Shown here in pieces: positions 1-32,000 of a DNA stretch of 32,000 bases (positions are counted from its first letter, which is position 1; every line of letters begins with the position of its first letter). Source of the DNA: Candidatus Saccharimonadota bacterium (GTDB lineage: Bacteria; Patescibacteriota; Gracilibacteria; UBA4473); assembly GCA_963677105.1 (NCBI GenBank), contig OY781871.1, positions 180,001-212,000 on the forward strand, read 5' to 3'. The notes beneath the pieces were generated by a model. The model was given only the letters and a program-made list of their open reading frames with translations, was not told where the DNA came from and did not search any database. Made by a program: the position numbers and the translations under genes.

Positions 1-2
1 CT

Positions 3-536
3 CAAATTTTCAGCGATGTACCTGCTTCACATAAAAACCAAGAAGCAATCGCTTTTGTACAGGAGAAAAAAATTATGAATGGATATGGAGATGAATCATT
101 TAAACCTGACGGCGAGTTAAATCGAGCGGAAGCCGTAAAAATTCTCATCACAGCAAATGAACTTTCTCTTCTTCCTGCTGAAGTCATATTCTCAGATGTT
201 GATCCAAGTGCTTGGTTTTCACCATATGTCGCAACTGCCCACGCTCGAGGACTTGTAAAAGGATATGGAAATGGACAATTCAAACCAGGAAATACTATTT
301 CTCGTGCTGAATTCTTAAAAATTGCTCTTGTAGCAGCTTCTATTGAATTGCCAGTAACATTTAATAAACCTTATCCTGACATAAATACTGAAGAATGGTT
401 TGCGCCATATTTCTCTATCTCTGCAAAACACAATCTTCTTCCTACTCTTCGTGGAGGAAAAATAGCTCCACATCAAGCAATTACTCGTAGCGAAGCAGCA
501 AATATTATTTGGAAGATTCTTCAAATGAAAAAATAA
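3..536 (+). CDS. S-layer homology (SLH) domain protein, 5' end outside window
   Basis: Frame is open from nt 3. Three SLH-like repeats: FSDVPASHKNQEAIAFVQEKKIMNGYGDESFKPDGELNRAEAVKIL, FSDVDPSAWFSPYVATAHARGLVKGYGNGQFKPGNTISRAEFLKIAL, YPDINTEEWFAPYF...ITRSEAANIIWKIL. TAA stop. Confidence 0.8.
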   Translation, partial: QIFSDVPASHKNQEAIAFVQEKKIMNGYGDESFKPDGELNRAEAVKILITANELSLLPAEVIFSDVDPSAWFSPYVATAHARGLVKGYGNGQFKPGNTISRAEFLKIALVAASIELPVTFNKPYPDINTEEWFAPYFSISAKHNLLPTLRGGKIAPHQAITRSEAANIIWKILQMKK

Positions 537-607
537 ATACGACAGGAATATGTTGTTTTTAGTCACAATTTGACCCAAGCAACATTTTCTTGTAAAAAGG
601 CAGAGTA

Positions 608-1471
608 ATGAAAATATTATTGTTAGGTCTGACTCTGTTATTTCCAATATTGTGTGGAGCAACAAATAATTCTCTTGAATTTGAACTGATCAGAACTCCT
701 GAGACACCAGGGTTTTTTGCTGTTACAATTTTTCCAACAAAAGATGCTCAACCAATTCAAAAAAATATTACATTTGTAAAAAATTTCACAAAAAAAGAAT
801 CCCCTATCTACAATCCCGTTATTAATTTTCTCACTGAACTGGGAGCAAATGTACTCGATGACTTTCCTGAAACAAGTAGAACAACTCAAGTTGTGACTCT
901 TGGAGAGCCACTTCCAAATAGTAAAAATTTTTCTACTCACGACAAAAAAAATTCTCTTGAACAATTCGAAAAATTTTCCTTACAGAATCTAAAACCCGTA
1001 TTTTTCAAAAATTTACGAGCAGAATTTGGAGGAAATATATTTGATGTATCACAATCCCAAAAAAACATAACAGATGACCAAGGAGTAACCTTCATTGGAA
1101 AATTTAAAGAAGATATACGCACCAGAATGGCACTTTTCGCAGATGATAAAAATAGCTTATTACACTTTGAAACTCCCTTAAATTTATCAAATAAAGAACT
1201 TTCTCATTCTCCGCTAGCAAAAGAATTACCACAACTTTGGGAACAACTACATCAACCAGAATTGCTTCCCAAGGAAGCAGATCTTTCATTATTTCCTTGG
1301 ATTCTTGGTGGATTAGGACTGCTTCTTTTTGTGATTATATTTATTCGTAACGCACAAAAAAAATATAATACATTTATGGAAGAGCAAAATATGACACAAG
1401 AAGAATTTCCTTGGAAAACTATTTCTAAAAAAGAAGAAAGTGTTTCGAGCAACCCATTTGAAGTTGAATAA
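608..1471 (+). CDS. hypothetical exported single-pass membrane protein
   Basis: N-terminal signal-like MKILLLGLTLLFPILCGA. C-proximal TM FPWILGGLGLLLFVIIFI followed by RNAQKK and a short tail. No family recognised. Confidence 0.55.
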   Translation: MKILLLGLTLLFPILCGATNNSLEFELIRTPETPGFFAVTIFPTKDAQPIQKNITFVKNFTKKESPIYNPVINFLTELGANVLDDFPETSRTTQVVTLGEPLPNSKNFSTHDKKNSLEQFEKFSLQNLKPVFFKNLRAEFGGNIFDVSQSQKNITDDQGVTFIGKFKEDIRTRMALFADDKNSLLHFETPLNLSNKELSHSPLAKELPQLWEQLHQPELLPKEADLSLFPWILGGLGLLLFVIIFIRNAQKKYNTFMEEQNMTQEEFPWKTISKKEESVSSNPFEVE

Positions 1472-1486
1472 AAAAAACATTCCATG

Positions 1487-1521
1487 TTTGATATTTGTGG
1501 TTTTTAATTTGAACTTTTAAG
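1487..1521 (-). repeat. heptamer array abutting the nuclease stop codon
   Basis: TTTGATA TTTGTGG TTTTTAA TTTGAAC TTTTAAG in perfect 7-nt register. The last unit contains the TAA stop (1517-1519). Confidence 0.8.
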
Positions 1522-2116
1522 CAGCGCGCCTGCACTCCGGATTCTCCTCTTTTTTCGACCACACACCTTTTTTCAAACTTTTTGCCATATTGTGATACAA
1601 CCGAAACTCCTCTTTTCGTGAAAATGGAAAATAAAAATATCCACGCGCAAGTCCTGATTTCAAAAGTTCGGCCGTCGTATCAATTCCTTCTTCTGTAAAT
1701 GGATAAGCTAATCTCCGTCCATATTTATCTTTTTTATCACTCAACGGATCAAATATAAGACAAACTTTTTTACCACCTTTGAACACTTTTTTTGTCCATT
1801 CGCTTGCTTCAGGACCACAGAATTGAACTGGTTTTTTCGGATGAACCGTTTCTGGCGTATCAATTCCCACAAACCGAACTCTTGTGTCGTCGCCTAAAAT
1901 AATTGTATCTCCATCAGAAACACTTTTTATCTCAAACCATTTACATTTTTTGGGGAAATTTTTGGCGGCAAAATCTTCTACAATAATGTCATCAAATGTT
2001 TTTTCTTTGGGAATAAATGCTGAAATCTCCTTCTTATTATTTGGCAACGCCGAACTACACGCAGAAAAGAAAATAACAAAGCACGTCGTAAAAAACTTTT
2101 TCATTAAAAAAAACAT
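1517..2116 (-). CDS. staphylococcal/micrococcal nuclease-like (SNase) lipoprotein
   Basis: SNase motifs VSDGDTIIL...VRFVGIDTPETVHP...GRRLAYPF. Lipobox-like FFSAC in the N-terminal signal. AAGGAG SD 9 nt upstream of the ATG. Confidence 0.8.
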   Translation of the reverse strand: MFFLMKKFFTTCFVIFFSACSSALPNNKKEISAFIPKEKTFDDIIVEDFAAKNFPKKCKWFEIKSVSDGDTIILGDDTRVRFVGIDTPETVHPKKPVQFCGPEASEWTKKVFKGGKKVCLIFDPLSDKKDKYGRRLAYPFTEEGIDTTAELLKSGLARGYFYFPFSRKEEFRLYHNMAKSLKKGVWSKKEENPECRRAA

Positions 2117-2160
2117 ACCTAAAAAACTCCTTTTTTTCTTTTTTCTCTTTCATCATTTTT

Positions 2161-2727
2161 TCATTTCAAATCTCCCAGATTCAAAAAATATTCATATATT
2201 CGTTTTTCTTTTGATAATTCGGGATGAAAACTAGAAATTAAAAAATTTCGATCCTGAAACAAAACTGGATCATCCTCAAAAGTTGCTAATATTTTAACGG
2301 ATGAATCAATGTTTTTAAATTTAGGTGCACGAATAAAAACTCCTTCTAGGTCTGGAAATTTCTGAGAAACAAGCGGAGCTATAAAGGAATGTTGTTGCGA
2401 TCCAAATCCATTTCTATCTACTTCAAATCGGGCACCTGCACGTGAACATAAAATCGCTCCTGCACACGTTCCAAACACTTTCAAAACATTGTCATTCCGG
2501 ACTTGATCCGAAATCCATTCCGTTCTTTTCACAAATAAATCCCACATATCTTTTTGCTCTAATAAAAGACGTAATGTTGTTGATTCTCCTCCAGGAATAA
2601 TTAAATGAGAAATCGATTCCAAATCACTTTTGCTTCGAACTTTTTTGTATTCCACATCAAGACTTTTTAACATTTCTTCGTGCTCAATAATCGAGCCTTG
2701 TAACGCCAATATTCCAACTTGATTCAT
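2161..2727 (-). CDS. pdxT: PLP synthase glutaminase subunit PdxT
   Basis: VGILALQGS..., IIPGGESTT, FGTCAG (catalytic Cys), FIRAP, SFHPEL. Start ATG overlaps the upstream gene's TGA (ATGA at 2724-2727). Confidence 0.9.
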   Translation of the reverse strand: MNQVGILALQGSIIEHEEMLKSLDVEYKKVRSKSDLESISHLIIPGGESTTLRLLLEQKDMWDLFVKRTEWISDQVRNDNVLKVFGTCAGAILCSRAGARFEVDRNGFGSQQHSFIAPLVSQKFPDLEGVFIRAPKFKNIDSSVKILATFEDDPVLFQDRNFLISSFHPELSKEKRIYEYFLNLGDLK

Positions 2728-3023
2728 TTCATTCCTGGTAAACTTTTTCGTACAGAATGAACAAATGCAACGAGCTCTTTTTTTCGTTTCTCTGGAATCT
2801 CATTCCATCGCTCTCCCGTAATCGCTCCTTCTAAAGCATATAAAAAACAAGAACACATTCCCTGTTCCCATCCATTTTTTTCAAAAATTCGTAAAAATAT
2901 TTCTTCCGGTCCAAGTTGTTTTAACTGTTCTGGCATTTCGACGCCAACTTCAAGTAATCGCTGCACACTCTTTTCTCCAAGATTTGGAAGTTTTTTCAAT
3001 TCTAATCCTTTCTTATTGCTCAT
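2724..3023 (-). CDS. TfoX C-terminal (helix-hairpin-helix) domain protein
   Basis: LKKLPNLGEKSVQRLLEVGVEMPEQLKQLGPEEIFLRI...FLYALEGAITGERWNEIPEKRKKEL matches the stand-alone TfoX_C pattern. Lies between pdxS and pdxT. Confidence 0.7.
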   Translation of the reverse strand: MSNKKGLELKKLPNLGEKSVQRLLEVGVEMPEQLKQLGPEEIFLRIFEKNGWEQGMCSCFLYALEGAITGERWNEIPEKRKKELVAFVHSVRKSLPGMK

Positions 3024-3064
3024 TTATATTTTGTACTTTGATATTTGTTATTTGCGATTTAGAG
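3023..3064 (-). repeat. heptamer array filling the pdxS-tfoX_C spacer
   Basis: TTTATAT TTTGTAC TTTGATA TTTGTTA TTTGCGA TTTAGAG: six units running from the tfoX_C ATG to 2 nt before the pdxS stop. Confidence 0.85.
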
Positions 3065-3066
3065 CG

Positions 3067-3933
3067 TTAGCGATTCGCATATTTCACTGCCAAAGAATCT
3101 ATTTCCAATCCTGGCATCGCAGAACCAAGTCCCGCCGCAATTTCTGCTAATTTCTCAGAATCATCGTAATGAGCAACGGCAAGAACCATTGCTCGTGCCA
3201 TTTTTTTGGGATTTTCTGCTGAAAAAATTCCTGAACCAACAAATACTCCATCTGCACCTAATTGCATCATCATTGCGGCATCGGCTGGCGTAGCAACTCC
3301 TCCTGCAACAAATGTAACTACTGGAAGTCTTCCTAGCTCTGAAACCTTTTTAATCAGTTCTTCTGGTACACCATATTCTTCTGCTTTTGCTGAAAAATCC
3401 GAATTCGGTAATTCAGAAATTTCACGTTCAATCTGTCGCCAATGACGAACTGCCTCAACAACATTTCCAGTTCCTGCTTCTCCTTTGGTTCGAATCATTG
3501 CTACGCCTTCATTTACACGACGAAGCGCTTCTCCCAAATTCCGAGCGCCACACACGAAGGGTAACTTAAATGGGGTTTTATCAATATGAAATTCTTCATC
3601 CGCAGGAGTTAATACTTCAGATTCATCAATAAAATCTATATCAAGCGATTCCAAAATCTGTGCTTCAACAAAATGTCCTACTCGTACTTTTGCCATCACC
3701 GGAATTGAAACCGCGTTTTTAATAGCTGTAATCATATTTGGATCGCTCGCACGTGCCACTCCGCCATCTTTACGAATCAAAGAAGGAATTCGTTCCAATG
3801 CCATAACTGCAACCGCTCCTGCTTCTTCTGCAATCTTTGCTTGTTCTACATTCATTACGTCCATAATCACTCCAGATTTCATCATCTGGGCAAGACCTGA
3901 TTTTAACGCGAAAGTGTTTTTAGAAATATTCAT
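3067..3933 (-). CDS. pdxS: PLP synthase subunit PdxS
   Basis: [53 protein letters not shown] and the rest is collinear with PdxS/SNZ. Confidence 0.95.
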
Positions 3934-3996
3934 CGACCGAAGTGTAGACAGATGAAAAAACTTTTCAATTATTAAATGTATTAAACAAAAAAAACC

Positions 3997-4557
3997 TTAA
4001 CAATGTAAAGATTCTTTTACTAAAGTTTGTATGTTTTCGTCTGAAAACTTCATTTTATTTACTAATTCTTTAGCCTTATCTGAGAGTCTCTTATACATAA
4101 ATTGAATTTTGGCTTTTGTTCTTTCTTCCCCATTTCTTTTTAAATAAAAAGGAATATTATACTCAAAATAAGCAAGACTATCCGCATCCTTCAATATATC
4201 TGATTCTTCATCTCCACCAAATTCATGATTTTCTACCAACCACTGTACATTACTAATCAGACTTTCTGAGTAATGATATTTTGTTAATATTTCACCAATA
4301 ATATTAGATGATCGAAGAGCATGTTCTTTTTTAAACTCGTCTATATTTGAATAATCTTTTAAGTCTTTTTCAGTAATACCGGTTACCGCCCTATCTATAT
4401 CATGAGAAATAGCGGCAATTCGTAATGACTCACTTGCCATTGGTTTTAATTCTAATACCCATTTCAAAACAAGCTCAGCATGAATTGGGTCAAACGCCAA
4501 AGGCGAATTTTTTAAAATATTTAGTACTTCTTGTTTAATTAAAACAAATTTACTCAT
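3997..4557 (-). CDS. hypothetical helical protein (DUF4202-like / HD-like, weak)
   Basis: ASESLRIAAISHDIDRAV ... LKDADSLAYFEYNIPFYLKRNGEERTKAKIQFMYKRLS resembles the DUF4202 layout as recalled from memory. Not verified. Confidence 0.45.
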   Translation of the reverse strand: MSKFVLIKQEVLNILKNSPLAFDPIHAELVLKWVLELKPMASESLRIAAISHDIDRAVTGITEKDLKDYSNIDEFKKEHALRSSNIIGEILTKYHYSESLISNVQWLVENHEFGGDEESDILKDADSLAYFEYNIPFYLKRNGEERTKAKIQFMYKRLSDKAKELVNKMKFSDENIQTLVKESLHC

Positions 4558-4565
4558 GCTTTATA

Positions 4566-4937
4566 CTAATTCATTATCGACAATTCTGCAGAACCTGCCA
4601 TTGCTAACCCTGTCTCACGAACATCAATAAAGTGCCGACGATCAACTGTTTCCATTTCTTGCACTTGTTCTGAAGAACCCAGCGCATATAAACTTGATGG
4701 AATTGCTAATCGAATATCTGCTTGTTCTAAATCCTTTTGCAAAGCAATTCTTACCGTTTTTAATTCTTGAAGATCAAATCCTCGAGTCGCAATAGAATTT
4801 AATAACATTAAGTAAATAAACCCCAATAACGCTATCAAAATAATTCCAAATTGAAGTACAAATCTAAATGCACGACGACCTGCCGCTGCTTGCTGAGCAG
4901 CTTCAATTACCTGTGTGGCAGATACAGACAGTGTCAT
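4566..4937 (-). CDS. FtsL-like small bitopic division protein (by position)
   Basis: Immediately downstream of rsmH with an ATGA overlap. One TM (FVLQFGIILIALLGFIYLMLL) followed by a coiled-coil-like segment, as in dcw-cluster ftsL. Confidence 0.5.
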   Translation of the reverse strand: MTLSVSATQVIEAAQQAAAGRRAFRFVLQFGIILIALLGFIYLMLLNSIATRGFDLQELKTVRIALQKDLEQADIRLAIPSSLYALGSSEQVQEMETVDRRHFIDVRETGLAMAGSAELSIMN

Positions 4938-5866
4938 TGGATTTTTTCGAGAATGCGAAATTTAGCACTCCGTGCACGAGGATTTCGAGCGATTTCCTCG
5001 TCCGTCGGAATAATTGGTTTTTTCGTTAACAGTCGGAAGCATGCAGGCTCCACTTCCGTGTGTAGCGAAAACGATGTTTCCTCAGTCTGCGGCTGGGAGG
5101 CAGTGGCGAATATTTTTTTTACAATCCTATCTTCAAGTGAATGATACGAAATCACTCCAATACGATCGCTCGCCTGCATTTTGGCTAACGCAGAATTGAG
5201 GGTTATTTTCAAAGTAGTAAGTTCATCATTAACCGCTATTCTCAAGGCTTGGAATACGCGAACTAATGATTTTTTTTGAACAGTGACATGCACTGATTTT
5301 TCAACTGCTTCTCGCAATTGAGCGGTTGTTTCAAATGGAATTTCTTTACGAATCTCGACAATATTTCGTGCAATTTTAAAAGCCGATGGCTCTTCTCCAT
5401 AATCACGAAAAATCTGTATCAACTCTCTTTCAGATGCAGTGTTTAAAATTTCTGCAGCAGCGCCTTTTCTTGAATCATCAAACGCCATTGTCAATGGACC
5501 ATCTGCAGCAAATGCAAATCCTTTTTCTGGATCATCTAATTGATTTGAACATAATCCTAAATCGAGCAATATTGATAATGGCCGATCGACATTTTCAATA
5601 AATTCTCCCACTAAAGAAAATGATCCGTGATGCGGATCAAACCTTTTTTCAAACGGCAACAATCGTTCTGTTGCAAAAGATAAATGTTGAGAATCTAAAT
5701 CTGTGGCAATATATTTTGCTACATTTGAATATTGAGACAAAATCGCTTCTGCATGTCCTCCCAATCCAAGGGTTCCATCAAAAACTGTTTTCGTTTCTTT
5801 TGTAATTAACTCACTCAAAATTTCATCCCGGAGCACTGACTCATGGGATAATTTTTTGTGTGTCAT
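4934..5866 (-). CDS. rsmH: 16S rRNA (cytosine1402-N4)-methyltransferase RsmH/MraW
   Basis: HESVLRDEI, DGTLGLGGHAEAIL, ISYHSLEDRIVKK, ARSAKFRILEK. Confidence 0.95.
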   Translation of the reverse strand: MTHKKLSHESVLRDEILSELITKETKTVFDGTLGLGGHAEAILSQYSNVAKYIATDLDSQHLSFATERLLPFEKRFDPHHGSFSLVGEFIENVDRPLSILLDLGLCSNQLDDPEKGFAFAADGPLTMAFDDSRKGAAAEILNTASERELIQIFRDYGEEPSAFKIARNIVEIRKEIPFETTAQLREAVEKSVHVTVQKKSLVRVFQALRIAVNDELTTLKITLNSALAKMQASDRIGVISYHSLEDRIVKKIFATASQPQTEETSFSLHTEVEPACFRLLTKKPIIPTDEEIARNPRARSAKFRILEKIQ

Positions 5867-5886
5867 TTTGAGTAAATTTTGAGAAT

Positions 5887-5919
5887 TTGTGCAAAACTTG
5901 TGAACAAATGGTGCACAAA
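5887..5919. promoter_or_regulatory. three direct 11-nt repeats at the rsmH promoter (candidate operator)
   Basis: TTGTGCAAAAC / TTGTGAACAAA / TGGTGCACAAA are contiguous with an 11-nt period. They lie just downstream of the predicted rsmH -10. Confidence 0.45.
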
Positions 5920-5922
5920 AAA

Positions 5923-5951
5923 ATCATAGAACAAAAAATGTGTTTATGCAA
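5923..5951 (-). promoter_or_regulatory. predicted sigma70-type promoter of rsmH
   Basis: Minus strand reads TTGCAT-N17-TATGAT (-35 at 5946-5951, -10 at 5923-5928). Confidence 0.45.
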
Positions 5952-6096
5952 CGATTTTTATCTTTTTCTCATTGACCTTAAAGAATCTCTGTGTTGTTTT
6001 TTTGTTCAACCTTCGATCAACTTTTTTCTGCAGACATTTTTGATAAATATTTTCCACTTACAATCAAATTTTTTTACACATAAATAATTTTAAATT

Positions 6097-6142
6097 TTTA
6101 TAATTTCAAGTTTGTATGTTGAAGTTTTAAGTAAAGTGAGTA
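6097..6142 (-). repeat. heptamer array, orphan copy in a divergent intergenic region
   Basis: Plus strand reads TTTATAA TTTCAAG TTTGTAT GTTGAAG TTTTAAG, then TAAAGTGAGTA. That tail is a decayed version of the CGGAGCGACTA box of the dgt copy. Confidence 0.7.
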
Positions 6143-6154
6143 CCATTCCTCTCG

Positions 6155-6649
6155 ATGATTAAAGAAATGCTTGCCACGGCTGCTGTTGCAGGTATTCCCA
6201 TTGGGGAACAACGACTTGCTATTCCTGTGGGATTTTTTTCATGGAACTTAACAATATGGCAATCTGTTTTAGCTGCCATAATTGGAAATATTATCACTGT
6301 GGGAATCGTGTTATGGATTTTACCAATCGTGGCCAAACTTATAACAAAACACTCTCCGTTTTGTGATAAGATACTACAAAAAATATTTGCTCATACTCGA
6401 GCAAAACACACTCACCGATTCGACGCATGGGGAAATATTTTTATAATATTCTTTGTCATGATTCCTTTTCCGGGAAGTGGTGGGTGGACCGGTGCACTTA
6501 TTTCCTGGCTTTTCGGAATAAAATATTGGCGAGCAATGACACTTATATCTTTAGGGCTTATTTTCGGAGCAATTATTGTTGCCGGAATGACAATCGGTGC
6601 AGAAGAATCATTTTCTTTTCTTAACGAAGTTTTCGCAAAGCCTCATTAG
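6155..6649 (+). CDS. small multidrug-export-like membrane protein (PF06695-type)
   Basis: Four or so TM segments. MIPFPGSGGWTGALISWLFGI matches the conserved P(L/F)PGTG.WTG motif of that family. Confidence 0.6.
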   Translation: MIKEMLATAAVAGIPIGEQRLAIPVGFFSWNLTIWQSVLAAIIGNIITVGIVLWILPIVAKLITKHSPFCDKILQKIFAHTRAKHTHRFDAWGNIFIIFFVMIPFPGSGGWTGALISWLFGIKYWRAMTLISLGLIFGAIIVAGMTIGAEESFSFLNEVFAKPH

Positions 6650-7211
6650 TAAAATCCCAAATTTCAGAAGCTTCTCGTTCAGGTAATTCATCGAATCCTA
6701 AGAATATTTGAATAGTATTTCCAAATTTTTCTCGTATTTCTCGTGCAGAAAAAATCGGATTTTCTCCTGTTAAATTAGCACTTGTAGCAGTTATTGGATA
6801 AATTATTTGTTCAGAAACTTTCGAAATTGTAGAAACTCGAAACGCTACTGATTTTTCTGGCCAATATTTTGATTTTGGTAATTTTTCAGTTGGTTTCAAA
6901 ATTGCCGTTCGTGGTTTTTCATTAAAAAAGAAATCCACGCTGTCATTCCAAACTTGATTTGGGATCCATCCTAATTCCCTTTCAACAAATTCATCAAATC
7001 CATCCGGCACTTCCGCAAATTCTCGTAACATTTCCGTATCACGAACAATTAAGGAAAAATATTGTCCCTCTTTTCGTCCTTTTAGTTTTGCTAATTTCTC
7101 TAACCCAAAAATATCATCCGCTCGAACGGCTAATCCCCAACTTGTATCTGTTGGAAATGCAGTGATTGTATTTTTTTCAAACATTATTCTTCTTATACCC
7201 AATCTTTTCAT
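6621..7211 (-). CDS. tsaC: threonylcarbamoyl-AMP synthase TsaC/YrdC-domain protein
   Basis: ITAFPTDTSWGLAV and YPITATSANLTGENP. Start moved to ATG 7209-7211 because the longer ORF (to 7244) runs through the tRNA terminator palindrome at 7230-7260. Confidence 0.75.
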   Translation of the reverse strand: MKRLGIRRIMFEKNTITAFPTDTSWGLAVRADDIFGLEKLAKLKGRKEGQYFSLIVRDTEMLREFAEVPDGFDEFVERELGWIPNQVWNDSVDFFFNEKPRTAILKPTEKLPKSKYWPEKSVAFRVSTISKVSEQIIYPITATSANLTGENPIFSAREIREKFGNTIQIFLGFDELPEREASEIWDFTNEALRKLR

Positions 7212-7229
7212 TTTTGACGAATTAAATAA

Positions 7230-7260
7230 AAAAAGCTTCTGCAAATTGCAGAAGCTTTTT
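7230..7260 (-). terminator. perfect palindromic hairpin terminator downstream of tRNA-Gly
   Basis: AAAAAGCTTCTGCAA-A-TTGCAGAAGCTTTTT, a 31-nt palindrome. Minus-sense tail is TTTATTTAAT. It can act bidirectionally. Confidence 0.75.
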
Positions 7261-7270
7261 AAATTCTATT

Positions 7271-7346
7271 TGGAGCGCGTGGCGGGAATCGAACCCGCGT
7301 CACCAGCTTGGAAGGCTGGGGTAATGAGCCATTATACGACACGCGC
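7271..7346 (-). tRNA. tRNA-Gly (anticodon UCC), CCA encoded
   Basis: Reverse complement is GCGCGTG TC GTAT..TAC C CCAGC CTTCCAA GCTGG TGAC GCGGG TTCGATT CCCGC CACGCGC T CCA. Acceptor, anticodon and T stems all pair. Confidence 0.92.
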
Positions 7347-7408
7347 AAACTGTAAGAGCGAGTAGATTATATGGATGAATTTTATCTGGTCAATATTTTT
7401 TTGAACTT

Positions 7409-8110
7409 CTATTTCAACAAACTCAACCATTCTTTTTTCTTTTCTAATGCATGAGCCGCTGCAGAAGTCTGTGCTTCTTTTTTTGATCCTCCCTTTCCTA
7501 TTCCTACTAAATGTTCATCAATATATGCTCCCATTTTGAATTCTTTTTCATGGTCTTTCCCCTCTTCAGATAAAACATCATAATGAGGAGTCACACCAAG
7601 TGTTCCTTGTGTTAATTCCTGAAACTCAGATTTTGCGTCACGATGTGCTCCCGTTCGAAGTATTTCTTCTACATCCGTTAATATCCATTCGGAAATAAAT
7701 TTTTGAACTGCCTCAATTCCTTGTGTTTTATATACAGCTCCAATAAATGCTTCCACTACATTCGCCAATAAATAATCTTTGTCAGCTCCTCCCGAACGAG
7801 CTTCTCCAGCAGAAAGAATGAGATGCTCCCCTAAATGTAATTTTCGAGCTACTTGTGCCAAATGCTGTCCACAAACGAGCGCCGAACGAATATTCGTCAA
7901 CTCCCCTTCTGCTTTCCCCGGAAAACGATTAAATAAAGCTTCTGTTGTTACTAATTCTAAAACTGCATCTCCTAGAAACTCTAATCGTTCATTGTGATGT
8001 TGATGCACCATTTTTTCATTCACTGCAGAACGATGCGTAAATGCTTCTATGAATACAGACTCAAACTCTGGAAAATACTCCAACCCAAGAACTTGCAATA
8101 AACGTTTCAT
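7409..8110 (-). CDS. rnc: ribonuclease III
   Basis: FTHRSAVNE, NERLEFLGDAVLELV, C-terminal dsRBD (GKGGSKKEAQTSAAAHAL). ATG at 8108-8110 is preferred over the TTG at 8146. Confidence 0.9.
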   Translation of the reverse strand: MKRLLQVLGLEYFPEFESVFIEAFTHRSAVNEKMVHQHHNERLEFLGDAVLELVTTEALFNRFPGKAEGELTNIRSALVCGQHLAQVARKLHLGEHLILSAGEARSGGADKDYLLANVVEAFIGAVYKTQGIEAVQKFISEWILTDVEEILRTGAHRDAKSEFQELTQGTLGVTPHYDVLSEEGKDHEKEFKMGAYIDEHLVGIGKGGSKKEAQTSAAAHALEKKKEWLSLLK

Positions 8111-8166
8111 CTTGTTTATTATCTCTTGAGAACTCGATTTCGTCAACCCTCTGCAAGCTGGTTCAT

Positions 8167-8643
8167 TTATTTATTTTCCTCGTCTTGAGGCAAACTTTTT
8201 CGAAAAGAATCTAATACGGCATTTATAAATCCAGCTGATTTATCTTCTGCAAATAATTTCGCTAATTCTATATACTCATTAATAACTACCACTGGTGGAG
8301 TTTTGAGAAATTTCATCTCAGATATTCCTAACACTAATAATGCTTTATTGATCGGTGCAATCTTTTCCAACGGAAAGTCCGGAGCAAAAACACGAATAAT
8401 CACTTTTATTTTCCCTAAATTTTCAACCGCTGTGCCCACTAACTCTTCTGCAAATAAATCTTGTCGTTCTGTTTTTAATTCTATTCCATCTTCACCAACA
8501 ACAGATTTCATACGTGTTTCAACACAATTCAACACATGAAACAAACATTCTTTCCAGTCCGTCCCTTTTCCATTTTCTAAAAAGGAAAAAAGAGCCTCAA
8601 TTGCCCAGATTCTACTCTGACGACGAGCCTCGCTTTTTTTCAT
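8167..8643 (-). CDS. nusB: transcription antitermination factor NusB
   Basis: RRQSRIWAIEALFS... and INEYIELAKLFAEDKSAGFINAVLD are typical of NusB. Confidence 0.8.
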   Translation of the reverse strand: MKKSEARRQSRIWAIEALFSFLENGKGTDWKECLFHVLNCVETRMKSVVGEDGIELKTERQDLFAEELVGTAVENLGKIKVIIRVFAPDFPLEKIAPINKALLVLGISEMKFLKTPPVVVINEYIELAKLFAEDKSAGFINAVLDSFRKSLPQDEENK

Positions 8644-8677
8644 CTGAAATTAAAAAAGAAATTTCCGTTTAAAGGAA

Positions 8678-8917
8678 TTAAGCCTGAATCTCTTGAGCTG
8701 GAGCATTTGTTGCTTTTACATCAAAGATTTTTTTATCTCCATACCAACCACACTCCTGACACGCAAAATGTCGACGTTTCTTTGCTCCACATTTCTTACA
8801 TACATCCAGAACAAGTTCATCCTGCATTCGTTTTCGTGAATTTCGAACATAAGATCCATGTCGTGATCCAGTTGAACTGGGACACTGTTTCTTCGAAGGT
8901 GTTGGTTTTTTAGACAT
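8678..8917 (-). CDS. rpmF: 50S ribosomal protein L32
   Basis: Basic N-terminus (SRHGSYVRNSRKRM) and a zinc ribbon CKKCG...CQECGWY. Confidence 0.85.
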   Translation of the reverse strand: MSKKPTPSKKQCPSSTGSRHGSYVRNSRKRMQDELVLDVCKKCGAKKRRHFACQECGWYGDKKIFDVKATNAPAQEIQA

Positions 8918-8929
8918 CTACTATAATAA

Positions 8930-9178
8930 TTATTTTGCTGCTCGATCTTGTTGTCTCTTAAATCGCTCAACACGACCAGAAGTATCTACTAATTTTTGTT
9001 TTCCTGTAAAAAATGGATGACTTGCACTCGAAACATCTAGTTGAATCACATAATGATCAACTCCTTTAACTTTTTCGACCTCCTCTGACGTGAGTGTTGA
9101 CATTGCTATAAAATCCACTCCCGCACTTGCGTCACGAAAGATTACTGGGTGTTGTATTGGGTGAATATCCTTTTTCAT
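8930..9178 (-). CDS. rpmE: 50S ribosomal protein L31 (Cys-less, type B-like)
   Basis: [14 protein letters not shown]...[24 protein letters not shown]. No CxxC motif. Start at 9178 because a promoter lies inside the longer ORF. Confidence 0.9.
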
Positions 9179-9213
9179 ATTTTTAGTTTTTTGAAACACA
9201 AAAACGCGCGCGA

Positions 9214-9241
9214 AGTCTACGAGTTCCCTATCTCTTGTCAA
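9214..9241 (-). promoter_or_regulatory. predicted promoter of rpmE-rpmF
   Basis: Minus strand reads TTGACA-N16-TAGACT (-35 at 9236-9241, -10 at 9214-9219). Confidence 0.5.
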
Positions 9242-9295
9242 ATTTTTTAATAAGAAACTTTTCCTTGTTTTGTTTCACTCGTTCTTAAGAATATT

Positions 9296-9331
9296 TTTTT
9301 GAAAGAAAAAAGACGGCCCCCACCGTCTTTC
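9296..9331 (-). terminator. intrinsic terminator of the LPXTG gene
   Basis: Minus sense has GAAAGACGG-TGGGGG-CCGTCTTT followed by TTTTCTTTC. Confidence 0.75.
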
Positions 9332-9362
9332 CCCCACGATAATTCCCCTCTATTTCAATAAT

Positions 9363-10628
9363 TTATTGGCGTTTACGGCGAGAAAATGCCATCAACCCAA
9401 ATCCCAATGTCGCTATTCCGACAAAAACACCCGCTGGACCAGTACTCGGAAGTAAAGGAGCCGATGCATGAGATTCTTCACCTTGTTCTGTTGCAACTAC
9501 AATCGCACCTTCATCAACAAGATCTTCTTGTGCAATAACAACCTCTGGAGAAATCGAGTTTTCCCATGTCCAAATTTTTCCTCGAACATCATTGAGTTGT
9601 TCTTTTAACGAAGCAATACTAATTCCTGATTCTTTTTTTACCCCTTTCGTATTACGAGCTCCAATCGACGCATTCATTTTTAATGCTTCCTGTAATTCCA
9701 CACCCGATAATCCTTCCACATTTGTTTTTACTCGTTGAACATTACTTCCGGTATATCGAATATATCCTTGTCGTGCTGGCCCAGAAAGCAATCCTGTTTC
9801 ACCGGTTCTCTTTACAGTAGCACCTTCTGTTTCAACACCATCTGTCTCAAAAATTTCAATCGCACTATCATCATCATCTGGAACACAGCCGGTAAGATTT
9901 GCATTAAAAACAAATCCTCGATTACATTCTACCTGACAATAAGGCGGACTTCCCACTGAACCATTTTCAATTTCTACATCCAGACAGTCATCAAATTTCT
10001 CTCGAACTAATGTGATTTCATTTACTGAATCGATATCTACTACACACAATTGATTTTGTATCACACAAAAATCTTCTTCTCCAATTTTATCTAATGTCTC
10101 TCCTTTTTTGATAGCAAACCAAACTTTCGTAAGATCTGGAACTGTAACTGGCAACACTAATGTCGCCGCTGGAGCAAATCCAAATGTTTCATTATCAAGT
10201 CCTAATCCATATGTTCCCAATGTAGCTATCTGACTTCCTTCATGATTTCGTATTACTTCAAACTCAATTTCATCTGCAGGCGTTACTCGCCCTCGTACCG
10301 GAGAATTAAGTTCTCCTTCCCACCAATCTTTTGTGTCCGATTCTCCCCAATGACGCTCACTTGATATCTCTGTCCCTCCCCACACAATGAGTCGTAACGT
10401 TCCTCCATCATTTCTATCTCCCACAGTAACTGAACCTGTTCCCTCTACGCTTACGGTACTTGTTCCAATTGTTGCCTCTAAATCCGTAGGATATATAACT
10501 CCTGCAATTTCCACACTGTCAAAAAAGAATAAATCTTCGACCACTTCTCCGGTTATAATTTCTGCCGCAAAACATACCGACAAAAGCCCGAGAGAGGCAA
10601 GCGAGAAACGCAGTAACTTAAAATTCAT
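9363..10628 (-). CDS. LPXTG-anchored cell-surface protein
   Basis: N-terminal signal MNFKLLRFSLASLGLLSVCFA. C-terminal sorting signal LPSTG + GVFVGIATLGFGLMAF + SRRKRQ. Central Cys-rich segment. Confidence 0.75.
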   Translation of the reverse strand: MNFKLLRFSLASLGLLSVCFAAEIITGEVVEDLFFFDSVEIAGVIYPTDLEATIGTSTVSVEGTGSVTVGDRNDGGTLRLIVWGGTEISSERHWGESDTKDWWEGELNSPVRGRVTPADEIEFEVIRNHEGSQIATLGTYGLGLDNETFGFAPAATLVLPVTVPDLTKVWFAIKKGETLDKIGEEDFCVIQNQLCVVDIDSVNEITLVREKFDDCLDVEIENGSVGSPPYCQVECNRGFVFNANLTGCVPDDDDSAIEIFETDGVETEGATVKRTGETGLLSGPARQGYIRYTGSNVQRVKTNVEGLSGVELQEALKMNASIGARNTKGVKKESGISIASLKEQLNDVRGKIWTWENSISPEVVIAQEDLVDEGAIVVATEQGEESHASAPLLPSTGPAGVFVGIATLGFGLMAFSRRKRQ

Positions 10629-10773
10629 TTTAGGAATATGTTATTTCAATTAATATTAAAACAATTTTTGTGACCACGTTCAACTTTTTTATTCAAAACT
10701 GGGTAGATTTTTTATACAAACTATGTCTTTCATAAGATTGCAGATAATAGAAAGATCATTTATTATTTTTTCG

Positions 10774-11358
10774 ATGAAGATTTTTGCGATTATTGTATTG
10801 TTTTTTTCTGGTGCTGTTTCGGCAACAGAGACCCTTACTTGTCCTCGACAAGATGAGATTGATACATTGTTAGAAGAAAAACTCTCTCTTTGGTGTAATG
10901 CTCGACGTTTCGCTGAAGGAGCAAATGAACTTTTTGAATTAGAAGCAAATGCATATCGAGATGATAATTTAACACCATTGCTTCAAGATAATATTCATGA
11001 CGTAAAATGGCTGGTACGCAAATCAACGCAAGACACGAGAGAACACGCCTTTTGTCTGGAGCAGATTTGTCGAACTATTCAAATTGCATGTGCCGGAAAT
11101 AAACAATATTCTTTAGAAAAAGACCAATTGGATTGGTGCGAAACACGCGCCACTGAATTTGGAAAAATCGAACAACTAAAAGTACAACAAGTTGTTCTTG
11201 AAAATCAACAACGAAAATCTCGCAGTAATTTACGAGAAAAAATGCGAGCAATCGAGGTACGTACGTCCAATTTATTTATTCCGTTATTACAAAAATTCTT
11301 TGGAGAATATCGCTGGTTCACAGAAAAAGTTCCTACTTTTCTGAGTAATCCGTTGTAG
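10774..11358 (+). CDS. hypothetical secreted Cys-containing protein
   Basis: MKIFAIIVLFFSGAVSA signal peptide (an alternative ATG lies at 10723). Seven Cys after the signal peptide. No family recognised. Confidence 0.5.
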   Translation: MKIFAIIVLFFSGAVSATETLTCPRQDEIDTLLEEKLSLWCNARRFAEGANELFELEANAYRDDNLTPLLQDNIHDVKWLVRKSTQDTREHAFCLEQICRTIQIACAGNKQYSLEKDQLDWCETRATEFGKIEQLKVQQVVLENQQRKSRSNLREKMRAIEVRTSNLFIPLLQKFFGEYRWFTEKVPTFLSNPL

Positions 11359-11360
11359 TT

Positions 11361-11416
11361 TTTTAAGTTTCAATCCTCAGTCTTAATCCTTGAACTTTGT
11401 TCTCTGTGTTTTGATG
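11361..11416. repeat. degenerate heptamer-phased T-rich tract
   Basis: TTTTAAG TTTCAAT CCTCAGT CTTAATC CTTGAAC TTTGTTC TCTGTGT TTTGATG. Weak copy, antisense relative to the flanking + genes. Confidence 0.4.
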
Positions 11417-11426
11417 CTTTTTCTTA

Positions 11427-11455
11427 TTGACACTTTTCTTGCAAACCGCGAAAAT
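11427..11455 (+). promoter_or_regulatory. predicted purA promoter
   Basis: TTGACA-N17-GAAAAT lies inside the longer 11390 ORF, which supports the ATG at 11489 as the start. Confidence 0.4.
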
Positions 11456-11488
11456 ACAGGCGAAATTTCAATCCCCCACTTATTTATC

Positions 11489-12775
11489 ATGAAAAAAATG
11501 CTTTCAAATCTCGGTCGTTGCGTTGCTATTATTGGTACTCAATGGGGTGACGAAGGAAAAGGAAAATTAGTAGATTCTATTTCTGGAGAATTTGATATTG
11601 TTTGTCGATTTTCTGGTGGAGCAAATGCTGGACATACTATTGTCGTTGATGACCGAAAATTCGTATTTCATCTTCTTCCAAGTGGAATGCTTCATGAAGG
11701 AACAATTGGAGTTATTGGAAATGGAACCGTAGTTGATCTTCCCGATGTATTAAAGGAAATTCAACAATTAACTGATTCCGGATTAAAAAATGTTGCTGAT
11801 CGAGTAAAAATTTCCTTTCGTGCACATGTATTATTGAAGTATCATAAAGAAATTGATCAAGAATTGGAGCAAAGAAAAGGAGACAAAAAAATTGGAACAA
11901 CTGGACGAGGAATTGGTCCAGCATATGCTGACAAAACTGCGCGAATTGGAATTCGTTGTGAAGATTTATTAGACATTGATTTATTGAAAGAAAAAATTAG
12001 AAATAACTGCGCATTTCATGCAAAAAATTATGATCTCGTAATTAATGCTGAAGAAGAAATCGAAAGACTCCTTTCTGTACGAGAACAAATAAAACCTTTG
12101 TTGTGCGATACACGAAAGTTTTTATATGATGAAATGAAATCTGGAAAATCAGTTCTGTTTGAAGGAGCACAAGCACATCAACTCGATATTGACCACGGAA
12201 CATATCCATTTGTAACAAGTTCGCCTGTTTCAATTGGTGGAATTTGTACGGGTCTTGGTGTTCCGCCACAAAAAATAAACGGTGTAATTGGAATCGCCAA
12301 AGCATATTGTACACGTGTTGGAGAAGGTCCATTTCCAACAGAACTTAATAATGAAGACGGAGAAACTTTGCGAAAAAATGGACACGAATTTGGAGCAACA
12401 ACTGGACGACCTCGTCGTTGCGGATGGATGGATGTTGTCGCAACAAAAAACTCAATCGAAACAGCTGGAATTGATGTTTTAAATCTTACGAAACTAGATG
12501 TACTTTCAGGAATGAAAGAAATAAAAGTTGCTACAAAATATTCTTTAGATGGAGAAGAAATATTTAATATTCCTACAACAAAAAAGAATTTTAAACGACT
12601 TGAAATTGACTATAAAACATTCCCTGGGTGGGAAGAAGATTTATCTAACATTCGTTCGTTTGATGATCTCCCAAAAAACGCAAAAGAATACGTTCTTGCT
12701 TTGGAAGAAATGTTGGAATGTCCAATTAAATCTATTGGAGTGGGTGCTGACCGAAACGCATTAATTTTTCGTTAA
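11489..12775 (+). CDS. purA: adenylosuccinate synthetase
   Basis: IIGTQWGDEGKGK, GGANAGHT, TTGRGIGPAY, GATTGRPRRCGW. Confidence 0.95.
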   Translation: MKKMLSNLGRCVAIIGTQWGDEGKGKLVDSISGEFDIVCRFSGGANAGHTIVVDDRKFVFHLLPSGMLHEGTIGVIGNGTVVDLPDVLKEIQQLTDSGLKNVADRVKISFRAHVLLKYHKEIDQELEQRKGDKKIGTTGRGIGPAYADKTARIGIRCEDLLDIDLLKEKIRNNCAFHAKNYDLVINAEEEIERLLSVREQIKPLLCDTRKFLYDEMKSGKSVLFEGAQAHQLDIDHGTYPFVTSSPVSIGGICTGLGVPPQKINGVIGIAKAYCTRVGEGPFPTELNNEDGETLRKNGHEFGATTGRPRRCGWMDVVATKNSIETAGIDVLNLTKLDVLSGMKEIKVATKYSLDGEEIFNIPTTKKNFKRLEIDYKTFPGWEEDLSNIRSFDDLPKNAKEYVLALEEMLECPIKSIGVGADRNALIFR

Positions 12776-12790
12776 TTTTCGGTAAAATTG

Positions 12791-12884
12791 TTTGCACATT
12801 TTGTCCAGAGATTTCTATACTTTTTAGTTGCTCTTTGGTGGAATGTTTGTTACAAAATTTCATGTGCAATAAAGTTTTGCACAT
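12791..12884. promoter_or_regulatory. cluster of DnaA-box-like motifs upstream of dnaA (candidate autoregulatory site / oriC part)
   Basis: ATGTGCAA(A/T) at 12791-12799 (rev), 12862-12870 (fwd) and 12876-12884 (rev). TTGTCCAGA at 12801-12809 matches TTATCCACA at 7/9. Possible promoter TTGCAC-N18-TATACT at 12792-12821. Confidence 0.4.
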
Positions 12885-12905
12885 TCCCCTCCCCCTAACT
12901 TCAAA

Positions 12906-14327
12906 ATGGATAAAACCCAGGTATGGAATGCAGTTCTTGCTCGTATGGGCGAAAAGATTTCACGTATGGAATTTATAACTTGGTTCAAAAAAGTAGAACT
13001 TTCTCAAATATCGGGAGGTGCTGTTGAGCTGGTTTGTCCAACAGAGATGAATGCCAATTGGTTACAGTCAAAATACCATAGTATTATTTTAGCAAATATG
13101 CAGGCCGTGATGCCAGAAATTGATAAAATATTTTTTCGTGTTGATCTCTCTCTTGCCGATCAAGAAACCGACCATGAAGATCCAGCAATTTTTGCTGCAC
13201 CAACAAAGCCAAGAAAATTACCAAACAAACCAGAATCACGAATTGCTCCAGGACTAGATACTCGAATTACATTAGAAAAATTTTCTCTCGAAAATTTTAT
13301 CGTTGGTGACGAAAATCAATTTGCACATGCTGCGTGTCACGCAGTTATAAATGGTGCATGTGACCCAAAAACAAAACCACAATATAATCCTCTTTTCATA
13401 TTTGGAGGAGTTGGATTGGGAAAAACTCATATGCTTCAAGGAATCGCAAATGATATTCGAAAAAAAAATCCAGAAGTAGTGGTTCTTTATGTTACATCTG
13501 AACGGTTTATGAATGAAATCGTCCAAGCTATTAAAAATCGAAAAACGGATGAATTTAGAAAAAAATATCGACGTGTCGATGTTTTTCTTTTAGATGACGT
13601 ACAATTTTTTGAAGGAAAAGAAAAAACACAAGAAGAATTATTTAATACATTTAACGATTTATTTGAATTTGGAAAACAAATTGTTTTTGCGGCAGATCGA
13701 CCACCATCTGAATTGCTCGGAATTAGCGATCGACTTCGAAGTCGAATGGGTTGGGGGTTACTCGCAGATGTACAAATGCCAAATTTTGAAACACGTCTCG
13801 CAATTATTCAGGAAAAAATGCGCGAGAAACAAATGCTTCTTCCTCCTGATGTTCAGGAATTTGTTGCGACAAATATTCGTCACAATCTCCGAGAACTCGA
13901 AAATATTCTCAATCAAATTGTAGCGGAAATGGATTTACGAGGAATCTCTCCAACACCGCAAACTGTTGGAAAAATCTTCCGATCTATTAATCCCGAAAGA
14001 GAAATAGAAATTAAAGCAGACGGAACCTCTGCTCTTGCACGATGCACTGATGACATTATCACAATAATTTCTGATTATTTTCAGATTCCTGCAACAGAGA
14101 TTCTGGGAGTTTCACGAAAAAAAGAAATTGTATTCCCACGACAAATTTGCTGGCTCTTATGCAAAGACTTATTGAAAATGAGTTACGAAGCAATTGGAGA
14201 AGATTTTGGTGGAAAAAATCACACAACTATCATGCATGGAATACGAAAAATTCGAAACTTAGCGCGCACAGATAGTCAAACTGCACGTCATCTTCATGCG
14301 TTGAAAAAAGATTTGGGAGTAAAATAG
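12906..14327 (+). CDS. dnaA: chromosomal replication initiator DnaA
   Basis: GGVGLGKTHMLQ (Walker A), VFLLDDVQF, RELENIL, C-terminal DNA-binding domain (FGGKNHTTIMHGIRKI). Confidence 0.95.
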   Translation: MDKTQVWNAVLARMGEKISRMEFITWFKKVELSQISGGAVELVCPTEMNANWLQSKYHSIILANMQAVMPEIDKIFFRVDLSLADQETDHEDPAIFAAPTKPRKLPNKPESRIAPGLDTRITLEKFSLENFIVGDENQFAHAACHAVINGACDPKTKPQYNPLFIFGGVGLGKTHMLQGIANDIRKKNPEVVVLYVTSERFMNEIVQAIKNRKTDEFRKKYRRVDVFLLDDVQFFEGKEKTQEELFNTFNDLFEFGKQIVFAADRPPSELLGISDRLRSRMGWGLLADVQMPNFETRLAIIQEKMREKQMLLPPDVQEFVATNIRHNLRELENILNQIVAEMDLRGISPTPQTVGKIFRSINPEREIEIKADGTSALARCTDDIITIISDYFQIPATEILGVSRKKEIVFPRQICWLLCKDLLKMSYEAIGEDFGGKNHTTIMHGIRKIRNLARTDSQTARHLHALKKDLGVK

Positions 14328-14370
14328 TCGCTTCGCTCCAAAGTTCAAATTACAAAATACAAAGTGTAAA
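14325..14370 (+). repeat. stop-codon box plus heptamer array (dnaA 3' end)
   Basis: TAG TCGCTTCGCTCC, then CTCCAAA GTTCAAA TTACAAA ATACAAA GTGTAAA. This is the only copy with the A/C-rich strand on +, matching the + orientation of dnaA. Confidence 0.85.
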
Positions 14371-14377
14371 TAATATT

Positions 14378-14403
14378 GTCATTGCGAACGAAGTGCAGCA
14401 ATC
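14378..14403. repeat. short hairpin element GTCATTGCGAACGAAGTGCAGCAATC
   Basis: ATTGC (14381-14385) pairs with GCAAT (14398-14402) across a 12-nt loop. Its sequence resembles the GCGAAGCGA box. Function unknown. Confidence 0.4.
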
Positions 14404-14413
14404 TTTTCCTCTA

Positions 14414-14446
14414 CTTTAAAAATCGGGACTCCCTTGCGAGAGCCCC
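14414..14446 (-). terminator. intrinsic terminator of arcC (partly bidirectional)
   Basis: Minus sense: GGGGCUCUC-GCAA-GGGAGUCCC (9 bp including 2 G.U pairs, GNRA loop) followed by GAUUUUUAAAG. In plus sense the same stem has two A/C mismatches and is followed by TTTT. Confidence 0.7.
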
Positions 14447-14456
14447 TTTTGATTTA

Positions 14457-15401
14457 CTACATTGTGATTCGAGTTCCGGCGTTACCGAACAACGCCTCTG
14501 AAGCTTGAGAAAGTGCCGCAATAATAACAACTGCATTTTTATTGGCACTTCGCGTTACAAATTCCGTCGCTGCATCCATTTTCGGTCCCATGCTGCCGGG
14601 AGGAAAATGTCCGTCTCTTTTAAAGGCTTCCACTTCCGCTACCGTTAGGTGATCAAAAGATTTCTGCTCCGGAGTTCCATAATTAATATAGACTTTAGGC
14701 GCTGCTGTAAGTATCAATAACACATCCGCATCTATCGATAACGCAAATTCCATAGACGTAAAATCCTTGTCAACTACACCGTCGACTGGAATTATTTTTC
14801 CTGTATCAGACCAATATATTGGTGCTCCACCACCTCCACAAACAATAGGAACAAAACCACCTGACATTAATAAATCGGCTGCTTTGTCTTGCATAATAAC
14901 TTCCGGTTTGGGAGAAGGCACAACGACTCTAATTCCTTCCACATCTTCACCTTTATAGTAAGCAACATCATGTCCTGCTGCTCTCAGTGCATCTTCTTCT
15001 GATTGTGGATATGTTTTCCCTATATATTTCGTGGGTTTCTGCATCGCTGGATCATTTGGATCTACTTCTACAACTGTTCCTATTTGTACGACTTTTTTAT
15101 CAGATCCTTGCTGAGAAAGTCGCTCTTGTAATGCATAAAAAAGCATTAATCCAATCATCCCCTGGGTTCCACCACCAATCGTGTTCAAACTGGACTTATC
15201 TTCCCCATAAGACTCTTCCTTTTTCAGCATTAAGCCACTCTGGGGACCGTTACCATGTGTGATGGAAACTTGGTTCTCCGGATTACAAATAATTGGGATA
15301 ATTGCATCTGCAGCAACTCCTATCGCCGCTCTTTGTGCTCGTTCACTTAAGTCATTCCCTTGTTTAAGGGCATTTCCACCCGTAGCAATTACTACTTTCA
15401 T
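14457..15401 (-). CDS. arcC: carbamate kinase
   Basis: MKVVIATGGNAL, HGNGPQSG, VCGGGGAPI. Strong SD AAGGAGAAAGG upstream of the ATG. Confidence 0.9.
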   Translation of the reverse strand: MKVVIATGGNALKQGNDLSERAQRAAIGVAADAIIPIICNPENQVSITHGNGPQSGLMLKKEESYGEDKSSLNTIGGGTQGMIGLMLFYALQERLSQQGSDKKVVQIGTVVEVDPNDPAMQKPTKYIGKTYPQSEEDALRAAGHDVAYYKGEDVEGIRVVVPSPKPEVIMQDKAADLLMSGGFVPIVCGGGGAPIYWSDTGKIIPVDGVVDKDFTSMEFALSIDADVLLILTAAPKVYINYGTPEQKSFDHLTVAEVEAFKRDGHFPPGSMGPKMDAATEFVTRSANKNAVVIIAALSQASEALFGNAGTRITM

Positions 15402-15419
15402 ATCCTTTCTCCTTTTTCT

Positions 15420-15824
15420 TTACGCAACGAAATAAAATGTTGCTTTTAATTCTTTTGCCAAAATATGTGCCAATTCGGCAAGTGACAATTTTCGTCTTCT
15501 TTCTATAACCTTTGATTCGAATTCAACAATTTCTTTTAGGTAAAAGAATCCCGTGGTTTCTTGACTCCTTTCATTCCCATAGAAATCATCTACGGCCTGA
15601 ATTAAAGGTTTCTGCTTTAAATTCAAGACCATTCTTACCTGTAATCCTGCCTTTAAAAACACATACGTATACCCCGGAAATTCTTTTCCCAACAATGATA
15701 TTTTAATCTCATAAAACACACATTCTCCTTCTTTCTTTATTCTCAAATCACATAAACGTAAAAGATCAGCACGCTTCGAGCTTGAGTACCAAAACACCAA
15801 ATTGTTTAGTAGCTTAGTACTCAA
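15420..15824 (-). CDS. hypothetical protein (TTG start)
   Basis: 134-codon ORF with no in-frame ATG near the 5' end. Possible promoter TTGACT-N16-AATACT upstream. No family recognised. Confidence 0.4.
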   Translation of the reverse strand: MSTKLLNNLVFWYSSSKRADLLRLCDLRIKKEGECVFYEIKISLLGKEFPGYTYVFLKAGLQVRMVLNLKQKPLIQAVDDFYGNERSQETTGFFYLKEIVEFESKVIERRRKLSLAELAHILAKELKATFYFVA

Positions 15825-15902
15825 TTCGAAACACGACGCGAACAGTATTCATTATTTCTCAAAAAAGTCAACATACCCATTTTTTTTAAATAATCATCAC
15901 AA

Positions 15903-15948
15903 TTTAAAGTTTGTAGTTTGAAGATTGTAGTTTGGAGCGAAGCGACTA
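15903..15948 (-). repeat. stop-codon box plus heptamer array (mfd 3' end)
   Basis: Plus strand: TTTAAAG TTTGTAG TTTGAAG ATTGTAG TTTGGAG CGAAGCGA CTA. Gene sense: TAG TCGCTTCGCTCC AAACTACAATCTTCAAACTACAAACTTTAAA. Confidence 0.85.
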
Positions 15949-18900
15949 TTTGTTCTTTGATAATAACGTTCCAATTTCACTTATAAGTTCGTCATACCAA
16001 GTTACTGGCAACTTTTCGAGCTTCAATTTCAATGATGTAGCGGTAATCGTCCACTGATATTTTCCTTTTTGAACTAATCCAAAAATTTGATCTGGTGTAA
16101 AGTTCTTTCCCATTCTCAACACTATTTCATATGATTTGTGAGACGAACGATTAATTTTTACTCCTGATAAATTTGTTTCACGCAATAACATTTTCATGCG
16201 AATCACTCGGCACAAATTTTCTACTTCCAACGGTAATGTTCCAAAATCCATGCGTAAATCTCGACGCATTTCATCTAGTGCTTCCTGTGTTTCAGTTGAA
16301 GCTAATTCTTGATACACACGAATTTTTTCAGCTGCATTTGGAATAAAGTGAACCGGAATATAAGCAGATAATGGAATCTCTACCGTGATATTTTCAGTTT
16401 CTTCTATTTCAGCAGAAAGTTCTCCTCGACGCATTTGATCCACTGTTTTGTTTAACATTCTCATGAAATGGGAAACTCCAACATTTTTGATCGCTCCTGC
16501 TTGATTTACACCTAAAACTTCTCCCGCTCCACGAATTTCTAAATCACGCATTGCAATTTGAAATCCTGATCCAAGTTCGTTTGCTTCAACAATTGCACGC
16601 AATCGTTTCTTCGCTTCAAGCGCTAATTTTTGTCCATGATACAAGAAAAATGCATATGCTTGTGTTCGTCCTCGACCAACTCGCCCACGCAATTGATACA
16701 ACTGTGATAATCCAAATTTTTCTGCTCGCGACACAATCAATGTATTTGCGTTCGATAAATCGATTCCATTTTCAATAATTGTAGAAGCTATTAGAACTTG
16801 CGCTTCTCCGTTTTTAAATGCACGAACTTTTTGCTCTAATTCTTCTGGTTTTAATTGTCCATGTGCAACAAGAAACTTTACCTCTGGAACAAGCGCTTCT
16901 AATTGTTTTGCTAATCCATCAATAGATCGAACTTCATTATGCAAAAAATACACTTGTCCTCCTCGCGCTGTTTCGAAAAGAATCCGTTCACGAATTAAAT
17001 TCAAATTATATTTTCGTACTTCCGTCACAACCGGAAGTCTTCCTGGCGGAGGTGTCGTAATAGTTGAAATATCTTTCAACTTGTTCAAACTCATATTTAA
17101 TGTACGAGGAATCGGTGTCGCGGTCATCGTCAACACATGAACTCCCGAACGAAATCGTTTCAATTTTTCTTTTTGCTTCACTCCAAACCTCTGTTCTTCG
17201 TCGACCACAATTAATCCAATATTTTTAAATTTAATATCTTCTGATAACAAGCGATGTGTTCCAATCACAATATCGACTAATCCAAGTTCTATTTTTTTCA
17301 AAATATCTTTTTGCTCTGCTGCAGACTGAAATCGTGATAATAGCGCAATTTCTACACCAAAATTTTTCCCATCAATTCGTTTCTGAAACGATTGCCAATG
17401 TTGTTCTGCCAAAATAGTAATCGGTGCCAAAATAGCGGCCTGCATTCCACTTCGAAATGTTTTAAATGCCGCTCGCATAGCAATTTCTGTTTTCCCAAAC
17501 CCAACATCTCCACAAACCAATCGATCCATTGGACGGGAAGATTCTAAATCTCTTCTTACATCATCCCACGCATTTGATTGTCCAGGCGTAAGTTCATATG
17601 GAAATCCTTCGTTAAACTCATGCATCATTGGATCGTCTGCCGAGAATGGTTTTCCTTTTGCCAACTCTCGTAATGCATATAATTTTAAAAGTTCCTTTGC
17701 TATTTTTTCTGCTTCTACATGTAATTTCTTTTGTGATTGTTGCCAATCTGATGCTCCCAATCGAGTTAATTTCGGTGCTTCATCTCCCAAAAATTTCGTA
17801 ATTTTCTCTGCTGATGCAACCGGAATAAAAAGTTTATCATTTCCGGCATATCCTAATCGCAAAAACTCTCGAACACCTAATTCCTCACTCAATTCTCGAC
17901 GCACAATTCCTTCGAATTTCGCAACTCCATGATCGGAATGAACGACATAATCTCCTGATTTCAAAGACAACATCAATTCTGTATTTATTCCAGAAATCGC
18001 TTTCTTTTGACGAGAAGTTCGATGAAACTGAAAAATTTCTTTATCGGTCAAAAAAACAAATTTTTGATCATTATTTTGAAATGAATGTGGTGCAATATCA
18101 GCTGGATCCAGCTCTATCACTTTTACTGTACTTGGCGTTGTATCAGATAAATCTTTCGTAAACATAATATCGTTTTCTCGAAAAATTGTTTCTAATTCCT
18201 CAAACTTTTTCGTTGCAATTGCGATAATAAATCCACGATGAAATCGCTCTTTCACATCTACAACAAAATCTGGAATCGTATAAAACGGTAATACGGAAAA
18301 GAAATTAAGATGAAAAAATATTTCATCCTCTCCGGGAAATGTTGTAAATTTTATCGTTGGAAACGGCGTTTCTGGAATCCCATCCGAGTCCAAATCATCT
18401 GCCAAAAAAACACTTGGCATATCTGATGGTAAAAGTTCCCATAAGGTTGATCCTCGATTTTCTCCGAATTTCACTGGAAAAGCTGAAACTGTTTCTACCT
18501 CTGAAATTTCAATATTTTTTTCTTGATCAATGGACGCAATTCGCTCCACTTGATCACCAAACAATTCCATTCGTATGCAATGTTCTCCATTAATTGGGAA
18601 CACAAAAAGATTTTCTCCTCGACGCACAAATTCTCCTGGTTGAACAATACGATCTTCTGCCGCAACATATCCAATTCGCGCCAAATGTTCAAATGTTTCA
18701 AAAAGCTGAATCGTTTCTCCTGATCGAATAATAACTGAATCTTCCTGAAACGCCTCTTCTGTTGGAAAACGTTGTTCGCAAGTTTTTTCAAAATCCTCAA
18801 ACAACAATAACATTGGCTTCTCTGCTCTCGCTAAAGAGAGCACTTTATAGAGTTGTGCTGGTTGTAAAGTCGCTGGTAATTCTATAACTTCTCCTGCAAA

Positions 18901-19113
18901 GAATAACGCCGCAGATGAAGCGATCGCATCTGAATGTTCGTCTGTAGATGCCCAAAACACATTTCGAAAATGCGTTCGTTGTAGCATTTGCGTTACTAAA
19001 AAATTTTTCGCCGCATTATTTGCGAGATTCACTAAAGTAACTCTCCCACTTTTTTCAAGTTCCACTAAAGGATCTGAAAGATCTAAATCGAACGGGAGCG
19101 ATGTCAACTTCAT
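15946..19113 (-). CDS. mfd: transcription-repair coupling factor Mfd
   Basis: CarD-like region (GDYVVHSDHGVAKFEG), superfamily 2 helicase motifs (GDVGFGKTE, DEEQRFG, TATPIPRT, QLRGRVGR), C-terminal TRCF domain. Confidence 0.95.
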   Translation of the reverse strand: MKLTSLPFDLDLSDPLVELEKSGRVTLVNLANNAAKNFLVTQMLQRTHFRNVFWASTDEHSDAIASSAALFFAGEVIELPATLQPAQLYKVLSLARAEKPMLLLFEDFEKTCEQRFPTEEAFQEDSVIIRSGETIQLFETFEHLARIGYVAAEDRIVQPGEFVRRGENLFVFPINGEHCIRMELFGDQVERIASIDQEKNIEISEVETVSAFPVKFGENRGSTLWELLPSDMPSVFLADDLDSDGIPETPFPTIKFTTFPGEDEIFFHLNFFSVLPFYTIPDFVVDVKERFHRGFIIAIATKKFEELETIFRENDIMFTKDLSDTTPSTVKVIELDPADIAPHSFQNNDQKFVFLTDKEIFQFHRTSRQKKAISGINTELMLSLKSGDYVVHSDHGVAKFEGIVRRELSEELGVREFLRLGYAGNDKLFIPVASAEKITKFLGDEAPKLTRLGASDWQQSQKKLHVEAEKIAKELLKLYALRELAKGKPFSADDPMMHEFNEGFPYELTPGQSNAWDDVRRDLESSRPMDRLVCGDVGFGKTEIAMRAAFKTFRSGMQAAILAPITILAEQHWQSFQKRIDGKNFGVEIALLSRFQSAAEQKDILKKIELGLVDIVIGTHRLLSEDIKFKNIGLIVVDEEQRFGVKQKEKLKRFRSGVHVLTMTATPIPRTLNMSLNKLKDISTITTPPPGRLPVVTEVRKYNLNLIRERILFETARGGQVYFLHNEVRSIDGLAKQLEALVPEVKFLVAHGQLKPEELEQKVRAFKNGEAQVLIASTIIENGIDLSNANTLIVSRAEKFGLSQLYQLRGRVGRGRTQAYAFFLYHGQKLALEAKKRLRAIVEANELGSGFQIAMRDLEIRGAGEVLGVNQAGAIKNVGVSHFMRMLNKTVDQMRRGELSAEIEETENITVEIPLSAYIPVHFIPNAAEKIRVYQELASTETQEALDEMRRDLRMDFGTLPLEVENLCRVIRMKMLLRETNLSGVKINRSSHKSYEIVLRMGKNFTPDQIFGLVQKGKYQWTITATSLKLKLEKLPVTWYDELISEIGTLLSKNK

Positions 19114-19235
19114 TCTTTGAACAAAATTTGTATTCTAATACATACGGAAACCTGAAATCGAGCACAAATATAAAAAGGCGTCGATTCAATTTCGTGTGAA
19201 TTGTGATTACTTTCAAAAAAATTGCAAATCTTTCT

Positions 19236-19272
19236 TAAATTAAAAAAGGTGCGGATCACGAGGGATCCGCAC
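19236..19272 (-). terminator. intrinsic terminator of the 19-codon sORF
   Basis: GTGCGGATC (19249-19257) pairs with GATCCGCAC (19264-19272): 9 perfect bp with a 6-nt loop. Minus-sense tail is CTTTTTTAATTT. Confidence 0.8.
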
Positions 19273-19301
19273 ACAACTCTTTGCTAGATCGGCTTTTTCT
19301 T

Positions 19302-19361
19302 TTAACGATTACCAGCGAGTTCTTCTACATTCATGATTGCGATTGTTGTTATTTTTTTCAT
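19302..19361 (-). CDS. 19-aa small ORF, MKKITTIAIMNVEELAGNR
   Basis: Below the ORF-track cutoff. AAAGGAGGTG SD 6 nt before the ATG, the best SD in the window. Has its own promoter candidates and terminator. Confidence 0.45.
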   Translation of the reverse strand: MKKITTIAIMNVEELAGNR

Positions 19362-19381
19362 AAGACACCTCCTTTAGGGTC

Positions 19382-19409
19382 ATACTAACAACGTGATAAT
19401 ACATGTAAA
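19382..19409 (-). promoter_or_regulatory. predicted promoter of the sORF
   Basis: Minus strand: TTTACA-N16-TAGTAT. A second candidate, TTGACC-N18-TACTAT, lies at 19423-19452. Confidence 0.4.
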
Positions 19410-19559
19410 AAACCTGATTGCGATAGTAATGTCTGTGCTTCAAATTGGTCAAATTAGCCAATTTAAAATTACACAAACTTCAAAGAGCCCGTCTAATGTA
19501 CGTATAATGAAAGATATGTCAAACACGTACTTAATATCTAAAGTTTGGAAATAAATCTT

Positions 19560-19589
19560 TGGAAAATAAAAAACAGTTTCCTGTTTTTT
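19560..19589 (-). terminator. A/T-rich hairpin terminator of dnaN
   Basis: Minus sense: AAAAAACAG-GAAA-CTGTTTTTT (9 bp, GNRA loop) followed by ATTTTCC. Confidence 0.55.
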
Positions 19590-19595
19590 ATCTGA

Positions 19596-20699
19596 CTACA
19601 TTTTTAGTGGCATCACCAAGTGCACAAAGTCTGTTCCTGAAACAGTTTTGAAAACTGCTGGACTCATCTTCGTATCGAGCTCCAATTTCACTGTTGATTC
19701 ACTTGAAAGCGCTCCCAAAACATCCAATACATAATCCGTATTCAACGCAATAATATTTGGTTCTCCTTCCACTTTCACTGGAATAATAGTACGTTCTTCT
19801 CCAATTTCTGTTGCATCAGTAGAAACTGCTAATGTTCCATCCGAAAATACTTCCAACTTCATATGTTGATTGTTTTGTTTTGCAAAAATAGAAACTCGAC
19901 GAACAGCTAATTCAAATGCTGCACGTTCGATTTCAATCGTAGAAGAAATTTTCTTTGGAATAATTTGTTGATAATCTGGAAACTGTCCGTCAATCAATCG
20001 AGAAGTTAATTGTGTGTTTTCAACAGTAAACATTACTTGATTTTCTCCAATCGTCACACGAACTTCTTCTTCTCCAGAAACCAAACGATCCGCTTCAAAT
20101 ACTGCTCGCACAGGAATAACACATTTTCGTGCTTCCACTGGAGTTGTTAATTTCAATAATTTTTCAGACAAACGATATGAATCCGTTGCTGCCATTCTTA
20201 ATTCTGATTTATCAGCTCCAAAATACACTCCCGCTAAAATTGGACGAGAAGAATGTTCTTGTGCCGCAAAAGCAACTTGATGTACTGCAGAACGAAAACT
20301 TTTTGAATCCAATGCTAGTTTAACACCGGCATCAACTGTCGCAATCTGAGGAAATTCGTCAGCAGAAATTCCTTTAATTTTTGTTTTTGAAGATGGAGAT
20401 TTTACTGCCAGTGTCGCTCCATCTGTAGCAGTTAACTCAATATCATCATTTTTTTCAAGTAATGATGTATATGATGTTAAAATCTTTGCTGGAACGGTAA
20501 TTGCTCCTTCATTTTTTACAATTGCTTCACATGATGTCGCAATTGATAATTCTAGGTTGGTAGCATAAAAATTTACTTTCTTTCCTTCTGCTCGAATTAA
20601 AATGTTTCCAAGTACGGGCAAAGTGTTTTGTCCGGCAACTGCTCGCGACACTATTTTTAATGCTTCCAACAACGAATTCTGTGAAATTATTACTTTCAT
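19596..20699 (-). CDS. dnaN: DNA polymerase III beta sliding clamp
   Basis: 367 aa with the three-domain clamp pattern: MKVIISQNSLLEALKIVSRAV..., LPVLGNILI, ATDSYRL, RLIDGQFPDYQQIIP. Confidence 0.95.
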   Translation of the reverse strand: MKVIISQNSLLEALKIVSRAVAGQNTLPVLGNILIRAEGKKVNFYATNLELSIATSCEAIVKNEGAITVPAKILTSYTSLLEKNDDIELTATDGATLAVKSPSSKTKIKGISADEFPQIATVDAGVKLALDSKSFRSAVHQVAFAAQEHSSRPILAGVYFGADKSELRMAATDSYRLSEKLLKLTTPVEARKCVIPVRAVFEADRLVSGEEEVRVTIGENQVMFTVENTQLTSRLIDGQFPDYQQIIPKKISSTIEIERAAFELAVRRVSIFAKQNNQHMKLEVFSDGTLAVSTDATEIGEERTIIPVKVEGEPNIIALNTDYVLDVLGALSSESTVKLELDTKMSPAVFKTVSGTDFVHLVMPLKM

Positions 20700-20827
20700 G
20701 AGGGATTTCTAAAACAATACATCTAAATTTTGAGGGCTTTTCATGAATCTGTCAAAAAAATATCAGGTCTCTCTTCTTGTTTTTAGTTGCACATTAAAAT
20801 TCATACCTTGATTTTTTCTTGAACTTC

Positions 20828-20856
20828 TTGTTTTTTATTTATTTTTATGGTAGAAT
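20828..20856 (+). promoter_or_regulatory. predicted extended -10 promoter of the 1120-aa gene
   Basis: TTGTTT-N17 with TGG-TAGAAT (TAGAAT at 20851-20856, TG at 20848-20849). Confidence 0.4.
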
Positions 20857-20881
20857 TCTCTGATTTTCGAAATAAAATTTC

Positions 20882-23800
20882 ATGAAAATATTACCTTCGT
20901 TTTCGGGACTAGCAATGATTAACAAACGATTCCTTTGGAATGAAGTTTCATTAAATAAAGAATCTCTTGGCGGAAAAGCCGAGTGGGCAAAAGAACAATT
21001 AAAAAAAGAAACGGCCGATGATCTCGGAAATTTATTAGAAAAAGATGTTCTCACAAAAGAGAATGTTATTACATTACTCGATACAGATACTGCAAAACAA
21101 AATTGGAATAAAAAAACAGATACACCAGCAAATTCTGCGCGTTATGTCTTAGCATTACAAGCTGGATTAAAAATCTTAGGACAAAATCCTGGAACAATTG
21201 ATGCAATGTGGGGAAACAATACAAAAAATGCTGTTATAGCATTTCAGACAAAATGGAATACAGATAATCCAAAAGATGTAATTGCTGTAGACGGAGCTCC
21301 AGGACCTCAAACGATTGGACGAATGCTTCAAGCATTAGGGAAAACTCCTACTACTCAACCTCAAGCACAAACAAATAAACCCGCTCCAAAACCTGTTGTT
21401 GCTCAAAAAGTTAAAACTTCAGAAGCTGTAACCGTAACGGAACACCCTGATGAAAAAGTATCAAAATTGAGTATAGAAAATATACCTACTGATGAAAAAG
21501 ATTTTTATAACGTACAAATTCCAGCTACTACATCTGAAAAAGTAGATGAAAATTTTGCACAAGAACAACTGAACTCAAAACTCACTCTCATTAAAGAATT
21601 GACGATTAGTAGTGAAAAATATGAGGACGTGTGTAAGGATGACCCAAATTGGGGAAATTTCAAAAACTTAGTAGCACAAAAACAAACAGATATTCTTAAT
21701 GAATACAAACAATCAATCAAAGACTTAGAAAGTGGTAAGATAGTTTCTTTAAAAGGAAGTATTAAGGGAGATATCTCGGCTCTTGCAGATAAAACTATTG
21801 ATGATTTATTAGCTAAAGCTGGTATTCAAATAGATTCTTTTGATAAACTAGATGTCGAAACTTCTAACACAGAAACAAGAACAGAAGCTGTTGAGCAAAC
21901 AGCTGTTGTAAAAAAAGGTTCTGAAAACAACAAAAATACAGAAAGAGTACTGTTTGACGACATTGTGTTTACACCAGAAGTAACCAATCAATTAATAAGT
22001 ATTTTAAATGGAAGAACTACTGTTACTAAGCAAGATGAAAAAAAACTTGAAGATTGGTATAATGCAAAGAAAAATAATGAAACAAAAGATGATTCCGATC
22101 TAATTGACTCAAATGCAACTGAATCTTCTGAAACCGAAAAAACAAATCCATCTGATTTTATTAAAGGTGGAAAATGGATCGATGGCGCAAAAGAAAACAT
22201 AAAAGTAGATGGAATTAATAAAATTGTTGCTGTAAATGAATATGGAATTATTCAAGGAGCTAATGAAGCCGCTCTTTGTAACATGAAAGATGGTTCATTA
22301 TTTGAACACAATGGAAAAAATGTGTTTGGAGCTATCGATTACAACGCAAATTCTCAAACATATGAAATCTATCCAACACAAACAGATCCTGAAATTAAGG
22401 TGAAACTTGAAAATGGAGTATTTAAAGTAGTAACAGAAGAAAAAACCGAAGAACCTGTTGCTGTAGAAAAAAAGGAAGTAACTAAGTCTACAAATCCAAG
22501 TGATTACATTGAGGGAGGAAAATGGAAAAATAAAGAAGAAGCCGAAAAAAATATTAAAATCGATGAAATTGGTACTGTTGAAACTTTAAATGACAATGGA
22601 ATTATTCAGGGATCGAATAATAAATACGTTCTTATGAATATGAAAACTGGAAAACTTGCTACATTAAATACAGGAGGAATAGCAACTTACGATAGCATTT
22701 CATATAATTCCAAAAATGAAACATACACACTTAATGGTCAATTAAAGGTAAAACTGAATGACAAAAATGAGTTTGCTATGCTTCCAGAAGAAAAAGAAAC
22801 ACAAAACAAAAAAGTATTAAATAAATTAAAGGAAATTGGAGGAGAAAGCTTAGATAAACCGTTTACTCTTGAAGGACTAACTTTTACTCCTGATACAACA
22901 AATATAGATGCTACAAAACATATATTTAAATCTGTTTACAAGGAACAAGTATTTGAAATTACAATTTCTACAACCGATCCCGTTAATTCAACTTTATCTC
23001 TTACAAGTAAAGCCGGCCTTTCTCTTATAAACCAAGAGGTAACAACTGCGAAAAATTTAAAAACATATATAACAGGGGCCAAAGAACTAATTGATAAGCA
23101 AAATACTATTTCTGAAGATAGTAAAAAAATACTCGATATGAATGTAACAAGTGAAAGCCTTGAAGAATTCACGGCATTAATTACTAAAACATATCCTACT
23201 AGAGATACTGATTTTTGGAAAAATAATCCTAATATAGCTGAAAAGTGTAAAAGTGAAATTATCGATAAAAAAGATGAGTCATATGCAAAATTAGAACTTC
23301 TTCTGTCTACAAACGATATAGAAGAATACAAGAAATATCTTAAATCTGATGCTGCAGAAACTCACGAAAAACTTGGAAAAGCATATAAAGATGTTTTCGA
23401 TTCCTCAGCAACAAATTACTTCACAAAACCAATGATTGAACAAATGCTTCAAGAAAAAATTAAGAAAATTGAGTCTGTCGAAGGATCTTCTTGGAAACAA
23501 CCAAAAGAAAATAGTGAAATTGATTTTAATCATACGAATTATCCGAAAAGCATCATTTTACATGAAAAAGATTCTAACCGACTTATGGCTCAAAAATATA
23601 TTAATGGGCAACTCTTAGAATTAAAATTAGCTGAAAAAAATATCACAAAAGAAGTAGAAAAATATGATAATGTCACTCAATCGCTTATTAAATCCGCATT
23701 AACAGATAAAACTATTTCTATATTAGATACTGTAAAAGATTGTATTTCTAATGCCAACGGACGAAGAATTCATATTAAAAAAGATGACATCTCTCCCTGG

Positions 23801-24244
23801 AAAAATCTTATTACAAATGCTAAAAACAATGTAATAAAAGCTTATGAAGAAGGAACGTTTTCATTCGATGATCGTATCAAAATTGATCTCGATAACCTTG
23901 AATTTTCTGAAGATACTTCTGAAGAATCAAAAAAAATACTTCTATCATTAAAAAAAGATTTAAATAGAAATAACGATTCACATAAATACTCTAATGACGA
24001 AGGAAAAACTGTCTACGAAACATCGCGTGGTCATAAAGGATTTATAATCAAAAAAGAAAACTACAATAAACTGGGACAAGGTACAAACGATATAAATAAT
24101 AGAAAATTAGAAAAAACTACTTACTACAATTACACTGTAGAAATAAATCCAGAAACTGGAATTGCAACACTTACCTGTAAAGAAAATGATATAAAAACAA
24201 TAAATGAAAAGGAAGAAAATAAACCAGAATCTACTAATAACTAA
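20882..24244 (+). CDS. large (1120 aa) peptidoglycan-binding-domain protein with K/E/N/T-rich repeats
   Basis: PG_binding_1-like segment at aa 84-152: ARYVLALQAGLKILGQNPGTIDAMWGNNTKNAVIAFQ...VDGAPGPQTIGRMLQAL. P/T/Q linker, then about 950 aa with no recognised family. No clear signal peptide. Confidence 0.8.
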   Translation: MKILPSFSGLAMINKRFLWNEVSLNKESLGGKAEWAKEQLKKETADDLGNLLEKDVLTKENVITLLDTDTAKQNWNKKTDTPANSARYVLALQAGLKILGQNPGTIDAMWGNNTKNAVIAFQTKWNTDNPKDVIAVDGAPGPQTIGRMLQALGKTPTTQPQAQTNKPAPKPVVAQKVKTSEAVTVTEHPDEKVSKLSIENIPTDEKDFYNVQIPATTSEKVDENFAQEQLNSKLTLIKELTISSEKYEDVCKDDPNWGNFKNLVAQKQTDILNEYKQSIKDLESGKIVSLKGSIKGDISALADKTIDDLLAKAGIQIDSFDKLDVETSNTETRTEAVEQTAVVKKGSENNKNTERVLFDDIVFTPEVTNQLISILNGRTTVTKQDEKKLEDWYNAKKNNETKDDSDLIDSNATESSETEKTNPSDFIKGGKWIDGAKENIKVDGINKIVAVNEYGIIQGANEAALCNMKDGSLFEHNGKNVFGAIDYNANSQTYEIYPTQTDPEIKVKLENGVFKVVTEEKTEEPVAVEKKEVTKSTNPSDYIEGGKWKNKEEAEKNIKIDEIGTVETLNDNGIIQGSNNKYVLMNMKTGKLATLNTGGIATYDSISYNSKNETYTLNGQLKVKLNDKNEFAMLPEEKETQNKKVLNKLKEIGGESLDKPFTLEGLTFTPDTTNIDATKHIFKSVYKEQVFEITISTTDPVNSTLSLTSKAGLSLINQEVTTAKNLKTYITGAKELIDKQNTISEDSKKILDMNVTSESLEEFTALITKTYPTRDTDFWKNNPNIAEKCKSEIIDKKDESYAKLELLLSTNDIEEYKKYLKSDAAETHEKLGKAYKDVFDSSATNYFTKPMIEQMLQEKIKKIESVEGSSWKQPKENSEIDFNHTNYPKSIILHEKDSNRLMAQKYINGQLLELKLAEKNITKEVEKYDNVTQSLIKSALTDKTISILDTVKDCISNANGRRIHIKKDDISPWKNLITNAKNNVIKAYEEGTFSFDDRIKIDLDNLEFSEDTSEESKKILLSLKKDLNRNNDSHKYSNDEGKTVYETSRGHKGFIIKKENYNKLGQGTNDINNRKLEKTTYYNYTVEINPETGIATLTCKENDIKTINEKEENKPESTNN
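22142..22800 (+). repeat. intragenic tandem duplication (2 x about 116 aa)
   Basis: TNPSDFIKGGKW...ENIKVD...GIIQGAN...NMKDG...YN..SQTYE...KVKLENG aligns with TNPSDYIEGGKW...KNIKID...GIIQGSN...NMKTG...YNSKNETY...KVKLNDK. Offset is 348 nt. Confidence 0.8.
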
Positions 24245-24271
24245 TTTTTTCTTATTACAAACTATATTACT

Positions 24272-24303
24272 GGAACAGGTTATAAAACCTGTTCCATTTT
24301 TAT
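24272..24303 (+). terminator. intrinsic terminator of the 1120-aa gene
   Basis: GGAACAGGT-TATAAA-ACCTGTTCC (9 bp) followed by ATTTTTAT. Confidence 0.8.
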
Positions 24304-24309
24304 TACACA

Positions 24310-24337
24310 TTGACCAATCCTCTTCCTCAAGTACAAT
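24310..24337 (+). promoter_or_regulatory. predicted promoter giving a near-leaderless mRNA
   Basis: TTGACC-N16-TACAAT. The -10 ends 8 nt before the ATG at 24346 and there is no SD. Confidence 0.45.
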
Positions 24338-24345
24338 TCTAATCG

Positions 24346-25680
24346 ATGGATGAAGTTCCCCTGTTGCTTTTGTTATTAGTTCTCTCTGGATTTTTTTCTG
24401 GAGCAGAAATCGCGCTATTTTCCATAAGTCCAGCACGAATTCAAGCACTCAAAAACTTAGCTGATACCGAGAAAAAAAGAAAAAAAATTGCACGACTTGA
24501 ATCAATAAAATCTGATTCTAATAAATTATTAGTTACTATTTTGATTGGAAATAATGTAGTAAATGTTGCTGCTAGTTCAATCGCAACAATGGTCGCAATG
24601 AAGTTTGCAGATCAACTCGGTGGGACTATGAGCTCCAATTCAATTATTGGAATTGTAACGGGAATTATGACTTTTTTGATTCTTGTATTTGGAGAAATCA
24701 CACCAAAAGCGTTGTGTCACAAATATGCACTTCCCTTTTCTCTTATCGTTGCACCGGTGATCAAATTTCTAGAAATTCTTCTTTATCCACTTGTGTTGCC
24801 CATTGCAATGCTTACAAAAAAGTTTACTGGAAATAAGAAGAAATATGGACTCAGTGAAGATGAACTCAAAGCCGCTCTCGAATTATCTGAACGAGATGGA
24901 TCTATCGAATCCGCTGAACGAGAACTCGTAGAAAATGCGCTCGATTTCAACGAACACAATGTGGAAACAATTATGACGCCTCGAAGTAAAATTTTTGGAC
25001 TTGCAGATAAGACTCCTGTACCTGAAGCCTTACCGAAAATTGCGGAAGAAATGTTTTCACGAATTCCAATTTTCCACGAAACAATCGATGAAATGGTTGG
25101 AGTTCTTCGTGTACAATCATTGGTAGAAGAAATGTTGAAACCAGATTTTCAGAATAAAAATCTTGCAAATCTCTCTCTCCTCCCTCCATTTCGGGTTCCA
25201 CGAACAATGAAAATTGATACGTTATTACGCGCGTTTCAAGAGGAAAAACAACATCTTGCCTTTGTACACGATGAACACGGTGGACTTATTGGATTGATAA
25301 CTTTAGAAGACGTTGTGGAAGAAATTTTCGGAGAAATACAAGACGAAGAAGATGTCGAAGATGTACTTATTCAGCGAGTCGGACGATATAAATTCCTATG
25401 TCATTCAGATCTTGAATTAGAACAAATTGAAAAATTTTTAGCAGAAGAAATTCCGGAAGAATTCGGAAAATATCATACGCGATTACTTCCATGGAATCTG
25501 GAAGAAGAAAATCATTCGCTCGCCTATTTTTTACTCGAACGACTTGAACATTTCCCAGAAAAAGGAGAAACATTAGTATTAAAAGCAGAATCTCACACAT
25601 TCACTCTCACAATTCAGAAAATTGATGGCGAACGTATCGAAGAAGTTTTGCTTACAATTGAAAACGTAACAAAACCGTAA
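24346..25680 (+). CDS. CNNM/CorB/TlyC-family transporter (DUF21-CBS pair-CorC_HlyC)
   Basis: DUF21 N-terminus (LSGFFSGAEIALFS, GNNVVNV), GEITPK, CBS region (TPRSKIF..., HLAFVHDEHGGLIGLITLEDVVEEIFGEI), C-terminal transporter-associated domain. Confidence 0.9.
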   Translation: MDEVPLLLLLLVLSGFFSGAEIALFSISPARIQALKNLADTEKKRKKIARLESIKSDSNKLLVTILIGNNVVNVAASSIATMVAMKFADQLGGTMSSNSIIGIVTGIMTFLILVFGEITPKALCHKYALPFSLIVAPVIKFLEILLYPLVLPIAMLTKKFTGNKKKYGLSEDELKAALELSERDGSIESAERELVENALDFNEHNVETIMTPRSKIFGLADKTPVPEALPKIAEEMFSRIPIFHETIDEMVGVLRVQSLVEEMLKPDFQNKNLANLSLLPPFRVPRTMKIDTLLRAFQEEKQHLAFVHDEHGGLIGLITLEDVVEEIFGEIQDEEDVEDVLIQRVGRYKFLCHSDLELEQIEKFLAEEIPEEFGKYHTRLLPWNLEEENHSLAYFLLERLEHFPEKGETLVLKAESHTFTLTIQKIDGERIEEVLLTIENVTKP

Positions 25681-25703
25681 CACCGGAACTTTCCTTTCAT
25701 AAA

Positions 25704-25738
25704 TTTGATCTTTGTACTTTGTTATTTGATATTTTAAT
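25704..25738 (-). repeat. heptamer array ending exactly at the stop codon of the 193-aa gene
   Basis: TTTGATC TTTGTAC TTTGTTA TTTGATA TTTTAAT, then TTA (the stop at 25739-25741). Confidence 0.85.
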
Positions 25739-26320
25739 TTAAAAGGATTTCACAAAATCCTCCGCAATATTATCTAACATATTTGATTCATATTCTGTAG
25801 TAGCGCGTAACCAAAACGCAGAAAGAATTAATCGAATCCCTTGTGTAAGAAGTTCTTTATTAGAAAAATCCTTGTGAAATGACGACAAATGAAGCGTGTT
25901 AGAATGATCATCCGCAATAAGAACTAAAGAACACCATTCTGTAATTCTTTTTCGAATCACATCATTCTGCACCTCTTGTAAAAACCCTAATCCAGCTACA
26001 TCTTCCAACTCAATCTGTGATTCAATCATCTCAGCTGCCGGTCGACAAACAAGCGAAACGAATGCCAATATCGTCAAACTTGGAATTTCTTGATCAATCA
26101 TCCATGCGACCAATTTCAATAATGATGGCTGTAAATACTTAATAATTTGAGCCAACTGTCTATCATGTCCTACTGATTTTTTTTCATCTTTTTTAACAGC
26201 TGCTAAACGTGCTTGCGCAGCAGAAATCCTTGCTATTAATTGTTCCGAGGTTTCTTCTGAACCTTCCGAAATATTTCCCATCAAGAGATCGTCGAGACCA
26301 CTGGCTTGTTCTGCTCCCAT
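25739..26320 (-). CDS. hypothetical protein downstream of rpmA
   Basis: 193-aa ORF with an ATG start. Reasonable coding look but no recognised motifs. Confidence 0.5.
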   Translation of the reverse strand: MGAEQASGLDDLLMGNISEGSEETSEQLIARISAAQARLAAVKKDEKKSVGHDRQLAQIIKYLQPSLLKLVAWMIDQEIPSLTILAFVSLVCRPAAEMIESQIELEDVAGLGFLQEVQNDVIRKRITEWCSLVLIADDHSNTLHLSSFHKDFSNKELLTQGIRLILSAFWLRATTEYESNMLDNIAEDFVKSF

Positions 26321-26386
26321 ATTATATCAAAAAAATCCCCATCAGTTTGACGGAGATTTATAATTTCTGCAACTACTGTTCCTTCC

Positions 26387-26665
26387 TTATGCAGGAACGA
26401 TATTTACAAATGTTTTTTCGTAACGACGTCCATCAAAACGAATAATTGCTTTATTTGAGAATTCAACACGTCCTCCTTCAAGTGCGAATAATGTGAAATC
26501 TTTTCCAATTCCCACATTTTCACCAGGACGAAATTTTGTACCCTTTTGTCGAACTAAAATTTCCCCAGCAGAAACTGCCTGTCCTCCAAATCGTTTTACA
26601 CCACGACGTTTGGCATTGGAATCTCGACCATTACGGGAACTACCACCAGCTTTCTTATGTGCCAT
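26387..26665 (-). CDS. rpmA: 50S ribosomal protein L27
   Basis: [29 protein letters not shown]...[19 protein letters not shown]. Confidence 0.95.
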
Positions 26666-26687
26666 TTGAGTGAATTTATTCGCCGAA

Positions 26688-26715
26688 ATCTTAGGAATAA
26701 AATAAAACTTGTCAA
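26688..26715 (-). promoter_or_regulatory. predicted rpmA promoter
   Basis: Minus strand: TTGACA-N16-TAAGAT. Confidence 0.5.
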
Positions 26716-26760
26716 ACTTTAATTAAATCGCGTTGCTTTAAATAAAAACAGAATCCCCAA

Positions 26761-26790
26761 TTTGAAGTTTGTACTTTGCTGTTTAATCTA
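26761..26790 (-). repeat. heptamer array abutting the murA stop codon
   Basis: TTTGAAG TTTGTAC TTTGCTG TTTAAT, then CTA (TAG stop). Confidence 0.8.
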
Positions 26791-28299
26791 CGCTTCAATT
26801 CTCTTCACAACTGCACCGAGCGATTCAAGTGTTTCTGGAAATTTTTCATATCCACGATCAATATATTGAACATTTGAAATACGAGTTTTCCCTTCGGCCG
26901 CTAATCCCGCTAAAACCATAGCTGCACCAGCTCTCAAGTCCCAACTCTGAACACTCGCTCCACGAAGTGGAGTTTTCCCAAAAACACGCGCCTGATGAGG
27001 ATTCATTTGTCGAACTTTTGCACCCATTTTTTCCAATTCTTGTAAATACGTAAGACGGTTTTCAAAAAGTGTTTCAAAAATCATTGATTCTCCCTCACAT
27101 TGAGTTAAAAGAACACCAAATGGTGATTGTAAATCTGTAGAAAATCCTGGGAAAATTGCTGTTTGCAATTTTGGTATCGCAACGAGTTTCTTCGGTGTTA
27201 CTACTCGCAACGCATTGTCAAGGAGTTTAAATTGTCCTCCAATGCGCTGAAATGCGCCGTAGAAACTTAATAATTCCCGATGACTTACGTTTTTTATGAG
27301 TAAATCTCCTCCAGCAATCGTAGTAGCAATGGCATATGTTCCAGCTAATAATCCGTCTGGCGGAATAACAAATTCTCCTCCATGTAAGTGAATTCCTCCA
27401 TGAATAGACAAACTGTGTGTAGCGACTCCTGTAATCTTTGCTCCCATTTGTTGCAACATACGAACCGTTGCCACGACATGGATTTCTGCTGCTGTAAAAA
27501 ATAATTCTGCAGTGTCATCACATCCTGCACAAAATAAGGCCAAATTTTCAGTGGCTGTAACAGAAGCTTCTGAAAAAAGAACTGCATTATTTTCATATTT
27601 AGGTCGAGCAAAACGAACTGTAATTTGTTCAGGTGTTTCATCTACAAACGCTCCTAATGTTCGAAATGCATCTAAGTGAGAAGCATTTGATCGTGCACCA
27701 ATTACACATCCTCCTGGCAGAGGAATTGTGACTTCATGAAAACGTGCCAACAAGGGGCCCAACATCAAAATTGTCGCTCTCATTTTTCGTGCCTTACGAC
27801 AATTCATTAGTTTTTCTGGAGATAAATTTTTTGCAGTAACAGAAACTGTTTTTGCTTCAAAATCACGAGACACTTCTACTCCAATATATTCAAAAATTTC
27901 TAATAACGTTGCTACATCTGAAATATCTGGAACATTTCGAAATAAACATTCGTCTTCCGTCAAAAGTGCTGCACATAACATTGGAAGCGTAGCATTTTTC
28001 GCTCCAGGAATAATCAATTCTCCGTGTAATTCATTTCCCCCTTCTACGTCAAAATATGGATTTTTTTTGGGAATATGTGGACGATCATTCGGACAAGAAA
28101 ATTGAATTAACTTATCTCCCCCTAATTCAAATAATTTAATTATTACTTCTGAACTATTAGGCGTTGATATTCCAGAAATCCAATTATGAACTGATTGTCT
28201 TTGCACTCCTAAATAATCTGCCAATCCTGATGGTGTCCAACGCTCTTGTTCCATCCATTCTCGTAAATCAGCATTAAACGAAATCTTCATTTCAGACAA
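26788..28299 (-). CDS. murA: UDP-N-acetylglucosamine 1-carboxyvinyltransferase with N-terminal XRE-type HTH extension
   Basis: aa 82-503 are a full MurA (LHGELIIPGAKNATLPMLCAALL, PGGCVIGARS with the catalytic Cys). aa 8-60 look like HTH_3 (WTPSGLADYLGVQRQSVHNWISG). TTG start with AAGGTGAT SD. Confidence 0.88.
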   Translation of the reverse strand: MSEMKISFNADLREWMEQERWTPSGLADYLGVQRQSVHNWISGISTPNSSEVIIKLFELGGDKLIQFSCPNDRPHIPKKNPYFDVEGGNELHGELIIPGAKNATLPMLCAALLTEDECLFRNVPDISDVATLLEIFEYIGVEVSRDFEAKTVSVTAKNLSPEKLMNCRKARKMRATILMLGPLLARFHEVTIPLPGGCVIGARSNASHLDAFRTLGAFVDETPEQITVRFARPKYENNAVLFSEASVTATENLALFCAGCDDTAELFFTAAEIHVVATVRMLQQMGAKITGVATHSLSIHGGIHLHGGEFVIPPDGLLAGTYAIATTIAGGDLLIKNVSHRELLSFYGAFQRIGGQFKLLDNALRVVTPKKLVAIPKLQTAIFPGFSTDLQSPFGVLLTQCEGESMIFETLFENRLTYLQELEKMGAKVRQMNPHQARVFGKTPLRGASVQSWDLRAGAAMVLAGLAAEGKTRISNVQYIDRGYEKFPETLESLGAVVKRIEA

Positions 28300-28323
28300 A
28301 AATAAATATCACCTTCAATAAAA

Positions 28324-28351
28324 ATACTAGAAAGTTTTACTTAAGTGTCAA
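28324..28351 (-). promoter_or_regulatory. predicted murA promoter
   Basis: Minus strand: TTGACA-N16-TAGTAT. Confidence 0.55.
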
Positions 28352-28453
28352 ATATTTCCACAATAAAACAATCCAGATTTTAAACTTTTCGACTTTTCAA
28401 TTCTTTGGTTTTTTAATTTAAGCAAAAAACTTTTAACTATTAATTATCTAAGC

Positions 28454-28499
28454 TTTGTTATTTGATATTTGTACTTTGAAGTTTTAAGCGGAGCGACTA
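28454..28499 (-). repeat. stop-codon box plus heptamer array (dgt 3' end)
   Basis: TTTGTTA TTTGATA TTTGTAC TTTGAAG TTTTAAG CGGAGCGA CTA. Gene sense: TAG TCGCTCCGCTT AAAACTTCAAAGTACAAATATCAAATAACAAA. Confidence 0.85.
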
Positions 28500-29564
28500 A
28501 ATCTTCTGTGATAAAAACTCTTCCGCATAAGCATCCGTCATTCCCGCAATGAAATCTGCAATTTTCACTTCCAAAGAATCATTACTTTTTTGTAAATACT
28601 CTGGCAATAACGATTGATTCGATTCAATTGCTAAAAATAAACGAGCAATAACTTCTTCTCCATGACGCGTTTGCTCTCGAACACTTGGCGCAGAATAGTA
28701 ATTTTTAAAAAGAAAATTCTTCAACTGAAAAAACTCTGATTTTTCTGTGTCAGTAAATCCGATTTTCCCCGTTGATAAAAGTTTTCGAGAATTCCCAATA
28801 AGCCCTTCCATAACGTTTCGTAATACTCCACGAACCACGGAAGAACGATCTTTTCCGCGCTCAGAAATTACACGATTCACGAGCGGAATTTCTTGTAAAT
28901 CAGCTATTTGAAAAAATCCTCCACGAACGCCATCTTCCAAGTCTGCCGCTAAATATGCTACTTCATCCGCTACATTTACTAATTGTGATTCCAACGATCC
29001 CGCCGTAAATTCTTTATCAACTCTATCAAAAAAAGTTTTATGTTTATCCATTCCCTCTCTTACTTCTTGTGTGAGATTTAATCCTGGAAAATCTTGATAT
29101 CGCCGTTCGAAAAAATCCACAATACGAAGTGATTGTTCGTTATGTTCGAATCGTTTTCCAAATCGTTGCAACTCTCGATCAAGTGCAAATTCTCCAGCAT
29201 GACCAAATGGTGGATGACCTAAATCATGCGCCAAAGCTATTGCTTCAGCTAAATCTTCATTTAATTCTAATTGTCTCGCTAAATCTCGAGCGATTTGAGC
29301 TACTTCAAGTGTGTGCGTTAATCTGTTGCGAAAATGATCTCCATGTCGAGGAGACACTACTTGCATTTTTCCTGCCAAACGACGGAACGCACTCGAATGT
29401 AAAATTCTATCACGATCTCGTTGAAACGGACTTCTTTCTGGATCCGCCAATTCTTCGTACCTTCTTCCTTGTGAATCTACATTCTTTTTAGCAAACTTAC
29501 ATAAGTTCGCATCTAATCGCGCATTCACGTTTGCTCCGTCTAAATGTGTACTATTTTCATTCAT
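28497..29564 (-). CDS. dgt: dGTPase-like HD-domain triphosphohydrolase
   Basis: RSPFQRDRDRILHSSAFRRL, RLTHTLEVAQIAR, AHDLGHPPFGH. ATG at 29562-29564 (a TTG lies two codons upstream). Confidence 0.9.
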   Translation of the reverse strand: MNENSTHLDGANVNARLDANLCKFAKKNVDSQGRRYEELADPERSPFQRDRDRILHSSAFRRLAGKMQVVSPRHGDHFRNRLTHTLEVAQIARDLARQLELNEDLAEAIALAHDLGHPPFGHAGEFALDRELQRFGKRFEHNEQSLRIVDFFERRYQDFPGLNLTQEVREGMDKHKTFFDRVDKEFTAGSLESQLVNVADEVAYLAADLEDGVRGGFFQIADLQEIPLVNRVISERGKDRSSVVRGVLRNVMEGLIGNSRKLLSTGKIGFTDTEKSEFFQLKNFLFKNYYSAPSVREQTRHGEEVIARLFLAIESNQSLLPEYLQKSNDSLEVKIADFIAGMTDAYAEEFLSQKI

Positions 29565-29586
29565 TTTCAAGACTTATTATGTAAAA

Positions 29587-29625
29587 TTTAGAGTTTGTAG
29601 ATTGAAGATTGCTTTCTTGCGCTCC
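29587..29625 (-). repeat. heptamer array, copy directly upstream of the dgt start
   Basis: TTTAGAG TTTGTAG ATTGAAG ATTGCTT TCTTGCGCTCC. Closest to the mfd copy (shared CAATCTTCAA.CTACAAACT.TAAATT). Confidence 0.7.
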
Positions 29626-29628
29626 CCA

Positions 29629-29808
29629 ATGATGATGGTACACTGTTCAGTGAAAATGCGCGAAAAAAATTTCGGATTCGAACTCAAACAACGCGAACAC
29701 GTTTCTTTGGAAGAATTGCGTGATATATTTTTGCAAGAAAGCATTGCCTCGTTTCCCGACAAAAGCCTTTCTACATCAATGAAATTTTGCCAAACAATTG
29801 ATGAATAA
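29629..29808 (+). CDS. possible 59-aa hypothetical protein
   Basis: Its end overlaps the ATG at 29801 of the next gene by 8 nt. No SD and no homology recognised. A competing antisense ORF is less convincing. Confidence 0.25.
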   Translation: MMMVHCSVKMREKNFGFELKQREHVSLEELRDIFLQESIASFPDKSLSTSMKFCQTIDE

Positions 29809-30418
29809 TTCCAGCCTTCCTCTTCCGGATGGTTTCGCTCCTCCGACATGGTGGGAAAAGATTTTCCCTGCGTGGATGATTGATTTTTTAGTCTTTACAA
29901 AAGAGTTTGTAGACAAACATATTTTGTGGTTTGTGTTACTGGGAATCATAATTTTATTGATAAAATTTTGGTACGATGCCGAACGCAGAAAATTTCTTCA
30001 AATCAAAAAACTTTGGACTTTTACGCTCTTTTTCTTATCGAAAAGATTAATGATGATTCCTCTTATTATAACCTTTTCTCGAAGAACCAAGAAATTGTCG
30101 AACAAAAAAATTGAACAGATTTTGTCTCTCAGAGACGAGTGTCGATCTGTTTCATTAAAAAATGATCCTCAAGAACGACTGAAACGAGAAGAAAAAATAT
30201 CAAAAGCTCTTTTTGAATTTTTTATCGATTTAGAAAGCAATGGAACACTTTCTTCTAATGCTGCTCTTACGCAAATTGCAAAAGATCTCGAATTTATTGA
30301 TAAAAAACTTGTTGAGTTGCAACTTGCCTACAACCACGAAGCACGAAAATGGAATCTTCGTAGAAATCTTGCAAAAAAAATATTAGGGCTTCCTTCTCTC
30401 ACTTTATTTAAAGGATGA
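29801..30418 (+). CDS. hypothetical membrane protein (weakly LemA-like C-terminus)
   Basis: TM HILWFVLLGIIILLI plus a second hydrophobic segment. The C-terminal LQLAYNHEARKWNLRR..LGLP loosely recalls the LemA YN..V..YN motif. Confidence 0.5.
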   Translation: MNNSSLPLPDGFAPPTWWEKIFPAWMIDFLVFTKEFVDKHILWFVLLGIIILLIKFWYDAERRKFLQIKKLWTFTLFFLSKRLMMIPLIITFSRRTKKLSNKKIEQILSLRDECRSVSLKNDPQERLKREEKISKALFEFFIDLESNGTLSSNAALTQIAKDLEFIDKKLVELQLAYNHEARKWNLRRNLAKKILGLPSLTLFKG

Positions 30419-31176
30419 TTTGGAATGCCAATCCCATTGCATTTTCTGTTTTAAACATAGATATACGTTGGTATGGACTTGTCTATGCTCTTGGATTTTT
30501 TTTCTGTGATTGGTTTGGTTGGAAACACATTTCAAAACTAAACATTGTAAATAAAAAACAGTGGGAAAATTGTATTTTAGGAACGTTTATCATCGGTGTA
30601 ATTGGAGGAAGAATTGGGGAATTTATTTTCTATTCTCCGAGTACATTTGTAACAGAACCGCTAGAAATTCTAAAAATCTGGAATGGTGGAATGTCTATTC
30701 ATGGCGGAGTTATTGCATCAATTCTTTGGATTTTATTTTGGAGTAAAAAACATAAACTTTCCCCTCTTGTATTCACGGATGCAATTGTGTTGCCATTGGC
30801 GATTGTTTTAATTTTCGGACGCTTGGCAAATTGGGCCAATGGTGAACTCTGGGGAAGACCAACTGGAACAGATTGGGGCGTAATTTTTCCACACGTTGAT
30901 TCTGTTTTGCGTCATCCGAGCCAGCTTTATGAATCCGGAAAAAATCTACTACTTTCTGGAATTCTTCTGGCAATAAGTCGTCTTTCACTCTGTCAAAAGG
31001 AAGGAATTCAAACCGTCGTGTTTTTTGCAGGATACGGAATATTACGATTTATTATTGAGTTTTATCGCGAACCAACAACGTGGCTTGGAAGTATCACAAC
31101 AGGACAGGCTTTGTGTGCAGGAATGGTTTTGTTCTCCATTATTTTGGCGTGGTCTAAAAACTTTTGGAAAAAATGA
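30415..31176 (+). CDS. lgt: prolipoprotein diacylglyceryl transferase
   Basis: IRWYGLVYALGF, MSIHGG, GRLANWANGELWGRPT, HPSQLYES. ATGA overlaps on both sides. Confidence 0.9.
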   Translation: MIWNANPIAFSVLNIDIRWYGLVYALGFFFCDWFGWKHISKLNIVNKKQWENCILGTFIIGVIGGRIGEFIFYSPSTFVTEPLEILKIWNGGMSIHGGVIASILWILFWSKKHKLSPLVFTDAIVLPLAIVLIFGRLANWANGELWGRPTGTDWGVIFPHVDSVLRHPSQLYESGKNLLLSGILLAISRLSLCQKEGIQTVVFFAGYGILRFIIEFYREPTTWLGSITTGQALCAGMVLFSIILAWSKNFWKK

Positions 31177-31454
31177 TTTTGGAAGACTATCTGACTGCAG
31201 TGAGAGAAAAATTATCTCAAAAAGGAGAAGCCATATTACAGATAAAATGTTCACCAGGCGCAGCAAAAACAGAATGGCATTCTCTTCTTGACGGAGAAAA
31301 ACTTGTAGCAAAATTACGAGTAGCAGCAGCTCCAGAACGTGGAAAAGCTAACTCAGTGATCACAAATTTTATACAAAAGGAGTTCGATTGTATTGTCGAA
31401 ATCACTTCCGGGCACACCAACAGCATCAAACTTTTAAAACTGTGGAAAAAATGA
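31173..31454 (+). CDS. DUF167 / YggU-family protein
   Basis: KCSPGAAKTE...KLRVAAAPERGKANSVITNFIQKEF...ITSGHTNSIKLLKL. The ATG overlaps the lgt TGA. Confidence 0.8.
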   Translation: MILEDYLTAVREKLSQKGEAILQIKCSPGAAKTEWHSLLDGEKLVAKLRVAAAPERGKANSVITNFIQKEFDCIVEITSGHTNSIKLLKLWKK

Positions 31455-32000
31455 GCAAAAGAAAATCATCACATTCAACCAACAGAAAAGCACTTGCAGA
31501 AAGAAAATTCGCGAAAAAAGATCTCGGACAAAATTTTTTACAATCAACTGAAGTTCGAGAAAAAATTCTTAGTGAAGCTGGGGATATAAAAGGAAAAAAT
31601 GTTCTCGAAATTGGACCTGGATTAGGATTTCTAACAGAAGCATTATTAAAAGTTGGAGCAAAATTAACGGCCGTTGAATTTGACGAACGAGCTGTACAAA
31701 TCTTGGAAAAAAAATTCAGAAATAATCCAAATTTTACACTCATTCAAGGTTCTATTTTGGATATAAATCTCGATAACCTTTTCAAAAAAGAATCATGGCA
31801 AGTAGTAGCAAATATTCCCTATCACATCACATCGCCAATTCTGAGAAAACTTCTCGCAGAAACGAAAAACAAACCTTCTTCTTGTGTATTAATGGTGCAA
31901 AAAGAAGTGGCAAAAAAAATCGCCAGAACACGTTGTGCCACAGAAAAATTGGTTGAATCACGATCCATTCTTTCTCTTTCAGTAGAAATATTCGCAGAAG
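31451..32000 (+). CDS. rsmA: 16S rRNA (adenine1518/1519-N6)-dimethyltransferase RsmA/KsgA, 3' end outside window
   Basis: Own translation: MSKRKSS...KKDLGQNFLQS...VLEIGPGLGFLTEALL...VANIPYHITSPIL. Absent from the ORF track because it runs off the window. ATGA overlap with the upstream gene. Confidence 0.9.
   Translation, partial: MSKRKSSHSTNRKALAERKFAKKDLGQNFLQSTEVREKILSEAGDIKGKNVLEIGPGLGFLTEALLKVGAKLTAVEFDERAVQILEKKFRNNPNFTLIQGSILDINLDNLFKKESWQVVANIPYHITSPILRKLLAETKNKPSSCVLMVQKEVAKKIARTRCATEKLVESRSILSLSVEIFAE

Follow-up and report, generated by a model that had tools for sequence, protein, structure and literature searches.

The window, a 32-kb stretch of DNA from an uncultured bacterium, carries dnaA and mfd as convergent neighbours, and the spacer between them holds an arcC-type carbamate kinase gene and a 134-aa ORF. 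The genes and candidate signals at the locus, together with the more distant dgt, are as follows.

12906..14327, + strand: dnaA (Pfam Bac_DnaA, DnaA_N, DnaA_C), with its TAG stop at 14325-14327
14425..14446, - strand: GC-rich hairpin with T-runs on either side (terminator scan and sequence)
14457..15401, - strand: arcC-type carbamate kinase gene (Pfam AA_kinase, NCBIfam arcC)
15420..15824, - strand: 134-aa ORF
15844..15871, - strand: sigma-70-like promoter candidate TTGACT-16-AATACT for ORF134-arcC (consensus scan only)
15946..19113, - strand: mfd, transcription-repair coupling factor (Pfam TRCF, CarD_TRCF_RID, DEAD, UvrB_inter)
28497-29570, - strand: dgt, ending in TAG TCGCTCCGCTTAAAA and heptads

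The hairpin is probably an intrinsic terminator of arcC and, acting in both directions, plausibly that of dnaA as well. In the homologue search, the nearest outside homologues of the window's arcC were merely 44-46% identical, and the 134-aa ORF had no family match and no homologue in any of the loci compared. No recombinase, transposase, integrase or invertase gene is encoded in the 32-kb window.

The 1.6 kb that comprises arcC and the 134-aa ORF is bracketed by AAATAGTCGCTTCGCTCCAAA, which occurs at 14322-14342 (+) and as its reverse complement at 15931-15951, as the sequence-only reading had reported in describing a perfect 21-nt inverted repeat that includes the dnaA and mfd stops. Its judgement that such a match is beyond chance also holds, with 0/100 dinucleotide shuffles containing even one match; no further match was found in the window with up to three mismatches allowed. 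In AAATAGTCGCTTCGCTCCAAA, the native Lys codon AAA and the TAG stop are followed by a GC-rich box of 15 nt, so that both arms contain the final Lys codon and stop of their gene, and each arm runs on into the heptamer array noted earlier (3-5 degenerate ANTWCAA heptads). The inverted repeat continues imperfectly to 50 nt (14322-14371 / 15902-15951; 84% complementarity), and both arm junctions read TA/GTCGC...GCGAC/TA, the slashes marking the junctions. The two arms agree at 18/18 positions in the box and at 22/32 in the array part, within the 18-23/32 seen for other pairs of copies; outside the box, the dnaA and mfd arms are no special pair.

The 21-nt inverted repeat is in fact two copies of a small, fast-turnover repeat placed just 3' of stop codons. 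In the family unit, a stop triplet is followed by a 15-nt GC-rich box (TCGCTYCGCTYMAAA) and then by 3-5 degenerate A-N-T-W-C-A-A heptads. Six box-bearing copies and at least two boxless arrays are present in the window, to which all copy counts for the source genome refer.

14325..14371, + strand: dnaA copy, with TAG stop (14325-14327), box TCGCTTCGCTCCAAA (14328-14342) and four heptads (14343-14371; GTTCAAA TTACAAA ATACAAA GTGTAAA(T)); profile E=3.5e-12
15902..15948, - strand: mfd copy, with TAG stop (15948-15946), box (15945-15931) and heptads (15930-15902; CTACAAT CTTCAAA CTACAAA CTTTAAA); profile E=1.2e-11
28454..28499, - strand: dgt copy, with TAG stop, box variant TCGCTCCGCTTAAAA and heptads (CTTCAAA GTACAAA TATCAAA TAACAAA); profile E=3.7e-11
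3024..3069, - strand: pdxS copy, with TAA stop, half-box CGCTCTAAA and five heptads; E=5.4e-8
1487..1528, - strand: copy behind g1517 (SNase-like), reading ...GCTGCT TAA AAGTTCAAA...; profile E=8.6e-6
6097..6142, - strand: orphan copy, TAC TCACTTTACTTAAAA and heptads; profile E=2.1e-7
25704..25739, - strand: boxless heptad array adjoining the g25739 stop (PWM and profile scans)
26759..26790, - strand: boxless heptad array adjoining the murA stop (PWM and profile scans)

A PWM scan of the window recovered nine heptad arrays where shuffles gave 0.65; every one is intergenic, and seven adjoin a stop codon in sense orientation. The sequence profile found the full-length box plus array at the six box-bearing sites, including the g1517 copy, which lay outside its training set, and beyond the window it matched only behind dnaN of relative L002 in 604 kb of clade DNA searched. 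The box thus recurs at gene ends, as had been anticipated: the close variant previously noticed at the end of dgt is borne out, and variants occur at pdxS, g1517 and the L002 dnaN. The pdxS copy extends as far as the TfoX_C start codon, and the g1517 stop codon is overlapped by a box remnant. The orphan lies behind no gene, antisense and upstream of a real + strand gene, and in direct comparison with the dgt copy four of its five box-part differences are C>T or G>A transitions. It is decaying by transitions, which speaks for homology of the copies over convergent evolution. An array of similar unit occurs in L016 (17268-17308), at about the same place as the murA array.

The C-termini of DnaA, Mfd, Dgt and PdxS are all native, as alignment with relatives shows. 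DnaA ends in ...KKDLGVK in essentially all of the about 40 relatives compared, Mfd and Dgt align to the last residue (Mfd to 1055/1055 in L002), and the PdxS end ...YANR matches the conserved ...FANR. The AAA within the 21-mer is simply the native last codon of dnaA and of mfd, and the suggestion that the box might replace the C-terminus finds no support in the orthologous 3' ends. The related idea that the box supplies the stop codon fares better, in part: the stop is TAG in all three perfect or near-perfect box copies (dnaA, mfd, dgt), whereas boxless orthologues mostly use TAA (30 TAA, 6 TGA and 4 TAG for dnaA; 7 TAA, 3 TGA and 2 TAG for mfd), and since the orphan keeps TAC at the stop position, the stop triplet seems to move with the repeat.

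In 12 relatives, dnaA(+) and mfd(-) are likewise convergent neighbours, an order conserved clade-wide, with spacers of 202-2124 nt and unrelated content; the DNA found between the arms in the window is unconserved in relatives and missing from most. Repeats placed in sense orientation 3' of two convergent genes are automatically inverted, and the dnaA and mfd copies face each other only through this convergence. Turnover is rapid: no box was found at dnaA or mfd in relatives at 85-92% DnaA identity. The closest of them (the sister lineage L239, 92%) carries a carbamate kinase in its dnaA-mfd spacer and neither box nor array; in another (L241, 88%), one boxless array follows mfd at the orthologous position and a second follows dnaN; and the dnaN box variant mentioned above belongs to a relative at 89% (L002). 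In a comparison with L002, the window's functional flanks (the g9363 terminator and the DnaA-box region) proved conserved, whereas its repeat-bearing flanks are unrelated.

Period-7 arrays, often as inverted pairs, are a feature of the clade as a whole. There are 28 clade arrays of period 7 against none in shuffles, and about 0-6 for periods 8-12. Inverted pairs are frequent, and close ones (gaps of 17-102 nt) fold into long hairpins; similar hairpins lie between convergent ORFs in three unrelated metagenome contigs (L097, L080 and L106), and in L019 a 121-aa ORF is enclosed by AGAGAAG arrays that follow two convergent genes. Clade-wide, the arrays are neither strictly 3'-associated nor strictly sense-oriented, which leaves the window's sense bias dependent on a small number of cases.

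The box is also connected by sequence to a cosmopolitan 32-nt palindromic repeat, GTCATTGCGAGGAGCGAAGCGACGAAGCAATC, for which we found no published name and whose 22-mer has 32 exact matches in 30 viral-contig stretches. The central 13 nt of this repeat, GGAGCGAAGCGAC, are the exact reverse complement of the box GTCGCTTCGCTCC, which the reverse complement of GTCATTGCGAGGAGCGAAGCGACGAAGCAATC accordingly contains. Despite the identical 13-nt core, the ATTGC/GCAAT stem arms are missing from the box, which is joined to a stop codon and heptads and stands in fixed sense orientation behind genes. Hairpin repeats related to GTCATTGCGAGGAGCGAAGCGACGAAGCAATC are widespread in the relatives' intergenic DNA. 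A short form lies 36 nt downstream of the dnaA box:

14378..14403, + strand: degenerate 23/26 copy of GTCATTGCGAGCGAAGCGAAGCAATC (sequence; consensus including L115)

Its core is complementary to the box, and the two pair in the MFE fold, not significantly.

We favour, with a probability of about 55%, the reading that the inverted repeat represents two members, opposite in orientation, of an interspersed repeat specific to the lineage, each lying in sense orientation behind one of two convergent genes and near-neutral. The repeat is most likely an intergenic element transcribed as an unstructured 3' UTR. The dnaA-mfd spacer is a hotspot of gene turnover, containing arcC and the 134-aa ORF in the window. 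The heptad array is older than the box, the mfd array of L241 being boxless, and in the window's lineage the box is situated between stop and array. Copies may spread and vanish through recombination or gene conversion between heptad arrays, plus slippage, with purifying selection on coding sequence trimming the survivors so that they start precisely with the exchangeable stop codon. The element would then be transcribed as the initial ~50 nt of the 3' UTR, a C/A-rich, unstructured RNA that need serve little or no function. This reading must accept as coincidence that the two most similar boxes flank lineage-variable DNA, and its mechanism of spread is unobserved, with no transposase found in the window.

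Selected function is an unlikely alternative, though several observations point towards it. The box and the C/A-rich, unstructured heptads may act in RNA, for loading of a termination or processing factor (for example, as a putative Rho-type rut site where the ribosome leaves the message) or as a putative binding site of a regulator common to dnaA, mfd and dgt. Copies are sense-oriented directly 3' of stops, and the box-bearing flanks contain more C than G (9/5, 13/2 and 11/4) and are less structured than shuffles (fold z-scores of +1.9 for mfd, +1.1 for dgt and +1.0 for pdxS); at mfd, dgt and murA the module precedes the promoter candidate of the following gene, which at mfd is that of ORF134-arcC, and the 13-nt core recurs in a repeat found across very different genomes. 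Two further points favour function and count against near-neutrality: the box is perfectly kept between the dnaA and mfd copies while their arrays have diverged, and the three best copies all stand behind DNA-metabolism genes (dnaA, mfd, dgt). However, the module is unconserved at orthologous ends even at 88-92% DnaA identity, whereas the g9363 terminator, a real one, is retained; one copy sits within the 43-nt gap from pdxS to the TfoX_C gene start and the orphan lies upstream of a gene; the tract is merely about 45 nt, and dnaA already has a bidirectional hairpin terminator downstream.

Two further models treat the arms as a pair. Under one, less probable still, they were once adjacent as a ~50-bp hairpin or bidirectional terminator between dnaA and mfd, and arcC-ORF134 was later inserted into the loop. 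The long hairpins formed by close inverted pairs in relatives and between convergent ORFs in metagenome contigs, the bracketed geometry of L019 and a predicted folding energy of about -47 kcal/mol for the joined arms are consistent with it, but none of the relatives examined shows a palindrome of this kind in its dnaA-mfd spacer, the array parts of the two arms match each other no better than those of any two family members would, the dgt, pdxS and g1517 copies are solo, and L241 has an array behind mfd and none behind dnaA. Under the other, which we regard as improbable, the arms, 21-50 nt long, serve as recombination sites for a 1.6-kb cassette that is mobile or invertible, possibly with a TA target duplication. 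The sequence-only reading had raised this possibility, for which no positive support emerged. The arms do flank DNA missing from most relatives, both junctions share the TA, and a crossover within the 21-mer would spare both genes. Against this stand the lack of any transposase, integrase or invertase gene in the 32 kb, the partnerless copies elsewhere and the L239 carbamate kinase without arms; moreover, the arms adjoin two different native stops, a configuration that a single insertion into a spacer of 200 nt or more is unable to produce. The box+heptad pattern had no match in the metagenome collection, a 17-nt box pattern gave only chance-level matches in the viral collection, and 21 bp is no longer than the shortest length at which RecA recombination is efficient. 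Chance similarity or an assembly artefact at the 21-mer is very improbable: 21 nt is a common smallest assembler k-mer and the organism is represented by one assembly only, but no shuffle contained a match, the similarity reaches 50 nt within a six-member family, and coherent genes, a terminator and a promoter candidate are all present at the locus, whose source contig is 962 kb long.

Among known systems, invertible segments and IS- or MITE-type elements resemble the locus in having two inverted arms around 1.6 kb of lineage-variable DNA; here, by contrast, a recombinase is lacking, the family is made up mostly of solo copies, each arm is joined to the native end of a different gene and the segment is unrepeated elsewhere. 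REP/BIME sequences of proteobacteria are extragenic, just 3' of stops, often mutually inverted, transcribed within 3' UTRs and subject to rapid turnover. Like these and BOX/RUP/Correia-like repeats, the window repeat is short, interspersed, 3' of stops, often inverted and fast in turnover, whereas its copies lack terminal inverted repeats and target duplications. Unlike REP/BIME, the box+heptad unit is non-palindromic, its RNA is less structured than random, it has no GTAG-type head, and no RAYT or other transposase was seen in the window. Short tandemly repeated repetitive (STRR) heptanucleotide repeats of filamentous cyanobacteria, with proposed roles in transcript stability or translational coupling (PMC2670836), share intergenic 7-bp-period arrays with the window repeats and, with the clade arrays, a frequent capacity to form hairpins through inverted copies. 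The window repeats differ from the near-perfect STRR in their A/T-rich units (ANTWCAA and others), in their short (3-5 units) and degenerate arrays, in the GC-rich, non-heptameric box that is fused to the stop codon and heads the arrays, and in belonging to a CPR/Gracilibacteria-class lineage, a phylum other than the cyanobacteria.

The perfect 21-nt inverted repeat singled out by the sequence-only reading faces itself across a two-gene segment between dnaA and mfd, and the elements concerned, read from the sequence, are the following:

14322-14342 (+), the 21-mer AAATAGTCGCTTCGCTCCAAA, forming the left arm
15931-15951 (-), the reverse complement of the 21-mer, forming the right arm
12906-14327 (+), dnaA, with its last codon AAA and TAG stop inside the left arm
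15946-19113 (-), mfd, with its last codon AAA and TAG stop inside the right arm
14457-15401 (-), the carbamate-kinase gene arcC, between the arms
15420-15824 (-), a 134-aa ORF without family match (ORF134), between the arms
28497-29570 (-), dgt, ending in TAG TCGCTCCGCTTAAAA

That description held in every detail: both arms contain the final lysine codon and the stop and run into a heptamer array, dgt ends with a close variant, and the match lies far beyond chance, given that dinucleotide-preserving shuffles yielded it in 0/100 cases and that no further match occurs in the window at up to three mismatches. In each arm the stop is followed directly by a 15-nt GC-rich box (TCGCTTCGCTCCAAA; search pattern TCGCTYCGCTYMAAA) and then by four degenerate heptads of the form A-N-T-W-C-A-A, with TRF reporting a period of 7/14 at 15903-15934. 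Three nucleotides of native lysine codon, three of stop and a 15-nt box belonging to an interspersed repeat family make up the perfect 21-nt match. With imperfections, at 84% complementarity, the inverted repeat reaches 50 nt. Beyond the box, 22/32 positions agree between the dnaA and mfd arms and 18-23/32 between other pairs of copies, and this lack of any special likeness argues against a recent 50-nt inverted duplication.

The two arms are members of a larger set. A sequence-only profile built from six copies matched at full length, box and array together, behind dnaA, mfd, dgt and pdxS, at an orphan copy (6097-6142) and behind the SNase-like gene g1517, the last with E=8.6e-6 although it was not used to build the profile. 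Five of the six box-bearing copies in the 32 kb abut stop codons. The orphan is antisense and sits ahead of a genuine membrane-protein gene. Most differences between its box and the dgt box are C>T or G>A transitions, and it reads TAC in place of the TAG of the others, so that it resembles a homologous copy in decay more than a signal that arose independently. A position weight matrix of the heptads found nine arrays in the window versus 0.65 in Markov shuffles, a contrast that is partly circular because these arrays served to train the matrix. All nine lie between genes, and seven sit immediately behind a stop codon, in sense with the gene they follow (g1517, pdxS, dnaA, mfd, g25739, murA and dgt). 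Two weak arrays are placed otherwise, one at 29582-29609 (-) in the divergent region upstream of dgt and one at 11383-11410 (-), antisense after g10723, so the sense-after-stop rule is not absolute even here. The pdxS copy directly precedes a 99-aa TfoX_C-domain gene (2724-3023, -) located between pdxS and pdxT, which overlaps pdxT by ATGA, and fills the 43-nt gap between pdxS and that gene.

The suggestion that the element supplies the stop codon survives in part. The box is a recurrent gene-end element carrying its own stop triplet: all three clean copies have TAG, whereas orthologues without a box mostly end in TAA (30 TAA, 6 TGA and 4 TAG for dnaA; 7, 3 and 2 for mfd), and the orphan keeps TA(C) at the corresponding position, from which the repeat unit seems to include the triplet. 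The further idea that the box replaces native C-termini did not stand up to comparison with orthologues. DnaA ends in ...KKDLGVK in essentially all of about 40 relatives, Mfd aligns through its last residue in L002 (a relative with 89% DnaA identity), Dgt aligns to within three residues of its end in another relative (L016), and the PdxS terminus ...KYANR aligns with the conserved ...RFANR of PDX1.3. Stop triplets are freely exchangeable, so their inclusion in the unit is what would be expected if recombination spreads the copies and selection removes tracts that enter coding sequence. At g1517 the overlap between box-like sequence and stop is in a different register, as it perhaps is at pdxS too; a stop inside the pdxS box was downgraded as a candidate, ...YANR being the conserved native end. 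A read-through peptide was rejected as well: the in-frame extensions after TAG (SLRSKVQITKYKV*, SLRSKLQSSNYKL* and SLRLKLQSTNIK*) differ only by non-synonymous changes and so carry no coding signal. Genetic code 25 (UGA=Gly) was likewise discarded, since twelve conserved genes (6,048 codons) contain 406 GGN codons but not a single in-frame TGA. Three gene pairs in the window have an ATGA stop/start overlap, and relatives (L002, L004, L007, L016, L019 and others) also lack sense TGA; the code is the standard one, and table 11 gives the correct gene list. DnaA-based retrieval places the window among metagenome-assembled genomes labelled Candidatus Gracilibacteria, Peribacteria or Altimarinota. 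Code 25 is not to be assumed for this lineage, although relatives carry the label Candidatus Gracilibacteria.

Comparison with relatives reveals rapid turnover of the repeats. Functional flanks remain recognizable between the window and L002 (g9363 terminator, g8930 junction, DnaA-box region following purA), whereas all flanks that bear a repeat are unrelated, starting with the base next to the stop. L002 carries a box variant behind dnaN (TAA TCGCGCTATGTGCTCCAAA plus heptads), where the window has a plain hairpin terminator; in L002 an array also follows RNase III, a position at which a single heptad is left in the window. In L241 (88% DnaA identity), a boxless array of window-like heptads (ACTTTAA TCTACAA ACTTTAA ACTACAA) lies behind mfd and a second array behind dnaN, with none behind dnaA; the array behind mfd therefore predates the box, which in the window lineage lies between stop and array. 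TCGCT is not enriched after stops in the relatives (9 sense versus 13 antisense occurrences). A different GC-rich repeat (GTGACACYCC...GGAACTYATCCCGCGAATGCGGGATC) begins at the first base after the dnaA stop, TGA or TAA, in L001 (about 1438-1500), L010 (11411-11470) and L017 (4905-5020), so that small repeats abutting stops seem to be a habit of the clade.

The heptad period is itself a feature of the clade. Across 572 kb (the window and 38 related loci, with Markov shuffles as control), 28 period-7 arrays were found versus none in shuffles, compared with 6/1 for period 8, 1/0 for period 9 and about 0-6 for periods 8-12 overall. Their density reaches 0.5-1.25 per kb in intergenic versus 0.035 per kb in coding sequence, and they hug ORF boundaries, more often on the stop side (19/40 in tandem regions) but also on the start side and in divergent regions. 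The units are many (ANTWCAA, AGAGAAG and others, in a survey of the window and L001-L042), and L016 alone has 13 arrays in 21 kb. Many arrays form inverted pairs, of which the close ones (gaps of 17-102 nt) fold into hairpins and the distant ones (433-3,641 nt) enclose ORFs. In L019, AGAGAAG arrays at 17460-17494 and 17928-17959 stand in sense orientation behind the convergent CorC gene and g25739 orthologue and bracket a 121-aa ORF; in the window these two genes are 58 nt apart. L019 repeats the dnaA-mfd geometry at another locus with another unit. A generic heptad scan of metagenomes (at least 120 loci) returned mostly perfect, microsatellite-like arrays at all GC contents, without orientation bias (19 versus 17). 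Apparent box-like heads among these matches were dismissed as coding coincidences, in L10 of L059 and at an ORF start in L144, and a supposed array in L115 is the coding N-terminus of a pilin-like gene.

Filamentous cyanobacteria contain 7-bp short tandemly repeated repeats (STRR) of unknown function (PMC2670836). STRR are the closest described counterpart of the window arrays: in both, a 7-bp tandem unit is over-represented relative to other periods and located between genes (here across the 572 kb). The hosts and units differ, STRR belonging to heterocystous and other filamentous cyanobacteria with canonical units such as CCCCAGT, the present arrays to a CPR relative of the class Gracilibacteria with ANTWCAA, AGAGAAG and so forth. 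Our literature search found no report of heptamers in Gracilibacteria. With REP/BIME elements, the shared trait is the position of extragenic copies just downstream of stops (5/6 box copies and 7/9 arrays in 32 kb), but a REP unit is an imperfect palindrome with a stable hairpin, whereas box-heptad copies fold no better than shuffles; no RAYT (IS200/IS605-like) transposase is encoded in the 32-kb window. The box and heptads belong with the small interspersed intergenic repeats, STRR- or REP-like.

A motif of the box recurs in a far more widespread repeat. At 36 nt beyond the dnaA box, the element GTCATTGCGAACGAAGTGCAGCAATC (14378-14403) resembles a very widespread small palindromic repeat. Exact matches to the 22-mer GGAGCGAAGCGACGAAGCAATC number 32, spread over 30 stretches of viral contigs, where chance predicts none, and their contexts yield the 32-nt consensus GTCATTGCGAGGAGCGAAGCGACGAAGCAATC (short form GTCATTGCGAGCGAAGCGAAGCAATC, matched by the 14378-14403 element at 23/26 positions), which is often paired with GGATTGCTTCGCTTCGCTCGCAATGAC into a long hairpin. 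The repeat is near-identical in contigs ranging from 39% to 70% GC (L205-L234, viral; L087 2176-2207; L115 about 612-637). The reverse complement of the consensus contains GTCGCTTCGCTCC, equal to the box at 13/13 positions. The cosmopolitan repeat has its core GGAGCGAAGCGAC between stem arms GTCATTGC...GCAATC, whereas the box copies match the core 13/13 and have no stem arms; the most fitting description of the box is as a derivative of this repeat, or a sequence with a motif in common with it, and not as a member. Related GC-rich hairpin repeats occur in relatives, some of them directly abutting the dnaA stop (L001, L010, L017). No published description of the 32-nt sequence was found in the literature and no family in Rfam, which also returned no RNA family at E<=1 across 14250-16000; the canonical palindrome gave only spurious miRNA-hairpin matches and was rejected as a known RNA. 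Box plus first heptad had 0 matches in a metagenome scan, look-ups of the exact DnaA, Mfd and ArcC proteins returned no record, and a presence of the box in viruses was rejected, the 42 matches to the 17-nt pattern being chance (6/42 preceded by T, 0/42 followed by heptads). In L115 (560-710), the 5' end of the pilin-like gene contains an inserted copy of the palindromic repeat together with its flanks; next to it, about 40 nt are directly duplicated, among them the start codon and a coding run of TACAAAA heptads.

The sequence-only reading had also proposed that the arms delimit a mobile or invertible arcC segment, which was not borne out; nothing in the window or the relatives indicates that the box mobilizes or flips the segment. 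In 12 relatives dnaA (+) and mfd (-) adjoin and converge, with dnaN next in order; their stops are 202 to 2,124 nt apart, the spacer contents are unrelated between genomes (small ORFs, hairpin repeats or nothing obvious), and sense-oriented 3' repeats behind convergent genes automatically form an inverted repeat. A cassette with terminal inverted repeats, or an invertible segment, is very improbable: the 32-kb window encodes no transposase or recombinase, and the segment itself encodes only carbamate kinase and ORF134. Behind dgt, pdxS and g1517, and at the orphan, the copies stand without an inverted partner in the window, and the 1.6-kb unit occurs once, which speaks against a MITE or IS, and the TA at the junctions, which might pass for a target duplication, belongs to two different native stop codons. 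An integron cassette with attC sites does not fit on inspection of the sequence, the heptads (GTTCAAA and so on) having C where the GTTRRRY core requires a purine and the window having no integrase. Neither arcC nor ORF134 has a homologue in 42 species-representative loci. No donor of arcC came to light: the nearest ArcC homologues in a large protein database are 44% identical, and unrelated bacteria carry them in ordinary ADI operons (arcA-arcB-arcD-arcC). In L239/L240, at 92% DnaA identity the closest relative found, the dnaA-mfd spacer likewise contains carbamate kinase, in the form of two kinase-like genes (238 and 337 aa; L239 8133-10047). Despite that proximity, the intact kinase is only 46% identical to the window ArcC; it adjoins mfd rather than dnaA, its partner ORF is unrelated, and no box or array occurs anywhere in the 11.6 kb of L239. 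The spacer is therefore a gene-turnover hotspot, and the arms are not tied to the kinase gene.

We favour a near-neutral interspersed repeat, with a probability of roughly 0.55, because the lack of positional conservation, the orphan, the copy filling the 43-nt gap and the terminator behind dnaA all argue against a required function. Copies would spread and decay by recombination and slippage among heptad arrays, and selection would trim them at the stop codon. A functional 3'-UTR signal is the less likely reading: low structure and an excess of C over G are compatible with a factor-loading or spacer role, but positions are not conserved at 88-92% DnaA identity, one copy stands behind no gene, another occupies the short space between pdxS and the TfoX_C gene, and a bidirectional hairpin terminator already follows dnaA. 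RNA folds of the repeat-bearing flanks are less stable than shuffles behind mfd, dgt and pdxS (z = +1.9, +1.1 and +1.0). The dnaA flank is not significant (z = -0.36), nor is pairing of its box with the 14378-14403 element, and a terminator scan of the window found no intrinsic hairpin within the repeat copies, its hairpins belonging to arcC, the mfd-dnaN spacer (19249-19272), g20882 and rpmA. A split palindromic terminator is rated as rather improbable. The C-rich tract of box-bearing flanks measures about 45 nt versus about 60-80 nt for a Rho rut site, and the loci compared, which reach ±10 kb from dnaA, contain no Rho gene. An antisense promoter or UP-element on the TTTG-rich strand was rejected, distances to promoter candidates being inconsistent and some copies having no downstream gene. 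It is a long shot that the 13-nt core common to the box and the cosmopolitan repeat is the recognition site of a widely conserved trans-acting factor and that this lineage has joined it to the stop and to an unstructured CAA-heptad tract, co-opting it to mark 3' ends, for factor-dependent termination or for post-transcriptional control, of genes enriched in replication and repair (dnaA, mfd, dgt). An artefact is scarcely credible.

The importance of the near-neutral repeat is modest, and the tempting picture of a stop-supplying element bracketing an invertible arcC cassette beside dnaA gives way to an ordinary explanation. These small genomes of uncultured CPR bacteria carry apparently undescribed, fast-evolving heptanucleotide arrays at gene boundaries, often as inverted pairs, and the GC-rich core of the box is common to a palindromic repeat of very different genomes. 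Such repeats mark gene-turnover hotspots such as the dnaA-mfd spacer, can confuse gene-end annotation and assembly, and might serve as strain markers. A real RNA-level function of the box, if true, would constitute a new kind of 3'-end signal, which the present evidence does not favour.

Several other features of the region deserve mention. A 1,120-aa protein with a peptidoglycan-binding domain (20882-24244, +) and internal repeats of ~350 nt (22142-22618) is encoded between dnaN and the CorC-type gene, a place at which 8/8 relatives mapped gene by gene have no gene. The mfd-dnaN spacer holds a 19-codon ORF (MKKITTIAIMNVEELAGNR; 19302-19361, -) that has a hairpin terminator of its own (19249-19272) and a strong Shine-Dalgarno sequence, AGGAGG; the spacer measures 482 nt versus 225-265 nt in four relatives without the ORF. 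Convergent mfd stands between dnaA and dnaN, a gene order that the clade conserves. DnaA-box-like motifs occur upstream of dnaA (12776-12905) and in a 288-nt divergent spacer (5867-6154), with perfect TTWTNCACA at 5888, 6072 and 12875.

Follow-up and report, generated by a model that had tools for sequence, protein, structure and literature searches.

Sense-oriented arrays of phased heptamers at stop codons form a young, lineage-specific repeat family in a small CPR-type bacterial genome

Introduction

Elements built on a 7-nt phasing are known from Xanthomonas and Nostoc (PMC4692102), from Beggiatoaceae (PMC4679880) and from the binding sites of omega/ParB (PMC9499535), so that the statement in the first-pass annotation of the DNA discussed here, that no such element had been described, does not hold. 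The GGGAATC repeats of Xanthomonas and the GGGGAYT repeats of Nostoc are tandem 7-nt units with about four units preferred; 89-93% are intergenic, mostly between co-oriented ORFs, at a mean of 28 nt from the upstream ORF versus 160 nt from the downstream one, and they are strongly biased towards positions that overlap a stop codon or are at most 50 nt away from one (Rehm et al., 2015; PMC4692102). TAACTGA repeats, found in marine Beggiatoaceae, some Cyanobacteria and Bacteroidetes, form about 170 intergenic sets of 2-6 contiguous heptamers, for which protein binding at the RNA level (S1, Csp, CsrA) has been proposed (MacGregor, 2015; PMC4679880). The ribbon-helix-helix protein omega/ParB of pSM19035 reads contiguous 7-bp heptads, of which at least four gapless units are needed and about 7-10 are native (PMC9499535).

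Here we describe heptamer arrays in a 32,000-nt stretch of DNA (the window) from a small uncultured CPR-type bacterial genome, where they form a real, young and lineage-specific family past stop codons. Like the Xanthomonas and Nostoc families, they are lineage-specific tandem 7-nt units adjacent to stops, close to or overlapping the stop of the upstream ORF. The Xanthomonas and Nostoc units, however, are G-rich, near-identical, capable of forming G-quadruplexes and found on either strand, whereas the present arrays have heterogeneous units in which only the TTTG/CAAA phase is kept, are strictly sense, abut the stop exactly and in some copies include a non-repeat anchor. No quadruplex is possible in them because the sense strand is G-poor. 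The TAACTGA arrays are similarly dispersed and intergenic, with an orientation tied to the neighbouring gene and a patchy phyletic distribution, but their units are identical and lie just ahead of start codons (in the largest class the array stops 1 nt short of the start), while the arrays in the window are stop-tied and heterogeneous. The heptads of omega/ParB differ further, being double-stranded operators or centromeres, direct or inverted, with another consensus and no relation to stop codons. Long simple-sequence repeats and the STRR heptanucleotides of cyanobacteria (Mrazek 2007; STRR of Calothrix) are also dispersed, tandem and non-coding, but they are near-perfect and of the slippage type. 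Finally, rut sites resemble the arrays as unstructured, untranslated, C>G-biased RNA past a stop, read by the Rho hexamer with a short segment per subunit; known Rut sites nevertheless have no strict periodicity, are U/C-rich and take up about 9-10 nt per E. coli subunit, as opposed to 7 nt and 50% A here.

Results

Ten loci with 4-6 in-register units had been listed in the first-pass annotation. Seven of them carry strong arrays of 4-6 contiguous 7-nt units in exact register (1487-1521, 3023-3064, 14336-14370 on the opposite strand, 15903-15937, 25704-25738, 26761-26788 and 28454-28488), while the other three (6097-6142, 11361-11416 and 29587-29625) are weak and break the rules that the seven follow. 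On the mRNA strand the layout is a stop codon, an optional anchor UCGCUYCGC and 4-6 phased NNNCAAA units, giving copies of about 35-46 nt. The arrays, and the promoters found between some of them and the next gene, are as follows.

1487-1521, minus strand: array of the SNase-family nuclease gene; TAA stop (1517-1519) inside the first unit; convergent with a 287-aa gene
about 3023-3069, minus strand: pdxS array; occupies all of the spacer between the TAA stop (3067-3069) and the ATG (3021-3023) of a TfoX_C-domain gene
6097-6142, strand unassigned: weak and degenerate copy, anchor-like at one end; promoter region of the divergent rsmH and DedA-like genes, away from a stop codon
11361-11416, strand unassigned: weak degenerate array past a 211-aa plus-strand gene, with TTTG on the sense strand of that gene
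14325-14370, plus strand: dnaA array, the sole plus-strand copy; TAG, anchor and five units; convergent with arcC
15844-15871, minus strand: sigma-70-like promoter TTGACT-16-AATACT, between the mfd array and a 134-aa gene
15903-15948, minus strand: mfd array; TAG, anchor TCGCTTCGC and five units
25704-25741, minus strand: array of the 193-aa gene; TAA, then five units directly; most of the 58-nt convergent spacer with a CNNM gene
26688-26715, minus strand: sigma-70-like promoter TTGACA-16-TAAGAT, between the murA array and the L27 gene
26761-26790, minus strand: murA array; TAG, then four units directly; anchor absent
28324-28351, minus strand: sigma-70-like promoter TTGACA-16-TAGTAT, between the dgt array and murA
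28454-28499, minus strand: dgt array; on the mRNA strand TAG, anchor TCGCTCCGC and the units TTAAAAC, TTCAAAG, TACAAAT, ATCAAAT and AACAAAG
28487-28499, minus strand: parts of the dgt array; TAG stop at 28497-28499 and anchor GTCGCTCCGCT at 28487-28497
29587-29625, minus strand: weak array between the divergently oriented dgt and LemA genes; 17-55 nt ahead of the dgt start codon; CAAA in the dgt sense

Runs of at least three TTTGNNN units were observed five times in the window against 0.03-0.07 expected from Markov simulations of order 1, 3 and 5 (simulated maximum, 1), and runs of at least four TTT[GAT]NNN units six times against 0.16-0.31 expected from the same orders. TTTG phased at periods of 5, 6 or 8-11 nt gave zero matches in the window. 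A motif-free autocorrelation scan with a threshold of at least 20 matches out of 28 at a given lag returned five segments at lag 7, every one of them an array, together with one segment at lag 11 and none at lags 4-6, 8-10 and 12.

The seven positions of the unit are not equally conserved. Match rates for phases 1 to 7 are 0.90, 1.0, 1.0, 0.71, 0.24, 0.67 and 0.48, an unevenness reached by none of 20,000 permutations; TTTG (T1-T3 and G4), which is the CAAA phase of the mRNA, is kept, while positions 5-7 vary and position 5 is random. The 7-nt phasing reported earlier is therefore borne out, but the formula given for it, TTTGNAN, fits less well than TTTG-W-A/T-N. There are 22 different heptamers among the 35 units, and the units are all distinct within each of the seven arrays, so these are not ordinary slippage repeats; background arrays (at least 175, among the matches listed) have 0.49 distinct units per unit on average and are all-distinct in 8% of cases. 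The family has the contiguous 7-nt units, the dispersed intergenic copies and the lineage specificity of described heptamer families, but its units are not one heptamer repeated almost unchanged.

The copies are related by descent. An 11-nt anchor, GTCGCTYCGCT, is common to the dgt, mfd and dnaA copies, directly past TAG; the first 18 nt of the mfd and dnaA copies are identical; and three arrays reuse the unit types GTTA, GATA and GTAC, with the order permuted. Sequence resembling the anchor also overlaps the last codons of pdxS. The read-through tails beyond TAG in the three anchor copies (SLRSK.Q..., 12-13 codons) were considered and set aside, since AT-rich sequence should run into a stop after about 13 codons anyway and the similarity of the tails comes from the DNA phase common to these copies.

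It had been claimed that seven arrays begin at or close to stop codons (nuclease, pdxS, dnaA, mfd, the 193-aa gene, murA and dgt) and that their orientation follows transcription, and both claims were confirmed. Relative to the stop of the gene in which they read as NNNCAAA, the starts of all seven lie at offsets of -5 to +8 nt, and the +8 offsets become 0 once the 9-nt anchor is counted. Orientation alone, which is flipped as expected at the plus-strand dnaA gene, is consistent in 7/7 (p = 0.008), and arrays placed at random in the same gaps would show this position and orientation jointly with a probability of about 4e-11. Replication does not account for the orientation, since the dnaA copy is flipped relative to the copies on both sides of it and the abutment follows the gene. 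As a control we used TTTG-heptamer arrays of unrelated genomes, retrieved from genome and viral contigs with the pattern TTTGWWNTTTGWWNTTTGWWNTTTG and made up of unrelated perfect tandem repeats from many phyla; among the matches listed (at least 175), 7% are stop-adjacent in the CAAA sense, and those at stops are oriented 12 versus 15. Within the window, tabulating distance and orientation relative to the nearest stop, a check suggested in the first pass, gives the expected relation for the seven strong arrays but not for the three weak loci. Besides the copy in the rsmH/DedA-like region, the array at 11361-11416 is oriented opposite to the rule, just upstream of the purA promoter (TTGACA at 11427), and the one at 29587-29625 is not at a real stop codon but inside a 90-aa ORF that is probably spurious.

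Three strong arrays occupy convergent junctions (SNase/287-aa, dnaA/arcC and 193-aa/CNNM), where only a 3' role would make sense, and no convergent spacer of at least 40 nt is without an array (3/3). The other four lie between co-directional genes. In three co-directional cases (dgt, murA and mfd) a good sigma-70-like promoter stands between the array and the next gene, whose start is 79-155 nt or more away. Hairpin terminators were found for none of the seven array-bearing genes but for 7 of the 13 remaining genes whose downstream gap is at least 40 nt (p = 0.022), which gives modest support to the earlier observation that arrays and hairpins do not co-occur. An intrinsic terminator (GC-rich stem-loop plus U-run) was rejected as an explanation of the arrays themselves, as no hairpin plus T-run lies within or beside any of the seven. 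Weak AT-rich stems downstream of the SNase and dnaA arrays were seen by eye only.

The RNA read from the arrays in the sense of their genes is A/C-rich and G-poor, as had been noted: over the seven arrays it contains A 50%, C 20.4%, U 23% and G 6.7%, with pyrimidines at 43%. It folds worse than shuffled controls in five of the seven regions (z +0.9 to +2.1) and stays near zero in the other two (dnaA, z -0.40; pdxS, z -0.07).

Close relatives are mostly array-free, or have arrays past other genes, often where another lineage has a hairpin. There are none in 11.6 kb of L123 (92% DnaA identity), in 17 kb of L262 (86% MurA identity) or in L259; L244 has two, and L261 has none by scan but one diverged dnaN copy by eye. 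The window, by comparison, holds 7-10 in 32 kb. Past dnaA, L123 has a hairpin terminator and the window an array. Past dnaN, L001 and L256 have GC-rich hairpins and the window a short one, while L244 and L261 have an array, and these two orthologous arrays have diverged faster than the neighbouring promoter. Relatives have no spacer at the 193-aa/CNNM junction, where the genes overlap by 4-8 nt (L001 and L244) or 26 nt (L262) or are adjacent (L257 and L258). Between dgt, murA and L27 they have spacers of 28-66 nt with no terminator, so the arrays are not obviously needed.

Searches with an nhmmer profile of the seven copies against 264 loci found no more members of the family, only simple repeats, and the anchor-plus-array pattern had no match in viral contigs. 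Its match in metagenomes, one orthologous locus in six samples, turned out to be a Nealsonbacteria IleRS coding region and not a 3' element. With Rfam 15, searched at gathering thresholds and at E<=1, only the tRNA-Gly was above threshold and no E<=1 match overlapped an array. A MITE/REP or IS-derived element was rejected, given that the alignment of the 10 loci has no inverted termini, conserved flanks or palindromic stem and that inspection revealed no consistent duplication. A Bacteroidetes-type promoter (TTTG / TAnnTTTG) was also rejected because neither its spacing nor its orientation agrees with the arrays. The likeliest route of spread would be copy-paste or gene conversion, followed by shuffling of units.

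Discussion

Heptamer families next to stop codons were known already; new here are arrays that are G-poor, conserved in phase only and strictly sense. In the explanation that we favour, though only tentatively, this young dispersed family may supply an RNA pad at the 3' end that needs no hairpin and supports insulation or a factor-dependent, Rho-like termination. Release of the ribosome at the stop codon would uncover a bare A/C-rich tract in which CAAA recurs every 7 nt, and this tract could serve as the loading pad of an oligomeric factor that binds single-stranded RNA. Hexameric Rho would be the obvious candidate, with 4-6 units plus the anchor offering roughly six sites, and such a factor, once loaded, would terminate transcription or attenuate it ahead of the following promoter or of the convergent gene. 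Across lineages, the positions taken by arrays are positions that elsewhere hold hairpin terminators.

The suggestion that the arrays are rut-like, Rho-loading tracts survives in part. Their position, their lack of structure, their low G and their bias of C over G (20% versus 7%) agree with it, but with 50% A the tract is unlike typical mapped Rut sites; in place of YC richness, the phased C is mostly preceded by A or T, and about half of these pairs are AC. Each E. coli Rho subunit binds 5 nt, with A and C preferred, and the linkers are 4-5 nt long (PMC12360218). Both the 7-nt period, as against about 9-10 nt per E. coli Rho subunit, and the 43% pyrimidine content, as against U/C-rich mapped Rut sites, argue against Rho as the reader. 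In the literature we found nothing on Rho in CPR bacteria. A platform for a repeat-reading protein, another of the roles proposed in the first pass, would fit the phase-specific conservation. Other observations speak against the 3' RNA pad: the pdxS array abuts the next start codon, which leaves no room for termination; the three weak copies are away from stop codons; and the orthologous arrays of L244 and L261 diverge fast relative to the neighbouring promoter. The near-absence of arrays from relatives with 86-92% protein identity would fit selfish expansion as well as it fits function.

A selfish or neutral repeat of the minisatellite type with no role for the host, spread recently in this lineage by a targeted or duplicative mechanism and surviving only where it is harmless, just past stops and especially between convergent genes, with slippage and unequal exchange shuffling its units, seems to us nearly as plausible as the RNA pad. 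It would account for the extreme patchiness among relatives, the descent-related anchors and unit types and the rapid evolution of orthologous arrays, and tolerated insertions classically give the pattern seen here, with 3/3 convergent spacers of 40 nt or longer occupied. Heptamers are also the most over-represented class of long simple-sequence repeats in bacteria, as Mrazek (2007) is summarized in PMC4679880, and similar TTTG-type heptamer arrays occur in hypervariable coding loops of a Nealsonbacteria genome. Neutral decay, however, should strike all seven positions equally, yet T1-T3 are kept and position 5 is random, and a filter for harmless sites explains the intergenic location but not the sense placement to within 1 nt of the stop in 7/7. 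Moreover, in the absence of terminal inverted repeats, hairpins and target-site duplication, no known transposition mechanism fits the arrays, and insertion targeted to stop codons would itself be a new mechanism.

The phase-specific conservation also bears on a quite improbable alternative, in which the arrays are double-stranded sites for a putative small dimeric protein, for example of the RHH type, that reads 7-bp heptads and acts as a roadblock or insulator, or in nucleoid organization or partition near the origin. Four of the seven positions are conserved, much as in a binding site; the 4-6 contiguous units are in keeping with the minimum of four gapless heptads of omega/ParB (PMC9499535); and the window is probably near the origin, given that it includes dnaA and dnaN. 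The strict tie to the stop and strand of one gene is unexpected for operators or centromeres, though, and whereas omega heptads are direct or inverted and lie in promoter regions, the arrays are all direct and lie past stops, three of them at convergent junctions. Origin-proximal regions of relatives are without arrays, and on this ground we rejected an origin-proximal centromere. The same convergent junctions count against a translational element, an unstructured A/C-rich standby or S1 site for SD-less re-initiation on the downstream gene such as has been suggested for the TAACTGA repeats, since three of seven arrays have no downstream gene and three more (dgt, murA and mfd) are separated from the next start by a promoter. 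This reading, the S1-type enhancer of the first pass, we regard as very improbable, although the pdxS array does run right up to the ATG of the TfoX_C gene and this gene lacks a Shine-Dalgarno sequence, the weak copy at 29587 is in sense orientation shortly upstream of the dgt start, and the TAACTGA arrays of Beggiatoaceae lie within a few nucleotides of start codons (PMC4679880). The arrays are anchored to the upstream stop and not to the downstream start, and Shine-Dalgarno sequences are in use elsewhere in the window. Read in reverse, an array becomes a U-rich (UUUGNNN)n tract with TTNTTT-like motifs, which could pause or terminate RNA polymerase and so block antisense or convergent transcription; TTNTTT acts in NusG-dependent pausing in Bacillus subtilis. 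The presence of arrays in all three convergent spacers agrees with this, as does the scan of the plus-strand 287-aa and CNNM genes, which found no hairpin plus T-run for either; inspection by eye showed, ahead of the neighbour's array in its U-rich reading, nothing beyond stems that are weak, AT-rich or 4 bp long. Still, four of seven arrays are co-directional, where incoming antisense transcription is unexpected, and the anchor and the exact abutment to the stop are left unexplained, so that we give this last alternative hardly any credence.

Returning to the 3' RNA pad, a bolder form of it, unlikely in our estimation, would join several claims: a new hairpin-independent 3'-end signal presenting CAAA every 7 nt over about six registers, a divergent Rho or novel CPR oligomer as its reader, spread targeted to stop codons, and a general class of heptamer gene-end elements that would include the Xanthomonas and Nostoc arrays. 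To our knowledge, transcription termination and 3'-end formation in CPR/Patescibacteria are essentially unstudied. The arrays bear on the puzzle of why heptamers dominate long simple repeats in bacteria, with several such families beside stops; as the present motif cannot form G-quadruplexes, what has been proposed for Xanthomonas and Nostoc cannot apply to all of them. If the family is merely selfish, its exact sense insertion at stops implies a novel targeting mechanism. For annotation, the arrays mark true gene ends in this lineage. If they are functional, they would constitute a sequence-defined, hairpin-free terminator or insulator and offer one of the few ways to get at the sequence register that a terminator factor reads.

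Phased heptamer arrays at stop codons

The window carries a dispersed family of related heptamer arrays which are sense-oriented at stop codons, are conserved in a phase-specific manner, correspond to unstructured, G-poor RNA and exclude or replace hairpin terminators. The first-pass annotation had listed ten loci in exact 7-nt register with the unit TTTGNAN. Seven of them stand as strong arrays of contiguous 7-nt TTTG units, with the observed form TTTG-W-(A/T)-N, while 6097-6142, 11361-11416 and 29587-29625 are degenerate. These weak loci lie in divergent or promoter-proximal spacers away from real stop codons, one of the three in the wrong orientation; the relaxed pattern has eight matches in the window against ~1.9 expected, and the weak loci may be decayed copies or chance.

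Strong arrays in the window (coordinates, strand of the upstream gene, position)
1487-1521, -: after SNase, at its stop; convergent with the 287-aa gene
3023-3064, -: after pdxS; reaches the ATG of the TfoX_C-domain gene
14336-14370, + (other strand): after dnaA; TAG plus anchor GTCGCTYCGCT; convergent with arcC
15903-15937, -: after mfd; TAG plus anchor
25704-25738, -: after the 193-aa gene; convergent with CNNM
26761-26788, -: after murA, at its stop
28454-28488, -: after dgt; TAG plus anchor

(TTTGNNN)x3+ was observed five times in the window where Markov models (orders 1, 3 and 5) predict 0.03-0.07, and (TTT[GAT]NNN)x4+ six times where they predict 0.16-0.31; no TTTG-type motif occurs there at a phase of 5, 6 or 8-11 nt. 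A motif-free lag-autocorrelation scan over nine lags (at least 20/28 matches) returned five segments at lag 7, every one an array; lag 11 gave a single segment, and the seven remaining lags were empty. By phase, the lag-7 match rate in the five segments was 0.90, 1.0, 1.0, 0.71, 0.24, 0.67 and 0.48, an unevenness reached by 0/20,000 permutations. The strong arrays contain 22 different heptamers among 35 units, with no unit repeated inside any array; background TTTG-heptamer arrays from unrelated genomes (175 among the matches listed) have a mean of 0.49 distinct units per unit, and only 8% are all-distinct. The all-distinct units, the phase-uneven match and the background contrast rule out an ordinary slippage microsatellite and, together with the excess over chance, identify phased motif arrays.

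All seven strong arrays start -5 to +8 nt from the upstream gene's stop codon, as had been claimed, and read NNNCAAA on that gene's mRNA strand. The +8 starts are those of dnaA, mfd and dgt, where the 11-nt anchor directly follows TAG (three occurrences in the window vs 0.28 expected). Abutment and orientation jointly have a probability of ~4e-11 under random placement in the same spacers, and orientation alone gives p = 0.008; of the background arrays (175 among the matches listed), 7% are stop-adjacent in CAAA sense, with orientation at stops 12 vs 15. Three array-bearing junctions are convergent. The pdxS array occupies the entire spacer. As dnaA is the sole + strand gene with an array, and its flipped copy is flanked on both sides by + oriented copies, orientation tracks transcription, in line with the earlier annotation, and not replication.

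The dnaA and mfd copies have 18 identical bases in common (TAGTCGCTTCGCTCCAAA), and the dgt, 193-aa and pdxS arrays all reuse the unit types GTTA, GATA and GTAC with their order permuted. The shared anchor and recurring unit types argue that the copies arose from each other, not independently, and were later rearranged. The array copies showed neither inverted termini nor hairpins, and no duplication of the target.

Terminators, promoters and RNA structure

Of the 20 window genes whose downstream gap is 40 nt or longer, seven have arrays and seven have a hairpin with a T-run (tRNA-Gly, the LPXTG gene, arcC, dnaN, the 1120-aa gene, L27 and, weakly, the first gene). None of the 20 has both (p = 0.022), which gives the proposed mutual exclusivity modest support. 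Good sigma-70-like promoters in the interval between array and next gene after dgt (TTGACA-16-TAGTAT), murA (TTGACA-16-TAAGAT) and mfd (TTGACT-16-AATACT) put the array at a terminator position, upstream of the next transcription unit, pdxS excepted. In the strong arrays half of the sense-strand bases are A (50%), while U makes up 23%, C 20% and G 7%, an A/C-rich and G-poor composition as first described. Compared with dinucleotide shuffles, five of seven regions fold worse (z +0.9 to +2.1) and two are near zero (dnaA -0.40, pdxS -0.07). Rfam gave no family match to the arrays.

Comparison with relatives

Relatives were found via DnaA and MurA.

Loci of relatives (protein identity to the window, length, arrays)
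L123: DnaA 92%, 11.6 kb; none, classic hairpin 3' of dnaA at the window's array position
L244: DnaA 88%, 21 kb; two, following rnc and dnaN
L261: MurA 88%, 14 kb; diverged orthologue of the dnaN array
L259: MurA 87%, 15 kb; none
L262: MurA 86%, 17 kb; none
L253, L256-258: DnaA 75-85%, 2.5-17 kb each; none
L001, L002: DnaA 73%, ~21 kb each; none

Both L244 arrays abut the stop in CAAA sense, after genes whose window counterparts carry none. The region 3' of dnaN holds GC-rich hairpins in L001 and L256, a short hairpin in the window and an array in L244 and L261; in the alignment of this region, with the L244 and L261 rows compared by eye, this array has diverged more than the adjoining mfd promoter and leader. 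Since the dgt-murA-L27 spacers of relatives are short (28-66 nt) and terminator-free, and in L001 and L244 the CNNM gene and the gene for the 193-aa homologue have 4-8 nt in common, the arrays were recently added. The family is young, lineage-restricted and fast in turnover, and swaps positions with hairpin terminators.

At 7380-7408 of the window (- strand sense), the rnc stop gives way to AAGTTCAAA and, immediately after it, the tRNA-Gly promoter, and TCCAAAG ATTTATT TCCAAAC lies 3' of the dnaN hairpin (19540-19575, - strand sense). Both are possibly single-unit array relics, L244 having full arrays after these genes.

The anchor-plus-array pattern matched one metagenomic locus, in six samples, from a Candidatus Nealsonbacteria genome (L247, JGI Ga0210017_1000033), with two near-perfect repeats within essential genes, CAAA on the sense strand:
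626-675: TTGAGAT x7.3, inside MetRS
10238-10272: TTTGGAA x4.6, inside IleRS
The MetRS repeat encodes a hypervariable loop, LKSQIPNLKS, and related MetRS proteins carry K-T/S-Q-x-x-N-L-K-like peptides of variable length in the same place. Being near-perfect repeats in coding DNA, both are left out of the family and are treated as evidence that TTTG-type heptamer slippage occurs in CPR genomes. The same contig has an intergenic 59-bp unit x3.2 at 97% identity (8444-8629).

Genome and gene map

The source genome is low in GC (~35%) and uses the standard genetic code; the proteins most similar to its DnaA and MurA carry the label Candidatus Gracilibacteria or Peribacteria. The gene map combines ORFs and Pfam hits with synteny to relatives.

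Other features of the window
5889-5920: three GTG-containing boxes at 11-bp phase (GTGCAAAACTT GTGAACAAATG GTGCACAAAAA), in the stretch 23-55 nt before the rsmH start, which we take to resemble an MraZ-type operator; no mraZ ORF lies within the 290-nt divergent spacer upstream of rsmH
19302-19361, -: small ORF of 19 codons (MKKITTIAIMNVEELAGNR) that has a Shine-Dalgarno sequence, GGAGG, and a strong hairpin terminator (19249-19272), in the ~480-nt dnaN/mfd spacer; this spacer is ~155-230 nt in relatives, the insert being absent
26788-28290, -: MurA of 500 aa with an extra ~80 aa, HTH_3/XRE-like, at the N-terminus; this form is kept in the closest relatives, the usual 423-425 aa in more distant ones
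29577-29849, -: 90-aa ORF without Pfam hit, overlapping the LemA-like gene; in relatives its place is taken by a divergent dgt/LemA-like spacer of 175-237 nt (with only a 52-aa called ORF in L261), and it is probably not a gene
31164: start of an unmapped ORF after the lgt end

Of the 32 ORF ends in the window, 17 use TAA, 10 TAG and five TGA. The TGA stop of pdxT has a 44-nt gap; the other four lie where a gene overlaps the following start codon by 4 nt (ATGA).

Possible functions and precedents

The array would act in the transcript as a 3'-end signal without a hairpin, its RNA being a pad onto which an oligomeric factor that binds single-stranded RNA would load, a functional reading that we hold tentatively. 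The most obvious candidate is Rho, with four to six units plus anchor approximating six subunits; E. coli Rho subunits bind 5 nt each, prefer A and C and leave 4-5-nt linkers between (PMC12360218). Against a Rho pad, the tract is A-rich, not U/C-rich, and the repeat period is 7 nt instead of 9-10. The patchy distribution fits selfish expansion equally well, and a functionless selfish or neutral repeat, though unlikely, is a serious rival to the RNA pad. A platform for heptad binding on double-stranded DNA, which has a known precedent, seems improbable; a translation element appears very improbable, and we give an antisense blocker hardly any credence.

The first-pass view that 7-nt phasing lacked a described precedent does not hold, given the heptamer arrays described in Xanthomonas and Nostoc (PMC4692102) and the TAACTGA arrays of Beggiatoaceae (PMC4679880). 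The former are the closest precedent, with ~4 units, 89-93% intergenic, on average 28 nt from the upstream ORF and often overlapping its stop (PMC4692102), whereas the Beggiatoaceae arrays lie upstream of start codons (PMC4679880) and the window arrays at stop codons. Heptamer arrays of this general kind are thus known, yet unexplained. What is new in the window arrays is an A/C-rich motif incapable of quadruplexes, heterogeneous units in which the CAAA phase alone is fixed, and a position directly at the stop codon that is exact, always in sense orientation and accompanied by an anchor.
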